A model generated the notes under the pieces. That model was not told the DNA's origin. It did not search any database and saw nothing but the letters and a program-made list of their open reading frames with translations. From contig JAAXUA010000001.1 of assembly GCA_013336275.1 (NCBI GenBank), positions 14,167 to 78,166 on the forward strand: a DNA stretch of 64,000 nucleotides. Direction: 5' to 3'. Made by a program: the position numbers and the translations under genes. The stretch is from Candidatus Falkowbacteria bacterium. GTDB taxonomy: Bacteria; Patescibacteriota; Patescibacteriia; Patescibacteriales; GWE2-39-37. Of this stretch, positions 1-64,000 are shown in pieces (position 1 is the stretch's first letter; each line of letters starts with the position of its first letter).

Positions 1-2
1 CG

Positions 3-635
<633 letters not shown>

Positions 636-654
636 CGCTAGTCCAGGCAATCGA

Positions 655-728
655 AGCCCGCATTCGTCATCGTTTTTCCTGCTTAGACGAGTACGTATGC
701 GCGATAAAAACGATGACGAATGCGGGCT
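655..728. repeat. Long hairpin element, copy 1: 23-bp perfect stem around a conserved core shared with 57469-57540
   Basis: Arms 655-677 and 706-728 are exact reverse complements. Core 674-710 (TTTTCCTGCTTAGACGAGTACGTATGCGCGATAAAAA) matches 57487-57523 at 36 of 37 positions. The outer stem sequences differ completely between copies. Confidence 0.6.
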
Positions 729-759
729 CAACCAATTTCAATTTTTAATGAATGTGCGT

Positions 760-1743
760 ATGAAAAAAGTCGGATTATTCTTCGGCGGCCTAGGCAATGA
801 AGCCGAGGTTTCGGTAGTTTCCGCCAAGAACGTCTTCGCCAATATCGACCAAGAGAAGTATGAGACGGTCTTGGTCTATTGGCACACGGATGGCGCTTTT
901 TATCGGGTCAGCGACTTCAATGAGATCGTCAGCCCGACCGAGCGCATCCGTGAGCAGGAGTTCAAGAATATCTTCGATGTCGCCTTGCCCATGACGCACG
1001 GGCGCTTCGGCGAGGATGGCGTCCTGCAAGCTTTGTTTGAGCGGCTCGGCGTACCTTATGCCGGCTGCCGCGTGCTGTCTTCAGCGCTATGCATGGACAA
1101 GGCCGTGTGCAAGACTTTTTTGTCGGGCCAGCGGATACCGCAGACCCGATTCAAGGTGATCGACTTCAGCCTGCTGACGCCCTCTGAGCTCGAGTCCAAG
1201 TTCGAGGAGGTGAAGAACAGCTTTTTTACCCCGGTGTTCGTCAAGCCGGCCAATTCCGGTTCGTCGGTCGGCATTTCCAAAGTGGATGACATGAGCGATT
1301 TGGCGCGAGCCATCGCTGAGGCGCGAAAGCACGACACCAAGATCGTGATCGAAGAGGGCTTGGTCGGCTTGAGGGAAGTCGAGGTCGGCATCCTGGGCAA
1401 TGGCCATCTGATCACTTCCTGGCCAGGCGAGCTGATCCTGCCCAAGGAATTTTATGATTACGACGAGAAGTACAAGAATAATCGTACCGAGGTCAGGATA
1501 CCGGCGCGGTTATCGATTGAGTTGGAACAGGAAATCATGGCGCTAGCGCAGATGGTTTATCGCTTGTGCGATTGCCGCGGGTTCGCCCGTATCGATTTTT
1601 TCGTCGCCAACAACAAGGTTTATCTGAACGAAATCAATACCTTGCCCGGCTTCACCCAGTTTTCCATGTACCCACTGCTTTTGATGAAGATGGGCCTCTC
1701 CTACGGGGAACTGGTCAGCCGCATCATCGACTTAGCCTACTAA
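760..1743 (+). CDS. ddl: D-alanine--D-alanine ligase (ATP-grasp)
   Basis: MKKVGLFFGGLGNEAEVS N-terminus, ATP-grasp body and C-terminal NEINTLPGFT motif. The ORF-track start at 697 lies inside the hairpin, so the start was moved to ATG 760. Confidence 0.9.
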   Translation: MKKVGLFFGGLGNEAEVSVVSAKNVFANIDQEKYETVLVYWHTDGAFYRVSDFNEIVSPTERIREQEFKNIFDVALPMTHGRFGEDGVLQALFERLGVPYAGCRVLSSALCMDKAVCKTFLSGQRIPQTRFKVIDFSLLTPSELESKFEEVKNSFFTPVFVKPANSGSSVGISKVDDMSDLARAIAEARKHDTKIVIEEGLVGLREVEVGILGNGHLITSWPGELILPKEFYDYDEKYKNNRTEVRIPARLSIELEQEIMALAQMVYRLCDCRGFARIDFFVANNKVYLNEINTLPGFTQFSMYPLLLMKMGLSYGELVSRIIDLAY

Positions 1744-1753
1744 AAAACACTTC

Positions 1754-1782
1754 AAAAAGAGCGTCTTGGGCGCTCTTTTTTT
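1754..1782 (+). terminator. Intrinsic terminator after ddl
   Basis: Stem GAGCG/CGCTC (extended by A/T pairs), 7-nt loop, then a T7 run. Confidence 0.75.
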
Positions 1783-1799
1783 GTTTTCGATAAAACCTC

Positions 1800-1828
1800 T
1801 TGACACCTCATGATTCGGGGTGTATATT
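1800..1828 (+). promoter_or_regulatory. Sigma-70-type promoter of nrtR
   Basis: TTGACA (1800-1805), 17-nt spacer, TATATT (1823-1828). It lies ~30 nt upstream of ATG 1857. Confidence 0.6.
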
Positions 1829-1847
1829 AGTGTTATATAAACACTAA
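1827..1847. promoter_or_regulatory. Candidate NrtR operator 1 (21-bp palindrome)
   Basis: TTAGTGTTATATAAACACTAA has a GT-N7-AC core with inverted TTAGTGT/ACACTAA arms. It overlaps or abuts the -10 of the nrtR promoter. Confidence 0.55.
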
Positions 1848-1856
1848 GTCAAACAA

Positions 1857-2531
1857 ATGGCCAAGCCAGCTAAATTATACCAGTTCGCCGTTATCGCCAC
1901 CGATATCACGATCTTTACCGTCGAGGACGGCGCCTTGAAGGTCCTGCTGATCAAGATGAACAAGTCTCCTTTTGAGGATTGCTGGGCCGCTCCGGGCGGC
2001 TTGATCCAGATCGACGAGTCGGTCGACCAGGCAGCCAAGCGCATCCTGGCCGAGAAGACCGGCTTGAAACAGGTCTATCTCGAACAGCTTTATACTTTCG
2101 GCGAGGTCAAACGCGATCCGTTCGGCCGCGTCGTTTCAGTGGCCTATTTCGCCTTGATTTCAAGTGACGGTCTCAAATTGGCAACTTCCGACGAGCATCG
2201 GGAGATCAGCTGGTTCAGCGTCAATGAGCTGCCCAAGCTGGCCTATGACCATAAGGCGATGATCAGGTCGGCCATCGAGCGCTTGAGAGGGAAGTTGGAA
2301 TACACCAACATCGTCTACAGCCTGCTGCCCGACGCCTTTACCTTGAGCGAGCTGCAGAGCGCCTATGAGACGATCCTCGGCCGTACGCTGGACAAGCGCA
2401 ATTTCCGCAAGAAGGTCCTTTCGTTGGGCATGATCAGGAAAACGGGCAAGCTGGATCTGGGCAAGAAGAATCGCCCGGCCGAGCTCTATTCTTTCATCGA
2501 GAAGAAGTTGAAGAATATCGAGATATTGTAG
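1857..2531 (+). CDS. nrtR: Nudix-related transcriptional regulator of NAD metabolism (Nudix fold plus C-terminal winged HTH)
   Basis: N-terminal Nudix-like domain (GGLIQIDESVDQAAKRILAEKTGL) and C-terminal wHTH region (FTLSELQSAYETILGRTLDKRNFRKKV). It heads an NAD gene cluster. Confidence 0.85.
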   Translation: MAKPAKLYQFAVIATDITIFTVEDGALKVLLIKMNKSPFEDCWAAPGGLIQIDESVDQAAKRILAEKTGLKQVYLEQLYTFGEVKRDPFGRVVSVAYFALISSDGLKLATSDEHREISWFSVNELPKLAYDHKAMIRSAIERLRGKLEYTNIVYSLLPDAFTLSELQSAYETILGRTLDKRNFRKKVLSLGMIRKTGKLDLGKKNRPAELYSFIEKKLKNIEIL

Positions 2532-2576
2532 CAGGGGAGAGATAGGGAAGCTTAAGGATATATTTTTTAAGGTGAG

Positions 2577-2597
2577 TTAGTGTAGTATTTACAATAA
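2577..2597. promoter_or_regulatory. Candidate NrtR operator 2
   Basis: TTAGTGTAGTATTTACAATAA has the same TTAGTGT-N7-ACAnTAA pattern as 1827-1847. It overlaps a possible TACAAT -10 (2590-2595) upstream of nadM. Confidence 0.5.
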
Positions 2598-2806
2598 ATC
2601 AGGGAAACAAGGCCAGTAATAGAACAAGTCATTTTTTCAAATATTAGCAAATAAGTGGTTGTAAAACAGTGGCATCCAGTAATTGACAAAAATGGTTGAA
2701 AATGCTATGGTTTGTAATCTTTTTGCATAAAAAGGGCGCTCTTTTCATCGTGAATAATTCGATTAAAAAATATCTAACTTTGGCCAAAATTTTGAAGGAG
2801 GTCGAC

Positions 2807-3898
2807 ATGTCGAAACTGATGAGGCAGAAAATCTTGGAAACGATACTTTTCATTGGCAGGTTCAGCCCGCCCCACAAAGGGCACATCAAGGCGATTCTGG
2901 GGCTCCTAGCAATGTATGACCGGGTGGTCATCGTGCTCGGGAGCTGCTACGAAGTCGGTACGCCAAGGCATCCTTTGCTCGCGATTTATCGGGAAAAGAT
3001 GCTGCTTTACAGCCTGAAGCAGGCCGGAGTGGATATGCGGCGCATCAAGATCGTCCATCTGGAGGACTTCAACAACTGGGAAGCCTGGTGGAAGAAGATC
3101 ATGACGATCTGCAAGCGTTACAGCGCCAAGCAGGTCAGTACTGGCAATGTCGAAGACATCATCGGTCCGTTGACCGAGAAAGGCTTGCTGCCGGATTGGC
3201 TCAAGCTGGTCAACTGCGAAGCTGAACTGCCGGAGCAGTACCGCTACAACTACCGCGCGACCGATTTGCGCAATGCCGTGCTCAGGGGAGATTACCGGAT
3301 GTTTCTGGAAATCGCCGCACCGGGCACGGTCGCGCTGATGGGTAACGTCGGCGGATTCGTCGGCATCAGGCAAGCGCTCGCCAACCAAGGCAAGCGGTTC
3401 GTGCCTGGCCGTCAAGCCGTCGATGCGATTATCGTCACCGAGCATCGCGGCAAGACCTGGATCATGTGCGGCTACCGCAGTCCGGAGAAGCGCAACTTCC
3501 CCGGGTGCCTGGCCATACCGGGTGGCGGTGTCTGGCAGTTCGAAAGTCCGATCGACACGACGTTGAGAGAGGTCAAGCAAGAGACCGGTTTCGAGTTCGT
3601 CATCCTTGATCGTTGCTTGGAACCGGCGCATGTCATGCTCAAAGGCATCGACGTCTTGTGCGAAATGAAGTCGCTCGGCATCTTCTCGACGCCGGACAAG
3701 GGCAAGGCGGGAGACCAAGGCGGCTCATCGCAGCCGTTCCTCTTCCGCCTGGATGTCCATCCGCGCGAGCTCCGTCCGCTGATCAAGGAATCAAGCGAGC
3801 TGTTGCAGGTCGATTTCTACCCCGAAGACTACGTCAAAAAGCAAGGCTTGGCATTCCAGCAGCTCGAAATGGTACAGAAAGCAGGTTATTGCCTGTAA
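2807..3898 (+). CDS. nadM: Bifunctional NMN adenylyltransferase (NadM type) / Nudix ADP-ribose pyrophosphatase
   Basis: GRFSPPHKGH (HxGH nucleotidyltransferase motif) and a RATDLR second motif. C-terminal Nudix box GGGVWQFESPIDTTLREVKQETGF. GGAGG lies 6 nt before ATG 2807. Confidence 0.85.
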   Translation: MSKLMRQKILETILFIGRFSPPHKGHIKAILGLLAMYDRVVIVLGSCYEVGTPRHPLLAIYREKMLLYSLKQAGVDMRRIKIVHLEDFNNWEAWWKKIMTICKRYSAKQVSTGNVEDIIGPLTEKGLLPDWLKLVNCEAELPEQYRYNYRATDLRNAVLRGDYRMFLEIAAPGTVALMGNVGGFVGIRQALANQGKRFVPGRQAVDAIIVTEHRGKTWIMCGYRSPEKRNFPGCLAIPGGGVWQFESPIDTTLREVKQETGFEFVILDRCLEPAHVMLKGIDVLCEMKSLGIFSTPDKGKAGDQGGSSQPFLFRLDVHPRELRPLIKESSELLQVDFYPEDYVKKQGLAFQQLEMVQKAGYCL

Positions 3899-3921
3899 AA
3901 CATCCGACGAGGAGGGAAAAG

Positions 3922-4647
3922 ATGAAGAAGATTTCGATTGGAAATGAAGATGCGCTTCTGGCCATCGACGTGCAGCCCACGTTCATGTCCTGCGGCGAAC
4001 TGGCAGTAAGAGACGGGCACCTGATCGTGCCGGTCATCAGACGTCTCATGGATGTCTTCGACAAAAAGAGAAGATACGCCAGCAAGGACTGGCACCCCAA
4101 GGGGCATGTCTCCTTCGCCAGTTCCTACGTCTTTACGGACACCCCGGTCATCGCAGTAGCTGACGTCAGACAATGGATCGAAACGAACGCCGCTTACCTG
4201 AGCTGCAACGCCCGGTTCAACGTCTTTGAACTGCTGCAATATCTTGCGGTCGTCGGCGAACAGCGGCTCTGGCCCGAACATGGCGTCGCTGACACACCTA
4301 CCGCCAGGTTGCATCCAGCCTTCAAAGAATCTGAGTTCAAGGCGATCATCAACAAGGGAGCCAGTCCGCTTGCCGACAGCTATAGTGCGTTCCGCGACAA
4401 TGGCGGTGAAGCAACCAAGCTTGCTGCCCTCCTCCATGCCGACGACATCAAACGCTGTTTCTTTGTCGGCCTGGCAGAGGATTTCTGCGTCGGCTGGAGC
4501 GCCCTCGACGCTGTGAAAATGGGGTTCATGGCCTACGTGATCGAGGACGCCACCCGTCCGGTTGACTGGAACGGCAGCCAAGCTGCCATCAGAAAGTCGT
4601 TCGCTGAACGCGGCGTCAAAGTCATCCAGTCGACAGATATCCTGTAA
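3922..4647 (+). CDS. pncA: Nicotinamidase (isochorismatase family)
   Basis: LLAIDVQPTF, DWHP and GLAEDFCV (catalytic Cys context). SD GAGGAGGG upstream of ATG 3922. The track start at 3613 is an upstream extension overlapping nadM. Confidence 0.85.
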   Translation: MKKISIGNEDALLAIDVQPTFMSCGELAVRDGHLIVPVIRRLMDVFDKKRRYASKDWHPKGHVSFASSYVFTDTPVIAVADVRQWIETNAAYLSCNARFNVFELLQYLAVVGEQRLWPEHGVADTPTARLHPAFKESEFKAIINKGASPLADSYSAFRDNGGEATKLAALLHADDIKRCFFVGLAEDFCVGWSALDAVKMGFMAYVIEDATRPVDWNGSQAAIRKSFAERGVKVIQSTDIL

Positions 4648-4662
4648 TCGAATTGTCGCATC

Positions 4663-4693
4663 GGCGGACGCTTGCACTAAGCAAGCGTCCGCC
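4663..4693 (+). other. Intercistronic GC hairpin
   Basis: 13-bp perfect stem GGCGGACGCTTGC/GCAAGCGTCCGCC with a 5-nt loop. No adjacent U-tract. Confidence 0.5.
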
Positions 4694-4740
4694 ACCCCAA
4701 TTTTAGAAAATTGCGATTGGAAGAATCGGTCGCAGCTTTC

Positions 4741-4765
4741 TTGCCTCGACATCGTGTCGAGGCAA
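4741..4765 (+). other. Intercistronic hairpin
   Basis: 11-bp perfect stem TTGCCTCGACA/TGTCGAGGCAA with a 3-nt loop. Confidence 0.5.
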
Positions 4766-4812
4766 AAGATCTTTACATCAACATATTTCAACAGAGAAAG
4801 GGAGGATGACCA

Positions 4813-5877
4813 ATGGGGAAACATGAATTGAGAGACAGGGTGATAGGGATGTTCCTAGGAATCGCCATCGGCGATGCGCTCGGAATGCCGTTCGAGAAGG
4901 TTTTTACCCCGGCTGAGCTATTGGCGATGCCGGACGAAGTCTTCGCTGACTATCAGGATCCGCCGCCAGGACACAAGTTCCACGACGGTAAGCTCAAGGC
5001 CGGCGAGACGACCGATGATACGCAATTGTCGCTGGTCGTAGCCGAATCCTTGATCGCCTGCGGAAGGATCGACATGGATGACATGGCACGACGTCATGTC
5101 GAGGCCATGGATGATCGGGTTTCTGGCTGGGGCAAAGGCACGTTGACGGCAGTAGAACGTCTCAAGTCAGGCGTGTCCTGGCGCGAGTCCGGTATGCCGA
5201 CTAGCGGCAATGGCGTGATGATGAAAATATCACCGTTGGCTGCGATGTTCATCTTGCAGAAACAGCCGTTCAAGAACGGTCTAGGCCCTAAGCCGCACGT
5301 CAAGGCCGCAGCCTTGGCCAGCCGGACCACTGATGGATTATTCGATTTGGCACAGATGACTCACAAGACAAGGTTGGGTGTCGAACAGGGAATAATGCAA
5401 TTCAGTCTCGCATCGCTCTGTTTCGACTGGAGGAATGGCAACGGCTTCATTACGGAGTTCTTCAAGCGCGCGATCATGCTGAGCCTGCAGGTCGAGGCCA
5501 GAAGGGAGCATTTCGATTTCGACATCGACGCCGAGCCTGATCTTTCGAGAAGGATCATCAACTTGATGTGCGAAAAGCATCACCTGAAAGACCTTGCGTT
5601 CTTGGCGGATTATTACGGCGACAAGCCATTCTACGTCTATAATTCGCTACCGCTAACTTACGCCTGCTTCCTCAAGGACCACGACAGCTTCCAGGCTGTC
5701 ATCAACGCGATCCGGGTCGGCGGCGACACCGACACCAATGCCTCAATCGTCGGGGCCTTGCTTGGAGCCAAGAACGGCACTGCGGTCTTCCCGCAAACGC
5801 TCGTCGATGGCCTCAAGGAAAAAGACAAGATTCTCGATGTTGCGGAGCGATTTTGCGACAAATTCCTGCCACTATAA
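4813..5877 (+). CDS. ADP-ribosylglycohydrolase family protein
   Basis: N-terminal GIAIGDALGMPFE and C-terminal GGDTDTNASIVGALLGA motifs of the ARH/DraG family. SD GGGAGG upstream. Confidence 0.85.
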   Translation: MGKHELRDRVIGMFLGIAIGDALGMPFEKVFTPAELLAMPDEVFADYQDPPPGHKFHDGKLKAGETTDDTQLSLVVAESLIACGRIDMDDMARRHVEAMDDRVSGWGKGTLTAVERLKSGVSWRESGMPTSGNGVMMKISPLAAMFILQKQPFKNGLGPKPHVKAAALASRTTDGLFDLAQMTHKTRLGVEQGIMQFSLASLCFDWRNGNGFITEFFKRAIMLSLQVEARREHFDFDIDAEPDLSRRIINLMCEKHHLKDLAFLADYYGDKPFYVYNSLPLTYACFLKDHDSFQAVINAIRVGGDTDTNASIVGALLGAKNGTAVFPQTLVDGLKEKDKILDVAERFCDKFLPL

Positions 5878-5898
5878 CACTGAAAAGGAGAACGAATA

Positions 5899-7455
5899 AT
5901 GTCACAGTTAAAGGCTTTGCTTACCGACCTGTATCAACTGACGATGCTTTACGGCTACTGGCTAGCCGGGCGGCACGAGGAAGAAGCGAGCTTCGACCTC
6001 TTTTTCCGCAAGCACCCCTTCGGCGGCGAGTTCACTATCTTTGCCGGCCTGGAAGATGTCATTACCTACCTCGAAGCATTCAAGTTCGACGATGATGACA
6101 TCGCCTATCTCAAGAGCGTGATGCCTCATTGGCGGCCGGAATTCTTCGACTGGCTCAAGAAGCTTGACTGCTCGAACCTCCGAGTCGACGCCATCGACGA
6201 AGGCAAGCTGGTTTTTCCCAGCGTACCCCTCCTTCGTGCCAGCGGCCACCTCGGCATCGCCCAGCTGGTCGAGACAGCATTCCTGTACATGGTCAATTTC
6301 CCGTCGCTCATCACGACTCAGGCAGCACGCCTGCGTTTGGCAGCCGGTTTCGACAAAGAATGCCTGGAATTCGGTATCCGCCGGGCTCAGGACGCGATGC
6401 GGGCCTCGAAGTATGCCTACATGGGCGGCTTCGATGGCACGAGCAACGTCCTGGCTGGCCAGCGGTACGGCATCAAGGTCAGGGGCACTCACGCCCACTC
6501 CTGGGTAATGAGCTTTACCAGCCTTGCCCAGCTGCCGAACCGTATGATGCCCGACGCGAAAGGCGAAATCCGCGATTTCGTCGAAAGCGTCGAATACTTC
6601 CGCGCCATTTATGCGGGCGAGGGACAGCAGACGAATAGCGGAGAATTAGCCGCTTTTACGCAGTATGCCATGGCTTATCCCGACACCTTTCTCGCCCTGG
6701 TTGACACATACGACACGCTGAAATCCGGCGCACCGAATTTTTCATTCGTTGCTAGGGCCTTGAACAGCTTCGGCTACAAGGCGCTTGGCGTCAGGTTGGA
6801 TTCGGGCGATTTGGCCTACCTCTCAACCAGGATCAGGGAAGTTTTCGACCAAGTGCCATGCTTGGCTGGCTGCAAGATCGTGGCCAGCAATGATCTGGAC
6901 GAAGGCAAGCTGCTGTCGTTCAAAACGCAAAAGCACGCCATCGACGCCTACGGCATCGGTACGGCCCTGGTCACTTGCGCCGACCAGCCGGCGCTCGGCG
7001 GAGTTTACAAGCTGAGCAAGATCAATGGCGACCCGCGGATGAAGTTTTCCCAAGTTCCGGAAAAGAACACTATACCCGGAGTCAAAATACCTTACCGGCT
7101 CTACGGACACGACGGCAAGCCGATCATCGACCTGATGACCGGCGAAGAAGAATCTTCGCCGCAAATCGGAGAAAAGACGCATTGCCGCCACCCGTTCAAC
7201 CCCTCCAAGCGCGCCATCGTGGTGCCTACCAGCGTTGAACCGTTGCATCGCTGCGCCTGGAATGGCTCCAGAATCCGCCCCTCGGCTTCTCTTGCTGACC
7301 GCCGGGAACTGGTTATCAGCCAGCTGCAAGGGATGCCCGAAGACATGTCGAGAACAGAAAACCCTCGGCCTTACAAAGTTGCGGTCAGCGAAAAACTCTA
7401 CCAGGAGATCCAAACGCTGCGCGATACCGAAGTACCTGTTGAAATATTGAGTTGA
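5899..7455 (+). CDS. pncB: Nicotinate phosphoribosyltransferase (long, eukaryote-like type)
   Basis: LTDLYQLTMLYGYW, FELFFR-type block and GTHAHSWVMSF. SD AAGGAG upstream. Confidence 0.9.
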   Translation: MSQLKALLTDLYQLTMLYGYWLAGRHEEEASFDLFFRKHPFGGEFTIFAGLEDVITYLEAFKFDDDDIAYLKSVMPHWRPEFFDWLKKLDCSNLRVDAIDEGKLVFPSVPLLRASGHLGIAQLVETAFLYMVNFPSLITTQAARLRLAAGFDKECLEFGIRRAQDAMRASKYAYMGGFDGTSNVLAGQRYGIKVRGTHAHSWVMSFTSLAQLPNRMMPDAKGEIRDFVESVEYFRAIYAGEGQQTNSGELAAFTQYAMAYPDTFLALVDTYDTLKSGAPNFSFVARALNSFGYKALGVRLDSGDLAYLSTRIREVFDQVPCLAGCKIVASNDLDEGKLLSFKTQKHAIDAYGIGTALVTCADQPALGGVYKLSKINGDPRMKFSQVPEKNTIPGVKIPYRLYGHDGKPIIDLMTGEEESSPQIGEKTHCRHPFNPSKRAIVVPTSVEPLHRCAWNGSRIRPSASLADRRELVISQLQGMPEDMSRTENPRPYKVAVSEKLYQEIQTLRDTEVPVEILS

Positions 7456-7475
7456 CGCCCAAGCGTCAGCATTTC

Positions 7476-7500
7476 GGCGGAGAGACCAGTTCTCTCCGCC
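7476..7500 (+). other. Intercistronic GC hairpin
   Basis: 10-bp perfect stem GGCGGAGAGA/TCTCTCCGCC with a 5-nt loop. No U-tract. Confidence 0.45.
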
Positions 7501-7589
7501 TCCTTACTGGAGCTGCCGATCGATTCGGCATTTGCAGCAAGGAGGACGACCTTTGAAATAAGAATATCGATTACAGAAAGGAGCGACCC

Positions 7590-8405
7590 ATGAAAACCAA
7601 AGGCAAGATTGTGTATTATCCTATTTTCCACGACCCCCAAAGGAACGGCTCGGAAAGGAGCGACAAAGTCAAGAAGTGGGTAGAGCAATTCCTGATCCCG
7701 GCCGGACTGGCCACGATGGACGAAAGCAAGGCTAATGCTTATCTGGTTGCGACCGGAGATGGCGGCCTCATGCGCATCGCCCACGAGAGGTATCAGCGCG
7801 GTAAGGCTATCGTCGGTATCAATTGCGGCCGCTTAGGCTTTCTCTTGAATCCGATCAGCGACATCACCGAGCTGCCGCAGTCATTCGAAGAGCTGACCCT
7901 CTTCAAGCTAAGGCTGTTCAACGTCACATTTGTTCACAGTGATTGGGGAAGGACGCACAGCGTCGTTTTCAACGATGTGGTTGTCGGACACGACGTCTCG
8001 GATTTCATCAGTTTCAAGATCAAGGGAGAGATGAGCCACTTTCCGGAGCGCAAAGTTTCCGGAACCGGGCTCGTCGTCGCCACGCCCCAAGGAACCACCG
8101 GCTACGCGCTAAAAGCGCGGGGAAGCATGGCAGTTCTGCCGCTCGAATCCAATAACTGGTTCATCGGCGGTATCGCCACCGGACCCTATCCCTGCGATGT
8201 GGTGACTCCGCAGACGATCACCATCGAGATGGAATCACGCGACCAGATCAACGGCTACGCAGACGGCAAGGGTTTCAAGGCGGAAAATATCCGTCAGCTC
8301 ATCATCGAACCATCGGAGCACTCGATAGCGCTCGGCTTTATGAGCGGTATCGACTTCCAGGCTAGACGCACCACCTTGGCCCAGCAAATCGAACGAGGCG
8401 AATGA
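7590..8405 (+). CDS. nadK: NAD kinase
   Basis: ATGDGGLMR (GGDG motif), NDVVV and TPQGTTGYALKARGS. SD AAGGAG upstream. Confidence 0.85.
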   Translation: MKTKGKIVYYPIFHDPQRNGSERSDKVKKWVEQFLIPAGLATMDESKANAYLVATGDGGLMRIAHERYQRGKAIVGINCGRLGFLLNPISDITELPQSFEELTLFKLRLFNVTFVHSDWGRTHSVVFNDVVVGHDVSDFISFKIKGEMSHFPERKVSGTGLVVATPQGTTGYALKARGSMAVLPLESNNWFIGGIATGPYPCDVVTPQTITIEMESRDQINGYADGKGFKAENIRQLIIEPSEHSIALGFMSGIDFQARRTTLAQQIERGE

Positions 8406-8427
8406 TCACCCCAAATCGGAGGAGACA

Positions 8428-9402
8428 ATGAAGAATCTGGAAAACGTAGTCATCTTTTCTACCAAGGCATCGCTGTATTTCGCTGAACTTATCGCCATGA
8501 GGCTCGGCCTCGAAGTCGGCAGCATCGAGCATAAGGATTTCGGCGGCGTTGAACAGTACTACCGCATCGGCATGGCCAACCGCGACGACCTCATCGGCAA
8601 GACCGCTATTTTCGTGGGCAGTACACATACGGATGACCAGGTCAACGAGCTTTATCGGGTCGGCAGCGCTCTCGCGGGTTATGGAACAGTCAGGCGGATC
8701 TTCGTCATCCCGTTTCTCGGCTATTCGACCATGGAACGGGCCAAATACCCGGGAGAGGTCGTGATGGCCAAGGTCATCGCACGCCAGCTCTCGAACATCC
8801 CGAATTCCGGGATGGGCAATGTTTTCCTGATGATGGATCTGCATGTCTCCGGCTTGGTACACTACTTCGAGGGAGATTGCCAGCGGTATGAGCTCTACGC
8901 CGAGAAACAGCTGACCATCGCGATGAGCGAGCTCAAGCTGGACAACTTCATGTTCGCTTCGGCGGATCTGGGGCGGCCGGCCTGGGTAGCGACTTTTGCC
9001 AAGCTCTTTCAGACCAGCTTCGCGCTGATAGACAAGGGCAGGGAATTCGATGAGACAGAAGTCCTGGCGGTGATCGGCGATGTCCGCGGCAAGAACGTCA
9101 TCATTTACGATGACATGACGCGGAGCGCCACCACCATCATCAATGCTGCCAATGCCTATATCGAGCATGGCGCTACCGGCGTCTATGCGGTCCTGAGCCA
9201 TTGCGCCTTGAACCACCCAAACATCATCGGCCATCTGATCAACTCACCCATCAAGAAGGTGATCACGACTAATACCCATCCAATATCCCAAGAAGTGGCC
9301 CACATCAGCAAGCTCCAGAGCCCACTCGCCGGCCGGTTCCAGGTCTGCGATGTCTCAGGCGAATTCGTCAGAACCATCCAGAAAGTCTTGAACAACAACT
9401 AG
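8428..9402 (+). CDS. Ribose-phosphate pyrophosphokinase homolog, divergent
   Basis: Prs-like over its full length (PFLGY, MDLH, DKGR, DD-loop). The canonical ARQDR is STMER here, and the DDxIDTGGT ribose-5-P loop is YDDMTRSATT. Confidence 0.75.
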   Translation: MKNLENVVIFSTKASLYFAELIAMRLGLEVGSIEHKDFGGVEQYYRIGMANRDDLIGKTAIFVGSTHTDDQVNELYRVGSALAGYGTVRRIFVIPFLGYSTMERAKYPGEVVMAKVIARQLSNIPNSGMGNVFLMMDLHVSGLVHYFEGDCQRYELYAEKQLTIAMSELKLDNFMFASADLGRPAWVATFAKLFQTSFALIDKGREFDETEVLAVIGDVRGKNVIIYDDMTRSATTIINAANAYIEHGATGVYAVLSHCALNHPNIIGHLINSPIKKVITTNTHPISQEVAHISKLQSPLAGRFQVCDVSGEFVRTIQKVLNNN

Positions 9403-9432
9403 CACGACAAAACTGTTTTGAAAGGAGAGCAT

Positions 9433-10344
9433 ATGGAAAGACGGATGTTTTTCGGCAGGAACGGCGGCAAGGTCACTGAGGTGACCAAGGAGAAAGCCGC
9501 GGAAATGAAACCGCAACTGGTCCTGGACACGGCCTCGATGCTTGAGGAAAGGACCCACCTTTGCCACCACGACTGCCAGAATGACGAGATTATTGAATTC
9601 GTCCAGACATCTTACGATGGCTGGGGAAAATTCGGCTCGGATGGCGATCTGATCGTCGTCTGCTTTTACCGGCTTAACGAGGGGGCTTGTGTCGCCCAGA
9701 TTGAGTTCATCGGACGGCTGCAGCGGTGCAAACCTTCTCTGGCAGCTGATATCATTCCGGTGATTACAGACAGCGAAGGCAACACTTTCTTCGTCCTGAT
9801 CCATCGGAAATACGACCCGGGCAAAGGCAAGATCGCCCTGATCGGTGGCAACGAGGAGGTGATCGGACCCTACTTCCAGACTCCGACTGCCACCCTGCAG
9901 ATGGAGGCAATGGAGGAAGTGAATCTGGTGCTCGTGCCCCAAGTTGGCGCCGAGCAGGATTTTTTCCACCGTCCGTTCATCCCGAGGGTGCCGGTGAAAG
10001 TCAAGCTCCGACAGCGCGAAGTCTCCGAGACCGACAGCGAATTGATTCTGCTCGGAACCTATGAGACTTCAGCAGAAGAGGAGAGGCCGCACCTGAAGGC
10101 CAAGCGCATCAACTGGACTACGGCCTACATCCTGCCGATCAGGGTAGATTTCCCGGTCGACAAGGAGATGCTGACCCGCTGGTTCCGTGCGGGCGATGAT
10201 GCCGAGAAGATGGCATTCGTCAATCTGGCGACCGACCCCTATCCGGAGTTCGGCATCGGCCATCACGGCACGATCTTCTCCGACGCCATGGAAGCGCTCC
10301 GCCGGGAATACCCGATGAAGGTCTGCACTGCGCTCCACGAATAG
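9433..10344 (+). CDS. Hypothetical protein with degenerate Nudix-like box
   Basis: IGGNEEVIGPYFQTPTATLQMEAMEEVNL resembles GX5EX7REUXEEXGU with R replaced by M and G by N. SD AAGGAGAG lies before ATG 9433. Confidence 0.45.
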   Translation: MERRMFFGRNGGKVTEVTKEKAAEMKPQLVLDTASMLEERTHLCHHDCQNDEIIEFVQTSYDGWGKFGSDGDLIVVCFYRLNEGACVAQIEFIGRLQRCKPSLAADIIPVITDSEGNTFFVLIHRKYDPGKGKIALIGGNEEVIGPYFQTPTATLQMEAMEEVNLVLVPQVGAEQDFFHRPFIPRVPVKVKLRQREVSETDSELILLGTYETSAEEERPHLKAKRINWTTAYILPIRVDFPVDKEMLTRWFRAGDDAEKMAFVNLATDPYPEFGIGHHGTIFSDAMEALRREYPMKVCTALHE

Positions 10345-10367
10345 TTATGTAATCGATATCCGAAACA

Positions 10368-10391
10368 CGGGCAGGAATCCGTTCCTGCCCG
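10368..10391 (+). other. Intercistronic GC hairpin
   Basis: 10-bp perfect stem CGGGCAGGAA/TTCCTGCCCG with a 4-nt loop. Confidence 0.45.
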
Positions 10392-10497
10392 CTTCACCCA
10401 AGCTTCCGAAGCCATTTCGGGGACTTAGGTGAAGCAGTTCATTACAACAATGAATATATCCGCAATCAAATCCAACCGAGAAAAAAGGAGGAGTACG

Positions 10498-12960
10498 ATG
10501 CCGAACAGCGAAAAGAAAGCCAAGGTCGCAATCTGCCAGATGCCCGTAACATTGGGGCGTCCCGATCTCAACACGGTCTACATGGAGGAGGAAATCAAGA
10601 AGGCGGCTGCGGACGGAGTCGAAATCATCATCTTTCCCGAGATGTGCGTCCCCGGTTATCTGATCGGTGATGCCTATGAAGATGAGTCCTTCGTCTTTGA
10701 CGTCCTTAATTGTAACGAGCGCCTGCGCTTGGCAACCAAGGACCTGGCCATTACGGCGATCTTCGGATCGATCAGCGCCCACGCGCAAGCCTGGGGCGAG
10801 GACGGACGGATGCTTAAAAGCAACGGCATCTTCGCCGCAGCGAACGGAGAATGGCTGTATCAGGGCGAAAAGTCTCTGCAACCGAACTACCGGATGTTCG
10901 ACGACGATCGCCATTTCTGCAGCAAGCGCAAACTGCGCGACCGGATCGAGGCCAGCGCCAATCGTGCAATGACTATCCAAAGCATGTTCGAGACGGTAGA
11001 AATCCCGTTGGCAACCGGCAGCATCATTGCCGGTATTATTGAATGCGAGGATATGTGGGACAAGGATTATCCTTTCAGCCCCACCAAGATCCTGGTCGAA
11101 ATGGGGGCCGAGCTGATCATTAATCTCTCGGCTTCGCCCTGGACCTGGCAGAAGAACCGCAAGCGCCACTCGGTAGTCAAGGAACTTCTGACCGAAAATC
11201 CGGTTCCTTTCGTCTACGTCAACAACACCGGAGTGCAGAATAACGGGAAAAACCTGGTCATTTTCGATGGCAGCTCGACAGTCTATAATCAGGCCGGAGA
11301 CATCGCCCTCGAAGTGCCGCCTTTCTTTGCCGGAACCGAAACCTTCGACCTGTCCTGGGAGATGCCGGCAATCGAACCGATCATCCTGGATGACACTACT
11401 CAGCTGTATCAGGCGCTCCGCCATGGGGTGAAGCAGTTTCTCTGGAACATGCCGCCAGAAAGGCGCAAGATGATCATCGGCTTGTCCGGCGGCATCGACT
11501 CAGCCTTGGCAGCTGCCTTCTACGTCGACATCCTCGGCCCGAGAAACGTCTATCTCTACAACCTGCCGACCGATTTCAATAGCGACGAGACCAAATCAAT
11601 TGCGGCGGAAATTGCGCGCAACCTGGGAACGCACTACGAAGTCGTACCTATCCAAGGCGTGGTCGACGCCATCGCCAAAGCCACCGGGTGCGATCCGGAA
11701 AAGGACGAGCTGACCTACGAGAATATCCAGGCGCGTGTGCGCATGGAGATCTTGGCAGCCGAGGCACAGAAGCTCGGCGGCCTGTTCAGCTGCAACAGCA
11801 ACAAAGTGGAAGTCGCTTTCGGCTACGGCACAATGTACGGAGACATCGCCGGCTATCTGGCCGCCTTCGGTGACCTAGTCAAGCGGGAAGTCTACCAGTT
11901 GGCAGACTACTTCAACCGCGTCGTTTTCGAAAGGGAAATCATACCGCAGTCGTGCTTCAAAATAAAGCCCAAGGCCGAATTGAAGCGGGACCAGAAAGAC
12001 CCGTTCGACTACGGCAACCTCGAAGTCCGCGGCTACCACGACGAGATGGTCCGCGCCATGACTGAATTCCGCTGGAATCCGGAGAAATTCGTAGAGAAGT
12101 ATGTTGCCGGCAAGCTCGAAAAGGAGCTTAAGCTCGAACCGGGAACGCTCAAGCGGCTGTTTCCCAACGTGCGGGACTTCCTCTCCGATCTTGAAAAATC
12201 GTGGCGGTTGTTCTTTGACGCCTACCGCAAGCGGGTACAGGCACCACCCATCCCGATCGTAACCAAGCGAGCCTTCGGTTTCGACCTTCGCGAGGCGCTG
12301 ATGAGCGCCCATTTTACAGCCCGCTACCACACTCTGCGGGACCTGGCGTTGAAAGTCTTTCCGGCGCCTCTGGAAATAGCCGTCTTCGGGGGAAGTTTTA
12401 ATCCCCCGGGAAGGCATCACCAGGAAATCGCCGGAATGCTGACCATGTTCGACAAGATCGTTATCGTCCCTTGCGGAGCAAGGGCAGATAAGCCGTCGGC
12501 CAACATCGTGCCGATAGAACACCGCCGCGTTATGGCACTGCTCGCATTCCCCGAAAGCGAACGGATAAAGTTGGATTTGCATGATTTTGAAACCGGCGAA
12601 TATACGCCTACCTATCTTTTGGATCGGCGCTACAAAGAGCTTTATCCGGGGTCGGAAATCTGGCATGTCATCGGTGAAGATATTATCGCCGGCGGTAGCA
12701 AGGGCGAATCAGAAATCCAGCGCACTTGGAATCGCGGACCCCAGATCTGGGAAACGCTGAATTGGGCGGTCTTGACTCGCAAGGGCTATGGAGCCGATAA
12801 GGCTGATCTGCCGCCGCACCACATGCTGATCGAGGTCGAAGGCGTCTTCGGGTCCGGGACACTCATCCGGGATCGTCTCAAGGACGGCTTTGCGATAAAC
12901 GACCTGGTTTCCCCCCAAGTTGCGGATTATATTTATGAACACGACCTCTACCTCGAGTAG
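10498..12960 (+). CDS. nadE: Triple-domain fusion: CN-hydrolase (glutaminase) + NAD synthetase + NaMN adenylyltransferase-like domain
   Basis: N-terminal nitrilase-type domain (VAICQMPV.., FPEMCVPGY, CEDMW). Central PP-loop GLSGGIDSALAA. C-terminal VFGGSFNPPGRHH plus SGTLIRDRL, which is NadD-like. SD AAGGAGGAG upstream. Confidence 0.85.
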   Translation: MPNSEKKAKVAICQMPVTLGRPDLNTVYMEEEIKKAAADGVEIIIFPEMCVPGYLIGDAYEDESFVFDVLNCNERLRLATKDLAITAIFGSISAHAQAWGEDGRMLKSNGIFAAANGEWLYQGEKSLQPNYRMFDDDRHFCSKRKLRDRIEASANRAMTIQSMFETVEIPLATGSIIAGIIECEDMWDKDYPFSPTKILVEMGAELIINLSASPWTWQKNRKRHSVVKELLTENPVPFVYVNNTGVQNNGKNLVIFDGSSTVYNQAGDIALEVPPFFAGTETFDLSWEMPAIEPIILDDTTQLYQALRHGVKQFLWNMPPERRKMIIGLSGGIDSALAAAFYVDILGPRNVYLYNLPTDFNSDETKSIAAEIARNLGTHYEVVPIQGVVDAIAKATGCDPEKDELTYENIQARVRMEILAAEAQKLGGLFSCNSNKVEVAFGYGTMYGDIAGYLAAFGDLVKREVYQLADYFNRVVFEREIIPQSCFKIKPKAELKRDQKDPFDYGNLEVRGYHDEMVRAMTEFRWNPEKFVEKYVAGKLEKELKLEPGTLKRLFPNVRDFLSDLEKSWRLFFDAYRKRVQAPPIPIVTKRAFGFDLREALMSAHFTARYHTLRDLALKVFPAPLEIAVFGGSFNPPGRHHQEIAGMLTMFDKIVIVPCGARADKPSANIVPIEHRRVMALLAFPESERIKLDLHDFETGEYTPTYLLDRRYKELYPGSEIWHVIGEDIIAGGSKGESEIQRTWNRGPQIWETLNWAVLTRKGYGADKADLPPHHMLIEVEGVFGSGTLIRDRLKDGFAINDLVSPQVADYIYEHDLYLE

Positions 12961-12970
12961 GGTCGCAATC

Positions 12971-13007
12971 GGTGCGCGGGGCAAGGCCACAAGCCTGCCC
13001 CCGCACC
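12971..13007 (+). other. Intercistronic GC hairpin
   Basis: 15 bp with two single-nt bulges (GGTGCGcGGGGCAaGGC / GCCTGCCCCCGCACC) and a 5-nt loop. Confidence 0.45.
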
Positions 13008-13109
13008 ATCATTTCATCCATTCTGTCCGGATGCCAAGGCATGCGGCCAGATAAATAAAATGATAAAACGCTCGTTGAAAACAAAATAAATCACAGAAAG
13101 GAAAACGAC

Positions 13110-13736
13110 ATGAAAGAATGGTACGCACAGGAAGTCTACGAAGCCGCGAGAATGATCGCATCAACCGTCCTAGGCAAGCAGCTGCCGCTCGTAGTCTGCA
13201 TAACCGGACCGACTTGTTCCGGCAAAAGCACGCTGGCGGAGGCGCTGGCCAAGGATCCGTTCATGAAGAGCTACCACATCGAGACCATCAGGTATGACGA
13301 TTATATGCGTAATGCCGATGATCCGATGATGCCTAGGCTTGACGGAAAGATCATCTATGATCATCCGCAAGCCTATCATGGCAGCGAGTTCACGTCCCAC
13401 GTCAGAAGCCTGATGCTTGGCCGAAACGCCGAGTCGCCGGTTTATGACACGGTGACAAACCGCCGTACAGCGGCGAAAAGGCCGCTAAAACCTCCGAAAA
13501 TCCTGATTGCCGAAGGCCTGTTCGTCTTCGAGATGGTCAAACATCTTGATGCGCGCAAACTCTTCGTCTATCTCGATGTCTCTTTGGAGGTTTGTCTCAG
13601 CCGGCGCATCGACCGCGACACCAGGCTTTATGCAGTAACCGATGAACAGGTAAAAACAGTTTTCGGTACGCGTGTTTGGCCGATCTGGCAACCGTATGGC
13701 AAAAAACAGAAGGAGATGGCGGAAATTATCCTGTAA
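13110..13736 (+). CDS. P-loop nucleoside kinase of the uridine kinase/phosphoribulokinase family (possible nicotinamide riboside kinase)
   Basis: Walker A ITGPTCSGKSTLAEAL, DHPQAY, LIAEGLF and RRIDRD blocks typical of the Udk family. The NRK role is inferred from context only. Confidence 0.7.
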   Translation: MKEWYAQEVYEAARMIASTVLGKQLPLVVCITGPTCSGKSTLAEALAKDPFMKSYHIETIRYDDYMRNADDPMMPRLDGKIIYDHPQAYHGSEFTSHVRSLMLGRNAESPVYDTVTNRRTAAKRPLKPPKILIAEGLFVFEMVKHLDARKLFVYLDVSLEVCLSRRIDRDTRLYAVTDEQVKTVFGTRVWPIWQPYGKKQKEMAEIIL

Positions 13737-13760
13737 ACCGTAAAAGGGGGAGGTGAAAGT

Positions 13761-14726
13761 ATGACAGCTAATGAAGAGTTGGACGGAGCAGTCAAGCAGA
13801 TCCGCGAATTGTGCGCCCAGTCGCCGTATGCCCAAGGCAAGAATTTTTTCGACCAGTCCTTGAGCAAGCGTCAAGGCGGGCAAGTCGGCGATCGTCATTT
13901 CGAGACGCTGCGCCGCGCCTATCAGGTCGTGTGCCGGGTGGCTGAGGGAGACTATTCCCAGCTGTTCGGCGCCTACATGGCCGACGAGGCCGGCGAAGAA
14001 GAACGGGTGGTGATCAAGATCGTGGACGATCCGGCAGATAACGATCTCCTGCAGAACGAATTGCGGGTGCTCGAGTATCTCCAGGTCCATCCCGGCAGCC
14101 AGCAGAAACATCTGCCCGTTTTGGTCGACCGTTTCGTAACGGGCGGCCAAGGAGGCGAGGATGAATGCCACGGTTCGGTGCTCAAGTATTTTGACGGATT
14201 AGACATCCTGGAAGTCAGGAATCGTCCGAAATTCGCCAAGGGCATGGACCCGTACCACGTCGGCTGGGTCCTCCAGCGGACGTTGAGCGCAGCCGGCTTC
14301 GCGCATTCGTGCGGAGTCGTCCACTGCAACATCGAGCCGGCACACATCATGATACGCCCAAGGAACCATGGCCTTTGCCTGGTCGATTGGAGCTACGCGG
14401 CCATCAACCCGCTGCAGACCGGCGACCGTTACCGGGTGTTCAACGAGATCGGCTATAGCGCTCCCGAAATACGGGACGGCGCCAAGCCTCATCCGTCCGC
14501 TGACCTGTATTCCATCGGCAAGAGCATGGTCGCCCTGTTAGGCGGCAACATCGCAACCGGTGAGATGCCGGGCGCAGTCGACGAGAGGTTCCAGAAACTG
14601 ATCAAGCTGATGATCCTGGAAGACCCGCTAGCTCGGGCGCAAGACGCCTGGGTGATGCACCAGCTATTGAAACCGCTCCGCCAGGAAATCTGGGGCGAGC
14701 ATGAATTCACGCCGCTCGAAGTCTGA
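13761..14726 (+). CDS. Protein-kinase-like protein with HCN in place of the HRD catalytic motif
   Basis: VVIKIV (VAIK Lys), NELRVLEYL (alpha-C Glu), VVHCNIEPAHIMI (codons 14322-14330 = His-Cys-Asn), DWS (DFG-like), YSAPE, DLYSIG. Confidence 0.7.
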   Translation: MTANEELDGAVKQIRELCAQSPYAQGKNFFDQSLSKRQGGQVGDRHFETLRRAYQVVCRVAEGDYSQLFGAYMADEAGEEERVVIKIVDDPADNDLLQNELRVLEYLQVHPGSQQKHLPVLVDRFVTGGQGGEDECHGSVLKYFDGLDILEVRNRPKFAKGMDPYHVGWVLQRTLSAAGFAHSCGVVHCNIEPAHIMIRPRNHGLCLVDWSYAAINPLQTGDRYRVFNEIGYSAPEIRDGAKPHPSADLYSIGKSMVALLGGNIATGEMPGAVDERFQKLIKLMILEDPLARAQDAWVMHQLLKPLRQEIWGEHEFTPLEV

Positions 14727-14750
14727 GCTTAACCGACATGGAGGTGTCAC

Positions 14751-16232
14751 GTGGGAGACGACTTTTACGACGACGATGTTGCTTCAAGGACCCGTTCGAC
14801 CAGAACCGAAGCGTTCCAGCGCAGTACTGGAACCGGCAACCAGCGCACGACGCGCACGACCATCAGCCCGATACTGAACCCTCATGGGGTCAAGAAACGC
14901 GAAGCCCGCGATTCGGCTGATCACCCCAACACCACGCCGATCGTGGTCATCCAGGACGGCACGCTGTCCCGGGGGGAGGATTTCCTCTTCTTGTGGCAGA
15001 AGCTGCCGATGTTCATCGGCCAGATGTATCTCCAGAATTACGTGCCTCATCCGGTGCTGAGCCTGGCCGTTGTCGGCGATATGACCGACAAGGACCGGTT
15101 TCCGCTCCAGGTCTCGCAGTTCGAAGCTGACAACCGTCTCGACGTCGCCATGGAAGAATTCATCATTGAGAAAGGCGGCGGCGGCTCCGGTCAGGAATCT
15201 TACGAGCTGGCGGCATACTTCTACGCCACCAGGTCGGAACTCGACGCTAACAAGCGTGGCGAGAAAGGCTTCTGTTTCATCTTCGGCGACGAGCGCTTTT
15301 ACGAGCATCTCGACCCCAAGCAGCTGAAGGAGCTGTTTGGCGACGACATCGACTACATCATGGATTCGAAGATGGTCTTCGACGCCCTGCAGGAGAAGTA
15401 CCACGTGTTCTTCATCTACACCCGCAAGGCCTGGGCCGAGCGCAAAGCCGGCATCGACGAGGAAATCGCCAAACGTGTCCGCCAGTTCGGTGGCCGCGTC
15501 GACGATGTCGAGATGGGATTTTCGCTTATTTGGCCAACCCAGGACGACCTTGATCTGCGCGTTACCCCGCCGAGCGGCGAGGAGATATACTACGGTCACA
15601 AACGGTCGCGCTGCGGAGGTGAACTGGATGTCGATAAGAATGCCAACCCACCCTATACGACCAAGCCGGTAGAAAACACTGTCTGGGTCAGGGGTACAGC
15701 TCCGGCCGGACGCTACCGCGTTGTCGTACAGAACTACGCCTATCACAGCGGTAATTACAACGCAGTACCGTTCAAGGTGCAGAAGGTAGTTAACGGCGAC
15801 GTCGAATTTTTCGAAGGCAAGACCAAAGCTGGTTCAACCGGCCCTGAAAGCAACGTCCTGTGCTTCGACTTCGACTACGATCCGAGGCAGCGACCGGTAG
15901 ATGATACCGTTTATGCCGCCTACGATGACCAGGCGATTATCGCCCAATGGGCATCGGTTCTGCCGCACGAGCATGTCATGATCATTGATGACCCTCGTGC
16001 CGGTGTCGACCTGATGCTCGGCGCCATGGCCCTGAAATCCGGCTCAGCCGATCTGCGCAAGTATATGGCTGATATGGAGGCCCGAGGACAGGATGAAGAG
16101 CGCATCACCGTAGTTTCAACTGCCTTGAGCAAGCTAGCCAGCGCATCGGCCCCGGTCGCCAAGATCGACGCTTCGGCACTGCCTGACCGCAGCGGTCCGG
16201 CAAACCGCCGGAACCGCACCACCAGGATTTAA
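14751..16232 (+). CDS. vWA-like domain protein with C-terminal YfaP/DUF2135-like beta-sandwich
   Basis: GTG start after GGAGGTG. MIDAS-like DGTLS, GGGGSGQESYELA and FIFGDE. C-terminal IWPTQDDLDLRVTPPSGEEIYYGH..GGELDVDKN..GRYRVVVQNY. Confidence 0.6.
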   Translation: MGDDFYDDDVASRTRSTRTEAFQRSTGTGNQRTTRTTISPILNPHGVKKREARDSADHPNTTPIVVIQDGTLSRGEDFLFLWQKLPMFIGQMYLQNYVPHPVLSLAVVGDMTDKDRFPLQVSQFEADNRLDVAMEEFIIEKGGGGSGQESYELAAYFYATRSELDANKRGEKGFCFIFGDERFYEHLDPKQLKELFGDDIDYIMDSKMVFDALQEKYHVFFIYTRKAWAERKAGIDEEIAKRVRQFGGRVDDVEMGFSLIWPTQDDLDLRVTPPSGEEIYYGHKRSRCGGELDVDKNANPPYTTKPVENTVWVRGTAPAGRYRVVVQNYAYHSGNYNAVPFKVQKVVNGDVEFFEGKTKAGSTGPESNVLCFDFDYDPRQRPVDDTVYAAYDDQAIIAQWASVLPHEHVMIIDDPRAGVDLMLGAMALKSGSADLRKYMADMEARGQDEERITVVSTALSKLASASAPVAKIDASALPDRSGPANRRNRTTRI

Positions 16233-16241
16233 CCGTCCAAA

Positions 16242-16270
16242 CGGACGGGCACGGAATCCGTGCCCGTCCG
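16242..16270 (+). other. Intercistronic GC hairpin
   Basis: 13-bp perfect stem CGGACGGGCACGG/CCGTGCCCGTCCG with a 3-nt loop. No U-tract. Confidence 0.5.
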
Positions 16271-16295
16271 CCAACTTTTCCATCGAGGAGGCTAC

Positions 16296-17240
16296 ATGAA
16301 AATAATCGCCACCCTGCCGCCGCCCCATCAAGCCGACAGGCTCAAAGCGGTGGCCGAACATCCGTTGGTCGAGGAAGCTCGATTCAACGTTGGCATGCGC
16401 ACGCCGTATGGCCCGAAAGAGACATTGGAGCGCCTGCTTGCTGCCATGGGCGGCAAGCCGCTCTGGATCGATCTCAAGGGCCGCCAGCTGCGCATCATGC
16501 AGTGGGCCGTGCCCACCTACGGAGATATCATCCTGAGCCACAAGGTCAAAGTCGACCTGCCCGCCAGGATCGAGTTCCGCGGCGGGCAATATTCAGACAT
16601 CGTCGAAGTTCGGGGCAACCGTATCTTCGTCGAACCGGACCCGCCCAGCGCCCTCGGTCGCGGCCAGTCCGTCAATATCCATGGTGAAAACCTGGAAATC
16701 GACGGCTATCTGACCCGTGAAGACAAAGCCTACATCAAGGCAGCCAAAGAACTTGGCATCCACCGCTACATGCTGTCCTTCGTCGAAGGCAGTCAGGATA
16801 TCGAGGATGTGTTTGCTCTCGACTCCAAGGCTGAGATGATTGCCAAGATCGAATCCTTGAAAGGTCTCGCCTACATCGGAACCCTGGAGTTCAACGAGTA
16901 TGTCGCTCTAAACATCGTACGTCCGATGGCGGCCAGGGATGACCTGTACGCCAATATCGGACAGGATAAATTCCGTATTTTCTCCGCTCTGCAATCTATC
17001 ATCAATTCCACGTCGGAGGCCATCGTCGCTTCGCGTCTCTGCGAGTCGCTCCGAAAGAGTACTGAGCCGAGCCTGAGCGATCTGGCTGACCTGATGCTTC
17101 TGCGTCAGATCGGCTACCGTGAATTCATGCTCTCTGACGAACTTTGCAAGGATACTGACGCTTTCTTACGCGCCATGGAAACCTTGGCAGTACTTGGAGA
17201 ACGGACGCGAGACACGGTCAGTCGGATTACGCTCGACTGA
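16296..17240 (+). CDS. Pyruvate-kinase-like TIM-barrel protein lacking the PK C-terminal domain
   Basis: Collinear with the PK A/B domains: KIIATLPP, ARFNVGMR, IDLKGRQLRI, LTREDKAYI..LSFV, IAKIES, AARDDLYANIG, ASRLCESL..PSLSDLADL. SD GAGGAGG lies before ATG 16296. Confidence 0.7.
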   Translation: MKIIATLPPPHQADRLKAVAEHPLVEEARFNVGMRTPYGPKETLERLLAAMGGKPLWIDLKGRQLRIMQWAVPTYGDIILSHKVKVDLPARIEFRGGQYSDIVEVRGNRIFVEPDPPSALGRGQSVNIHGENLEIDGYLTREDKAYIKAAKELGIHRYMLSFVEGSQDIEDVFALDSKAEMIAKIESLKGLAYIGTLEFNEYVALNIVRPMAARDDLYANIGQDKFRIFSALQSIINSTSEAIVASRLCESLRKSTEPSLSDLADLMLLRQIGYREFMLSDELCKDTDAFLRAMETLAVLGERTRDTVSRITLD

Positions 17241-17271
17241 ACAACAACCAACAAAGAATGGAGGTGGCGAT

Positions 17272-18636
17272 ATGGCTGATAAGATCATCGTCGTCACCGG
17301 CCTAAGTTTCGGTGACGAAGGCAAGGGAACGATAACGGAGTACATGGCACAGCGTCATTCAGCCGGATGCGTCGTTCGCTATAACGGCGGACCGCAGGCG
17401 GCCCACAACGTCGTGCTCCAGAACCAGCTGCACCATTGCTTCGCGCAATTCGGTTCAGCGACTTTCCAACATGGCGTCAAAACCTTTCTGTCAGAACAGA
17501 CAGTAGTGAACCCCATTTCCTTATTATCTGAAGCAGACACGCTTTCAGAGCAGGGGGTCACAGACGCGCTGGAACGGCTGATTGCCAGTCCCTCGTGCCT
17601 GGTAGCGACCCCGTTCCACAAACACCATAACCGCATGCTGGAATTGGCGCGCGGCAACGCCCGCCACGGCAGCTGCGGCATGGGAGTCGGACAGACCATA
17701 AGCGATGCCCGCTACTTGGGCAACATGGCCTTACGTCTCGGCGATCTCAACGACAGCGAAAAAGCGAGGCACAAGCTCGATTTCCTCTGGCGCCTGAAGA
17801 TCGACCAAGCAGAGCAGCTGCTCGCCAAACATACCGGCAATCAAGCATTGCGCCAGGAGTTTGACTTGCTAGCCGCTCCTGGCTATGTCGAAGACGTGTT
17901 TGAGGCTTACGCTTCAATCGCGTCCCGGCTCAATATCAGCGATCAGCCGCCTACAAGCGGCACACTGGTATTCGAAGGAGCGCAAGGCATGCTTCTTGAT
18001 AACACCTACGGTTTTCATCCGCACGTCGCAAAATCTGACGTCAGCCCCAGGGCAGCCGTCCGTTTGGCAACCAAGCATTGGCCAGGCCATGAGATCATCA
18101 GAGTCGGCGTGCTCCGCGCTTATGCTACCCGCCACGGCGCCGGACCATTCGTGACAGAGGATATCATTCTTGCTGAAGCGATTCCGGACAGGCACAACAG
18201 CTTCGGTGATTGGCAAGGACGCTTCCGCGTCGGCTGGTTCGATCTCGTAGCTGCAAGCTACGCTATCGAAGCCTCGGGCGGAATCGATTGCCTAGCCCTG
18301 ACCAACCTGGATCGCATCAGCGATTTCGGGGTAGTCAAGCTTTGCATCGGTTATGAGTATTCCGGCGACCAGCCGCTCGATGAAGATTTCGAGTGGCGTC
18401 AATTCGGCGGGCGAAAAGTGATAGAAAGGATTAAGGCAGACGCTAATCCTAGCACGGAGAAGCAGGCGGCATTGTCCGGCATCCTCTATGATTGCCGTCC
18501 CATATACCGCACCTTGTCCATCAGGGACCCAAAAGCCTACGTCCAGCGCTTGGAAACAGCGCTCGGCGTTCCTGTCGCTATCGTCTCATCCGGACCGACA
18601 CTTCAAGATAAGGAGGAAATTTATAGCTTATTTTAG
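17272..18636 (+). CDS. Adenylosuccinate synthetase-like protein, divergent
   Basis: GLSFGDEGKGTITEYM (P-loop GDEGKG), RYNGGPQAAHNVV, GSCGMGVGQTISDA, EGAQGMLLDNTYGFHPHV, YATRHGAGPFVTE. Several substrate-contact motifs differ from canonical PurA. Confidence 0.8.
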   Translation: MADKIIVVTGLSFGDEGKGTITEYMAQRHSAGCVVRYNGGPQAAHNVVLQNQLHHCFAQFGSATFQHGVKTFLSEQTVVNPISLLSEADTLSEQGVTDALERLIASPSCLVATPFHKHHNRMLELARGNARHGSCGMGVGQTISDARYLGNMALRLGDLNDSEKARHKLDFLWRLKIDQAEQLLAKHTGNQALRQEFDLLAAPGYVEDVFEAYASIASRLNISDQPPTSGTLVFEGAQGMLLDNTYGFHPHVAKSDVSPRAAVRLATKHWPGHEIIRVGVLRAYATRHGAGPFVTEDIILAEAIPDRHNSFGDWQGRFRVGWFDLVAASYAIEASGGIDCLALTNLDRISDFGVVKLCIGYEYSGDQPLDEDFEWRQFGGRKVIERIKADANPSTEKQAALSGILYDCRPIYRTLSIRDPKAYVQRLETALGVPVAIVSSGPTLQDKEEIYSLF

Positions 18637-18682
18637 CAATTTTTTGAGTAAAAAGTTGGTATTCCGAGAAGGTTTGCGAAAG

Positions 18683-18711
18683 TTGACAAATTACCGTAAA
18701 TAGGTTAAAGT
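18683..18711 (+). promoter_or_regulatory. Sigma-70-type promoter inside the island
   Basis: TTGACA (18683-18688), 17-nt spacer, TAAAGT (18706-18711). This predicts a ~130-nt leader before ATG 18848. Confidence 0.55.
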
Positions 18712-18847
18712 CAAAAATCGCTGTCCTTTGAAAAAATATCCAATCTAAGCTCAAAAAAAGAAATCAGCACCCCGCAGTGATAGTTTTGTAGTTCGGCCCT
18801 GAAGCGTAAGTCAACGTCAACCATCAACAGCCCAAAGGAGAACAGAC

Positions 18848-20035
18848 ATGGAACAGCTCTTGGCAAGAATCGCAGCATTCGCAGCAGCAGTCAGTAAGAC
18901 GGTCGAAGAAGTGACCGAGGCTCTCAAGCAGTACCTCGGCGAGTTCAACGACAGTACCGCTGAAATCCTGGCAGATGAGGCTTCCACCCCGATCGAAGAC
19001 CTGAAGCCTGTCCTGACCGACGACGGTCCCAAGATCCCGCTGCCCGTCCTGAAGTTCAACCTCTACCTGCTGCGCGGCAAAGAGAAAGTGGCCGAACAAC
19101 CGGCTGCCGCTCCCGTACCCGCCGCAGCACCCGCTGCCTCCGGCTTCGCCACCGACGTCCTGCCGGCCGTTCCCGACGATGACAGCTTCCTTGAAGCGCT
19201 CAAAGTCGGCGGCGTCCTGCGCGTCGGTACCACCGAAGTCATCTGCGCCATCCGCTCGGCCCTCGCCAACCGGGTCGGTCTCTATGACCTGCCCAAAGTC
19301 CTGCTCAAGCTGATCGAAGAAAAGGCGATAAAGTCCCGCAAGCCCAGCGGCCCCGAGTACTACGAGCTCCAGAAGCTCGTGACCCAGCGTTCCTACGCCG
19401 AGATTTTCCGCGCCCTCGAAGTTCCGGGCGAATTCGCCACCGAAGGCCGCAAAAACCAGCTGCTCGACCGCATCGATCCGACTCTCTGGGACGCCCTTTT
19501 CAGCTTCCAGAACCAGCTGATCGGCTGGCGCGACTCCTGGTCCGCCGGCATGGCCAATCCGATGATGATGTTCAGTGTCATGGCCATGGGTTCCGCCGGT
19601 CAGCCTTTGCCCCCCGGCATGATGACCCCGCCCGACACCGCTCCGCTCCGCGATGCGGCCGAGAGCGTGATCGAAACGATCAACGCCGTCTTCGCCGGTC
19701 CGAGCATCCCGATCGTCCGCGCCTTGGCCTGGGACGCCCAGCGCGTCAAGAAGCTCTTGACCGATGAGCGCCTTCCGGCCGCCTGCGGTGCCGTCGACGC
19801 GGAGCAGATGCTCCTCGACCTCGACGTGGCCGTCACCTCCGATTACATCCGCCTGGAACGCTCGATTGTCCGCTACGCCCTCGGCATCATGGAGTACCCG
19901 AAAGTCACTCCGGGCAACGAGGAGTATAATTACGTCGGCGCCCTCTTGCAGCTCGGCCTGAGCATCCCCTGGGACAAGCTCCCGGAACGCTCCGACAAGA
20001 ACGGCAAGAAGAAAGCGGGATTCGAGAAATTCTAG
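18848..20035 (+). CDS. Hypothetical protein (no recognisable domain; Pro/Ala-rich linker)
   Basis: 395-codon ORF preceded by SD AAAGGAGAA. It has its own promoter and terminator. I recognise no motif in it. Confidence 0.7.
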   Translation: MEQLLARIAAFAAAVSKTVEEVTEALKQYLGEFNDSTAEILADEASTPIEDLKPVLTDDGPKIPLPVLKFNLYLLRGKEKVAEQPAAAPVPAAAPAASGFATDVLPAVPDDDSFLEALKVGGVLRVGTTEVICAIRSALANRVGLYDLPKVLLKLIEEKAIKSRKPSGPEYYELQKLVTQRSYAEIFRALEVPGEFATEGRKNQLLDRIDPTLWDALFSFQNQLIGWRDSWSAGMANPMMMFSVMAMGSAGQPLPPGMMTPPDTAPLRDAAESVIETINAVFAGPSIPIVRALAWDAQRVKKLLTDERLPAACGAVDAEQMLLDLDVAVTSDYIRLERSIVRYALGIMEYPKVTPGNEEYNYVGALLQLGLSIPWDKLPERSDKNGKKKAGFEKF

Positions 20036-20060
20036 AACAGTAACGCACCTTTGAAACCAA

Positions 20061-20101
20061 GGGTGGTGAGCTTAAGCAATACAGCTCATCACCCTTTTTT
20101 C
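20061..20101 (+). terminator. Intrinsic terminator after the hypothetical gene
   Basis: 11-bp stem GGGTGGTGAGC/GCTCATCACCC (one G-U pair), 12-nt loop, then a T6 run. Confidence 0.7.
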
Positions 20102-20128
20102 GTTTCAAAAATTCCGAATGAAAGGAGA

Positions 20129-21151
20129 ATGCCCATGGGAAGCGGATGTTCACGAGACTCATATGAAGAAAGCTTTTCGCGCACCAAGAAGGCCTTTACC
20201 GGCGATGCTGGTACTCGAGCCAAAGAAAGTGAAGCCCGCGGAGAGCGGATACACCGTGCCAAGGAGACCGTAACCGAAGAGAAGCACGAGGAAACGAGAG
20301 AAGAGAAGGTCGACCCCAGCAAGATCAGGCTCGGCATCACCAAGCCAAGCACGACCGCCAAGAGGGTCCATATCTTCCTGGTCGACAACTCCGGCTCCAA
20401 CCGGGCGATCGCTGAAGGGCTGCGCAAGTCATCGGGTTATCTTTCCGCCGTTCACGGCGTAATCGACCCCGAATCAGACTTTGCCAATATCTTTTTCAGC
20501 GACCACTGCGACGGTTCGCGCATCATGCAGGAAGTGGATTACGTGCCGCCGACACCCGAAGGCGACCTGATCCTGCTCTCGACCATTTCCCGGATCTATC
20601 CCGCCGGTGGCGGCGATGCTCCGGAAGCGATCGAGTGCGCCATGAAGCGCGCTTGCGAGCTCGACTTCGGCGGCGCCCTGTACAAGCACCTTTATCTCGT
20701 CAGTGACGAAGTGGCGCATGGCATGGGCAGATCAGGAGACGACGGCTGTCCGCTCCAGGTCAACTGGCGCGACGAGCTCGAGCGAGTCCACGAGACTTAT
20801 GACACCTTTGAGGTGATCGGCTGCGGCAATGAAGCCAAAGTAGCTGAGCTGCAGAAAAAATTCCTGAGTCCCGAACGCCTGGCCTACGATTTTATCGACC
20901 TTTCAGCCATCAAGGAACACGAGCACCGGCTCGGCATCACTGCCAACGCCATCCTGTTCCTGGTAGCGCGCAAGCAGGGAATCCAGATGGTCGAGGTCTT
21001 CCTGGCCGGCCTGTATGAGAAATGGCTGGCCAGTCCAGTCTTCGGAGCAAACACCGAAATGAAAGCCAAGGAAGCCATCCGGCGTTTCGGCAAATACCTC
21101 GAAGCGCCTGAAAGCGAGATCGAGGCGATGATGCAACGCGTGCTGGTGTAA
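20129..21151 (+). CDS. vWA domain protein (paralog of the N-terminal part of 14751-16232)
   Basis: MIDAS DNSGS, AGGGDAPEAIECA, YLVSDEVAHG. SD AAAGGAG upstream. The start is either ATG 20129 or ATG 20135. The track start at 20051 lies in the terminator. Confidence 0.65.
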   Translation: MPMGSGCSRDSYEESFSRTKKAFTGDAGTRAKESEARGERIHRAKETVTEEKHEETREEKVDPSKIRLGITKPSTTAKRVHIFLVDNSGSNRAIAEGLRKSSGYLSAVHGVIDPESDFANIFFSDHCDGSRIMQEVDYVPPTPEGDLILLSTISRIYPAGGGDAPEAIECAMKRACELDFGGALYKHLYLVSDEVAHGMGRSGDDGCPLQVNWRDELERVHETYDTFEVIGCGNEAKVAELQKKFLSPERLAYDFIDLSAIKEHEHRLGITANAILFLVARKQGIQMVEVFLAGLYEKWLASPVFGANTEMKAKEAIRRFGKYLEAPESEIEAMMQRVLV

Positions 21152-21164
21152 ACCGGCCAAACCC

Positions 21165-21190
21165 CGGGCCAGGAGGAGACTCCTGGCTCG
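21165..21190 (+). other. Intercistronic GC hairpin
   Basis: Stem CGGGCCAGGAG/CTCCTGGCTCG (one G-U pair) with a 4-nt loop. Confidence 0.4.
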
Positions 21191-21216
21191 TTTCACTCCA
21201 AAGGAGGTGATAGCTC

Positions 21217-23511
21217 GTGAGCAGACAGTATAAAAGAAGACGGATGCTAGCAACGCTTACGCGTTATTACTTAGCGCCGGGCTTGCAGTCGATCGATCAG
21301 CAATTCGTTGAGAAATTCAAGGATAATCCGAAACGACAGTCAAACGAAGCTAGCGAACTCGCCGGCCTAGCTTACCTGGCGTTCGTCGACCTTGACCCCA
21401 GAGCTGCCGAAGGCGCTATCGAACACTTCGTACGCTCAGGTAGGGCAGACTTTTTGGCCGAGCTTTATCGCTTAGCCAAGCTGCGCCGCCATTTCCGCTT
21501 GGTCTGGTTCGCCGGACAAGCGCTCGGTTTGGCTGACTGGCAGAGCGAGTTTACGGAATGGTTCAAGGATGAAGGCCTCTGGTGGTTCGATCTCTTCGAA
21601 GACCGCGGTACAGGTCATGGCTACATTCATCCGGACGACACCGCCCTTATCGGTCTGATTGTCCAGAAACTGGGACTTGGCGATTCTTTCTGGCAAGAAG
21701 TCAGGCGTCAAGCCGAGTCGCGCCAGGAAATACCGCTGTTGCGCCGCCGCCTGGTCAGCCTATTGGCTGGACGGGAGGAGCCGGCAATCCAGGAAGTCGG
21801 ACAGAAAGATGATCAAACAGACCGAACGTTCAGGCAGTTCTGCTCGGAACAAGGCATTCGCATCCTGCGTTGCCTGCAAACCGGCAGACGCGGCCTCAGC
21901 GCATGCAGCTGGGTCTATCAGGCGCTCGACAACGATGGCGTCATCAAGATTTTCAAGGAGGTGATCGAACCCGAAGGAAGGATGCCGCATTCCGAAAGCG
22001 AGGAAGCCGTTTACAGCAATCTGGGTGAGTGTGATTTCTTGCCCGAGCCGTATGAGACCGAAACAGTCAGCCAGAACTGCAATTTTTTGCGCCAGCCCTT
22101 CATCTATGGGCAGTCTCTTGCGCCCTTTGTTGCAGCCAAGCGCAAAATGAGTCTAGAACAGGCAAAAAAAATAATCAGTTCGGCCGCAGAGAAACTGGCT
22201 CAGCTCCACCGTTCAGGCGTTGCCCATCTGGATTTGCGCCCGGAACATATCATCGTTGCACCTGAAGGTCTGGCCATCCTCGATCTGGGCTTGTCACGCC
22301 TCGTGCCTGACCGATCAGCCATGGTCGATGTCGTCTTGCGTTCGCCGCGCTATGCCGCTCCAGAGATGGGGCTTCATGGGCAAGGTGGCTGCGCCACAGA
22401 CATCTTTCAGCTCGGCCTGGTCTTTTATGAGCTTCTCACCGGTCGCCACCCCTTCTGCCTTCATCGGAATCTTCCGGAAGGCGACGAGGATAAAGCTGGT
22501 GAAATCATCAAGTATTTGGTGCCAGCCATGGCGCTTGATTTCAAAGATGATTTAGCAAGGGTGTTTGATGATCCGCAACTGGATATCCTTCGGCAGATGT
22601 TAGACAAAGAACCCGGGAGACGTCCGACAGCAGAAGAAGTGGCTGAGGCTTTGCGAAGCAGTGAGGCCGTTGAATACGCGCCGATGCCGTTGGTTGAAGC
22701 CAGAGGCAATACGAAAGAGGCTAACACGGTCTTGTTTCCGGCGCGCATGTCCATTCCGCATCACGGCCACATCGAATATATCGCCCGCCTGGTGGAGCTC
22801 GGCTATTACGTCAAGATTTCGCTGCAGTGCAGCTATATCCTGACCGAGCACGACCCGGTTCCCAAATGGCTGACCATGAAGATGGTGGCTCAATCGCTCT
22901 TTGATCGGGGTATCAGTCGGGAAAATTTCGAGTTCGTTTTTACGCCGCTCTACGCGACGAGGCACGAATTAGACATACACTTCCGTATGATGCCCGGATG
23001 GGAAAACGTAATCGCAGTCGCCTCCGGCAATCCGGAGGTCCATGTCCTGTTTCCTGGCAAGCTGATTTTGGACCAGAAGTCCGTCTTCGGCCGAGAACAG
23101 GTACAGTATGAGAACCGCTCTTGGGGCGAGTCATTGCGCCAGAGCATCAGGGAGGGGGATCAAGCTGCCTTCAAGGAGCTTGCAGGCAGCGGCGTTGAAC
23201 GCATACTCAGTTTCAATGAGTTGCAACAATTCCTTAAGGTCAAACAGCCGATTCCTTTCGTCAGCAGCCGTGTCAGCGTCCATCTGGTGAATTCCAAAAG
23301 GGAAGCATTGGCCGCCACCCGATCATTCCGTTACCTTTCCCCGGAAGAAAGCCTGTGCCGCTGGTTTCATGGCATCGGCATTAAGGCGTCTGTCTTGGAC
23401 CCATATGCCAAGGAGACGACCCTGCTCATTAAAGGCAAGCTGATGCGCCTCAAGTATCGGCAAATAGAATTCGAGCACGGCAACGAAATTATCGTGTTCG
23501 AAAGCGCCTAA
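21217..23511 (+). CDS. Three-part protein: helical N-terminal region + Ser/Thr-kinase-like domain + C-terminal NadM-like nucleotidyltransferase
   Basis: GTG start after AAGGAGGTGA. Kinase: VIKIFKE, VAHLDLRPEHIIV, ILDLGLSR, PRYAAPE. C-terminus: ARMSIPHHGHIEYIARL and ESLRQSIREGD, alignable with GRFSPPHKGHIKAILGL and TDLRNAVLRGD of the nadM product. Confidence 0.75.
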   Translation: MSRQYKRRRMLATLTRYYLAPGLQSIDQQFVEKFKDNPKRQSNEASELAGLAYLAFVDLDPRAAEGAIEHFVRSGRADFLAELYRLAKLRRHFRLVWFAGQALGLADWQSEFTEWFKDEGLWWFDLFEDRGTGHGYIHPDDTALIGLIVQKLGLGDSFWQEVRRQAESRQEIPLLRRRLVSLLAGREEPAIQEVGQKDDQTDRTFRQFCSEQGIRILRCLQTGRRGLSACSWVYQALDNDGVIKIFKEVIEPEGRMPHSESEEAVYSNLGECDFLPEPYETETVSQNCNFLRQPFIYGQSLAPFVAAKRKMSLEQAKKIISSAAEKLAQLHRSGVAHLDLRPEHIIVAPEGLAILDLGLSRLVPDRSAMVDVVLRSPRYAAPEMGLHGQGGCATDIFQLGLVFYELLTGRHPFCLHRNLPEGDEDKAGEIIKYLVPAMALDFKDDLARVFDDPQLDILRQMLDKEPGRRPTAEEVAEALRSSEAVEYAPMPLVEARGNTKEANTVLFPARMSIPHHGHIEYIARLVELGYYVKISLQCSYILTEHDPVPKWLTMKMVAQSLFDRGISRENFEFVFTPLYATRHELDIHFRMMPGWENVIAVASGNPEVHVLFPGKLILDQKSVFGREQVQYENRSWGESLRQSIREGDQAAFKELAGSGVERILSFNELQQFLKVKQPIPFVSSRVSVHLVNSKREALAATRSFRYLSPEESLCRWFHGIGIKASVLDPYAKETTLLIKGKLMRLKYRQIEFEHGNEIIVFESA

Positions 23512-23533
23512 CCCTGGTTAGGCGCTTTTTTTT
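23503..23533 (+). terminator. Strong intrinsic terminator closing the long + strand block
   Basis: Stem AGCGCCTAA/TTAGGCGCT, loop CCCTGG, then a T8 run. It overlaps the stop codon. Confidence 0.85.
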
Positions 23534-23540
23534 GGCTAAG

Positions 23541-23568
23541 TGTAACAAAATGGCCGTTTTTACGTATT
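23541..23568 (+). promoter_or_regulatory. ECF-type promoter TGTAAC-N16-CGTATT
   Basis: It has the same architecture as the promoter in front of the ECF sigma gene (25943-25970). It resembles the SigW-class consensus TGAAAC-N16-CGTA. Confidence 0.5.
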
Positions 23569-23573
23569 ATTAT

Positions 23574-23702
23574 ATGAAACCTAAACATATGTATTGTTAC
23601 AAGCACACAATTTCATTCGCCCAGAACGGCGTCTCCCCAGTCGCCAACCGCCCCCTTGAATCGGAGAGCGAGTGTCTTATTGTGCTTAGATTGAATATTT
23701 GA
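23574..23702 (+). CDS. Possible leaderless small ORF (42 codons)
   Basis: ATG starts 5 nt after the CGTATT hexamer, the same geometry as the sigma gene. Product MKPKHMYCYKHTISFAQNGVSPVANRPLESESECLIVLRLNI. There is no homology support. Confidence 0.25.
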   Translation: MKPKHMYCYKHTISFAQNGVSPVANRPLESESECLIVLRLNI

Positions 23703-23727
23703 ACAACGTCAATATAGGTACAAAACG

Positions 23728-23762
23728 AAGGCTCGGTCCCATTCGGGGGCCGAGCCTTTTTC
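23728..23762 (+). terminator. Leader terminator/attenuator upstream of the MFS gene
   Basis: 13-bp stem AAGGCTCGGTCCC/GGGGCCGAGCCTT (one G-U pair), 5-nt loop, T5 run. It lies 34 nt before the MFS start. Confidence 0.7.
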
Positions 23763-23795
23763 GTACCTTAAAACCCCCAAAAAAGGAGAAAAGAC

Positions 23796-25010
23796 ATGAA
23801 AACCAAGAACATCGACCGCAGCTACCTGACAGTGAATTTCCTCATGGAATTGGCCCCGGCATTCTTTTACGCCACCTACCAGCTATTCCTCCTGTCCAAG
23901 GGTCTGGATTATCTCCAGATCAACTTGATCAACGCCTGCTTCATGGCTTCGCGTTTTGCGATGGAGATTCCGACCGGGGTCTTTGCGGACCTACTCGGAC
24001 GCAAACGATCGGTCCAGCTCGGACTGGCGGCGCTCAGTCTCTCGTTTTTCGCTTATTACCTGGCCGAGACTTTCTGGTATTTCATCTTAGCCGAAGTCAT
24101 CGGCGCTTTCGGCGGCACCTGCGTCTCCGGCGCCTTCAAGGCTTGGTTCGTAGATGAGCGCAAACTGGCAGGCGGAAACGGGGATAATGTCAAAGTCTTT
24201 GCCGTCGGCGGACAGTTCAAATACCTGGCCATGATTTTCGGCAGCGGAGTCGGCGCGCAGTTCGGCGCCAGAAACCTGGCATATCCCTGGCTGTTAAGTG
24301 CTGGTTTCATGGCGCTGGCCCTGGCAGTAGCAACAGTGCTGATGAAAGAGCGGCGCGAGCTGCAAAAGACGGGTAAGGCCATTTCCTTCAAGCCGATCGC
24401 CAAGATCGCCCGCGACAGCGTCGATTATGGGCTTAGGCACCGCGGCGTGATGCAGCTCGTCTACCTCAGCGCCATCATGGCTTTCGTAGCCATGCCCTTC
24501 AACATGATGTGGCCGGTTACCTTCAAAGGCTTCGGGATGTCGGTCAATCAGCTCGGCTTGGCTATGGCCGCTATCAGTGGCTGCCTATGGTTCGGAGCTT
24601 GGCTCGCACCGCACTTCAACCGCTCAATCAGGCAGGAGTTCCATGCCTTGGTTTTCTCGCAGATCTTGACGGCCTGCTCGATGCTGATTGCTTCGCTGAT
24701 GCTCGGCGGGCTGACAACCTTCATTTTTTTCCTAGCACACGAAGTCGGACGGGGCATGTTCGAGCCCTTGAATGACGCTCTGCTCAATCAGCAGATAGAG
24801 AATGACAGCTGTCGGGCAACGATTCTTTCCTTCGAATCAATGCTTGCGAACAGCGGAGCCGTTCTAGGATTGATCTGTTCCGGTTACGTAGCGAAATATC
24901 TGGGAATCGGTTCGGCCTGGCTTATGGCCGCCGTAGTGCTTGCAGCCGGGTTCACCCTAGTCTTTTCTCGCCGTAACGGCAGCTTCAGGGAGGGCAGACA
25001 ACCGACTTGA
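23796..25010 (+). CDS. MFS transporter
   Basis: Multi-TM protein with MFS motif A (GVFADLLGRKRS). SD AAAGGAGAA upstream. Confidence 0.85.
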   Translation: MKTKNIDRSYLTVNFLMELAPAFFYATYQLFLLSKGLDYLQINLINACFMASRFAMEIPTGVFADLLGRKRSVQLGLAALSLSFFAYYLAETFWYFILAEVIGAFGGTCVSGAFKAWFVDERKLAGGNGDNVKVFAVGGQFKYLAMIFGSGVGAQFGARNLAYPWLLSAGFMALALAVATVLMKERRELQKTGKAISFKPIAKIARDSVDYGLRHRGVMQLVYLSAIMAFVAMPFNMMWPVTFKGFGMSVNQLGLAMAAISGCLWFGAWLAPHFNRSIRQEFHALVFSQILTACSMLIASLMLGGLTTFIFFLAHEVGRGMFEPLNDALLNQQIENDSCRATILSFESMLANSGAVLGLICSGYVAKYLGIGSAWLMAAVVLAAGFTLVFSRRNGSFREGRQPT

Positions 25011-25030
25011 AGCATCTCTTTCTAGCCAAC

Positions 25031-25053
25031 AAAAAAACACGCTTCACAGCGTG
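25031..25053 (-). terminator. Terminator-like hairpin for the minus-strand HTH gene
   Basis: On the minus strand: CACGCT-GTGA-AGCGTG followed by T7. Confidence 0.5.
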
Positions 25054-25063
25054 CAGTCTCGCG

Positions 25064-25092
25064 GGGCCTTAGTAAAATGAGGCCCTTTTTTT
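25064..25092 (+). terminator. Intrinsic terminator after the MFS gene
   Basis: Stem GGGCCT/AGGCCC, 10-nt loop, then T7. Confidence 0.65.
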
Positions 25093-25348
25093 ATTCCACC
25101 CACTCTTTGACATATTGAGCGACGCCGTTCTGTCTGAATTTGTGGCGCAGCTTGATTGCCGAGTTTAAATATTCGATCAATGAACCGGCCTCGATCTGGT
25201 AGCGGTTCTTGATTACGCGAAAGCGGAAGGCTTTGGCCTGGATGGCGCGGCGTATGGTTTTGCCGGTTACACCGCCGAATTTGGCGGCTTCGGAAACCGA
25301 TAACCAGAGCAGTGCAGGTTCGGGAGTTTTTTCTTTATTCTGGCTCAT
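25091..25348 (-). CDS. Small helix-turn-helix DNA-binding protein (excisionase/MerR-like HTH_17 type)
   Basis: LSVSEAAKFGGVTGKTIRRAIQAKAF HTH segment. The start was set at the internal MSQNKEK (25348). Confidence 0.7.
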   Translation of the reverse strand: MSQNKEKTPEPALLWLSVSEAAKFGGVTGKTIRRAIQAKAFRFRVIKNRYQIEAGSLIEYLNSAIKLRHKFRQNGVAQYVKEWVE

Positions 25349-25942
25349 GACTCGTAGATAAGTCCACAAATATGTAGACTTAAGTATGAATAATTTAAGC
25401 TATTTTCTGATTTTTTCGAATCAATCTCCCTCCTTTTTGAGTCAAAGTCCATGATATTATGGACATAAGTACCCCCATCTTGACACAACCATGCTAATAA
25501 ATCAATGGCAGGTGATGTTTAAGTCAGAAGCCCATTTGCGAGCAGGGTATGGCTAAAGGCTGGAACAAGTCTGTGTCACTCCTCCTACCCGCCGGCCGGC
25601 AGGCTTAGTCGCTGGATCAAGCGGGCTGTGTTAAATAGTTTCTCGCCTGCGAGGGCATAGCAGAAACGGCGGCTTTCCGGTCTCTGGACCTTGGGCATCA
25701 GGCTTGTGTTTGTTTGCCATTTGCCAGTAAACATGTTAATCTATTAACTATAATTGACGGCCAGAAACCAAGATGGCCGCTAATGACTCTTGCTGAACAG
25801 GAATCCCGCAAGAATAATTAGAAAAATTGGTCAGTAAGCTGAGACATTTGGCTCATTTTTTGTGTTCCGCGCAAAACAGGACAAATTTTATTGGCTAATT
25901 TTAGTTAAAAATAAATAAATAAAGTACTGTAACGAGAAGTAC

Positions 25943-25970
25943 TGTAACAAGGGTCCTGATATCACGTATA
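25943..25970 (+). promoter_or_regulatory. ECF-type autoregulatory promoter TGTAAC-N16-CGTATA
   Basis: The -35-like AAGTACTGTAAC is duplicated (25922-25933 and 25937-25948). CGTATA sits at 25965-25970, and ATG 25976 follows after 5 nt with no SD. Confidence 0.6.
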
Positions 25971-25975
25971 TTTAC

Positions 25976-26545
25976 ATGAAAGGTTTTTTTACAGAAAAAA
26001 TACTCTTTGCGAAACTTAAGAGTCAAGACCAGGAAGCGTTTCTCGAAGTCTATGACCGCTATGTGGACAAGGTTTACCGTTTCATCTATTTCAAGGTCAG
26101 TGACGCGGCCGAGGCCGAGGACCTAACCGCCGCGACCTTCTTAAAGACTTGGCAGCACATCCAGCAGAACAGCGTCACTGACGTCAAGACGCTGCCGGCC
26201 TTGGTCTACCGCATCGCCCGCAACGTCATCATTGATCACTACCGCCAGAATAATAAGTGCGACATCGTCTCGATTGAGACGCCGGAAGGCCAGTCGATAG
26301 TCGACGAGAAGCAGAACGTTTCCAAACAGGCTGAAATCTCTTCCGACCTCGAATTGATGAAGCAGACGATGGAACAGCTCAAGGATGAGTATCGCGAGAT
26401 CCTGGTCCTGCGCTACGTCAACGATCTGTCGATCGACGAGATCGCGGAAATCATCGGCAAGAGCAAAGGCAATGTCAGAGTCCTCATATATAGAGCGACC
26501 GCCGCCTTGAAAGAGCTGATGGGTGATAGCGTAGAACCGCGTTGA
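25976..26545 (+). CDS. ECF (group 4) sigma-70 family RNA polymerase sigma factor
   Basis: Region 2 (FLEVYDRYVDKVYRFIYFKV..AEDLTAATFLKTW) and region 4 (LSIDEIAEIIGKSKGNVRVLIYRATAALKE). Confidence 0.9.
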   Translation: MKGFFTEKILFAKLKSQDQEAFLEVYDRYVDKVYRFIYFKVSDAAEAEDLTAATFLKTWQHIQQNSVTDVKTLPALVYRIARNVIIDHYRQNNKCDIVSIETPEGQSIVDEKQNVSKQAEISSDLELMKQTMEQLKDEYREILVLRYVNDLSIDEIAEIIGKSKGNVRVLIYRATAALKELMGDSVEPR

Positions 26546-26577
26546 CATTAAATGGCAGTATTGAAAAAATTTCCATA

Positions 26578-27366
26578 ATGAAAACCATCGAGTCACAATT
26601 GAATAACCTCTCGAGCATCATCCCCTCGGCCGAATGGAAGGCCAGGACTCGTGATGTGCTTCAGAGCCAGATCTGCGCCGGCGCCCAAGAGGAGCGTGCC
26701 GGATTTTTTGCTGTCCTCGACAACCTGATGCCGGCCTGGGTTTCTGGCGTTGCCTCAAGACCGGTCGCCGTTTTTGCCATGATCGTTTTGGCCGTAGTGA
26801 CTGGATCATACGCTTCGGTCCGCGCCGCGCGCGAGACCACGCCGGGTGATTCGCTCTATATCGCTAAGATCATCAATGAGAAGACCCAGCTGGCGTTGAC
26901 CTTCGACGAGACCGACAAGACCAAGCTGAATCTGGAGTTCGCTACCAACCGCGCCGAGGAGCTGGTCAAGATGATGGAAGCGCCGACGCCGCAGCAGGAA
27001 AAGACGATCGCTGACTTAAAGACCAGCTTTTCCAGCGAATTGACCGCTGCCAAAAGCCGTTTGACCAAAATCAAGCAGAGCCAGCCAGTGGCAGTCGCAC
27101 CCAAGACCGACGCCGCTCCTAGCGATATCAAGCAGTCCGTACCAAATGATGAGAAGGTCCAAGTCTTCGGAGCTAATCTGGGCAAGGACAATGTCAGCAT
27201 GCAGATAATCGAAGCTGAGCAGCTGTTCGCTAATAAGGATATTTCCGGCACCATCGAGAAGATCGATCAGGCCGCCAAATCCTTGGACGCTAAGCCGGCC
27301 GAAACCAAAGCCACGACTACGCCTAAGGAAGAAAAGGAAACAGAGAAGGCAACGTCGACAAAATAG
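26578..27366 (+). CDS. Single-pass membrane protein following the sigma gene (putative anti-sigma/partner)
   Basis: One TM segment (RPVAVFAMIVLAVVTGSYASV) and a helical extracytoplasmic part. It is adjacent to the sigma gene. The function is inferred from position only. Confidence 0.55.
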   Translation: MKTIESQLNNLSSIIPSAEWKARTRDVLQSQICAGAQEERAGFFAVLDNLMPAWVSGVASRPVAVFAMIVLAVVTGSYASVRAARETTPGDSLYIAKIINEKTQLALTFDETDKTKLNLEFATNRAEELVKMMEAPTPQQEKTIADLKTSFSSELTAAKSRLTKIKQSQPVAVAPKTDAAPSDIKQSVPNDEKVQVFGANLGKDNVSMQIIEAEQLFANKDISGTIEKIDQAAKSLDAKPAETKATTTPKEEKETEKATSTK

Positions 27367-27509
27367 CCAACAATATTGGACTGCGTTCCAGCCCGAACGG
27401 CTGGAGCATAGCTCAATGCTTTTACGCTTAACACGCGTGAAGGCAGGACCCGGGCAAGCGTCTTGTCAGATGCGAGCTCAGGGCAGATGGGATCAGCAAG
27501 GTCGATCCG

Positions 27510-27537
27510 TTGAACGCGGAGGTCTTATCTCTATAAT
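27510..27537 (+). promoter_or_regulatory. Sigma-70-type promoter for the S-layer-like gene
   Basis: TTGAAC (27510-27515), 16-nt spacer, TATAAT (27532-27537). This implies a ~300-nt leader. Confidence 0.55.
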
Positions 27538-27846
27538 TAAAAGTCGGTTCTTAGAGCAATGTTTGCCCGCGTAGGGCAAATCAACAAGCTAATTCGGTAA
27601 GATAGCTTAAAGCCCCTGCAGCCTCTACAACTGCATGGGATCGAGCCGAATAACCCCCACACTTGTGTCCATAACGGATGAACCTGTGGGAATGGTGAAT
27701 TACCCCATGCAATTTGCCTCCGACACTTGTGAACGCAAGTGTGGGGGAGCGGGATTCCGGTTGATTTGTCCGAACTAACGCGCCGCAAGCGCAATAAGAA
27801 CTCAAACTTCGTCCCCCTTAACTCGGGACGACACACTAAGAATTCT

Positions 27847-30800
27847 ATGCAAACCTTACGAAAAGTTATCGCTCTCAGCGTGATCTTCGTAACCGTGCTC
27901 TCATTGAGCGTCGTTGTAGCCCCACAGGCTTCAGCTGCCGCTTCAGCCGGTGACTTGATCAAGATGGACGGTCTTTCTTCCGTCTATTACCTGGGTGGCG
28001 ATGGCAAACGCTACGTTTTCCCTAATGAGCAGACATATTTCTCATGGTATAGCGATTTCTCTTCAGTCATGACTATTCCTCAGGCTGAATTGGAGTCATA
28101 TCCATTGGGCGCCAACGTCACTATCCGACCTGGCACCAAATTAGTTAAGATCACTACTAATCCGAAGGTTTACGCAGTGACTCCTGGCGGCAACTTGGTT
28201 GCTGTTCCAGATGAGGCTACTGCCAAGGCCCTCTATGGTGATAACTGGGCAAAGCGCATCGTCGATGTTCCAGATGCTTTCTTTACTAACTATAAAGTTT
28301 CCGCATCTTCATTGACCGCTACCGCTTATCCAGAAGGCAGCTTGATCAAGACTGCTGCTTCACCTGACATTTACTATATCACTGCAACTGGCGCTGCCAG
28401 CAAGGTCGCTAGCGAATCCGCTTTCACCGGCAACCGCTTCAAGTTCAGTGACGTTATCACCACCGCTTTGGCTATCCCAACCATGGGTGCTGAAATCTCC
28501 GGTGTTGACACCAAGATTGCTGACACCTCTTCTGGTGCTGGCGGAACTGTCTACACTGGCGGTTCTGGCGTGACTGTCGCTTTGAGCGGCATGACCCCAG
28601 CTTCAGCTTCTGTGCCAAAGAATGGCGCTCGCGTTCCGATGGCCAAGGTTAACTTGACCGCCGCTAACGACGGTGCTGTTACTGTCAGCTCCCTCAACTT
28701 GAAGAGGATCGGTCTTTCTTCTTACAACCAGATCGACAAGGTCTGGGCAGAAAAGGACGGCGTTATCGTCGCTTCTAAGAAGACCATCAACTCCAATGAC
28801 GAGGCTAGCTTGACCTTCTCTCCAGCTTTGGTCATCAGCGCTGGTCAGACCGTTACCATCGAATTGTTGGCTTCATTGGTCAACGCTTCCGGTAACATCG
28901 GCTTGAGTGTTGTCAGCGCAACCGCTGGCGGCGCTAACATTGCTGGCTTGCCAGTCAATGGCAACCTGATGGCTCCGATCGATTACACTGTTACCAACTT
29001 GGCTATCACCAATCCAAGCACCGCCACTTCAACCGTTAAGGTTGGTGACGAGAAGGTTGAATTGGGCAAGTTCACCGTTGAATTCAACGGCACTGCCAAG
29101 GATGTGACTTTGAAGTCCGTCATGCTGAAGAACAACGGCATCGAAGACCTGGCTAAGACTTCCATGAACCTGTACTTGGAATACAACGGTACTAAGGTTT
29201 CTGAGAGCGCCAAGGTTGACGGCCGCTTCGTCACCTTCTTCTTCCCAGCCACCGGCTTGGACCTGTTGAAGGATGACACTTCCAAGATCCTCTTGGTCAA
29301 AGGCGATATCATCGCTAAAGAGAATACCGCTATCAACAGCTATGCTTTCGTTATCAACAAGAGCACTGACGTTGTAGCTTACGAAAAGTCCACCGGTTTC
29401 GGCGTTAACGTTTACAACGCTTCTACCGGTTCCACTGTTGCTGATAACCGCTTCATCTCTGATGTCACCATCACCTCCGGTGTTGTTTCCATCTCGAAGA
29501 AGTCTACTTCACCAGCAGATACCACTATCATCAAGGGTTCTGATAACACCATTCTGTTGGCCAACATCCGCGCCGACGAAGCTATCAGCGCTGATGGTTT
29601 GAACTTGGTTTATGGTTCTTCTGCTTCTGCAGCCGCTACCGTTGACCAGTTCGAGAACGTCCGCGTTTACTTGAATGGTACTTTGCTTGATTCTTTCGAC
29701 ATCACTGCTACTAGCGGTTCGATGATCAGCAAGAATCTTTCCAGCTCATTGACCCTGAACAAGGGCGACAATGAGGTTAAGGTCATGGTCAAGGCCAAGA
29801 CCACTGCCACCGCCGGCGCTGCCTTCTTGGCAAAGGTCGACGGCACTGCTTTCACCAGCCAGAACCCACAGTACGTGTCTTCTGGTAATGCTGTCAGCAC
29901 TGGCGACATCTCTGGTACTGCTACCGGCGCTGTCTTCACCGTCCAGGGCGCTGCCTTGGCCACTGTGAGGAACGACGGCTACTCTGCCAACAAGGTTGTC
30001 GTCAAGGGCGCTACCGATGTTTCTCTGGGCAAATTCGCCTTGAAGGCTACCAATGACGAGATCAAGGTCACTTCGATCTCCTTGGGCGCTAACGCATCCA
30101 GCACCCTGGCATCTTCCATCTATGATGCGAAGCTCTTCGTCGGCGGCGTCCAGGTCGGCAACACTGTCGATTTCGGCACCTCAGGCGCTACCTTCTCTTC
30201 ATTGAACTTCGTGATCGCTAAGGACACCACCAAGGCTGTTGAAATCAAGGCTTCCTTCGATTCTTCGGCTACCGGCGGCTTCCAGACCACGATGACTGTC
30301 AATGGACAGGATTCACGCGGCACTGCCATCACCGGCGGCGCTGGCATCACCCAGGCCACTTCCCAGATCTTCTCGATCCAGGACGCTGGTACTTTGAAGG
30401 TTGAGTTGGGCGGCAACGCTCCTCAGGCTGCCATCTTGGCTGCCAAGGGTGCTGAGCAGTCGGTTGCTGAGTACAAGTTCACCGCTATCAATGATAGCGC
30501 TAGCTTGACTGAGATCAACTTCGTCAACACCTCATCTTCAACCGCTATCGCTACATCTTCTGCTGTCGACTCTTCTGTCGCTGCAATCGCTCTGTATGAT
30601 GGCGCTACCTTGCTCGATTCTACCGTTTTGGTTAGCGGTATCGGCAGGTTCCTGATCGACGGCAAGGCCCTTGTTCCAGCTAATGGTTCAAAGACTTTGA
30701 CCATCAAGGTTTCCTTGAACTCGATCTCTAATGACGCTACTGCAACCGACAAGGATCTGCAGATCGTCTTGACCGATGTCAAGTTCAAGTCTTCGGCTGG

Positions 30801-31365
30801 TACTTTGACTGGTCCTCAGTTCGAAGGTGATATCGCTAACGGCTTCCGTATCAGGAAGACTGTTCCGACCGTCGCTTTGCAGGCTTTGCCTGAGACACTG
30901 TTGACCGCTGGTGACAAGGTTGTGTCCAAGTTCACCGTCACGGCTGATGCCAATGGCGATGTTACCCTGGGCAAGGTTGTATTGACCTACGCTACCACCA
31001 CCAATTCGTCTGTTGCCACCATCGCTAACAATGCAGTCAAAGTCAATGGTTCTACCAAGGACTTCGCTGCTACCGTCAGCTTGGCCAACAAGACCATCAC
31101 CGTTGACTTCGGTGCTACCCCAGAAGTTATCTCTGCCGGTTCTTCCAAGACTTTCGAGATCTTGTCGACCGTCAGCGTTTCTGGCAACGGTTCCGAATCA
31201 GTCACCACCAAGATCGTCGAGGATGCTACCTATGCTACCGGTGCTACCACCGCTGTGGCTGGCAGCTTCATCTGGTCTGATGGCGCTGATATCTCTGCCT
31301 TCACTTACTCCAATGGCAAGAGGGTTCCTGGTCTAACCACCCCGACCCAGACTTTGTCTAAGTAA
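27847..31365 (+). CDS. S-layer-like / major cell-surface protein with repeated beta-rich (Ig-like) segments
   Basis: Signal peptide MQTLRKVIALSVIFVTVLSLSVVVAPQASAAASA. Cys-free and rich in Thr/Ser/Ala/Val/Gly. Codon choice differs visibly from neighbours (GCT, GGT, ACC/ACT, TTG). A very strong terminator follows. Confidence 0.85.
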   Translation: MQTLRKVIALSVIFVTVLSLSVVVAPQASAAASAGDLIKMDGLSSVYYLGGDGKRYVFPNEQTYFSWYSDFSSVMTIPQAELESYPLGANVTIRPGTKLVKITTNPKVYAVTPGGNLVAVPDEATAKALYGDNWAKRIVDVPDAFFTNYKVSASSLTATAYPEGSLIKTAASPDIYYITATGAASKVASESAFTGNRFKFSDVITTALAIPTMGAEISGVDTKIADTSSGAGGTVYTGGSGVTVALSGMTPASASVPKNGARVPMAKVNLTAANDGAVTVSSLNLKRIGLSSYNQIDKVWAEKDGVIVASKKTINSNDEASLTFSPALVISAGQTVTIELLASLVNASGNIGLSVVSATAGGANIAGLPVNGNLMAPIDYTVTNLAITNPSTATSTVKVGDEKVELGKFTVEFNGTAKDVTLKSVMLKNNGIEDLAKTSMNLYLEYNGTKVSESAKVDGRFVTFFFPATGLDLLKDDTSKILLVKGDIIAKENTAINSYAFVINKSTDVVAYEKSTGFGVNVYNASTGSTVADNRFISDVTITSGVVSISKKSTSPADTTIIKGSDNTILLANIRADEAISADGLNLVYGSSASAAATVDQFENVRVYLNGTLLDSFDITATSGSMISKNLSSSLTLNKGDNEVKVMVKAKTTATAGAAFLAKVDGTAFTSQNPQYVSSGNAVSTGDISGTATGAVFTVQGAALATVRNDGYSANKVVVKGATDVSLGKFALKATNDEIKVTSISLGANASSTLASSIYDAKLFVGGVQVGNTVDFGTSGATFSSLNFVIAKDTTKAVEIKASFDSSATGGFQTTMTVNGQDSRGTAITGGAGITQATSQIFSIQDAGTLKVELGGNAPQAAILAAKGAEQSVAEYKFTAINDSASLTEINFVNTSSSTAIATSSAVDSSVAAIALYDGATLLDSTVLVSGIGRFLIDGKALVPANGSKTLTIKVSLNSISNDATATDKDLQIVLTDVKFKSSAGTLTGPQFEGDIANGFRIRKTVPTVALQALPETLLTAGDKVVSKFTVTADANGDVTLGKVVLTYATTTNSSVATIANNAVKVNGSTKDFAATVSLANKTITVDFGATPEVISAGSSKTFEILSTVSVSGNGSESVTTKIVEDATYATGATTAVAGSFIWSDGADISAFTYSNGKRVPGLTTPTQTLSK

Positions 31366-31422
31366 GTCCTGGCTCTAGTTTCTCGATATCTAAAATCGAT
31401 ATACTGTCCGCAAGGGCAGAGC

Positions 31423-31456
31423 AAACCCCTCCCCGGTTTTCCGGGGAGGGGTTTTG
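31423..31456 (+). terminator. Strong intrinsic terminator after the S-layer-like gene
   Basis: 13-bp perfect stem AACCCCTCCCCGG/CCGGGGAGGGGTT, TTTT loop, then TTTTG. Confidence 0.85.
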
Positions 31457-31592
31457 CGTTATGCACAGCCCTTTCGGTGTTTACGTTGCAGTGATTACGA
31501 ATTCAGGCTGTTTGGCGCTAAGGTTCGTCCAGTTGACCCTCGTCGCTCGAGAGTGATAAAATTGTGTGGCGTTAAAAAATATAAAAATCGAT

Positions 31593-31811
31593 ATGCTGAC
31601 CACCAACTTTTGCGACAAGTGCGGAAAAAACTTGAGCGCCTATGAAGAACGGTTGTTTTCGATTTTTTTAGCGGACCACGAGGAATACGGCATCGGCTCG
31701 CCACGCACCAAGCTGTGCTACGAATGCCAGGAGCCGGTCTTAGTCTTCTTGCGGGGCTATCTGAAGCGCAAATACGTTACCGAGCCGGTTGTCCACCAAA
31801 AAACAGCGTAA
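31593..31811 (+). CDS. Small zinc-ribbon-like protein (CxxC...CxxC)
   Basis: MLTTNFCDKCGKN...KLCYECQEP. The start is uncertain (31566 or 31593). There is no homology support. Confidence 0.4.
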   Translation: MLTTNFCDKCGKNLSAYEERLFSIFLADHEEYGIGSPRTKLCYECQEPVLVFLRGYLKRKYVTEPVVHQKTA

Positions 31812-31945
31812 TATACAAGATCATAATAGCTCGAGGGGAGTTGCCCCTCGGCAAATCAAACAGCCCACCTTAAGAGGGTTGTTTTTGTTTGAAATCAGAA
31901 GCATTTGAATCACTGGATTTATGTTAGCTAGGTTTGCATATTTTG

Positions 31946-31954
31946 TGGTATAAT
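31946..31954 (+). promoter_or_regulatory. Extended -10 promoter element TGGTATAAT
   Basis: A TGnTATAAT match located 27 nt upstream of ATG 31981. Confidence 0.45.
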
Positions 31955-31980
31955 AAATTTAATATGTTAATAATCCATTG

Positions 31981-34900
31981 ATGGCATTTTCGCGATTAAA
32001 AACCGAGTATCTGCTTACCCCGGCAATCTTGTTATCACTCTGCATCGGCTGGGCGATTGCGGCACCCTCGCCTGACGCTATTGGCGTCCGCGTCGCCCCT
32101 AACCCGAAGCACTACTCGGCCCTGCGCTGGTATCAGGAGCAAGGCTTCAAGGGCTCGCCCCAGTCGCTTATTATCGATGGTTACGAAGCTATTCGGGACG
32201 GCCGTACTGTTTATATCGACGCCTCGAACATCGTTGAAGGCGCCCCAGCCAACAGCCAGCTGACCATCGGTGACCAGCTTTACACCAACATCTTCATCAT
32301 TTCCTATAACCAGGACGCGGAAAAATCGACCGAGGACATCTTCGGCCAGATTTTGTCCAATTGGAAATTCAACAATAACATCAATTCGGTCGGCATCTGC
32401 AAAGGTGACGCCAGCATCACTAGCGGTTGCGGCGATGCTGTCGGTTGCTGGCCGTTGAGCAATGATTATAATGACGCCAGAAAGAACGGCCTGGATGGTG
32501 CTGGCAGTAATGTCACCATCTCCAATGGCAGCACCAAATTCAATGGCGTGAATTCGCAGATCAATATGGGAGATCGCCCGGAATTCAAGGTGGCTGACAA
32601 GTTTTCAATCGTGGCTAATATTTTTCCTACTGGTCCGGGATCAAGCGGTGGAATTATCGTCAATAAAGAAGGCGAATATGAGGTTGCCAGATATGCTGAC
32701 GGCACGATCCGTTGGGCGATTGCCGCGCCCGGGGTTAATGGCGGTTCGACCACGACTTGGGCATGGCGCAACACGGGGTTTGTTGCTCCGCTTAACCAAT
32801 GGACCAGTATCGTTCTGACTTTGAGCGGCAATTCGGTCATTACTTATGCTAATGGCGAGGAGGTGCACAGGTTTGACTTCACAGGCAGCAGTGTCGTCGG
32901 TGACGTGCACACTAACTGGAACGAGTTGAGAATCGGCGCGCGCGACCCGAGTATGGGGCAGTATTTCGATGGCATTATCGGCGGCGTCAGGCTTTATAAG
33001 CGCACCTTGGAGCACCAGGAAATCACTTTGACTTTTTCCAATTCCTGCTCAGTCGACCCTGATTGCCCAAGCGCTTATTATTGCAGTGCCGCCAAGGGCG
33101 TGCTGGGCCGCGACACTAAGCGCTTGGCCGACCTGAACGACCTGAACGACCTTCTAGCTGCTTACAAGACCAAGAACGGAGGACTTTGTCCAAAACTGGA
33201 ATCAGGCTCTTATCTGCCCAACAAATCGATTTCGACTTGGCCGTCTTGGCAGGAGACTTTGGGCAAGACCTTGGGAGCTAATCTGCCGTTTGATCCTATC
33301 AACAAGATGGGAGATTGCGCCGGCTTTAATGTTCAGACTTGCTGGAATGAAACCACACGGTCATTTGCCGACCCGACACCGGCTGATACCAATTTCGATC
33401 TCCCAGACGGCAGCCGGGCTTATATCTATTTATCGAGTCCGAATGGGCAGCAGTGCTCGTTCTATGTCAATACCGAATCCGGACTTAACTGCAACGGCTC
33501 CGGCCAATGCACCGTGGGAGTCAATCTGGGATCGCCGGCTCCGTTCGGAACCCCAAGCAACCCGGGTTCAGCGACCAATACGCCTCCAAAAATCCTGACT
33601 ATCAATATGCCGACCGGCATTCGCTATGCTCCGTATCAAGGCTTCATCCAGGCGGAGGACGCGGATAACGATAACCTAAACTGGACGCTGACTACTACGG
33701 GCGACTGGTCGACTTGGGTGGCACCGACTTTGCAGACATCGCCAGCCAACAAGTACCAACGCCGCTTGGTCAGTTCCAAGTCAGGTGATTTAGGCAACTA
33801 TACCTTCGATGTCTCGGTCAACGATGGCCGCGGCGGAATCGCCACCTCTTCGGGGGTGATCCGGGTAGGGAATTATTGCGATGACAAGGATGCCGATGGT
33901 TTCGGCGTCTGCCCGAACTGCGGCAAGACAAGAGGATGTATCAATGACGGCAATGACTGCGATGACACGATCGGACTGCATATGGTAACCGGACTGTATG
34001 GGCCATTCAACATAAATGGCAATCAGATCAATCCGGGCCAGCCGGATGATTGCACTCAGTATGACGGACTGGACAACGATTGCGATAATCGTGTCGATGG
34101 CCATGCTACGACCTCTATCGTCATCGGATCAACCATCCAGGATATGGAAAATATCAGTTTGGCTGCCAAGCCTTTCGGCATGTTCCATTTCGAAGGCAAC
34201 TTGGCTAACTCGGGCAGCCAAGCCATGGCACCGACCGGCAATGGCACCTACAGCTTCACGACGGGCCACGACGGCCAAGGCTTGCACTTCACCGGTACTG
34301 ACCAATATATCGACCTAGGAAATCATGGGCCGAACTGGCCCGTCAGCACGATCATGGCTTGGGTCAGGCCTGATTCCTATCAGCATAACGCACAGCCCTA
34401 CGCGGCAGTGGTGCAGATCAACAATAATTATCTCGCTGCCTGGGACGACTCCGCTTATTACCTTTATGACGGTTATCCTTTGGCCTACCACGCAGCCAAT
34501 CACGCTAATACGCAACTGCCTTTGAATACCTGGTCGCATATAGCCATGACCAATGACGGCGTCAACATCCGCTACTATCTGAACGGGCAATTCGACGGCA
34601 TCACTCCGACTCCGCCGCAATGGAATAACGGCTGGGAAAACATCAGGATCGGCGGCGGTTATGTCGGCGATTTAGAAACCTTTTCCGGTGATATTGACGA
34701 AGTGCAGATTCACAAAGAGGCTCTGGTCGAAGCGAAAATCCAGGTTGCCTATCAGGACAATACGGTCACCTCGGCTTTTCCTTCGGGCTGGAGCGGTGGT
34801 GGTCAGGTTAGCTCTTTCGTGGGCATTTCTGGCAAAGAAAATCACTCATCCTCAGGCACGAATAGCATGCTGCTCCATCAAGATGCTAATCGCCTTTATG

Positions 34901-35664
34901 GCGGCACATGCACGCAGGCAATCTGTACCGATCCTAATTTTGCAGCCAATCGTGGTTGCATGTGGGACCCGGCAGGTGGCGGCCATTGCTATTTCCCGGC
35001 AGCTGATGGAGCTCATGACTCAACGATCAAGGGAAATTATTTAGGAGTCGATTATCTGGCCGATTATAACAACGGGGAAGCCATCGCCTGGGGCAACACC
35101 AATACCGTGATGTGGGGCTATATGGCCTACGATCTCTCGACTTTTCCATTCAATGTCGGCGATACCTACATCCTGAATTATTATTACAAGGGCGTCTCAC
35201 GATTGCAGAACTCCACCTGGTATTCCTTGAGTTTCAGCCCGGGCTGGCAAAGTTATTGTTACAATCAGGGTAGTATCATCAATTGGGCATGCAATGGCGC
35301 TAACGGGGCATTCAGCGGCTATCGGACGCTGCCTGGCGATCCGCCCAATTGTTCCGACTATAATCTATTCGGCATAAATTGGCCGTTAGCCAATAGCTGT
35401 ACCTGTCTCATGCTTAAGAATTCACTAGCCAATCAGACTGACTGCTATCCCAGTATCGGCGGACCGGGCGTTCCGGATAATACCTACACCGATTGGACCT
35501 ATTATGCGCGCTCGTTTTTCTTTAGTAATGATTTGAATAACGTCAAGAACGCTGCGGGCAACCGGCAGCTGATTTTCGGCATGTCTTTCGGATATAACGA
35601 CACCACCGCAGGTACGGACATCTATGTCGATGATCTCAGTCTATTGAAGTGCAATAATAATTAA
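31981..35664 (+). CDS. Giant secreted protein: conserved N-terminal module, two LamG/ConA-like lectin domains, Ig/cadherin-like domain, Cys/Asp-rich metal-binding-type repeats
   Basis: Signal peptide. LamG-like blocks (..NELRIGARD..YFDGIIGGVRLYKRTL and ..IRIGGGYVGDLETFSGDIDEVQIHKEAL). DCDD..DGLDNDCDNRVDG repeat. The N-terminus is paralogous to 36199-40431. Confidence 0.85.
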   Translation: MAFSRLKTEYLLTPAILLSLCIGWAIAAPSPDAIGVRVAPNPKHYSALRWYQEQGFKGSPQSLIIDGYEAIRDGRTVYIDASNIVEGAPANSQLTIGDQLYTNIFIISYNQDAEKSTEDIFGQILSNWKFNNNINSVGICKGDASITSGCGDAVGCWPLSNDYNDARKNGLDGAGSNVTISNGSTKFNGVNSQINMGDRPEFKVADKFSIVANIFPTGPGSSGGIIVNKEGEYEVARYADGTIRWAIAAPGVNGGSTTTWAWRNTGFVAPLNQWTSIVLTLSGNSVITYANGEEVHRFDFTGSSVVGDVHTNWNELRIGARDPSMGQYFDGIIGGVRLYKRTLEHQEITLTFSNSCSVDPDCPSAYYCSAAKGVLGRDTKRLADLNDLNDLLAAYKTKNGGLCPKLESGSYLPNKSISTWPSWQETLGKTLGANLPFDPINKMGDCAGFNVQTCWNETTRSFADPTPADTNFDLPDGSRAYIYLSSPNGQQCSFYVNTESGLNCNGSGQCTVGVNLGSPAPFGTPSNPGSATNTPPKILTINMPTGIRYAPYQGFIQAEDADNDNLNWTLTTTGDWSTWVAPTLQTSPANKYQRRLVSSKSGDLGNYTFDVSVNDGRGGIATSSGVIRVGNYCDDKDADGFGVCPNCGKTRGCINDGNDCDDTIGLHMVTGLYGPFNINGNQINPGQPDDCTQYDGLDNDCDNRVDGHATTSIVIGSTIQDMENISLAAKPFGMFHFEGNLANSGSQAMAPTGNGTYSFTTGHDGQGLHFTGTDQYIDLGNHGPNWPVSTIMAWVRPDSYQHNAQPYAAVVQINNNYLAAWDDSAYYLYDGYPLAYHAANHANTQLPLNTWSHIAMTNDGVNIRYYLNGQFDGITPTPPQWNNGWENIRIGGGYVGDLETFSGDIDEVQIHKEALVEAKIQVAYQDNTVTSAFPSGWSGGGQVSSFVGISGKENHSSSGTNSMLLHQDANRLYGGTCTQAICTDPNFAANRGCMWDPAGGGHCYFPAADGAHDSTIKGNYLGVDYLADYNNGEAIAWGNTNTVMWGYMAYDLSTFPFNVGDTYILNYYYKGVSRLQNSTWYSLSFSPGWQSYCYNQGSIINWACNGANGAFSGYRTLPGDPPNCSDYNLFGINWPLANSCTCLMLKNSLANQTDCYPSIGGPGVPDNTYTDWTYYARSFFFSNDLNNVKNAAGNRQLIFGMSFGYNDTTAGTDIYVDDLSLLKCNNN

Positions 35665-36186
35665 ATGCAGCCATCAAAAAAAGCCATTATCATCTCGTTG
35701 ACACTGCTAGCCACAGCCGCTATAGTGGGTGGATTTTGGTATTATTCAAGCCGTCTTAAGCCTGCGCCGCAGTCAGTCGAGCCAAAATCTGATCCATTCA
35801 AGGAGCAATATCGTCCGACACCCTCAGGTAAGACAGTCAACCCAGCGACAATCGTTTCTTCAACCACCTCCGTATCAGAACGTGGAGTCAAAAAAAATCC
35901 AGCCAAAGATGACGTTCAAAAGAATCCGCAGCTGTATGTCGACATTATGGCCGATGACGACAAAGACGGGTTGACCAACCCTTGGGAAGCTCGCTACGAA
36001 ACTGACCCTAAAAAAACGGATACCGATAATGACGGCTTGTCTGACTATGAAGAAGCGATGATATATTTTTCCAACCCCAAAGTCGCGGATACCGATAAAG
36101 ACGGCAACAGTGACGGTGACGAGGTCAAGAAGGGCTTCAGTCCGATCGACGATGGAAAATTGAAAAATCCGCCTATCAAAAAATAG
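35665..36186 (+). CDS. TM-anchored protein with thrombospondin type-3-like Ca-binding repeats
   Basis: ATG abuts the upstream stop. TM segment AIIISLTLLATAAIVGGFWYY. DDDKDGLTN, DTDNDGLSDYEE and DTDKDGNSDGDE repeats. Confidence 0.75.
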   Translation: MQPSKKAIIISLTLLATAAIVGGFWYYSSRLKPAPQSVEPKSDPFKEQYRPTPSGKTVNPATIVSSTTSVSERGVKKNPAKDDVQKNPQLYVDIMADDDKDGLTNPWEARYETDPKKTDTDNDGLSDYEEAMIYFSNPKVADTDKDGNSDGDEVKKGFSPIDDGKLKNPPIKK

Positions 36187-36198
36187 TTGAAAATATCT

Positions 36199-39100
36199 AT
36201 GAAAATGATCAAGCTGTCAATCGTTCCGGTAATCGCCCTGGCGCTCTGCATCGGCTGGGCTATCGCCGCCCCTTCACCCGACGCTATCGGCGTCCGCGTG
36301 GCGCCCAACCCGAAGCATTATTCGGCCTTGCGCTGGTATGAATCGCAGGGCTTCAAGGGCTCGCCTCAGTCACTCCTGGTTGATGGCTATGAGGCTATCC
36401 GTGACGGGCGCACCGTCTATATCGACGTGGCAAACGTGGTCGAAACAGCTCCGGCCAACAATATCTTCACCGCCGGTGATCAGCTTTACACCAACATCTT
36501 CATCATTTCCTATAATCAGGATGCCGAGAAAGCGACCGAGGATATCTTCGGCCAGATTCTCGCTAACTGGAAATTCAATAACAACATTCTGACTGCCGGC
36601 ACCTGCAGCGAGACGACAGCGCAGTCCTGCGTCTATAGTTCGAGCTGCGCCTCGCCTCAGCCTTGTACTAACTGCCGCAAAGACGAATATTGCGATAGCT
36701 CGCATGATGTCGCCGTGCGTGACACCAGGAGGTTGTCCGATCTGGTCGATATGAATATTTACCTCGAGCGATACCGCAATAGCCACGGCGGCCTGTGCCC
36801 GAAGCTTGAGTCTGGTAGCTATATGCCCAATAGGACGATTTCGACTTGGCCGTCTTGGCAAGAGGAGTTGGGCAGCGCCCTGGGCGTCAGTTTGCCGTTC
36901 GATCCGGTCAACAAGCTCGGCCTTTGCGATGGCACAACCAAGACAGGTAACCAATATTCGAACCTAGGTGCTACCTTCTGTCCGAACAATGGCCCGACCT
37001 ACACTGGTTCGTGCGTTGCCAACACTTGGCAATATGTTTTTAACGCATCGAATCCAGGCGATTATACCTTGACAGTCGAGACCACCAACGCCAACTCCAG
37101 CGCTTTTGGCGACCTCGATCAGCTTATTGCACCGCCTGCACCTAATCCGACAACTATTTATCACGACATGACCATATCTGTTGATGGTACGGCCATCGGC
37201 GTTATCAAAAATAAAGCCGTAGGGCCTGCCAAGACGCCACAAGTGGCTACCATCGTCCTGCCCGGTTTGGCTGCCGGCAATCGCACCATCAGCATTAATT
37301 GGACTAATGATTCCAATATTGGCGGTGTAGATTCTAATCTCCGTATACACAAAGTCTCTTTCGGTAAGCCATATAACTCTACGACTTGTTGGGATGAAAA
37401 GACTAGGGTATTCGCTGACCCGACACCTGACAACGTCTTTGATCTGCCGATCGGCAGCCATGCATATATCTACCAAAGCAGCCGTGATGGCAAGAGCTGC
37501 GGCTTTTCGGCAGCGACCGAGAGCGGTTTGAGCTGTGTCGGATCTGCCTGTACGGCCGGAGTTTCGGTCCCGGTAACCCTGGAGTTTTCAACACCCTCCG
37601 GCAATACCGCGCCGGTCGTGATGTGCGGCGGCATGGTCAGTTTTCCGCATCAGGAGTTCACTAAATACGTCAATGCCGCTGACTCCGATCCCGGAGACAA
37701 CGCTACCTTGACCTGGGGAATCGATACCTCGATTACGGCCGCTTGGCCGGGCTGGGTCGGTGGTCCGGTCCTGCAGTCGGCCGGTGTCAACACCCAGAAA
37801 AAGATTTATGCCACCCAGGCTGGTGATAAGGGAACTTATCAATTCCGCGTGACAGTCACCGACTCCACTGGCTCCTCAACCAGTAAAATTTGCAATATCG
37901 GCATCGGCGCCACTTTGCCGACCATCGAGCCGATAGCCGACCAATCAGTTTATTCCGGCGAGGAAGTCAGGGCTCTGACCGTCTACGCCTCAGAACCATC
38001 GAAGGAATACCCGATGAATTTCGTTTTCGATGCCATAGATTTAGGGACGATGGCTGCGATACCGAATTTCATGTCTTGCAGCGCCACCAGCTCTCCTTTC
38101 GGCGAATTGACCGGCCGTTATAACTGCTATGTCGACAAGGAGGCTATCGACCGGCCAGCGGGCATCTATCAAGTGACAGTGACCGTAACGGACAAAGAAG
38201 GTGATAGTGCGTCGGAGACTTTCAATATAACCATCAAGAACGACCCACCGATTATCACGCCAAATGTGGCAAATTGGGTAGCCAGTACGACCGTGCCAAT
38301 AAGCGAGGTGATGTGGGAAGCGATGGATCTGCTTTCTAATTTTCCGCTGACTTACTCGATAACGGCTGGAGTTTTGCCGACCGGAATTACCGGTGCCACT
38401 ACGACTGTCCTGCATCCTGGCCTGGCGACTACCTATACTTATGGCACCACCACGGTCGTGTCGACGGTCAACGGCAGCCTTTTGCGCTATACCGTGAGTG
38501 GGAACCTGTCTAACGCCAATGTCTTTGCCAATCCGGTCACGGTCTTGAACTATTCGATGACGTCAGCTGATAAATACGCCCTAGGCGCTGGTGCCAACTA
38601 CACGATTCGCATCTCTAATTCAGGACCGGAAATAGCGCCTCCTACTTGTAGCACGGTCATGCGCCACTCCTTGCCTTTTAACTGCGTTTTACCTGTCTCT
38701 GACGCCCAGGGCAACATGATAAACAACCACACGGTAGCCAATCTCCCAGGAAGCGGCAACTTGACCTCATCCTTGGCGGCTAATGCCATCACGATCAGCG
38801 GTAACGTGACCATTGGCGACGTCGGAAGTTACCCGATTCAGCTTAATGCGACTGATGAATTCAGCTACACCGGTCCTAATGTCGGTTTCAATCTGAGAAT
38901 CAACAACTACTGCGGAGACGGAGTAGTCCAAACCCCTAACACCGAAGGCGCAAACGGACCGGCCAATAACGGCGTCGAGGATTGCGATGACGCCAATGCC
39001 GTAAATAATGATGCTTGCGATAACAACTGCGCTTGGACGGTCAAGACCGAACCCTATAGCCTGCTTAATAGCAAGGGCGATGCCGTTGTTTATGATAATA

Positions 39101-40431
39101 ATAATAATACTAATTCAGCCGCTGCAGTCGCTGGCGGAACTTTCATCAAGATCCAGGGCATTATGCCGACGCCTTATATCTGGGTAGCCCAGTCTACAGC
39201 CAACCTGGTCAATAAGATTCGGGCTTTTACAGGGTACAAGCGGGTTTGCACCCGTGATGGCGCCGGTAATGTGACCTGCCTATATGATACTACGGTTACC
39301 GAGACAAGGGGCCAGCTTTTGGGAAGCTTTGCGACGGGCGCTGATCCTTCTCGAACGGCGGTCAACGCCGAAACTGGAGATGTCTGGGTCGGTGCCAGAG
39401 CGGGCAGTGTTGTCACTAAATTCGATAACCAGGGAGTTACGCTTAAGAACTGTCCAGCACCGGCCGGAACCCGCGGCGTAGCTATCGCTCAGAACGGTGA
39501 TGCTTGGGTGGCTGGGACAGGCAGTGACCAGGCCTGGCGTTTGCCGGCTGATGACACGACTTGTGCCGCGTCAGCCGTTATTTCCGGTTTCGGCTCAGTT
39601 TACGGTCTCGCTATAGATAGTGATGACAATTTGTGGGCGGCCAACGGAGCCCATACCGCCATGTTCAAGGCGGATACCGTTTCGAATGTTGTTGCTTCAA
39701 TACACGCCGCCCCTTGGGTCTATGGAATTACAGTGGACCCGTTCGGCAATGCTTGGGGAGGCGGCTATCAGAGCGGCGGATTTTTCAAAGTCGACAAAGG
39801 CGCCGCCGTCAACTCGAATGCTGTGCATCACCCGAATGCTTATCAGATATTGGGCTTGAGCACGGACATCTATGGCAATATCTGGGGCGGCGGCTATACC
39901 GGCAATGTCGCAGTCAAGGCGACGAACGCAGGAACCACAGTGTTCACGGGAAGCGCAGGGTGGGGCGATAACCACGGCATGTGCGGTGATTCTGAAGGCC
40001 AGGTTTGGGCCGTGTATTACGAGGGTCACGCCAAGGTCTATGACGGGGCGACTAACGCTGAATTGGAGGCTGACGTCAACGTCGGCGCTCCGAATGGCAC
40101 CTATACTTATAGCGACATGACGGGGTTGAACCGGGCCATGGCTTTGCGTTCCGCCACATGGTTCAAGTCGATTGATGGCGTCTACCAGAACCAGCATTGG
40201 GGCTTGTTGCAGTATGATCTGATAGTGCCGTCAGCCAATCAGACAGCAGATATTTTCATCCGAGCGAACAACGCGCAGGCGGCATTGCCTGGAACGCCCT
40301 GGAACACGGCCGCCGCCTGGAACGCCTTGCCTTTGACCGCCCGAGTCGGCCAGTTCGTGGAAATCAAGGTCTTAATGCGCAGCAAACAGCCAGGCGTCAC
40401 CCCGGTTATTACCAACTTAAGGATCGAATAA
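36199..40431 (+). CDS. Giant secreted protein: same N-terminal module, inserted beta-sandwich, Ig/cadherin-like repeats, Cys-rich repeat, C-terminal beta-propeller-like repeats
   Basis: N-terminus LCIGWAIAAPSPDAIGVRVAPNPKHYSALRWY is shared with 31981-35664. CGDGVVQ..EDCDD..DACDNNCAW. Recurring GD[VA]WV[GA]/DNLWAA/GN[AI]WGG/GQVWAV blades. Confidence 0.85.
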   Translation: MKMIKLSIVPVIALALCIGWAIAAPSPDAIGVRVAPNPKHYSALRWYESQGFKGSPQSLLVDGYEAIRDGRTVYIDVANVVETAPANNIFTAGDQLYTNIFIISYNQDAEKATEDIFGQILANWKFNNNILTAGTCSETTAQSCVYSSSCASPQPCTNCRKDEYCDSSHDVAVRDTRRLSDLVDMNIYLERYRNSHGGLCPKLESGSYMPNRTISTWPSWQEELGSALGVSLPFDPVNKLGLCDGTTKTGNQYSNLGATFCPNNGPTYTGSCVANTWQYVFNASNPGDYTLTVETTNANSSAFGDLDQLIAPPAPNPTTIYHDMTISVDGTAIGVIKNKAVGPAKTPQVATIVLPGLAAGNRTISINWTNDSNIGGVDSNLRIHKVSFGKPYNSTTCWDEKTRVFADPTPDNVFDLPIGSHAYIYQSSRDGKSCGFSAATESGLSCVGSACTAGVSVPVTLEFSTPSGNTAPVVMCGGMVSFPHQEFTKYVNAADSDPGDNATLTWGIDTSITAAWPGWVGGPVLQSAGVNTQKKIYATQAGDKGTYQFRVTVTDSTGSSTSKICNIGIGATLPTIEPIADQSVYSGEEVRALTVYASEPSKEYPMNFVFDAIDLGTMAAIPNFMSCSATSSPFGELTGRYNCYVDKEAIDRPAGIYQVTVTVTDKEGDSASETFNITIKNDPPIITPNVANWVASTTVPISEVMWEAMDLLSNFPLTYSITAGVLPTGITGATTTVLHPGLATTYTYGTTTVVSTVNGSLLRYTVSGNLSNANVFANPVTVLNYSMTSADKYALGAGANYTIRISNSGPEIAPPTCSTVMRHSLPFNCVLPVSDAQGNMINNHTVANLPGSGNLTSSLAANAITISGNVTIGDVGSYPIQLNATDEFSYTGPNVGFNLRINNYCGDGVVQTPNTEGANGPANNGVEDCDDANAVNNDACDNNCAWTVKTEPYSLLNSKGDAVVYDNNNNTNSAAAVAGGTFIKIQGIMPTPYIWVAQSTANLVNKIRAFTGYKRVCTRDGAGNVTCLYDTTVTETRGQLLGSFATGADPSRTAVNAETGDVWVGARAGSVVTKFDNQGVTLKNCPAPAGTRGVAIAQNGDAWVAGTGSDQAWRLPADDTTCAASAVISGFGSVYGLAIDSDDNLWAANGAHTAMFKADTVSNVVASIHAAPWVYGITVDPFGNAWGGGYQSGGFFKVDKGAAVNSNAVHHPNAYQILGLSTDIYGNIWGGGYTGNVAVKATNAGTTVFTGSAGWGDNHGMCGDSEGQVWAVYYEGHAKVYDGATNAELEADVNVGAPNGTYTYSDMTGLNRAMALRSATWFKSIDGVYQNQHWGLLQYDLIVPSANQTADIFIRANNAQAALPGTPWNTAAAWNALPLTARVGQFVEIKVLMRSKQPGVTPVITNLRIE

Positions 40432-40432
40432 T

Positions 40433-41287
40433 ATGGAAACAATACCAACTTCAAGGAAGAAAGCATTAGTAATCGGCTTAGCTGCGCTCTTGATAGCTGG
40501 CACGGCGTTCGGCTATTGGCGGTATCGCCAAGTACAAGAGGATAGAAGTCAAGTAGCTGCAGCAGAAGAAGCGGCTCGCCTTGCGAAGAAGCAGGCCGAG
40601 GAAAAGATTCAAAAAGAAGTCTCGGTCGGTTATGCCATCATCTCCCAGGCAGTCAAATCGAAGAGTCCGGACGATTGCCTCCAGCTTGAAAAATCGGTTT
40701 TGGACAGCTGTTTGTATTCCGTCGCTCAGGTGACTTCAGATAAGAAAATATGTGAACGGATCCTTGATTTCAACAAACGGACAGTTTGCCAAGAATTCCT
40801 AGTTTTTCGCGAAGGAACAAAGAAAATTTCCAATGAATTCTGCGCCGCCTTCAAATCAAGCGAAGTGGCCGAGAGCTGTTTCAGTCAGATATTTTCCGGA
40901 TTGAGCGATATCAAGTCATGTGAGCCTTTCGCTGAGCCGAACAAGCAGCGATGTCTGGATCTGGTCAACTCGAAGCTGGCCATAACGGGCGACGGCACGG
41001 GTTGCGATTCGGTGAAGGATAAGGATATCAAGAGCAGCTGCCGTATGGCCTCAGCCAGCGCTCCCAAGGATTCCGACAAAGACGGCATTTCCGACACGAC
41101 TGAAATCGGCTATGGTACAAATCCTTTCAAGGCCGATACGGATGGTGATGGGCTCAAGGACGGGGAGGAGATGGAAAAATATCTGACAAGCCCGGTCAAG
41201 GCGGATACTGACGGCGACAAGCATTCTGACGGTGAAGAAGTCGGTGGCGGTTTCAATCCTTTGGGTGAGGGTAAACTTAAGAAATAA
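40433..41287 (+). CDS. TM-anchored protein with Cys-rich region and thrombospondin type-3-like Ca-binding repeats
   Basis: ATG lies 1 nt after the upstream stop. TM segment ALVIGLAALLIAGTAFGYW. DSDKDGISD, DTDGDGLKDGEE and DTDGDKHSDGEE. The C-terminal GFNPLGEGKLKK resembles GFSPIDDGKLKN of 35665-36186. Confidence 0.75.
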   Translation: METIPTSRKKALVIGLAALLIAGTAFGYWRYRQVQEDRSQVAAAEEAARLAKKQAEEKIQKEVSVGYAIISQAVKSKSPDDCLQLEKSVLDSCLYSVAQVTSDKKICERILDFNKRTVCQEFLVFREGTKKISNEFCAAFKSSEVAESCFSQIFSGLSDIKSCEPFAEPNKQRCLDLVNSKLAITGDGTGCDSVKDKDIKSSCRMASASAPKDSDKDGISDTTEIGYGTNPFKADTDGDGLKDGEEMEKYLTSPVKADTDGDKHSDGEEVGGGFNPLGEGKLKK

Positions 41288-41302
41288 CCTGTTCAGGTAA
41301 AT

Positions 41303-41334
41303 AAAAAAACAGGGCCGAGTCGGTCCTGTTTTTA
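41303..41334. terminator. Bidirectional terminator between convergent genes
   Basis: A7, then stem ACAGGGCCG/CGGTCCTGT (one G-U pair), then T5. Confidence 0.7.
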
Positions 41335-41338
41335 TATC

Positions 41339-42538
41339 TTAGCCTTCGTATATTTTCTTGGTCTGTTCGAGCATCTTGTTGAACTTGAACAGGTGGTTGG
41401 CATCGTGTTGGGCTTGGGTCGCCAGGCGTTGCTTCTTGCTTGGATCGTTTATGAGTTCAGCGACTTTGGATGCTAGGGTTCTTGAATTTTGCGGATCAAT
41501 CAAGAGTCCATTAACCTGATCCGTAATCATATCCGGGATGCCGCCGACGCGAGTGGCGATGACCGGCAAACCGGCGCCCATCGCCTCGAGTATGGTGTAA
41601 GGAAAGCCTTCCTTTAGGGAGGTTGAGACGTAAAAATCGAAAGCCGGGAGAATTTCGGCGGCGTTAGCGATGCGACCGGCCAAGATGATTTTTTGGCTGA
41701 CATTGCCATCCATGGCGTTGTAATCCATCGGGTGGAATTTTATGATGCGGGCTTCCAAATCACCTCGCTCAGGACCTTCGCCGATCAGGATGGCCGTAAT
41801 CGGGAAGCCGTAATCGATGATGAGGTAATGCATCGCCTTGATGAGGTAATAGTAGCCCTTGGAAGGGTAGAGATTGCCGATGCTGCCGACAAGGATGGTC
41901 TTCTCGTCCGGCATCTGGGCATTCTCGATCAGACTGAAGAGCCTCTTTTTGGCGTCTTCTTTGGCGTAGTATTGATATTGCTTGATGTCGATCCCGTGAT
42001 AGATCAGGGAGAGTTTGCGCGGGTCGATATGGAGCAGTTTTTCCGCCTGCTCAATGTATGATTTGTTGATACAGATAATCTTGTCTTTGTATTTCTGGGT
42101 GTAGCGCTCCAGTCTTAGGAATATTTTTTGGGACAGCGAGCTGTCTGGCTCGTTAAAGGCCCAGCCGTGCGGCGAGTAGACGACCAGCGGCTTGGCTGAT
42201 CCTGATTTTTGGCAATGCACCGCGAACGAGCCGATGGTTGAAGCCTTGCGGCTGCTCAGATGCACGATGTTCGGCCGGATATCCCGTATCAGCTTTTTGA
42301 TGGCGCGGTAAGCCAAAAAATCGTGAAGAGGGGACATGCGGCGGACCAGGTGCGGCAAGACGAAATAGTTGATGCCAGCCTTTTCCAATAGGCTGCCGAA
42401 TTCGCCATCGCCGTTCTGACTGCCGAATACTACGACGATGTCGTACTCATTTTTCAGGTTTCTGGCCAGGTCCAGGATATAACGCTGTGACCCGCCTAAT
42501 TCTGATTCAGTGGTAATGTAAAGTATCTTCTTTTTCAT
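41339..42538 (-). CDS. Glycosyltransferase family 4
   Basis: EGFPYTILEAMGAGLPVIATRVGGIPDMI (E-x7-E region) and a GT-B layout. Confidence 0.9.
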   Translation of the reverse strand: MKKKILYITTESELGGSQRYILDLARNLKNEYDIVVVFGSQNGDGEFGSLLEKAGINYFVLPHLVRRMSPLHDFLAYRAIKKLIRDIRPNIVHLSSRKASTIGSFAVHCQKSGSAKPLVVYSPHGWAFNEPDSSLSQKIFLRLERYTQKYKDKIICINKSYIEQAEKLLHIDPRKLSLIYHGIDIKQYQYYAKEDAKKRLFSLIENAQMPDEKTILVGSIGNLYPSKGYYYLIKAMHYLIIDYGFPITAILIGEGPERGDLEARIIKFHPMDYNAMDGNVSQKIILAGRIANAAEILPAFDFYVSTSLKEGFPYTILEAMGAGLPVIATRVGGIPDMITDQVNGLLIDPQNSRTLASKVAELINDPSKKQRLATQAQHDANHLFKFNKMLEQTKKIYEG

Positions 42539-42690
42539 TTTTATTGACTTAACCTCCCTTTTTGGCGATAATTAGTGTAAGAAACCGATCGCGGTTTTCT
42601 TTATTTACGGCCAAGGAACATGAATTCCCGGCCGCACAAAAAGCTCTTAGCCCTTTTATCTTAGCATTTTTATTCTAATTTTTCAAAAAT

Positions 42691-43593
42691 ATGAGCAAAT
42701 GTTTAGTTACCGGCGGCGCCGGTTTTATCGGCTCCAATCTGGTCGACCAGCTGGTCAAGCTCGGCCATGAGGTCGTGATAATCGACGACTTGAAAGCAGG
42801 TAAACGGGAATATATCAACCCGGCAGCCGCCTTTCATCAGCTTGACATCCGCGACCTTGAAGCCATCAAGCCGGTTTTTGCCGGTATCGATTACGTCTTT
42901 CACTTGGCGGCTTGGCCAAGGGTCCAGCCTTCGATCCAGGATCCGGTGACCACCCATGAGGTCAATCTGACCGGCACCCTCAATGTTTTGGTGGCCGCCC
43001 GCGATGCGCAAGTCAAGAAGGTGGTCTATAGCTCTTCATCTTCCGTTTACGGCAACCAGGAGCAGATGCCTTTGACCGAAAGTATGCCGACCAACCCATT
43101 GTCTCCCTATGCTTTGCAGAAGCTTTGCGGGGAATTCTATTGCCGCCTGTTCAGCGAAGTCTATGGTTTGCCTACCGTTTGCTTGCGCTATTTCAATGTT
43201 TACGGCTATCGCCAGCCGCTGGAGGGTGCCTACACACTGGTCATTGGCATCTTCATCCGCCAGAAGCTGGCCGGCGAACCCTTGACCATAGTCGGTAATG
43301 GCGAACAGAAGCGCGATTACACTTCAGTCATCGATATTGTCCGCGCTAATATCATGGCCGCCGAGAGCGGCGTTAGCAAGGGCGAGTCCATCAACATCGG
43401 CCGCGGCCGTAATTTCAGTGTCAATGAGGTTGCGGCTATAATCGGCGGCCCGACCGCACCATTGCCAGAGCGGCTGGAGCCCAAGGTCACGTTGGCTGAT
43501 AATGGCCTGGCCAAAGAGCTTCTGGGCTGGGAGCCGACGGTCAATCTGCCGGAATGGCTGGAGGAGCACAAGAAGGAAATCGGCCTGGCATAA
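42691..43593 (+). CDS. NAD-dependent nucleotide-sugar epimerase/dehydratase (SDR)
   Basis: VTGGAGFIGSNLV, SSSSSVYG and YALQKLCGE (YxxxK). Confidence 0.9.
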   Translation: MSKCLVTGGAGFIGSNLVDQLVKLGHEVVIIDDLKAGKREYINPAAAFHQLDIRDLEAIKPVFAGIDYVFHLAAWPRVQPSIQDPVTTHEVNLTGTLNVLVAARDAQVKKVVYSSSSSVYGNQEQMPLTESMPTNPLSPYALQKLCGEFYCRLFSEVYGLPTVCLRYFNVYGYRQPLEGAYTLVIGIFIRQKLAGEPLTIVGNGEQKRDYTSVIDIVRANIMAAESGVSKGESINIGRGRNFSVNEVAAIIGGPTAPLPERLEPKVTLADNGLAKELLGWEPTVNLPEWLEEHKKEIGLA

Positions 43594-43656
43594 GATGCGA
43601 ATTAAATCATTCTCATAAAAACCTGATCAGAAATAGGAGGTTTTTTTATTTGCCAT

Positions 43657-44514
43657 ATGGGGAAAACAAGTATCGGATTCATCGGCCAAGGCTGGATCGG
43701 CCGCAATTATGCCAATGACTTTGAAAAAAGGGGGTATGACGTCGTCCGCTATTCATTAGAGCAGGAATTTTCGGGCAACGGAGAAAAAATCGCCGCTTGC
43801 GACATTGTTTTCATTGCCGTGCCGACCCCGACTACGCCCGACGGATTCGATGACAGTTATGTCAGCGATGCGCTGAAGAATGTCGGTGCCGGCAGCACGG
43901 CTGTCATCAAATCGACAATCTTACCCGGAACGACCGAGGCGTTGCAACAGCGTTATCCAAACGTATTCGTTATGCATTCGCCGGAGTTCTTGGTTGAAAA
44001 GACTGCCGCCTATGACGCGGCCAATCCGACCAGAAACATTATCGGCATACCGATTGAAAATCAGGAATATCGGACACGGGCCGAAAGAGTGCTTAGCGTC
44101 TTGCCGAAAGCGCCTTTCGAACTGATTTGTTCATCCAAGGAGGCTGAACTGATAAAGTATGGCGCTAATGTATTTTTGTATATCAAGGTCATATATGCGA
44201 ATTTGCTTTATGATCTGGCCGATAAGTCTGGCTGCGACTGGGAAAAGGTTAGGGACATGGTCTCGGCTGATCCGAGAATCGGCAAGAGCCACATGAACCC
44301 TGTTGACGACAGCGGCCGCGGTGCCGGCGGGCATTGCTTCATCAAGGATTTCGAGGCCTTCGCACGATTATATCAATCAGTTGTCGGTGATGTGCCGGGA
44401 ATGGAGGTCCTAGGGAGCATTAGGGATAAGAATATTGACTTATTGCTGAAAAGCCAGAAAAACTTGGAGTTGTTGAAGGAGGTGTATGGTGAGAAAATAA
44501 GAGAAAGTTATTAA
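43657..44514 (+). CDS. Nucleotide-sugar dehydrogenase-like protein (UDP-glucose/GDP-mannose dehydrogenase family), short form
   Basis: IGFIGQGWIG, IAVPTP, IKSTILPGT, SPEFLVEKTAAYD and GGHCFIKD (catalytic Cys context). It ends before the usual C-terminal UDP-binding domain. Confidence 0.7.
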   Translation: MGKTSIGFIGQGWIGRNYANDFEKRGYDVVRYSLEQEFSGNGEKIAACDIVFIAVPTPTTPDGFDDSYVSDALKNVGAGSTAVIKSTILPGTTEALQQRYPNVFVMHSPEFLVEKTAAYDAANPTRNIIGIPIENQEYRTRAERVLSVLPKAPFELICSSKEAELIKYGANVFLYIKVIYANLLYDLADKSGCDWEKVRDMVSADPRIGKSHMNPVDDSGRGAGGHCFIKDFEAFARLYQSVVGDVPGMEVLGSIRDKNIDLLLKSQKNLELLKEVYGEKIRESY

Positions 44515-44582
44515 TAATTTTTTTACCTAACATTAAATAAATTTGTGTTAATTTTCAAAGCCGGCAAGACGGCCAGTTCTTA

Positions 44583-44611
44583 TTGACACCCAGTGACACC
44601 TAAAATATAAT
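44583..44611 (+). promoter_or_regulatory. Consensus sigma-70 promoter giving a leaderless transcript
   Basis: TTGACA (44583-44588), 17-nt spacer, TATAAT (44606-44611). ATG 44618 follows after 6 nt with no SD. Confidence 0.6.
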
Positions 44612-44617
44612 ATAAGA

Positions 44618-44866
44618 ATGACTCAAGAAATCTTGCCAAACGCCGTATATACTACTGAGGAAGCAGAAAAATTGCTTAAGATCAGTAATAGCACCATGAA
44701 ACGGATGCTGAAAAACGGGCTAATCAAGGCCAATAAGGTCGGCAAACAATACCGTATCTTGGGGCTGGAGCTCTTGCGATTAGTGTCTCCCAAAGTTGAG
44801 AAGAAAGCTATTGAAAAATATTTGAATCTGAAGAAGAAAGTCATCGAAAAGACCAGCAGCTGGTAA
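44618..44866 (+). CDS. Small helix-turn-helix DNA-binding protein (HTH_17/excisionase-like)
   Basis: YTTEEAEKLLKISNSTMKRMLKNGLIKANKVGKQYRI. Confidence 0.7.
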   Translation: MTQEILPNAVYTTEEAEKLLKISNSTMKRMLKNGLIKANKVGKQYRILGLELLRLVSPKVEKKAIEKYLNLKKKVIEKTSSW

Positions 44867-44927
44867 GTATTCGGCGGCTTTTTTATTTTGATAGCAGGGA
44901 TTTTAAAATTAATATTCACAACAAAAA

Positions 44928-45329
44928 ATGGAACGCATCTTGAACTTCGTAAAGACGAATTACCGGCAGTTCGGCAAGTATTTCATTGTCGGCTCTTCGG
45001 GGCTGGTCATTGACATGAGCACGTTGATCTATCTCAAGGAGATTTGGGGCTTTGAACCTCTGACTGCAGTCGTCGTCAATCAGATTTTTTTGCTGATCTA
45101 TATCTTTACCCTGAATAAGTATTGGTCGTTCAAGGAGAAATCCCTGCCGCATAAGCAGATTGTCAGGTTCGCAATCTTGGCCGGATTCAACTACACCTTC
45201 GCTGTCGCTTCCATGTATCTCTTCAACCACAAGCTGGGGTTCGACTACCGTCTAGTCCGCATGGGCAGCATCGCCATGATGGTGACGTGGAACTTTTTCC
45301 TTTATAAACACTGGGTCTACAAAGAATAA
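44928..45329 (+). CDS. GtrA-family membrane protein
   Basis: 133-aa, four-TM protein with a GtrA-like N-terminus (FGKYFIVGSSGLVIDM) and W..KHWVY end. It sits in a glycan cluster. Confidence 0.75.
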   Translation: MERILNFVKTNYRQFGKYFIVGSSGLVIDMSTLIYLKEIWGFEPLTAVVVNQIFLLIYIFTLNKYWSFKEKSLPHKQIVRFAILAGFNYTFAVASMYLFNHKLGFDYRLVRMGSIAMMVTWNFFLYKHWVYKE

Positions 45330-45330
45330 T

Positions 45331-46746
45331 ATGCCTAAAAAAGACGTAAAAGAGTATTTCGACAAAATCGCGGATAAGCGCGACAAGTGGCGGGCCAGAA
45401 GCAGCTATTATCATGACGACATCAAATCATTGATGCGTTTCATTGTGCCGGCAGAGGCTTCGGTCTTGGAAATCGGCACGGCGACCGGCGACGTTTTAGC
45501 GCACCTCAAGCCCACCAGGGGGCTGGGAGTCGATATCAGCGAGGGCATGATCGGTATCGCACGCAAGAAATATCCGGATTTGCGCTTCGAGGTCGCCGAC
45601 GCGGAAAATATTAAAATAGATGAGAAATTTGATTATATCCTGCTGTCCGACATGATCAGCTTTTTTGATGACATCCAGGGTGTTTTTAAGGAACTTCACA
45701 AAGTATCTGATCATGGGTCGAGAATCGTGATTACCTATTACAATTATCTTTGGGAGCCGGTCATGGCCTTGGCCGAGAAGATTGGCCTCAAGATGCCTCA
45801 GCCGGTGCAGAATTGGATCACCAAGCACGACGTGGAAAATTTGCTGTACCTCTCCGGTTTCGAAATCGTTAAGACCGGCCAGCGCCTGCTGATTCCTAAA
45901 TATATACCAGTGCTGTCGTGGCTGTTCAACAAGTATCTGGCCAAGATGCCGCTAATCAAGCGTCTGTGCTTGGTCAATTATTGCGTCGCCCGCCAGCGGG
46001 CGGAAAAATACAGTTCCACGATCGCGCCCGAATCGGTTTCGGTTGTCATACCAGCACGCAATGAGAAGGGAAATATCGAGGATGCGGTCAAGCGTGTGCC
46101 TAATATGGGTTCACACACTGAGATTATCTTCGTCGAGGGCAACTCGACAGATGATACGCTGGAAGAGATGAAGCGGGTCCAGGCGGCTTACCCGGATAAA
46201 GACATCAAAGTCTTCGTCCAAGAAGGCAAGGGCAAGGGTGATGCCGTGCGTAAGGGTTTTAAGAACGCGACTGGCGACATCTTGATGATCCTCGACGCCG
46301 ACCTGACCGTGCGTCCGGAGGAACTGCCTAAGTTCTATGAAGCGCTCAATCAGTCGGCCGGAGAATTTATCAACGGCTCGCGCCTGGTCTACCAGCTTGA
46401 GGATGACTCGATGCGCTTCCTGAACATCTTGGGCAACAAGTTCTTCAGCTCGATGTTCAGCTGGCTATTGGATCAGGAGATCAAGGACACCCTCTGCGGC
46501 ACCAAGGTCCTGCGCCGGACAGAGTACGAGAAGATCATCAAGGGCCGGAGCTTCTTCGGCGACTTCGATCCTTTCGGCGACTTCGACCTGCTTTTCGGCG
46601 CCGCCAAGCTCAATCTCAAGATCGTCGATTTGCCTATCAGATATCAGGCCCGCGTCTACGGCGAGACCAACATCTCGCGCTTCCGCCACGGCTGGATCCT
46701 TTTGAAGATGTGTTTCTTTGCCATGAAAAAGATTAAATTCATCTGA
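45331..46746 (+). CDS. Fusion: class I SAM methyltransferase + GT2 glycosyltransferase
   Basis: N-terminus VLEIGTATGD...DYILLSD. C-terminus VSVVIPARNEKGNI, VEGNSTDDT, ILDADLT. Confidence 0.85.
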   Translation: MPKKDVKEYFDKIADKRDKWRARSSYYHDDIKSLMRFIVPAEASVLEIGTATGDVLAHLKPTRGLGVDISEGMIGIARKKYPDLRFEVADAENIKIDEKFDYILLSDMISFFDDIQGVFKELHKVSDHGSRIVITYYNYLWEPVMALAEKIGLKMPQPVQNWITKHDVENLLYLSGFEIVKTGQRLLIPKYIPVLSWLFNKYLAKMPLIKRLCLVNYCVARQRAEKYSSTIAPESVSVVIPARNEKGNIEDAVKRVPNMGSHTEIIFVEGNSTDDTLEEMKRVQAAYPDKDIKVFVQEGKGKGDAVRKGFKNATGDILMILDADLTVRPEELPKFYEALNQSAGEFINGSRLVYQLEDDSMRFLNILGNKFFSSMFSWLLDQEIKDTLCGTKVLRRTEYEKIIKGRSFFGDFDPFGDFDLLFGAAKLNLKIVDLPIRYQARVYGETNISRFRHGWILLKMCFFAMKKIKFI

Positions 46747-48587
46747 TGCTCAAGGATTTCCTGGACAAAAGGATTAGGCGCAAGACCAATTCAGGCTTCT
46801 TCATGCCGGAAATCGACGGCTTGAGATTCCTAGCGATCCTGATGGTCGTCTGCATCCACGTCTACGGCTTCGTCCTGGTCAAATATCCATATCCGGGCGA
46901 GCTCGGTTATCCGATTTTCAGAGGATTCTTTGAAAACGGCTTCAAAGGGGTGGAATTATTCTTCGTAATCAGCGGCTTCATCCTGGCTCTGCCGTTCGCC
47001 AAGCACCTGCTCAAGGGCGGCGCCAAGGTCGATATCAGAAAGTTCTATCTGCGGCGGCTGACCAGGCTCGAGCCGCCTTACATGATCGCGCTGTTCGCGA
47101 CCTTCTTCCTGCTGATTATCAAGCATAAGTACGATTTCGCCGGGCTGTTTCCCGGATTGCTCGCCTCGGTCTTTTATCTGCATAATTTCTTTGATACCTT
47201 GCCTTGGGTCAACGGGGTGACCTGGTCGCTGGAGATAGAGATGCAATTCTATCTCTTGGCCCCTTTTATCGCAGCAGTCTTCGGCTTATCGCCCAAAAGG
47301 AGAAGGGCGCTGCTAGCCGGCCTGATTTTCTTATTGCCGGCAATCCAGGCCTTTTTCCCGACCGACCACCGCTCGTTATATAATTTTCTGCAATATTTCC
47401 TGGTCGGCTATCTTTTGGTCGATTTTTATCTGAGCGGGCTAACCAAGACTTGGTCCAAGAGCTTGAACGGTCTCGCCGGCGTTTGCTTACTGATTTTGAT
47501 AATCTATCTACCGATTTCGGATAAGTTCATCGGGGTTAGGGCTGGGGAGCCGCTGTACTATCAGTTCATTTATTTGGCCGCGATTTTCCTGTTTTATCTC
47601 CTGGTTTTGTCCGAAGGGCTTTGGAAAAAGATATTCAGCAACAGCCTCGTGGCCGCGATAGGCGGCATGTGCTACACCATATATCTGTGGCACGAGTTGG
47701 TGATTTCGGCAGTCGGCAATAAGAGCATCCATATTTTCACCGGAGGGGGGGGCGCTTTGCCGGTGGTGGTCATGGTTCAGCTTTTAATCATCCTGCCGGC
47801 AACGGTGTTAGTGAGTTTATTTTTCTATGTTACAATAGAAAGACCCTGCATGGATCAGATGTGGGTTAAGAATTTGATTATGTTTTTATTCAAACTAGCC
47901 AATCGGCTCTTCAGTATCCAGTGGCTCTACAAGCCGCTTTATTTCATGTACAAGCGTTTTTCCGACCGTGACAAGATCGCTTTTCTGCGCGACAAGATCA
48001 ATCCAGGCATGACCGTCGTGGACATTGGAGCCAACATCGGCTTTTACACCATTCTGCTTTCGAAGCTGGTCGGCAAGACCGGAAAGGTCTACGCTTTCGA
48101 GCCGGAAAAAAGGAATTTCGACCTGCTCAAGAAATACGCCGCCGGATTAGATAATGTCGTACTGATCGACAAGGCTGTTGGCGAGAAGACCGGCAAGATT
48201 AAGCTGTACAAATCGAAGGATCTGAATGTCGATCATCAGACATATGATATCGGAGAGGGAAGGACTATCGAAGAGATCGATTGCGTCGCCATCGATGATT
48301 TCTTAGCCGATCAGCCGAAAGTCGATTTCATCAAGATCGATATCCAGGGCTATGACTTCTTCGCTATCAAGGGGATGGCCAAAATTTTGGCAGGAAACAG
48401 CCTGTCGATCATCGGCGAGTTCTGGCCTTATGGCCTAGAGAAGGCCGGTGTGGCCCCAGAGGAATATCTGGATTTCTTGAAGAGCCTCGGCTACAGGCTT
48501 ACGGAATTCGGCAGCGACAAGGATTTTACATATGAGATCAAGGGCGACCCCAAGCTTTATTATCTTGATTATCTGGCGATCAAATGA
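46746..48587 (+). CDS. Fusion: membrane acyltransferase-3 family O-acyltransferase + FkbM-type methyltransferase
   Basis: EIDGLRFLAILMVVCIHV and multiple TM segments. C-terminus VVDIGANIGFYT..VYAFEPEKRNF. ATGA overlap with the upstream gene. Confidence 0.85.
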   Translation: MLKDFLDKRIRRKTNSGFFMPEIDGLRFLAILMVVCIHVYGFVLVKYPYPGELGYPIFRGFFENGFKGVELFFVISGFILALPFAKHLLKGGAKVDIRKFYLRRLTRLEPPYMIALFATFFLLIIKHKYDFAGLFPGLLASVFYLHNFFDTLPWVNGVTWSLEIEMQFYLLAPFIAAVFGLSPKRRRALLAGLIFLLPAIQAFFPTDHRSLYNFLQYFLVGYLLVDFYLSGLTKTWSKSLNGLAGVCLLILIIYLPISDKFIGVRAGEPLYYQFIYLAAIFLFYLLVLSEGLWKKIFSNSLVAAIGGMCYTIYLWHELVISAVGNKSIHIFTGGGGALPVVVMVQLLIILPATVLVSLFFYVTIERPCMDQMWVKNLIMFLFKLANRLFSIQWLYKPLYFMYKRFSDRDKIAFLRDKINPGMTVVDIGANIGFYTILLSKLVGKTGKVYAFEPEKRNFDLLKKYAAGLDNVVLIDKAVGEKTGKIKLYKSKDLNVDHQTYDIGEGRTIEEIDCVAIDDFLADQPKVDFIKIDIQGYDFFAIKGMAKILAGNSLSIIGEFWPYGLEKAGVAPEEYLDFLKSLGYRLTEFGSDKDFTYEIKGDPKLYYLDYLAIK

Positions 48588-50188
48588 GTAAGCTGACCAG
48601 CCATCTTGAGGAGTGCTTCAAGGCAAACCGGCCGTTGGCCGGTTTGTTGGCGGTTTATTTTGCGGTCGCCGCCTATCATTTTTTCAGACAAGGGCTGGTC
48701 CATTTTGACGAGGCGCTTTTCGTCGTAGTCGTTAACACTTATTCCAGCATTATCCACGAAGCTCTGACCAATTGGCGCGGGCTGTTCGGCTCAGGCTTTC
48801 TGGGGCAGCTCATGGCCGACTACGGCAACATCTACACCTCGGCCAGGCCATCCTACATCTTGCCGGCCGTGCTGGCTGACGCGTTCGTCCCGGCACAATT
48901 CGTGACCAGGCTTTTGAATCTCCTAGCGGGTGCTGGCACGGTAATCTATTTCTATCGCATCCAGGATTTTTTCAGTATCGATAAGACCCTGAAGTTCTTT
49001 TCAACCCTGCTGTTGATTATTTCGCCTCTCTTCCTGATGTACGGCCGCATCGGGCTGTCGCAGTATTTATCAGCTTTCCTTTTACTGGCGACAGTCTTCC
49101 ATCTTCTGCGCTTCGTTGACAAAGGCGAGCGCCGGGAGTTGAAAATAGCATCGGTCTTCCTCTCACTCTTGCTCATGAGCCACTACAATATCCTACCCGT
49201 TGTTTTCCTTATCTGCGTGTTCGTCTTGTTTCATCTTTTTAAAACCAAAAAACCAGTCAGCGATTATCTGACTTTCGCCAGCAATTTCCTTTTTCTGCCC
49301 TTGGTCTGGGAGGCGATTACCCGATTGGGCGTATTCCTGGCTAGCTACAAGAATCTGGTCGCCCTGGGCGGCGATCAGCGCCTTTATTCGTATTTCCAGG
49401 AGGTGATCAATCAGCTTAGCGGCGTGAGCAGCACCAAGGGATTCGCCCTGGACCAGCCGCTGTACTATTTCAAACTATTGTTCCAGACCGAAGGTTTAGT
49501 TTTTTCTATCCTGCTCGCTGCCGCCCTGTTCTGGATACTCCTTAATATCAGAAAGATAAGATATGGCTACATCTTCGTTTTGGCCTATTTTTTCATTGTC
49601 TTCTTTTCCTTGTCATATCTTAAATTCCCTCGCAATTTCGTAACCATCCTGCCATTGGTTTATCTCTCCATCCCTGTAGCTTTGCAGCATTTCCTGACCA
49701 CTCGCCGTAACAGCGCAAAAAGAATCGCGCCAGCAATCCTGATTCTGGTCCTGGTTATCGGAGCAGGGATCAATTATCGCAACTATCGGGCGATATACGG
49801 ACTAAAGACGAATTTCCAGGAGATTGCCCGGTGGATCACGAAAAAATACGACAAGGATTCGACGCTGGTACTGACCTCGATTCCGCCGGTCTATCGCGTT
49901 TATCTGCCTGGTTATCGCGTAGAGGGCGTGTATGAGCCGTCATCTTGGCAGGAGCAGGCCAAAGGCAAAAAGAATATCATCTACGTCAGGGATTACACCA
50001 CAACCATGAACGCATATGATTTAGACGTGTCCGGATATCGTTTCAAAACCGTTCAAGAGTTTGAAGATAACGTGCACGACCTGCCGCCTTTGATCTTGGA
50101 ATATTATTACCGCAGCGCTGCTGACAGCCAGAAGATGATCGACGGCACGCGCGGCGGCCGCGACAAGATCATTGAGCTGTCACTTTAA
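48584..50188 (+). CDS. Polytopic membrane protein, probable GT-C fold glycosyltransferase
   Basis: Many TM segments, with an acidic VHFDEALF motif in the first loop and a soluble C-terminal domain. The assignment is by architecture. Confidence 0.6.
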   Translation: MSKLTSHLEECFKANRPLAGLLAVYFAVAAYHFFRQGLVHFDEALFVVVVNTYSSIIHEALTNWRGLFGSGFLGQLMADYGNIYTSARPSYILPAVLADAFVPAQFVTRLLNLLAGAGTVIYFYRIQDFFSIDKTLKFFSTLLLIISPLFLMYGRIGLSQYLSAFLLLATVFHLLRFVDKGERRELKIASVFLSLLLMSHYNILPVVFLICVFVLFHLFKTKKPVSDYLTFASNFLFLPLVWEAITRLGVFLASYKNLVALGGDQRLYSYFQEVINQLSGVSSTKGFALDQPLYYFKLLFQTEGLVFSILLAAALFWILLNIRKIRYGYIFVLAYFFIVFFSLSYLKFPRNFVTILPLVYLSIPVALQHFLTTRRNSAKRIAPAILILVLVIGAGINYRNYRAIYGLKTNFQEIARWITKKYDKDSTLVLTSIPPVYRVYLPGYRVEGVYEPSSWQEQAKGKKNIIYVRDYTTTMNAYDLDVSGYRFKTVQEFEDNVHDLPPLILEYYYRSAADSQKMIDGTRGGRDKIIELSL

Positions 50189-50214
50189 GAATCGAATTAA
50201 TAAGAATAAACAAT

Positions 50215-50841
50215 ATGGATTTGGAAAAAATCGTCCCCGAGTATCATTCGAATAACTTTCTCGTGACCTGGCTGTTCCACAAGCGCTTGGCGACTTCAAT
50301 CTCGTTGTCGGAGACGGTTTTAAAGATGGATGGCGCCAAGATTCTCGACGTCGGCTGCGGCGAAGGTTTGCTGATGAAGATGATTGAAGGGAAATATGCT
50401 GGCGTGCAAACCTTCGGCATGGATAACGACAAGGATGTGCTCGCTTTGAAAGGCAAGGTCAAAGGCGAGGTGTCAGTCGGTGACATCAACCGGCTTGAGT
50501 ACGCTGACAACACGTTCGATGCGGCTTATTGCCTCGATGTTCTGGAGCATATCGAAGACTTGTCCAAGCCAGGTTCGGAGTTGGCAAGAGTCCTGAAGCC
50601 CGGCGGCCTCTTGATTATCAGCGGTCCGACCGAGAGTCCGATCTACAAACTTCTCCGATGGGTTATCAAAGGTACCTTCTCCAGCATCGAGGGGCCAGCA
50701 GCCAGTCCGCACCTGCTGAATATCTATCAGATAGAGAAATTTTTCAAAGGCGCGAAGTTCGCGTTGGTATCTAAAAAAAGCCTTCCGCTTATTCGTCCGC
50801 TCAATCTGTTCAACTTATTAGCCTTCAAGAATGAAAAATAA
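50215..50841 (+). CDS. Class I SAM-dependent methyltransferase
   Basis: ILDVGCGEGLL, FDAAYCLDVLEHI, LKPGGLLIIS. Confidence 0.85.
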   Translation: MDLEKIVPEYHSNNFLVTWLFHKRLATSISLSETVLKMDGAKILDVGCGEGLLMKMIEGKYAGVQTFGMDNDKDVLALKGKVKGEVSVGDINRLEYADNTFDAAYCLDVLEHIEDLSKPGSELARVLKPGGLLIISGPTESPIYKLLRWVIKGTFSSIEGPAASPHLLNIYQIEKFFKGAKFALVSKKSLPLIRPLNLFNLLAFKNEK

Positions 50842-52090
50842 GCTTCTGCTAACGATTATTGCCTTGGCCTTCATCATCCGCTTGGTGCCGATGTTCTTTT
50901 TGAGCTATCCGGTGGAAAATGATGCACCGCAATACCGCGACCTCGGCATCAGTTTGGCCGAGCATCTGCAGTATTCCAGGGATGGCATCAACCCATCCAT
51001 CGAACGCCCACCGGGCTATCCGGTATTCCTGGCGGTCTTATATAAGTTTTTCGGACAAGGCAAACAGATGGTGATTTTTTTCCAGGTGCTCTTAAGCACG
51101 CTGACAGTGTGGCTGACTTTCTGGCTCTCACGCCTTTTGACCGGTAAAGACAAGACCGCTCTTTGGGCAGCTGCCCTCGTGGCCCTCTATCCGCTATTCA
51201 TCTATTATAATCTGTTTCTTTATTCGGAAACTTATGCCGTGGTCCTGTTTCTTTTGTCTCTGATATTCCTATTGAAAGGTGCCAAATCTAATGATCGTCG
51301 GATGTTCTTCTGGAGCGGCTTGGCTTTCGTATTTTTCTTTTTGACCAAACCGATTTTCGCGCCAGCTGGAGCATTATACGTTGCCTTCGTTTGGCTGGCG
51401 TTACCCAGAGGGGCGGCACTGAAGAGTTTGGCATTATTCATGCTGCCGATAGTTTTGGTTTGGGGGGCGTGGATCGGGCGCAACTACAAGGCCTTCGGCA
51501 CGCCGCTGCCTTTCGGCGTCGGACTCGGTCCGGTGCTGTTCGGCGGCAATTATCCCGAATTCAAAGCCGTCTGGCCGGGGTACGATGTCGTTACCAAGAT
51601 CGCTCCGCCTGGAAACATGAGCCAGATCGAGTATGACGCATATCTCAAAAGCCTGGCCTTCAAATCGATCAAGGAAAATCCCGGCACGACCGCCAAGCTG
51701 TTCGCGTATAAGGCAGGCAAATTCCTTTCCACTGTCAGAGACTTCAAGGAGATGGTGATGTTTCGCGGAGGCAGCAAGAATGCCTTTTTGCTCGATGTCG
51801 TTTTTCCGATATTATTCCAAGCGTATAAGTATAGCAAGATAATCCTGTCCCTCCTGTTCCTGGCCGGTTCCGCTCTGGTTTTGCGGCGCTTCAAGGACAA
51901 GGAAAGCCACCCGATGATTCTGGTGGCCACGGTTTCAGCTTTCAGCTTATTGGCCCATTCCATGCTTTATGTCGACGAGCGCTACCATTTGACAACCTTC
52001 CCATTACATGTGATTTTAGCTATATATGCCTTTGAATTAATCAGGAATAAATACAAGAATGAAACTATCAATACTGATCCCAGCGTTTAA
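50831..52090 (+). CDS. GT-C membrane glycosyltransferase (ArnT/PMT_2-like)
   Basis: YPVENDAPQYRDLG first-loop motif and more than 10 TM segments. Confidence 0.7.
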   Translation: MKNKLLLTIIALAFIIRLVPMFFLSYPVENDAPQYRDLGISLAEHLQYSRDGINPSIERPPGYPVFLAVLYKFFGQGKQMVIFFQVLLSTLTVWLTFWLSRLLTGKDKTALWAAALVALYPLFIYYNLFLYSETYAVVLFLLSLIFLLKGAKSNDRRMFFWSGLAFVFFFLTKPIFAPAGALYVAFVWLALPRGAALKSLALFMLPIVLVWGAWIGRNYKAFGTPLPFGVGLGPVLFGGNYPEFKAVWPGYDVVTKIAPPGNMSQIEYDAYLKSLAFKSIKENPGTTAKLFAYKAGKFLSTVRDFKEMVMFRGGSKNAFLLDVVFPILFQAYKYSKIILSLLFLAGSALVLRRFKDKESHPMILVATVSAFSLLAHSMLYVDERYHLTTFPLHVILAIYAFELIRNKYKNETINTDPSV

Positions 52091-52748
52091 CGAAAAAACG
52101 ACCATATTGGAGCTTTTGGCCAAGGTGGAAGCCGTTGACTTGTCATCGCTTGGCGTCGAGAAGGAAATCGTGATTATCGACGATTTTTCGACAGACGGTA
52201 CCAGGGAAATGATCAAGGACTACCCCGGCGAAGCGGTAAAGATATTCCATGACAAGAATTACGGCAAAGGCCATGCTATCAGGAGCGGCATCGCGCAGAT
52301 GACGGGCGACATCGCCATAATCCAGGATGCCGACCTGGAATACGACCCGAACGATTACTACAAGCTGGTCAAGCCGATAATAGATGGCGAAGCCGCCGTG
52401 GTCTATGGCTCAAGGTACCTGAACAAGAATCAGAAGGGCGGCGCTTTTTATTACTTCGGCGGCCGTATGCTGAGCGTGATGGCTAATCTCCTGTATGGAC
52501 TGAAAATTACGGACGAGCCGACGTGCTACAAAGTTTTCAAGGCCGACCTTTTGAAGAGTATTGATCTGAAGTGCGAGAAGTTCGAATTCTGCCCTGAGGT
52601 AACTGCCAAAGTCGCACGCCAGGGTCACAAGATACTTGAGGTGCCTATTAATTATTATCCCAGGTCCGTTGATGAAGGCAAGAAGATCAAGCTGCATGAC
52701 GGCCTTGAGGCGATCTGGGTCTTGATAAAATATCGATTCATTAAGTAG
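52059..52748 (+). CDS. GT2 polyprenol-phosphate glycosyltransferase-like enzyme
   Basis: LSILIPAFNE, IIDDFSTDGT, IQDADLEYDP. Paralog of 58376-59071. Confidence 0.85.
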   Translation: MKLSILIPAFNEKTTILELLAKVEAVDLSSLGVEKEIVIIDDFSTDGTREMIKDYPGEAVKIFHDKNYGKGHAIRSGIAQMTGDIAIIQDADLEYDPNDYYKLVKPIIDGEAAVVYGSRYLNKNQKGGAFYYFGGRMLSVMANLLYGLKITDEPTCYKVFKADLLKSIDLKCEKFEFCPEVTAKVARQGHKILEVPINYYPRSVDEGKKIKLHDGLEAIWVLIKYRFIK

Positions 52749-52762
52749 CGAACATCAATAAT

Positions 52763-53419
52763 ATGAAGCCGAGTGAAAGAGAAGACAATTTATATTCATC
52801 AGGTAAGACGACCCAGGTCGAGCGAGAGGAGCGGTTGATGCTGGATATGTTGGGCAAGGGCAATGGGCGGCTGCTCGACATCGGCTGCGGTGAAGGCAGC
52901 ATATCCATGAAGTTGAAAGAAATGGGATACGCGGTCGTCGGAATAGATTTTTCCCAGGTCGGTGTCGATTTGGCCAGGCAGAAGGGAATCGATGCCCGAC
53001 AGGTCGATGTCGATGGCGGATTGCCGTTCAGCGATGCCGAGTATGATGCAGTGTGGATGGGGGATATCCTGGAGCACGTTTTCGACCCGATCCAACTGCT
53101 GGCCGAATCCCGAAGGGTGATTAATGATGGCGGCAGCGTCTATCTGACCACGCCTAACGACATGTGGATTCTGACCAGGATCAAGGCGCTGTTCGGCTAC
53201 TCTCCGCAATCCAGTATTTATAGGGCCTGCAGGCAATGCAAGCATCACTCGGTGATGAGTTTGGAGCTGCTTGATTATTTCATCGCCGAGGCCGGACTGA
53301 AGCTCGGTGATTTCCATGCCGACTGCCAGATCCCGAAGACCGGCATCAGATTTTATACCAAAAGCAGATTCGTCGCCTCGCTATTCGGACGCGTTTTCGT
53401 AGTGAGGTTATCAAAATAA
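52763..53419 (+). CDS. Class I SAM-dependent methyltransferase
   Basis: LLDIGCGEGS, YDAVWMGDILEHV. Confidence 0.8.
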   Translation: MKPSEREDNLYSSGKTTQVEREERLMLDMLGKGNGRLLDIGCGEGSISMKLKEMGYAVVGIDFSQVGVDLARQKGIDARQVDVDGGLPFSDAEYDAVWMGDILEHVFDPIQLLAESRRVINDGGSVYLTTPNDMWILTRIKALFGYSPQSSIYRACRQCKHHSVMSLELLDYFIAEAGLKLGDFHADCQIPKTGIRFYTKSRFVASLFGRVFVVRLSK

Positions 53420-53423
53420 ACAA

Positions 53424-54938
53424 ATGGGCGTCGACAACCTGAAAAGCAAATTATTCCTCGGCTCAGCCTATCAGTACTCCGCAATAATTGTCGGTGCTTT
53501 TTTCGGCTTTTTAACAATAGCTTTGCTCGTCAGGAAGCTGTCTTTGGAAGATTTCGGTTTTTACAATTTCGTCGGCAGCTTCATCCTTTTTGTCGACATC
53601 GCCACCTCATTCGGCCTGGTTTCGGTCGTTCAGCGGTACTTGCCTGAATATCGTGCCAAAAAGGATGCCGGATTCCAGAAAAAGATCATCACTTCGGCCC
53701 TAGCCAGCCGTCTTGTCGCGATAATCGTTTTCGGTGCGGCATTTTTCTTCCTTAGAGATTATGTGATTGATTTTTTCAAGTTGCCGGAATACTTCAACGG
53801 CCTGCTGCCGCTGATACTTTTGCTGATTCTATTCAAGCTGCAATCGCAGATCGTGGGCGATGCGGCCTTGGTATCGATATTCGAGAATAAGTTTTTCGGC
53901 CTGGTCAAGAATTTTTATAACGTTTTCAAGTTCGCGCTTTTCTATCTGTCGTTGAGATCAGGTTACGGCATAACCGGAGTCCTGTATGTTTGGTGTTTCA
54001 TGGAGTTAGCCGCGCTGTTGCTCTACTCTTACAAGATTAGGACAAGCGTTTACTCTTTACCCGAGAATGGCAGCACCGAAGCCTTGCCGTATCGCCGGTT
54101 CTTCAATTTCGGCGTGCAGTTGTGGATCCATAATATCTTGTACCTCTTCCGCGACCGGGTTGCTGATGTCTTTATCATCTCATACTTCTGGGGACAGGCG
54201 GAGGTGGGGCTTTATTCTTTGGCCTTCGGAATTCCGCTGACTGTTTTCGCCTTTTCTCCTGGCAACGTGCTGCGTTCGATCTCTATCAGTTTCCTGACGC
54301 ACAAGTATTCCTTGGACCATGACAAGTCGACCGTAAATCATTTTTTCCAGATAATAAACAAGGTGACGTTCTTCACCATCTGGCCGGTTCTGGTAATCTT
54401 CGCAGTCTTGGCAGAGGAGATAATGACGATCGTTTTCAGATCGGGCCACCCCGGGATAGTCGGCTGGTTCGCGGTTTCCGCTGGCTTCGCTTTCATTGCC
54501 CAATTCTTGTCAGCCTTTTCAGTCGTGCTTTATACTATCGAGGAGTCGAAAATCGCTTTGCGGGCCTCGACCTTTTATCTTTATAACCTCCTGATGGACC
54601 TGCTGCTCGTGCCTCGCTTCGGTTATGGTGGCGCCATCTTGGCGACCGGGACTACCAGTATCCTGCTGATACCTTATTATCTCCTCACCTTCAAGCGCTT
54701 CGGTTTGGAGCTGCGCTATCCTTGGAAAGCATTTCTGGTCATGGTCCTGAACTCTGTGCCGATGATTCTCGTCTTGTACCTCGCCAGCAGCCATGTCAAA
54801 AGCATTGCGCAGTTAGGATTGATTTCACTCGTTTCATTTTCGGTCTATTTGTTCGCATCATATTGTAACAAAGCTTTTGATGAGAGCGATAGGAATTTTA
54901 TCAACGAGGCTATGGGCAGGAAAGTTTGGAATTTCTAA
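53424..54938 (+). CDS. Polysaccharide/oligosaccharide flippase (MOP/Wzx-like)
   Basis: A ~14-TM protein of typical Wzx size, located in a glycan cluster. Confidence 0.75.
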   Translation: MGVDNLKSKLFLGSAYQYSAIIVGAFFGFLTIALLVRKLSLEDFGFYNFVGSFILFVDIATSFGLVSVVQRYLPEYRAKKDAGFQKKIITSALASRLVAIIVFGAAFFFLRDYVIDFFKLPEYFNGLLPLILLLILFKLQSQIVGDAALVSIFENKFFGLVKNFYNVFKFALFYLSLRSGYGITGVLYVWCFMELAALLLYSYKIRTSVYSLPENGSTEALPYRRFFNFGVQLWIHNILYLFRDRVADVFIISYFWGQAEVGLYSLAFGIPLTVFAFSPGNVLRSISISFLTHKYSLDHDKSTVNHFFQIINKVTFFTIWPVLVIFAVLAEEIMTIVFRSGHPGIVGWFAVSAGFAFIAQFLSAFSVVLYTIEESKIALRASTFYLYNLLMDLLLVPRFGYGGAILATGTTSILLIPYYLLTFKRFGLELRYPWKAFLVMVLNSVPMILVLYLASSHVKSIAQLGLISLVSFSVYLFASYCNKAFDESDRNFINEAMGRKVWNF

Positions 54939-54947
54939 AATAACCAC

Positions 54948-55532
54948 ATGACAAGAAGCGAACTCAAAAAAGAAATCGAGGGCGACCTGTATCGCTATTA
55001 CGGCAAGACGGGCATGGCGGCTTTTTTCAAGGCCTATTTCGCTATTCCTGGTTTCAGGTTTTCTTATCGATTGCGGAAGTGCAGCTACTATTTCAAGAAC
55101 GGCAGCCTGTTGTCCAAACCGCTTTATGCCTGCAATTGGCTTAAGCTGCGCGGGCTTAAGTACAGGTTCGGCTTCGATATCTCCGAAAAGACTGAAATCG
55201 GCAAAGGCCTGTATTTGGGGCATTTCGGTGGGGTGGTTATAAATCCAAAAGCCGTAATCGGCAAGAATGTCAGCATCGGCCATGGCGTGACGCTAGGCAA
55301 GGTTCAGCGAGGCGCCAAAATCGGATATCCGACCATAGGCGATGGCGCTTGGATCGGGCCGAACGCTGTAATCGTCGGAGGTATAACGGTAGGACGGAAT
55401 ACTTTGATCGGGCCAGGGGCTTATGTCAATTTCGATGTCCCGGAAAACTCGGTCGTTATCGGCAACCCGGGTCAGATAGTCTCCGACAAAGGAGCTTATC
55501 CGGATTACGCCTCTAATCTCGTAACTGACTAA
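54948..55532 (+). CDS. Hexapeptide-repeat O-acetyltransferase (CysE/WcaB-like)
   Basis: Left-handed beta-helix repeats (IGKNVSIGHGVTLG..IGDGAWIGPNAVIVGGITVG). Confidence 0.8.
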   Translation: MTRSELKKEIEGDLYRYYGKTGMAAFFKAYFAIPGFRFSYRLRKCSYYFKNGSLLSKPLYACNWLKLRGLKYRFGFDISEKTEIGKGLYLGHFGGVVINPKAVIGKNVSIGHGVTLGKVQRGAKIGYPTIGDGAWIGPNAVIVGGITVGRNTLIGPGAYVNFDVPENSVVIGNPGQIVSDKGAYPDYASNLVTD

Positions 55533-55533
55533 T

Positions 55534-56637
55534 ATGAAACTGGCCTTATTTTTCACCAATGGCGTATCCTTGAAGACCTGGGAAAAGGTCGGGATGTTCG
55601 ATCGCGAGGTCAAGCCCTACAACCGCCTGGCCGAGAGCTTCGAAAAGATATATTTCGTGACCTATGGGCAAGAAGACGCGATGTATTCCGGCAAGTTCAA
55701 GAGCAATATCGTAATCCTGCCCAAGAAATTGAATATTCCTGATAAGATTTACAGCCTGGTTCTGCCTTGGGTCTACCGCAAGGAGCTTAAGGATGCTGAT
55801 ATCTACAAGACCAATCAGATGCAGGGGGCCTGGTCGGCCATCATCGCTCGCTATCTTTTCGGCAAGAAAGCGGTGGTGCGTTGCGGCTACCAGTGGTCGC
55901 AAGCCTCGATCGGTTGGAAAATAGGACCCATCAAAAAAGTCTTGATATATCTGCTAGAGCTCATAAGCTATCGATTGGCTGATAAGGTTTTTGTGACCAC
56001 TGGTTTAGCTCGGGATTACGCGGTTAAAAGATATAAGTTAAAAGAAGGGAAGATCAAGGTCGTGCCGAATTATATCGATGTCGACCTTTTCAAGCCGCTC
56101 GGCTTAGCCAAGCAGCCTCGCAGCATGATTTTTATCGGCCGGCTCGAGAAGGAGAAGAACCTGCTCAATCTTCTTGAGGCTCTGGAGGGGCTGGATGTGG
56201 AATTGGATATCTATGGCAAGGGTGTTCTAAGGGAGAAATTGGAGAGCGTGGCTAAGGAGAAGAATCTGCGAGTCAATCTCAAGGGCAACCTGGCCAATAA
56301 TCTGTTGCCCGAAGAAATCAATCGCCATGAGATATTCATATTGCCTTCATTATATGAAGGCAATCCCAAGGTTCTACTCGAGGCTATGGCTTGCGGTTCG
56401 GCGGTGATCGGCGCCAGGGTTCAGGGCATAGAGAACTTGATCGATCATGGACGGAACGGCCTGTTGTGCGAGACGGATTCCGCTTCAATCCGCCAGTCGG
56501 TTATCGAAATGCTTGGTGATGAGACGCGGCGACAGCAGATGGGTGCGGAAGCAGCCAAGTTCATTTCGGAAAACAACGCCCTTGATGTCATCCTGAAAAG
56601 CGAGCTGACAGAATATAATCTATTATTACAAAAATAA
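55534..56637 (+). CDS. Glycosyltransferase family 4
   Basis: EGNPKVLLEAMACGSAVIGARVQGIENLI. Confidence 0.85.
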   Translation: MKLALFFTNGVSLKTWEKVGMFDREVKPYNRLAESFEKIYFVTYGQEDAMYSGKFKSNIVILPKKLNIPDKIYSLVLPWVYRKELKDADIYKTNQMQGAWSAIIARYLFGKKAVVRCGYQWSQASIGWKIGPIKKVLIYLLELISYRLADKVFVTTGLARDYAVKRYKLKEGKIKVVPNYIDVDLFKPLGLAKQPRSMIFIGRLEKEKNLLNLLEALEGLDVELDIYGKGVLREKLESVAKEKNLRVNLKGNLANNLLPEEINRHEIFILPSLYEGNPKVLLEAMACGSAVIGARVQGIENLIDHGRNGLLCETDSASIRQSVIEMLGDETRRQQMGAEAAKFISENNALDVILKSELTEYNLLLQK

Positions 56638-57429
56638 ATGGTTTATTTCGACAAAAAAAATAACCGGCTGGTTATGGTCGAGAATCGCGCCGATTCCGAT
56701 TATTGGGACAGCCATTGGGAAACCAGTCAACTGGAGAATAAGATAAAAGAGGGTTTGAGGAACCGCATCGTCAAGAAAAACACCAAAAGATTCCTGCCGT
56801 CCGGCGGCCGCATCATCGAGGGCGGCTGCGGCATCGGCCAGCTGGTCTACGCGCTCGGAGAGTGGGGCTATGATGCTTACGGCGTCGATTATGCCGAAAA
56901 GACCATCAAGAAAACCAAGGAGCTGATGCCGGAATTGAAGATCGAAATCCAAGACGTCAAGAAGATGGGTTTTGCGGACAGTTTCTTTGACGGATATTGG
57001 TCACTCGGGGTGATCGAGCATTTTTATGACGGCTTCGATGATATAATTTCCGAGGCGGCCAGGGTGGTCAAGCCGGGTGGGTATCTTTTTCTGACTTTCC
57101 CGCACATGTCCTTGCTCAGGAAAATCAAGATCAAGTTCGGCGGCTACCGTGCACTGCCGGATATCTTTGAGAAAGAGAGTTTCTATCAGTTCATGCTGGA
57201 CGGGCGGTCGGTCCAGACCAAAGTCGAGAAACACGGCTTCGAGCTGGTGATGCGGCAGAATTACGGAGCGATCAAGGGCATCAAGGACGAAGTTCCGGCG
57301 CTCAAGGTCTTCTTGCAAAAAGTGCATGATGGCAACGATCTCGTCTCGAAAATAATCAGGCGGCTTATCGCCTTGCTGTTCGATCGTTCGGCCGGACACA
57401 TCACCCTTTTAGTTTTCAAAAGGAAATAA
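56638..57429 (+). CDS. Class I SAM-dependent methyltransferase
   Basis: IIEGGCGIGQL, FDGYWSLGVIEHF, VKPGGYLFLT. Confidence 0.8.
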   Translation: MVYFDKKNNRLVMVENRADSDYWDSHWETSQLENKIKEGLRNRIVKKNTKRFLPSGGRIIEGGCGIGQLVYALGEWGYDAYGVDYAEKTIKKTKELMPELKIEIQDVKKMGFADSFFDGYWSLGVIEHFYDGFDDIISEAARVVKPGGYLFLTFPHMSLLRKIKIKFGGYRALPDIFEKESFYQFMLDGRSVQTKVEKHGFELVMRQNYGAIKGIKDEVPALKVFLQKVHDGNDLVSKIIRRLIALLFDRSAGHITLLVFKRK

Positions 57430-57468
57430 GATTCTTGGAAAATTTTATTGGTAAGCAATCTTCGTTGG

Positions 57469-57540
57469 TCCGGCTTCCGGCATGGCTTTTCCTGCTTAGA
57501 CGAGTACGTATGCGCTATAAAAACCATGCCGGAAGCCGGA
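57469..57540. repeat. Long hairpin element, copy 2
   Basis: 17-bp perfect stem TCCGGCTTCCGGCATGG/CCATGCCGGAAGCCGGA plus T4/A4 (one bulged C), enclosing the same core as 674-710. Confidence 0.6.
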
Positions 57541-57576
57541 TTAGCTCAGGGGATTATTAAAATATTATAAAATAAT

Positions 57577-58371
57577 ATGCCCAAGGTAAGCGTCATCATG
57601 AGCGTCTATAACGAAAGCCGGCACCTGTCTCAGGCGATCGAGAGCATTTTGACGCAGGATTTCAGGGATTTTGAGTTTCTGATTTTCAATGACGGCTCGA
57701 CTGATGACTCGGGAAAGGTGATCAAGCAATACGCCGACAAAGATCAGCGCATAAGATATAGCGAACAGGGAAACATCGGCCTGACCAAGACCCTGAACCG
57801 GGCGTTGGCTCAAGCTGAAGGCGAATATATCGCCCGGATGGATGCCGATGACGTTTCGCTTCCTGGAAGGCTCTCCCGCGAGGTCGAATATCTGGACAAA
57901 CACCCCGAAACCGCCGTTGTTTCCGTCTTTGCCGACGTCATCGATGACCAAGGTGAAAGGATAGGCGAACATCGTCCAGGCCTTTCCGATAAGGAGGTCA
58001 GAAGCTTGATCTTGTTTTCCAACCAAATCAACCACCCAGCGGTCATGTTCCGCAAGAGCGTGGTTGGACAGGTGGGCGGCTATGACGAGCGATATACCTA
58101 TGCCCAAGATCTCGACTTGTGGCTTCGCGTCATGGAGAAGCACCAAGTCTGCAATTTGCCTGAGGTTTTGCTGCTTTGGCGCAAATCCGACAAGGCTCTA
58201 GGCGTCAAGCATTATGAAAGGCAGAAATATTTCGCCCGCAAGGCCCGCTTGGCCGCCATCAGGCGCGGGCAGTATCCGGCGTATATGGCCATTGCCGTCT
58301 ATTGGCTGGACTTGAGGCGATTCGTGCCGGAAGGCGTTAAGAATTTTTTTAAAAAAATAGTATCGAAGTAG
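57577..58371 (+). CDS. GT2 glycosyltransferase
   Basis: VSVIMSVYNE, IFNDGSTDDS, RMDADDVS. Confidence 0.9.
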   Translation: MPKVSVIMSVYNESRHLSQAIESILTQDFRDFEFLIFNDGSTDDSGKVIKQYADKDQRIRYSEQGNIGLTKTLNRALAQAEGEYIARMDADDVSLPGRLSREVEYLDKHPETAVVSVFADVIDDQGERIGEHRPGLSDKEVRSLILFSNQINHPAVMFRKSVVGQVGGYDERYTYAQDLDLWLRVMEKHQVCNLPEVLLLWRKSDKALGVKHYERQKYFARKARLAAIRRGQYPAYMAIAVYWLDLRRFVPEGVKNFFKKIVSK

Positions 58372-58375
58372 CTTT

Positions 58376-59071
58376 ATGAAACTATCAATCATCATCACCT
58401 GTTACAACGAAGCCCGGACGATCAGGGAAAATCTGAGCAAGGTTGAAGCCGCCAGCTTGCCCGAAGGCACGGAAAAGGAAATAATCATCGTCGACGATTG
58501 TTCGACTGATGGATCGAAGGACATGCTGAAGCCGATCGAGGAGCGCCATCGGGTCATCTATCATGAGAAGAATACCGGCAAGGGCGGAGCGATCCGTACC
58601 GGCTTGGCTGTCGCCAGCGGTGATTATATCGTCATCCAGGACGCCGACTTGGAACTCGACCCCAACGATCTCCAATCTTTGATGAAACCCCTCCTCGAAG
58701 GCAAGGCTGACCTGGTTTTGGGATCGAGATTTTTGGACCGGCCGATGAATTTTTATAACAAGAGTTATCTGAAGTATTTTTTGGCCAATCGCGGCATCAC
58801 TACGGCCTTTAATTTCCTATATTTTATCTGGTTGACTGACGTGAACTGCGGCTACAAGATGTTTATCTCTAAGATTGGCAAAAATTTGACATTCGAGGCC
58901 AATAGCTTCGATATCGAGGTGGAGATTCTTGCTAAAGTCATTAAAGGCGGTTATCATATTAAAGAGGTTCCGGTGTCTTATAATCCTAGGAATCTGGAAG
59001 AAGGCAAGAAAATCAGGCTCAAGCATGCCTTCATGATGCTGAGCCGGATGCTCAAATGCCGATTTAATTAA
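58376..59071 (+). CDS. GT2 polyprenol-phosphate glycosyltransferase-like enzyme
   Basis: LSIIITCYNE, IVDDCSTDGS, IQDADLELDP. Paralog of 52059-52748. Confidence 0.85.
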   Translation: MKLSIIITCYNEARTIRENLSKVEAASLPEGTEKEIIIVDDCSTDGSKDMLKPIEERHRVIYHEKNTGKGGAIRTGLAVASGDYIVIQDADLELDPNDLQSLMKPLLEGKADLVLGSRFLDRPMNFYNKSYLKYFLANRGITTAFNFLYFIWLTDVNCGYKMFISKIGKNLTFEANSFDIEVEILAKVIKGGYHIKEVPVSYNPRNLEEGKKIRLKHAFMMLSRMLKCRFN

Positions 59072-59091
59072 AACCAATTAGGCTACTATTT

Positions 59092-60021
59092 ATGAAGATT
59101 CTAATCACAGGAGGACTGGGTTTCCAGGGATCTCACCTGACCAAGCATTTCTTAGACAAAGGACATGATGTTACGGTCCTGAATACCTACAGCGAACATT
59201 CGGAAAACCACTTGGATGCTTTAGCGGCTAAGCCGCGCGTGGTTTGGGGTAGCGTGACGGATAAAGAACTGGTGCGCAAGACGGTTCGCGATCATGATGT
59301 TATCTTTCACTTGGCCGCCAATATCAATGTCGATGAATCGATCAAGTTGCCTTACTCCTTCGTGGATGTGAATGTCTACGGCACGATGAATGTGCTGGAG
59401 GCGGTCAGGGAATTCGGCGGGCGCTTGATTTACGCCAGCACCTGCGAGGTTTATGGCGTTAACCCGGGGATGGATCTTCTGAACGAGGACGCCCCATTGA
59501 AGCCGCACAGCCCATATGCCGCCACCAAGGCCGCCGCTGACCGCCTGTGCTACGCTTATTTCAAGACTTACAATCTGGACGTCGCCGTAGTACGTCCTTT
59601 CAATATTTTCGGTGAAGGGCAGAAGGATGGCCAATTCGGCGCCTTGATTCCGATCATGGTCAGGCGCGCTTTGCATGGAGAAAATCTCCAAGTCTTCGGC
59701 AGCGGCTCGCAGACCAGGGATTACATGTATATCCAGGATCTGATTTCGGCTTACGACATGGTGATGGAGACGCAGAACTCGGCCGGACAGGTCTACAACT
59801 TCGGCACCGGCGTCGAGACCTCGGTCCGCGACATCGCCGAGTATATCGCCAAGAAAATGGGTGTGACCGTCGAATACACCAACTCCCGCCCGGGCGAGGT
59901 TTCCCGTTTCTGTGCCGACCTCACCAAAGCCAAGGGCCTGGGATTCACCGCCAAGTTCACCATCTGGGAGGGTATTGATAATTATATCGCTTGGAAGAAA
60001 GTCCAGAAGAACAAGGCCTAA
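59092..60021 (+). CDS. NAD-dependent nucleotide-sugar epimerase/dehydratase (SDR)
   Basis: ITGGLGFQGSHL, STCEVYG and YAATKAAAD (YxxxK). Confidence 0.9.
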   Translation: MKILITGGLGFQGSHLTKHFLDKGHDVTVLNTYSEHSENHLDALAAKPRVVWGSVTDKELVRKTVRDHDVIFHLAANINVDESIKLPYSFVDVNVYGTMNVLEAVREFGGRLIYASTCEVYGVNPGMDLLNEDAPLKPHSPYAATKAAADRLCYAYFKTYNLDVAVVRPFNIFGEGQKDGQFGALIPIMVRRALHGENLQVFGSGSQTRDYMYIQDLISAYDMVMETQNSAGQVYNFGTGVETSVRDIAEYIAKKMGVTVEYTNSRPGEVSRFCADLTKAKGLGFTAKFTIWEGIDNYIAWKKVQKNKA

Positions 60022-60034
60022 CCGTTGTCGTCTT

Positions 60035-61297
60035 ATGAAAAAACGGTATCTATTTTCGCTTTTTTTTCTCGCTATAGTTTTCCAATTCTTTTATAGCCTT
60101 TATTATCCGGCCAACCAGCCGGATAATCCTTGCCAACTCGGTTCCGAGTATTTTTTGGTCAAGGATCTAGAAAAGATAAAGAACGAATATAATGCCAGCA
60201 GCGGCGATCTTTCAAAGACCGATAAATTCTTCAAGACATTCCCGGATTATCGAGTCATCTGCGATTCTATGTCCTACGTGCTCCAGTCAAGGAATTGGCC
60301 GGAGTCATACAAAGAGCGCAGCCTGTACGTCGATCACCCGCTTTATGACATTTTCGCCACGCTGATACTCTCTCCTTATCGTCTTTTCGTTGGCGTGCCG
60401 AGTTATGCCATCGTCTTCGGTTCGCTGATCGCTGCGAATCTTTTGATGCTTTTCGCGGCTGTGTGGTTTTTCTATGAACTGACGGCAAGATTTTTCAGCA
60501 ACAAGGTCGCGGCCACCAGTTCGCTGCTTCTGATTTTTTCCCCCTTTGTCCACACGATGGTTACCCAGCCGACCAGTTCGGGTATGATGGAAATTTTTGT
60601 CGTAGCCGCCAGCTTGTGGCTGTTTTTCGATTACGCGAAGAAACCGAGTTGGAGAAAGCTAGCGGTGAATTCATTGCTTTTCGGCAGCTTGATGCTCGGG
60701 AAGCAGATATTCGCCCTATCGCTATTCTTTATCATCATCGCCCTTAAGCACAAGAAGATTAAAGAAGCGGCAGCCTTCATGTTCCTGCAGTTGGTACCCA
60801 CTGCCTTGTGGGCCATTTATGTCAAACTCGTTCTCGGAGTAAGTTTTTATTCGGCCAACGTCACCGGTTATGAGCAGGGATCGTGGTTTCTTAAAGTGAA
60901 GTATTGGGAGCTTTATAAGATGTCGAATATCGTGCTGAGCGCATTGCCCAACTTTACTATCACGTTGCTGTTCGGTTTCTTGGTTGTTCCTGTGGTCCTC
61001 TCGGTTTATGGTGTCTATAAGATGGAAGACAAGAAAAAAGCATTTTATTATTGGACTTTCTTGCTGTCTTTCTTGGCCCTGTTTTTCGCCATGAAATATT
61101 ATCGCCCGTCGCTTTCTTTCCTGGTTTATCCGGCGATCTATCCGACCGCCGTCTTGGGACTTGCAGAAGTCCGACGCTTGGCAGCCAAGCGTAGCGAACT
61201 GGCGGGCAAGGTCATTTATTATGGCATCTTAATCGCATTGATCTTTTTTTCCAGCCTCAATGTCTACAAGCTGGGGGTCTGGGATCTGGTCTTGTAA
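60035..61297 (+). CDS. Polytopic membrane protein (possible GT-C glycosyltransferase or polymerase)
   Basis: MKKRYLFSLFFLAIVF start and more than 10 TM segments. The track start at 59912 overlaps the upstream gene in another frame. Confidence 0.6.
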   Translation: MKKRYLFSLFFLAIVFQFFYSLYYPANQPDNPCQLGSEYFLVKDLEKIKNEYNASSGDLSKTDKFFKTFPDYRVICDSMSYVLQSRNWPESYKERSLYVDHPLYDIFATLILSPYRLFVGVPSYAIVFGSLIAANLLMLFAAVWFFYELTARFFSNKVAATSSLLLIFSPFVHTMVTQPTSSGMMEIFVVAASLWLFFDYAKKPSWRKLAVNSLLFGSLMLGKQIFALSLFFIIIALKHKKIKEAAAFMFLQLVPTALWAIYVKLVLGVSFYSANVTGYEQGSWFLKVKYWELYKMSNIVLSALPNFTITLLFGFLVVPVVLSVYGVYKMEDKKKAFYYWTFLLSFLALFFAMKYYRPSLSFLVYPAIYPTAVLGLAEVRRLAAKRSELAGKVIYYGILIALIFFSSLNVYKLGVWDLVL

Positions 61298-61319
61298 TAT
61301 AATTAACTAGAATAAAATA

Positions 61320-61961
61320 ATGAGAAGAACATCCGCTAGACAGGTAATCGATTTCTTATCTTTCCCATTCAGGGCGCCGTTGCTCATCGAGGATGATTTT
61401 TGGTGCTTTTCCTCGATCATGACGGAGAGATATGATTACGTCGCCCGGGAGGTCAGGGGCAACTGTTTGGACGTCGGCTGCGGCAAGTTCAATAAATTCA
61501 TCGTGCAATTCCTGGACGGAAAGGGTGTCGGCATCGATGTCTTCAAATATGAAGGGTTGACCGACGAGAATGTCGTGGCCGACCTGACCAGTCTGCCATA
61601 TCCTGACGGCACCTTTGACAGCGTGACTTTCATCGCCAACATCAACCATGTCCCGCTGCGTGACCGTGACAAGGAGCTGTCAGAGGCTTACCGTTGTTTG
61701 GCGCCTGGCGGCAATATCATCATCACTATGGGCAACCCGTTGGCGGAAATTCTGGCGCACAAGGTCGTCCATCTGCGCGACAAGATATTCGGATCGACTT
61801 GCGATGTTGATTCGATCAGAGGTATGGATGAGGAAGAGGAATATTATCTTTTGGATAAGGAAATCATCGAAAGGATGGAGAAGGCGGGCTTTACCAAGAT
61901 CAAGAAAAAATATTTCTTGACCCAGTGGGGCTTAAATCACATGTTCATCGGCTGGAAGTGA
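61320..61961 (+). CDS. Class I SAM-dependent methyltransferase
   Basis: CLDVGCGKF, FDSVTFIANINHV, LAPGGNIIIT. Confidence 0.75.
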   Translation: MRRTSARQVIDFLSFPFRAPLLIEDDFWCFSSIMTERYDYVAREVRGNCLDVGCGKFNKFIVQFLDGKGVGIDVFKYEGLTDENVVADLTSLPYPDGTFDSVTFIANINHVPLRDRDKELSEAYRCLAPGGNIIITMGNPLAEILAHKVVHLRDKIFGSTCDVDSIRGMDEEEEYYLLDKEIIERMEKAGFTKIKKKYFLTQWGLNHMFIGWK

Positions 61962-63068
61962 TTAATCAGTAAAGAGGTTGGCGTATATGGCTGCCCATCG
62001 GCTGGCGCAGCTGACAATCGAATATTTTTGAGCGTCGATCCGCGTGGCTTCGCCATAAGTTTGGCGCAGCCTGGCGTTTCGGTAGAGTTCAGACATTGCA
62101 TCGGCGATGGCGGCTTCACTTTCGGGCGGGATCAGTATCCCGCTTTTTTGATTACTGATCAGTTCGGCGTTAGAAGGGATGTCAGAGGCGACTATTGGCA
62201 GACCGGCGGCCATGGCCTCGATCAGGGCCACTGACATGCCTTCGTAGAACGAGGGCGAAATGAAAACATCAAGAGAGGCGAGTAACATCGGAATATCGTT
62301 CCGTCTGCCCATGAACGCTATCTGATCAGTTATCCCAAGCTCCTCCGCTTGCAGTTTCAAATTGGCCATCTCTTCGCCGTCGCCGATCAGTAAGACCTTA
62401 AGACGGGGAATGCTGCCATTGAGTCTGGCCACCGCAGCCAACAGGGTTCTATGATTGCGTTCGGCCTTGAGCCGGCCGACGTAGCCGACAAGAAAATCAT
62501 CAGCCGCCAAACCGAGGGTCTGTCTCGCCTCCGGCTTGCCCGGCAAGCTGGTGAACTTTTCCAGATTTATGCCGTTGGGGATGACGGATATTTTTTCCGA
62601 TGCAATATCAGTCTTGGCCAGATATTTTTCCTTGACCGGAGTGGCGACCGCGACATAGTGGTCGACTAGCGAGCGGGTAATATTTTCGACAAAGAAGAAT
62701 TTATCATATTTCGGCTGGTCCAATACTGACTCGAGATGGCAGACTATTCTTTTTACTCCGAAAAGGCGGCCGAAAAGGCGGCCGAAAATGTCGGCATGGA
62801 TCAACCGGGTAGCGACCAGGTCCGGCTTTTCAGTTTTGACTATTCTGCGGAACTTTAAAATCGAGGCAGGGGAGAATTTTTTGCCGCCGCCAAGGCAATA
62901 GACCTTGAACCCGGCCGACTCCAGCTTGACGCCGAGCTGTCCCATGTCTGAAAGCGAGCAGACGGCATGATCGAAGCCAGGCAGCTTGGGCAAGGTCTCG
63001 GTAAGCATGACTTCCGCACCTCCGATATCGAGGCCGGTAATGAGATGGAGTATCTTAATTCTTGCCAT
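61962..63068 (-). CDS. Glycosyltransferase family 4
   Basis: MARIKILHLITGLDIGGAE N-terminus and EGMSVALIEAMAAGLPIVASDIPSNAELI. Confidence 0.85.
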   Translation of the reverse strand: MARIKILHLITGLDIGGAEVMLTETLPKLPGFDHAVCSLSDMGQLGVKLESAGFKVYCLGGGKKFSPASILKFRRIVKTEKPDLVATRLIHADIFGRLFGRLFGVKRIVCHLESVLDQPKYDKFFFVENITRSLVDHYVAVATPVKEKYLAKTDIASEKISVIPNGINLEKFTSLPGKPEARQTLGLAADDFLVGYVGRLKAERNHRTLLAAVARLNGSIPRLKVLLIGDGEEMANLKLQAEELGITDQIAFMGRRNDIPMLLASLDVFISPSFYEGMSVALIEAMAAGLPIVASDIPSNAELISNQKSGILIPPESEAAIADAMSELYRNARLRQTYGEATRIDAQKYSIVSCASRWAAIYANLFTD

Positions 63069-64000
63069 TTTGATAGTATTCTAAGTGCTTTGAACCCATG
63101 CGCTCAGCCGTGAAATCATCTTTAGCATAAGCTGCTGGTACCTGAGTTTCGAGCGCAGCGATTTTCTCAAGGAATTCAGCCGCGTTGCCGAGATCGTAAA
63201 GGTGGCTTGGACCGACAAGTTCTTCGTTGCCTCCGACCTTGCTGGCCAAGATGTTGACACCAGCGAACATGGCCTCCATCAAGCTTATGGACAGCCCTTC
63301 GTAGCGCGAGGGCAGGACGAATAAGTCGAAAGCTTTGACGTAGACACTGGCGTTATCGACTCCTTCGAGAATATGGATATGCTTGCTGAGGTTCAGACGA
63401 GTGACAAGTTCCGAATATTTTTCTTTTTCCGGACCAGAGCCGATGATGATGGCGGCTGCATCGGGCCGCATTTTCAGGACTTCTGGGAAAATATCGATGA
63501 GGAATTCGTAATTCTTCTGATAGGCCAACCTTCCGATCGAACCGATCAAGTATTTTTGGCCGATCTCCGGGAGGTCAAGCATCTGTGATAGGAGAGTTCT
63601 GGCTTCATTCCGTTCAAGGTAGGATAGCGTCTCTGCGGCCAGCCCGTTATGGATAATTTCACCGCCCTTGATGATCCGGTCAGCTGTCAGCTGGTCGCGG
63701 TCGGCGCGACAGATGACGATATCGCGATCAATGAATTTTAAGAAAAATTTGAAATACTGGGCGTAAAATGATTTTTTAAGTCGGCTGCCGTAATTTTTGT
63801 CCAGCACCGACAGGCCGTGGAAGGTGAAAGCGGTTACTGCTCGGTTGCGAGACAGCTTAGCGCCCATCCCGCCCGCCAGAGCATTGGAGCTGTGGAAGTG
63901 GATGACGTCGAAAGCAAATTTGTCCTGCAAGCGCTTGATTTCGTAAATGAATGAGATTATTTTCAGGGGGTTCGAGGTGCGTTCAAGCGACCCCAAGTCC
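63055..64000 (-). CDS. Glycosyltransferase family 4 (N-terminus beyond window end)
   Basis: EGLSISLMEAMFAGVNILASKVGGNEELV. The frame remains open to position 64000, and the usual ~60-aa N-terminal GT-B segment is missing. Confidence 0.85.
   Translation of the reverse strand, partial: DLGSLERTSNPLKIISFIYEIKRLQDKFAFDVIHFHSSNALAGGMGAKLSRNRAVTAFTFHGLSVLDKNYGSRLKKSFYAQYFKFFLKFIDRDIVICRADRDQLTADRIIKGGEIIHNGLAAETLSYLERNEARTLLSQMLDLPEIGQKYLIGSIGRLAYQKNYEFLIDIFPEVLKMRPDAAAIIIGSGPEKEKYSELVTRLNLSKHIHILEGVDNASVYVKAFDLFVLPSRYEGLSISLMEAMFAGVNILASKVGGNEELVGPSHLYDLGNAAEFLEKIAALETQVPAAYAKDDFTAERMGSKHLEYYQNGKN

Follow-up and report, generated by a model that had tools for sequence, protein, structure and literature searches.

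The region at positions 23541–23795 of the window, which is the whole 64,000-nucleotide stretch of Candidatus Falkowbacteria DNA that was analyzed, probably comprises the promoter of an MFS transporter gene and a leader that works as a ribosome-dependent transcription attenuator, as judged from the sequence and from predicted RNA folds. The leader contains an upstream ORF (uORF), a helix (P1), an antiterminator and a terminator, which together give the 1:2, 2:3 and 3:4 arrangement of segments of a ribosome-dependent attenuator. Features by which attenuators are recognized were found here, namely an open leader ORF, a terminator located before the gene, an antiterminator that is mutually exclusive with it, and segments 1 and 2 within the translated region. 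The elements under study, including those of a sigma factor locus downstream, are as follows.

Positions 23500–23537, plus strand: intrinsic terminator of the upstream gene, a 13-pair hairpin followed by T8.
Positions 23541–23568, plus strand: ECF-type promoter with −35 element TGTAAC (23541–23546), a 16-nt spacer and −10 element CGTATT (23563–23568).
Positions 23574–23576, plus strand: first ATG, close to or coincident with the predicted start of transcription, opening 42 codons that end at 23702.
Positions 23589–23702, plus strand: conserved uORF (leader peptide) of 37 codons, MYCYKHTISFAQNGVSPVANRPLESESECLIVLRLNI, without a Shine-Dalgarno sequence and with the start context AUAUG.
Positions 23601–23620, plus strand: segment 1, the 5′ strand of P1 (AAGCACA ... 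CAUUCGC) predicted by folding, spanning uORF codons 5–11.
Positions 23628–23645 and 23648–23664, plus strand: two small hairpins enclosed by P1, from predicted folding.
Positions 23658–23694, plus strand: segment 2, the 3′ strand of P1 (23668–23674 and 23681–23687) and the 5′ strand of the antiterminator, wholly inside the uORF.
Positions 23709–23744, plus strand: segment 3, the 3′ strand of the antiterminator, containing the terminator 5′ arm and loop, as derived from folds of truncated transcripts.
Positions 23716–23768, plus strand: intrinsic terminator (segments 3:4), with core stem 23727–23740/23746–23759, U-tract 23757–23761 and outer pairing AGGUAC/GUACCU.
Positions 23783–23788, plus strand: Shine-Dalgarno sequence AAGGAG of the transporter gene, read from the sequence.
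Positions 23796–25010, plus strand: MFS transporter gene (404 aa; Pfam MFS_1).
Positions 25943–25970, plus strand: the sigma gene's own ECF-type promoter, TGTAAC-N16-CGTATA.
Positions 25976–26545, plus strand: ECF sigma factor gene (189 aa; Pfam Sigma70_r2/r4_2).
Positions 26542–27366, plus strand: gene for a DUF5667 protein, a putative anti-sigma factor, overlapping the end of the sigma gene.

In the proposed mechanism, transcription would start at ~23574 from the ECF-sigma-type promoter and generate a leader of ~190 nt. In the OFF state, segment 1 (23601–23620) would pair with segment 2 (23668–23687) as P1, the terminator at 23716–23768 would form and transcription would stop 34 nt before the MFS gene. 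In the ON state, segment 1 would be covered by a ribosome that has slowed or stalled in the 5′ half of the uORF. Segment 2, thus freed, would pair with segment 3 (23709–23744) and so take up the terminator 5′ arm, permitting the polymerase to read into the MFS gene. With no ribosome on the leader, P1 would form first and the terminator after it, and a ribosome positioned at the uORF stop codon (23700–23702) would cover segment 2 such that the terminator again would form. The transporter then would be made only when the ECF sigma factor is active and translation is slowed. A separate MFS promoter would not fit into the 34 nt between the terminator and the MFS ATG, and the upstream gene is itself terminated; thus, expression of the transporter should require both conditions. 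We infer the direction of the switch from the anatomy of the leader. The predicted terminator at 23500–23537, which belongs to a kinase-domain gene and the sequence of which is kept in the related loci L001, L002, L004 and L005, makes the leader a separate transcription unit.

The window MFS protein is 100% identical to an NCBI entry for Candidatus Falkowbacteria, a member of the Patescibacteria/CPR. Relatives of the element were gathered by three routes, each of which proceeded via the MFS protein: a scan of genome contigs yielded one syntenic genome locus (L001), exact-protein look-ups yielded eight loci (L002–L009), and a metagenome scan with an MFS alignment yielded thirty (L010–L039). Homologous leaders numbered 29, each located before a relative of the window MFS protein with 34–100% amino acid identity to it, and shared a short open frame, P1 inside this frame, an intrinsic terminator and an alternative helix that involves the terminator 5′ arm. 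The pairing of leader and MFS gene also is present in unrelated gene neighborhoods at many of the loci with MFS relatives. The core of the leader (23600–23727) is 96% identical between the window and L001 and the terminator (23728–23767) is 100% identical, compared to 66% for the upstream coding sequence and 77% for the MFS coding sequence, and the core differs at only a few sites, all non-synonymous. A reading of the leader as a pure non-coding RNA, prompted by this identity and by the non-synonymous differences, was dropped because the diverged leaders all keep the open frame. No Rfam 15 family matched the window or 20 related loci at the gathering score, and a search of the leader at E < 10 produced chance-level matches only. 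The leader family in Patescibacteria is uncatalogued, being absent from Rfam 15, although the kind of element is well known. No paper among those searched ties Patescibacteria to attenuation.

The sequence-only reading had proposed that the ATG at 23574 opens a leaderless 42-codon ORF ending at 23702. This ORF is present in the window, but its leaderless start does not hold among the relatives: a stop codon comes directly after the first ATG in L001 and L019 (ATG-TAA), L002 (ATG-TAG) and L007 (ATG-TGA); in L004 and L005 this ATG is out of frame, in L006 it opens no more than five codons, and other leaders lack it. By sequence comparison, the start of the conserved frame is the second ATG (23589), not that at 23574. 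The frame from the second ATG is open for 36–56 codons in all 29 leaders, with no in-frame stops compared to 105 and 108 in the other two frames (~3.7 each per leader). The probability of an open frame after shuffling is 0.008–0.21 per locus, for a frame that was picked because it is open; nevertheless, chance cannot explain why it recurs at one position across 15 or more diverged lineages. A Shine-Dalgarno-like 4-mer is lacking before the uORF in 27 of the 29 leaders and a Shine-Dalgarno sequence precedes the MFS gene in 23 of them. As the uORF mostly has no such sequence, efficient initiation is assumed.

The uORF peptide is poorly conserved, and the residue at a codon involved in RNA pairing swaps among His, Arg, Cys and Tyr in a manner that follows the pairing. 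The weak conservation of the peptide, together with residues that track the RNA structure, points to selection on translation of the frame and not on a particular protein. We infer that the uORF is translated. A Pfam search with the 42-aa peptide returned nothing. Some annotation pipelines label the uORF "hypothetical protein".

The composition of the uORF bears on what might slow the ribosome. If the leader is the same kind of attenuator but responds to a shortage of charged tRNA, for example for Asn or His, the MFS protein would be a nutrient importer. Among 21 non-redundant leaders, Asn and His contribute 16.8 and 5.8%, respectively, of the first 19 uORF codons compared to 3.3 and 1.9% in the MFS proteins, although membrane proteins are a poor background for codon comparison. 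Patescibacteria are described in the literature as relying on imported building blocks, and the whiB7 uORF attenuator is reported to respond both to antibiotics and to starvation for amino acids (PMC10274678). However, the Asn/Lys-rich stretch overlaps the A-rich 5′ strand of P1 (AAAAACC), and a constraint on the RNA therefore can explain the composition. Moreover, the window subfamily has just two Asn codons among the 37 of the uORF, and the uORFs share no conserved stretch of one repeated codon. A charged-tRNA signal consequently is considered unlikely. A link of the Tyr, His and Asn codons to queuosine-dependent decoding also was contemplated, but was left as speculation as the RNA constraint explains the composition.

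Helix P1 lies within the uORF. Its pairing in the window comprises 23601–23607 with 23681–23687 and 23614–23620 with 23668–23674, and the domain folds with a predicted energy of approximately −25 kcal/mol. The minimum-energy folds of all leaders follow a common plan of P1 and two enclosed hairpins inside the uORF, and then the terminator. One subfamily possesses a sigma-70-type promoter, and here P1 consists of 11 pairs, three of which show compensatory double changes (UA/CG, CG/UA and AU/GC). The P1 strands are nearly invariant within the window subfamily, and the covariation in P1 derives mainly from the sigma-70 subfamily. The two hairpins enclosed by P1, one pair of which changes from C-G to U-A in L002, are not conserved in sequence between subfamilies; they have no role in the attenuator model.

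The P1-closed three-way domain (23601–23687) might be viewed instead as a ligand-binding aptamer in which the ligand stabilizes P1 and thereby favors termination, with the open frame being incidental. A multi-stem domain closed by a covarying helix and coupled to an antiterminator/terminator platform is the standard riboswitch layout, and nucleotide conservation is very high within the window subfamily. In contrast, the P1 interior has almost no invariant columns across ten sequences and varies between subfamilies, whereas segments 1, 2 and 3 are the conserved parts, which is the opposite of the pattern of an aptamer core. Furthermore, an incidental frame would not remain open in 29 of 29 diverged leaders, and the Rfam searches of the window and of 20 related loci, which had been suggested as a check of the leader RNA, matched no described aptamer family. 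A riboswitch is therefore highly improbable. The sequence-only reading had envisaged a termination-based leader controlling the transporter, either a riboswitch or an attenuator: the attenuator type gained support, and the riboswitch type did not as neither an Rfam match nor a conserved P1 core was found.

Evidence for a structure that competes with the terminator came from folding transcripts cut before the terminator 3′ arm, which produced an antiterminator in nearly every leader. The antiterminator consists of the 3′ strand of P1 and the bases immediately 5′ of this strand, paired with the terminator 5′ arm and its upstream flank. In the window, positions 23658–23694 pair with 23709–23744 and the region folds at approximately −22 kcal/mol. 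The duplex of segments 2 and 3 scored z < −2 against shuffled sequences in all 29 leaders (mean −4.1; window −3.9), spans the entire terminator 5′ arm, and in each case has segment 2 within the uORF. In a first alignment, 96.0% of cells in the antiterminator were paired compared to 34–61% in slid registers, with eight compensatory cells (0 of 500 shuffles), and in a second alignment 91.6% were paired compared to 35–43%, with ten compensatory cells in five pairs (0 of 500 shuffles), in controls that leave phylogenetic relatedness in the pair counts. One covarying position is located in the terminator loop, and the terminator therefore cannot account for its covariation. A pairing between segments 2 and 3 that takes in only the outer stem of the terminator was ruled out, as the folds of truncated transcripts take up the whole 5′ arm.

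The intrinsic terminator noted previously at 23728–23762, with a 13-bp stem and T5 and located 34 nt before the MFS gene, is borne out by the sequence: AAGGCUCGGUCCC (23728–23740) and GGGGCCGAGCCUU form 13 pairs, followed by TTTTT to 23761, and the extended hairpin folds at approximately −34 kcal/mol. A terminator is present in all 29 leaders, at 19–52 nt after the uORF stop codon, with compensatory changes in six pairs, and the terminated fold is 84.6% paired compared to 38–45% in slid registers. A generic terminator scan scored only the inner five pairs of this hairpin, and terminator-like sites were not enriched in the region (7 compared to 6.0 expected). The reality of the terminator therefore rests on folding and on the compensatory changes in the relatives.

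The competition between antiterminator and terminator also informs whether the leader might be an independent small-protein gene, or an ECF-dependent small RNA, with the MFS gene being expressed by unregulated leak-through only. A promoter and a strong terminator belong to the element itself, the pipelines that call the frame a hypothetical protein treat it as a gene, and terminated attenuator RNAs can act in trans, as reported for rnTrpL. However, a plain gene has no reason to keep an antiterminator that overlaps the 5′ arm of its terminator, and the peptide is poorly conserved, with amino acids at covarying codons that follow the RNA pairing (His, Arg, Cys or Tyr). The element also was found only directly upstream of the MFS family and in neighborhoods that otherwise are unrelated, with the proviso that all loci were fetched via the MFS protein. 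An independent gene or small RNA accordingly is regarded as improbable.

The ribosome-dependent attenuator appears to be coupled to a second layer of control at the promoter. The 64-kb window contains exactly two matches to the motif TGTAAC-N15–18-CGTA, both of them in plus-strand orientation (23541 and 25943), compared to 0.12 matches expected, and two matches occurred in none of 100 shuffles. The earlier proposal of a second ECF-type promoter bearing the sigma gene's motif gains support, and all of the features noted from the sequence lie where they had been placed. The fetched loci, 282 kb in total, contain 26 copies of the motif, of which 18 lie before the uORF-MFS leader and four before sigma genes; among the remaining copies, two are divergent in front of an ABC_membrane plus ABC_tran exporter (L010 and L011) and one lies elsewhere. 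The 18 fetched leaders with the promoter (17 distinct) have invariant hexamers and variable spacers. Both promoters are kept in L001, L004 and L005, again with invariant hexamers and diverged spacers, and the motif is found before the sigma gene in all three of the fetched loci that include this gene. Its absence from orthologous loci would have spoken against the proposal, and this challenge failed.

The sigma-gene copies of the motif always read CGTATATTTA[A/C]ATG. As had been observed from the sequence, an ATG is located 5 nt after the hexamer at both promoters, at 23574 in the leader and at the start of the sigma gene, and this spacing suggests that the sigma-gene mRNA is leaderless. Hallmarks of ECF promoters are AAC in the −35 element, CGT(A) in the −10 element and spacers of 14–17 bp, and ECF sigma factors commonly autoregulate (PMC5758882). 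By these hallmarks (PMC5758882) the window promoter has AAC in the −35 element, CGT in the −10 element and ECF spacing, and, in accord with autoregulation, the sigma genes of the window, L001, L004 and L005 each have the motif in front of them. The sigma factor whose gene lies 2 kb downstream presumably reads the leader promoter, a dependence deduced from the motif that the two promoters share. An alternative reading of the motif is a weak sigma-70 promoter, GTAACA-N17-TATTAT, with matches at 9 of 12 positions. One branch of the family has a clean TTGACA-N17/18-TAAAAT promoter instead with the rest of the leader kept. As the attenuator is retained under a sigma-70-type promoter, the leader is the constant part of the device and the type of promoter is lineage-specific. 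The arrangement resembles the autoregulated promoters of sigW, sigX and sigM in the AAC and CGT(A) elements, in a spacer within range and in the motif before the sigma gene (PMC5758882). In contrast to those systems, the sigma factor here falls short of the cut-offs of all named NCBIfam ECF families, its partner is a DUF5667 protein, and sigma dependence is deduced from the motif.

The MFS transporter resembles tetracycline and macrolide efflux pumps weakly, and in sequence only. Its best NCBIfam matches, to Tet(40), HP1165 efflux, TetA(P), Tet(A/B/C) and Mef(A), are all far under cut-off, such that scores of 68 bits for Tet(40) (cut-off 800) and 25 bits for Mef(A) (cut-off 675) place the protein outside these families. 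A PDB sequence search with the MFS protein returned nothing. The sequence-only reading had suggested that the transporter, which it placed after an NAD block, might be a NiaP-type importer of niacin. Pfam and NCBIfam searches with the MFS protein gave no NiaP signal, the best NCBIfam matches instead being to tetracycline and macrolide efflux, and the neighborhoods of the relatives are unrelated; this suggestion consequently is unsupported. The link to NAD similarly found no support in Pfam, which identified no domain in the C-terminal part (residues 502–764) of the upstream 764-aa protein. The nearest named relatives of the pump, tetracycline and macrolide efflux proteins, lead by analogy to the guess that the inducing signal most likely is translation-inhibiting compounds. 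An efflux-like transporter, along with the occurrence of the promoter motif before an ABC exporter in L010 and L011, favors an export or defense regulon induced by such compounds, which likewise is a guess.

Among characterized systems, one close counterpart is bmrB-bmrCD of Bacillus subtilis, in which a multidrug ABC exporter is controlled by ribosome-mediated transcription attenuation, and read-through requires translation of the bmrB ORF and is raised by ribosome-targeting drugs (PMC4191407). Both systems have a long leader ORF (53 aa in bmrB and 36–56 here) that holds alternative stem-loops, a terminator before an exporter gene, and a second layer of control at the promoter, exerted by AbrB in B. 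subtilis and by an ECF sigma factor in the present case. They differ in that there is no sequence similarity, the transporter is an MFS protein here but an ABC protein there, the promoter is of ECF type here, and the terminator is inside bmrB but 19–52 nt past the uORF stop codon here; the present system also is known from sequence alone. In mef(E)/mel of Streptococcus pneumoniae, attenuation likewise involves a leader peptide and a Rho-independent terminator before an MFS efflux pump, and leader and pump gene are conserved as a pair (PMC4335068). That system differs in its 8-residue peptide, 327-nt leader with four stem-loops, specificity for macrolides and location on mobile elements (PMC4335068), and the Mef(A) model matches the window MFS protein with the low score given above. 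The leader also shares with trp-type, whiB7 and ilvB-II (PMC10272879) attenuators a three-helix logic in which the position of the ribosome on segment 1 selects the antiterminator or the terminator. The ilvB-II motif similarly was first flagged as a candidate structured RNA (PMC10272879). Unlike trp-type and other uORF attenuators, there is no regulatory codon run in the present uORF, which is longer and covers segment 2 also, and the regulated gene encodes a transporter and is not a biosynthetic operon.

Two extensions of the attenuator model were considered, each of which is viewed as a doubtful prospect: the domain inside the uORF may bind a small molecule or a protein, producing a hybrid of riboswitch and attenuator, or the terminated transcript of ~190 nt may be an ECF-dependent, dual-function RNA that acts in trans. 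If true, such a hybrid or trans-acting RNA would define a new class of regulation that is confined to Patescibacteria.

The leader carries a warning for annotation, as it mimics a small gene to some pipelines and a structured non-coding RNA to conservation scans, but is best read as an attenuator. The leader family could be added to Rfam. Patescibacteria have tiny genomes and few recognized regulators, and to our knowledge almost none of their gene control has been studied experimentally. The leader would be a cis-regulatory device conserved across many Patescibacteria lineages, which appears to combine two inputs, an ECF sigma factor and the speed of the ribosome, on a pump-like transporter. 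The device thus would offer a testable handle on the responses of Patescibacteria to stress on translation or to antibiotics that hosts or neighbors produce.

The region upstream of the MFS gene had been labeled an 'NAD block' in the sequence-only reading. That label was not confirmed for the protein encoded there. An HxGH-like motif, IPHHGHIEY, is present in its C-terminal part, but a Pfam search with residues 502-764 returned nothing at E < 0.1.
21217-23511, window: 764-aa protein with a Ser/Thr kinase domain at residues 244-476

The ECF sigma factor gene is preceded by a stretch of ~570 nt that extends from an HTH_17 gene to the sigma promoter. No long ORF and no Rfam match were detected within 25370-25940, and parts of the stretch (25370-25507 and 25711-25940) are ~82% identical to L001, a locus that carries a relative of the window MFS gene. 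A tandem duplication yields a second TGTAAC at 25928-33, located 15 nt 5′ of the -35 element of the sigma promoter in the window; L001 does not possess this extra copy. The sigma gene ATG is positioned 5 nt 3′ of the -10 element CGTATA in all four loci compared (the window, L001, L004 and L005), which implies that the sigma mRNA would be leaderless and devoid of a Shine-Dalgarno sequence.
25091-25369, window, - strand: HTH_17 gene
25370-25940, window: stretch of ~570 nt between the HTH_17 gene and the sigma promoter
25923-25948, window: 15-nt tandem duplication, AGTACTGTAAC...AGTACTGTAAC
25963-25978, window; ~9010-9025, L001; ~8363, L004; ~6815, L005: junction of the sigma -10 element and ATG, CGTATATTTA[A/C]ATGAAAGG

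L001 (CAYUCS010000002.1) is syntenic with the window at a DNA identity of 66-86%. Its record is entitled 'uncultured Gammaproteobacteria bacterium', and the window MFS protein is named as Candidatus Falkowbacteria by NCBI. The Gammaproteobacteria label of the L001 MAG is probably wrong.

In four of the homologous leaders, the ATG at the predicted transcript start is followed at once by a stop codon (ATG-TAA, ATG-TAG or ATG-TGA), and in L006 a mini-ORF of five codons ends in an ATGA that overlaps the start of the uORF. The first 19 uORF codons in 21 non-redundant leaders, including that of the window (23589-23702), specify 16.8% Asn and 5.8% His, enrichments of ~5-fold and ~3-fold, respectively, compared to the adjacent MFS proteins. 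This Asn/His-rich part coincides with the A-rich strand of P1, the helix formed by segments 1 and 2 inside the uORF.
5782-5787, L001; 1017-1022, L019; 1859-1864, L002; ~592-597, L007: bare start-stop pair

In L010 and L011, the leader promoter is paired back to back with another ECF-type promoter, which is directed at an ABC exporter. The short 5′ UTR of the exporter includes a GC hairpin and a subsequent U-run (GAGAGCCGGUGGCUCUAAAUUUUUG), which possibly constitute another attenuator.
2400-2470, L010; ~1040-1092, L011; - strand: divergent ECF-type promoter region
606-2393, L010, - strand: ABC_membrane+ABC_tran exporter, 595 aa

In one branch of the family, the ECF-type motif is replaced by TTGACA-N17/18-TAAAAT, a sigma-70 promoter close to consensus, and the uORF, P1, antiterminator and terminator are retained. 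In L022, a member of this branch, the MFS gene is followed ~1 kb downstream by bacterial RNase P RNA class A.
~60 nt 5′ of each uORF in L012, L014, L017, L022, L024, L025, L027, L036, L037 and L039: sigma-70-type promoter
5190-5879, L022: RNase P RNA class A (128 bits)

The terminator has been remodeled in L036 and L037, where the 3′ arm is altered to GUCGGGGUUGUU in place of AGCCGAG and the 5′ arm CUCGGCU nevertheless is invariant. Such a pattern would follow from a requirement for the 5′ arm, which is part of segment 3, to pair with segment 2 as well.
~2870-2900, L036; ~1015-1045, L037: terminator region

Follow-up and report, generated by a model that had tools for sequence, protein, structure and literature searches.

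Within the 64,000 nucleotides of Candidatus Falkowbacteria DNA analysed here (the window), a run of genes at positions 44928-61961 contains only one gap of more than 26 nt. This gap measures 147 nt, lies within a long glycosylation operon between a methyltransferase gene and a glycosyltransferase gene, and is occupied by a hairpin (copy 2, Table 1). The hairpin starts 39 nt after the methyltransferase stop (end at 57429) and is followed, after 36 nt, by the ATG of the glycosyltransferase gene at 57577. Both distances, and the singularity of the gap, had been given correctly in the initial annotation, where the hairpin was proposed to act as a punctuation mark in the transcript, through processing, termination or the binding of a protein. 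Genomes of the candidate phyla radiation are small, and repeats and regulatory RNAs are believed to be scarce in them. We asked what kind of element this hairpin is, and whether the operon needs it.

Table 1. Positions in the window of the two hairpin repeats, the parts of copy 2 and the genes flanking copy 2
Feature	Position	Strand	Basis or remark
Hairpin repeat copy 1	655..728	+	model R1: 96.9 bits; inverted repeat I1
Upstream gene, class I SAM methyltransferase	56638..57429	+	Pfam
Hairpin repeat copy 2, whole element	57469..57540	+	model R1: 90.1 bits, E 3e-18; inverted repeat I2
Left arm TCCGGCTTCCGGCATGG (T/C-rich)	57469..57485	+	5' of the core in every family member
C.A mismatch position (C57486 vs A57523), then T4 tract	57486..57490	+	T 57487-57490 pairs with A 57519-57522
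Asymmetric conserved centre CCTGCTTAGACGAGTACGTATGCGCTAT	57491..57518	+	mini-hairpin inside: ACG 57500-57502, loop AGTA, CGT 57507-57509
A5 tract	57519..57523	+	T4 of copy 2 pairs with 4 of the 5 A's
Right arm CCATGCCGGAAGCCGGA	57524..57540	+	17 perfect pairs with left arm 57469-57485
Downstream gene, family 2 glycosyltransferase (GT2)	57577..58371	+	Pfam; full-length 264-aa homologs support the start codon

Structure of the hairpin and its companion in the window

Copy 2 reads TCCGGCTTCCGGCATGG-C-TTTT-CCTGCTTAGACGAGTACGTATGCGCTAT-AAAAA-CCATGCCGGAAGCCGGA. Its description as the second copy of a conserved-core hairpin, with 17 perfect pairs followed by T4/A4, was confirmed: the core at 57487-57524 equals that of copy 1 (674-711) at 37 of 38 positions, the sole difference being G703 versus T57516. 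What had been described as a bulged C is in fact a symmetric 1x1 mismatch, in which C57486 faces A57523. A search of the window for the core with up to three mismatches returned exactly these two copies, where none is expected (100 shuffles). Compared to shuffled sequences, copy 2 folds far more stably, with z values of -7.3 and -7.25 as RNA and of -7.2 and -7.5 as DNA (two strands each). For both copies together the values are about -7.3 to -7.9 as RNA and -7.2 to -9.8 as DNA, with the strands being equal. An independent assembly (L015) holds an identical copy of copy 2.

Copy 1 is located between a tRNA-synthetase gene (PF00579, called trpS here) and ddl. It has perfect arms of 23 bp, including T5/A5, around a 28-nt centre. 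Its 18-bp arms are entirely unlike those of copy 2. From all copies described below, the repeat unit can be defined as an 18-bp arm, T5, an asymmetric conserved centre of 28 nt, A5 and the complementary arm, which adds up to ~80 bp (about 72-80).

Genomic setting of copy 2

The window genes with Pfam matches are ordinary for the group and comprise NAD salvage, kinases, large surface proteins and the long glycosylation operon. A Shine-Dalgarno-like motif was found for only 12 of the 32 genes checked across the window and for almost none in the glycosylation operon. As nearly all operon genes are without such a motif, its absence is not a special trait of the GT2 gene, which had been singled out as leaderless-looking.

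The operon at 44928-61961, where these motifs are almost absent, also has a slightly lower GC content (0.46-0.50). The NAD-salvage cluster (4.8-20 kb) has strong AAGGAG motifs and a GC content of 0.53-0.58. This contrast could point to lateral exchange of an island or to a difference in how translation is initiated.

Two gene-free stretches were encountered elsewhere in the window. The first (27367-27738, 372 nt) is found upstream of a 1208-aa ORF without a Pfam match; among its GC-rich hairpins is an inverted repeat at 27654-27674/27727-27747. The second (25370-25975, 606 nt) precedes an ECF sigma factor gene. Neither stretch has a match in Rfam at gathering level. In addition, perfect palindromes of 13-18 bp with loops of 1-5 nt occur at 16242-16270, 31423-31454, 4663-4693, 23501-23528 and 41301-41337. 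Some of these five have flanking A/T runs and resemble terminators (e.g. AAACCCCTCCCCGG/CCGGGGAGGGGTTT); the conserved core is absent from them.

Terminators, tRNAs and other known signals

A strong GC-rich hairpin in the sole sizeable gap of an operon could be an intrinsic (Rho-independent) terminator or attenuator that splits the operon into two transcription units. We consider this very improbable. No copy has a T-tract 3' of the stem; the T5 is inside the hairpin, before the loop. Scans for sigma-70 promoters and intrinsic terminators around both window copies gave nothing relevant or matching the element, and no promoter or terminator consensus flanks the copies. A conserved loop of 37 nt (28-37 nt) is not a feature of terminators, and the element is absent from a syntenic operon (L016, see below).

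The sequence GCCGGATTAGCTCAGGGG, at the 3' side of the stem, resembles the 5' end of a tRNA over 18 nt, which had led to the suggestion of a tRNA-like flank. A tRNA gene remnant or a tRNA-linked integration scar is hardly credible, as this likeness is at chance level. Its box-A-like octamer TAGCTCAG occurs twice in the window, while 1.5 occurrences are expected; ARAGORN detects no tRNA in the window, and Rfam gave no tRNA hit for the two copies even at E<=10. Furthermore, 7 of the 18 nt belong to the right arm of the hairpin, the flank is found in no other copy, and the GT2 start at 36 nt downstream of the hairpin leaves no room for the rest of a tRNA. The terminator and the tRNA remnant are thus essentially excluded.

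Known RNA families gave no match either. There is no hit to Rfam 15 at gathering level in the window or in L011. At E<=10, the best matches of the two copies are generic long-hairpin microRNA models, with 24 bits against a threshold of 68, followed by weaker chance matches to CssrB and ceN65. K-turn, sarcin-ricin and hammerhead motifs, sigma-54/ECF promoters, dif/Xer sites and invertible promoters were rejected on anatomy alone.

A small repeat family in one lineage

Including the two copies from the window, 15 occurrences from about 10 distinct loci were collected. The 13 further ones (about 8 loci) are from a related metagenome-assembled genome (MAG) and from metagenome contigs. All copies are intergenic and all carriers represent one Falkowbacteria-like lineage of the candidate phyla radiation. 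When 185,579 species genomes were scanned for the exact 25-mer, two hits were obtained, both in MAG GCA_964443495.1; a third, variant copy adjoins one of them, and this MAG thus has at least three copies. A degenerate scan of metagenomes identified seven contigs, six of which are from one sample. Loci with homologs of Ddl and GT2 added L010 (with an orthologous copy), L015 (with the identical copy 2) and L011 (with a variant). The patterns of the genome and metagenome scans were all core-based, which biases the discovery of paralogs to intact cores. As most copies were found with the core as pattern, core conservation across paralogs is in part a search artefact.

Twelve copies were aligned (alignment A1). 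Covariance model R1 was run against ~245 kb, consisting of the window and 17 loci, and found the known copies, their reverse strands, the variant at L011:3036-3179 and one weak match. The latter (L016:2893-2949, 19.6 bits, E 0.014) is AT-rich, with a GC content of 0.14, and was taken as a chance match. Scans of viral contigs with the exact and the degenerate core, and blastn comparisons to phages and plasmids, revealed nothing relevant. Considered as guides or as copies of nearby sequence, the arms gave no additional matches in the window above chance level. The hairpin repeat family has apparently not been described before, and belongs to a candidate-phyla-radiation lineage.

The title of MAG GCA_964443495.1 (L001/L002/L013), 'uncultured Gammaproteobacteria bacterium', is probably a wrong label, as the Ddl of this MAG shares 70% identity with the Falkowbacteria Ddl encoded in the window and its genes are locally arranged as in L010, a close relative of the window.

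Copies A and B of L002 are arranged in tandem. A hybrid was found at L009:4916-4998 (minus strand, L009A) when compared to L002:117-199. It shares an orthologous core and right arm with L002 copy A, while its left arm and ~30 nt upstream have been replaced; homology resumes further upstream, with the flanks being otherwise orthologous. This arrangement suggests recombination at or near the core, or a deletion between tandem copies via the shared core; the hybrid is unlikely to be a simple chimera of the assembly. In the variant L011:3036-3179 both core halves are intact, but in place of the apical ACG-AGUA-CGU there are ~66 inserted nucleotides, in which a perfect 13-bp hairpin (TTTTTAGTGCAAA/TTTGCACTAAAAA) is found. 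The outer right arm of this variant is disrupted in its inner half. An Archease-LigT gene pair lies ~390 nt upstream of the variant, and a 58-aa ORF separates the two.

Orientation and sporadic occurrence

Flanking genes were assigned from Pfam hits together with a codon-usage score. The core is in sense orientation at six loci, which are copy 1 (= L005/L010), copy 2 (= L015), L001, L003, L008 and L011. It is antisense at three loci, with four copies. Co-directional flanks are clear at two of these, L002A/B (= L009A/B) and L007; the antisense copy of L004 is found at the 3' end of tgt. As copies occur in both orientations, a sense-strand RNA signal that is defined by the core cannot be their common function. 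L001 (sense) and L002 (antisense) are both among minus-strand genes of one MAG contig, and orientation is thus probably not fixed relative to replication either. The flanking genes have no functional theme in common.

The element has been gained or lost between close relatives. It is present in the trpS|ddl spacer of the window and of L010. In L011, where Ddl is 88% identical to that of the window, this spacer has only 11 nt and the element is absent. In L012 (Ddl 87% identical) the spacer is filled by an unrelated terminal-inverted-repeat element, and in L013 the element is missing upstream of ddl, where the gene order differs. The unrelated element (L012:6160-6260) is ~97 nt long; its ends are 12-bp terminal inverted repeats (CTGTCATTCCCG...CGGGAATGACAG), and the hairpin ATTCCCGCGCAGGCGGGAAT is found inside it. 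Among the fetched loci it is present a single time, and the window has no copy of it. Palindromic elements seem to use the trpS|ddl spacer as a landing site.

The same holds for copy 2. L016 has a syntenic operon (methyltransferase-GT2-GT2-epimerase, then two reverse-strand GT4 genes), in which the spacer between the methyltransferase and the first GT2 gene is 5 nt and the element is absent. Absence from orthologous operons had been named beforehand as speaking against a role in the operon. The glycosylation operon does not need the element, which in this place is most simply a dispensable interspersed repeat. Neither the fixed sense orientation nor the conservation between orthologs that mark a cis-acting mRNA element was found. 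Because the element occurs in either orientation and is missing from equivalent operons, it looks like an interspersed DNA repeat rather than like a required operon signal. As to the proposed punctuation of the transcript, a required role is not supported, in view of the two orientations, the syntenic absence and the lack of a U-tract, whereas protein binding survives, more probably at the DNA level.

Complementary arms and an invariant centre

Across the 12 aligned copies the centre is near-invariant, while the arms are on average only 43% identical. Nevertheless, pairing is found in 95.7% of the cells in the alignment, and both sides have changed in 19 of the 31 pairs. These pairing measures were not reached in any of 500 shuffles, and slid registers pair at 32-50%. 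The arms are not free of sequence constraint: U11-A69 is found in 12 of 12 copies and U18-A62 in 11 of 12, and there is a loose common consensus (yCCrGCTTTTG...), with the arms falling into sub-groups that are not confined to single loci or genomes. In all cases the T-rich arm precedes CCTGCTTAG on the 5' side, which implies that arm and centre are inherited as one oriented unit, and that whole units, not spacers alone, differ in orientation.

As the core had served as search pattern, we compared the window to L010, which was fetched via its Ddl protein and thus independently of the core. Four-fold degenerate sites of ddl are identical at 71 of 124 positions (57%). The T5-centre-A5 segment is identical at 37 of 38, the arms at 29 of 36, the upstream flank at 13 of 19 and the downstream flank at about 28 of 31 positions. 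Within the arms of this orthologous copy 1 (L010/L005) there are three fully compensated pairs and one G.U. The conservation of 37/38 in the centre against 57% at neutral sites indicates strong purifying selection on the centre at a fixed locus, with the arms being constrained to pair.

Covariation that supports the helices, as is expected for structured RNAs, is thus clearly present. The family might be a new structured RNA, in which a conserved irregular helix (U.G, U/C, U.G, G/A, then a 3-bp stem and an NNUA loop) sits on top of the long closing stem and would serve to bind a protein or to direct processing, either in cis in untranslated regions or as a small independent RNA. We consider this a serious, though less likely, alternative. 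Besides the very strong covariation, the inner mini-hairpin is in its favour. ACG-AGUA-CGU has changed to GCG-UGUA-CGC in one lineage (L002A/L009A), which converts the inner pair from A-U to G-C, and L005 and L008 have single changes that are G.U-compatible on the core-sense strand, where the other strand would have C.A. All three changes keep pairing on the core-sense strand, which counts against a DNA repeat. The apical tetraloop varies and can be replaced by a long hairpin, as in L011, where the inner stem stays paired despite the ~66-nt insertion. In-situ purifying selection on the centre and the intergenic location of all copies also fit an RNA.

The outer stem, however, argues for maintenance at the DNA level. 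It has 243 Watson-Crick, 2 G.T, 4 A.C and 4 other cells, so that wobble pairs (2 G.T versus 4 A.C; 3 versus 2 when counted for the mRNA strand) give no signal for a strand assignment. Divergent RNA stems under selection are expected to be rich in G.U, and on one strand only, while this census is symmetric. As the pattern is strand-symmetric and G.U pairs are lacking, the covariation fits DNA-level maintenance equally well. For an RNA, it is difficult to explain why G.U is essentially absent from arms that are only 43% identical, with A.C mismatches being as frequent. An RNA is further disfavoured by the fact that, of 10 independent copies, 4 are antisense to flanking genes that are co-directional, by the lack of a conserved flanking promoter or terminator, by the missing element at syntenic loci, by the lack of a gene function in common, and by the lack of an Rfam relative. 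Finally, a perfect stem of 22-23 bp is expected to be a substrate of RNase III rather than part of a stable small RNA.

DNA-level symmetry of the arms would also be found in a non-mobile chromosomal site of the host, the centre of which binds a nucleoid-associated, recombination or replication protein on a cruciform, with such sites being sparsely spread over the chromosome. In line with this idea, the repeat is placed irrespective of orientation, its copy number is low, its centre is under selection and some arm positions are conserved (U11-A69, U18-A62). It is rather improbable, as the site is lost or absent at orthologous positions in relatives with a Ddl 87-90% identical to that of the window, as tandem and hybrid copies exist, and as the clade is very narrow, with the exact 25-mer in one of 185,579 species. 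We know of no candidate binding protein for such a site.

Relation to known palindromic elements

REP elements are described as short (20-40 bp) imperfect palindromes that have, at one end, an unpaired tag (GTAG or CGTC), and that can act secondarily as RNA hairpins (PMC3733652). The hairpin repeat is similar to REPs and REPINs in being a short extragenic hairpin-forming palindrome that occurs in either orientation, single or clustered, with presence varying between relatives, and in its location between genes that are co-directional or convergent, frequently right behind a stop codon. It differs in its length (~72-80 bp versus 20-40 bp), in having no GTAG/CTAC or CGTC/GACG tag in the 4-nt flanks of 10 copies, and in its copy number, which is a handful (two in 64 kb) instead of dozens to hundreds. 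Its arms, at 43% identity, have no master sequence. In REPINs the inverted REPs, i.e. the stem, are conserved while the spacer is free, whereas in the hairpin repeat the ends vary and the centre is invariant. Also, REPs and REPINs are mobilised by RAYT (Y1/HUH, PF01797) transposases, and no RAYT gene adjoins any copy examined.

MITEs and other palindromic repeats (Correia/NEMIS, ERIC, RUP, BOX) are likewise small, non-coding, intergenic, hairpin-forming, co-transcribable and polymorphic in their presence; Correia elements are processed by RNase III. MITEs, however, have family-conserved terminal inverted repeats and target-site duplications, while the terminal arms of the hairpin repeat differ and there are no direct repeats at its boundaries. 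In summary, the hairpin repeat behaves like REP/REPIN and MITE-like repeats, yet fails their definitions.

Two other systems read folded hairpins. Integron attC sites are recognised as folded single-stranded hairpins, with arms that are complementary yet vary between sites. In attC it is the base of the hairpin that is conserved (R/L boxes, RYYYAAC/GTTRRRY) while the apex varies, which is the reverse of the hairpin repeat; the latter also has no R-box, integrase or cassette array. In the HUH Rep hairpin origins of geminiviruses, circoviruses and rolling-circle plasmids, a variable stem presents an invariant loop to a sequence- and structure-specific protein. Such origins occur once per replicon and beside a rep gene, whereas the hairpin repeat is chromosomal and multi-copy, has a partly self-paired centre of 28 nt, and has no rep gene nearby. 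By analogy, the hairpin repeat seems closest in logic to these HUH-read hairpin origins.

Candidates for a mobilising enzyme were searched for. The Pfam assignments, which cover 37 of the 52 predicted genes of the window and the neighbours of the other copies, include no transposase, recombinase, integrase or Y1_Tnp. When two RAYT-like proteins were compared to the element-bearing loci by tblastn, only chance hits were obtained, and none of the best 120 RAYT homologs is on the source contig or the MAG contigs. RAYT homologs are common in Patescibacteria.

L017, with a Ddl that is 68% identical, has two Y1_Tnp (RAYT-like) genes (10980-11700 and 16735-17480). The one directly after ddl has REP-like palindromes (TTTGTCGAGGAC[C/G]GTCCTCGACAAA) on either side, further copies of which are at 11195, 12910 and 16185, and a perfect inverted repeat of 22 bp (ATAATGGGGTCAGGTACCTTTT) encloses the other. 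This clade of the candidate phyla radiation thus does possess REP/RAYT systems. The palindrome that flanks the RAYT genes of L017 differs from the hairpin repeat.

Origin and significance of the hairpin repeat

Taken as a whole, we favour, tentatively and at slightly less than an even chance, a lineage-specific interspersed palindromic DNA repeat, in which the centre is a putative protein-recognition module and the arms are kept complementary at the DNA level. Template switching during replication is known to perfect hairpin stems and to homogenise the arms of inverted repeats, and makes multi-base 'compensatory' changes in a single step (PMC8794818, PMC8604942). Template switching, selection for hairpin or cruciform extrusion, or both, would keep the arms complementary. 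The invariant centre, at the tip of the hairpin, may be the recognition site of a trans-acting protein, which could be a DNA-binding factor of the host or a mobilising enzyme (e.g. an HUH/Y1-type nuclease, a type that occurs in the clade). Within the glycosylation operon, the hairpin repeat would be a passenger. Once transcribed, its 22-bp stem could serve secondarily as a putative RNase III site or as a barrier to 3' exonucleases.

Several observations count against such a DNA repeat. In the sequence examined no mobilising gene adjoins any copy, and target-site duplications and a GTAG/CGTC tag are lacking. The copy number seen is low, and copies within one metagenome are old and divergent, which is not what a transposon family with recent proliferation would show. 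Also, variable ends around a conserved centre are the opposite of what is found in REPs, REPINs and MITEs.

This reversed pattern may represent a new class of hairpin-borne module, in which an invariant asymmetric centre of 28-38 nt is carried on a drifting, perfectly complementary 18-bp stem and is read by a structure- and sequence-specific protein. We consider this unlikely. The module might be mobilised independently of RAYT, with the centre and the hairpin shape alone being recognised and the arms perhaps being re-templated by fold-back synthesis. Or it might be a protein-binding or self-processing RNA motif of candidate-phyla-radiation bacteria that is expressed from its own strand.

The family could be a clean natural example of DNA-level hairpin maintenance by template switching that mimics RNA covariation, which would call for caution in the discovery of RNA motifs, or it could provide a handle on a hairpin-reading protein in uncultured bacteria. 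For the glycosylation operon the finding means that the gap is occupied by a dispensable repeat and not by a conserved regulatory signal.
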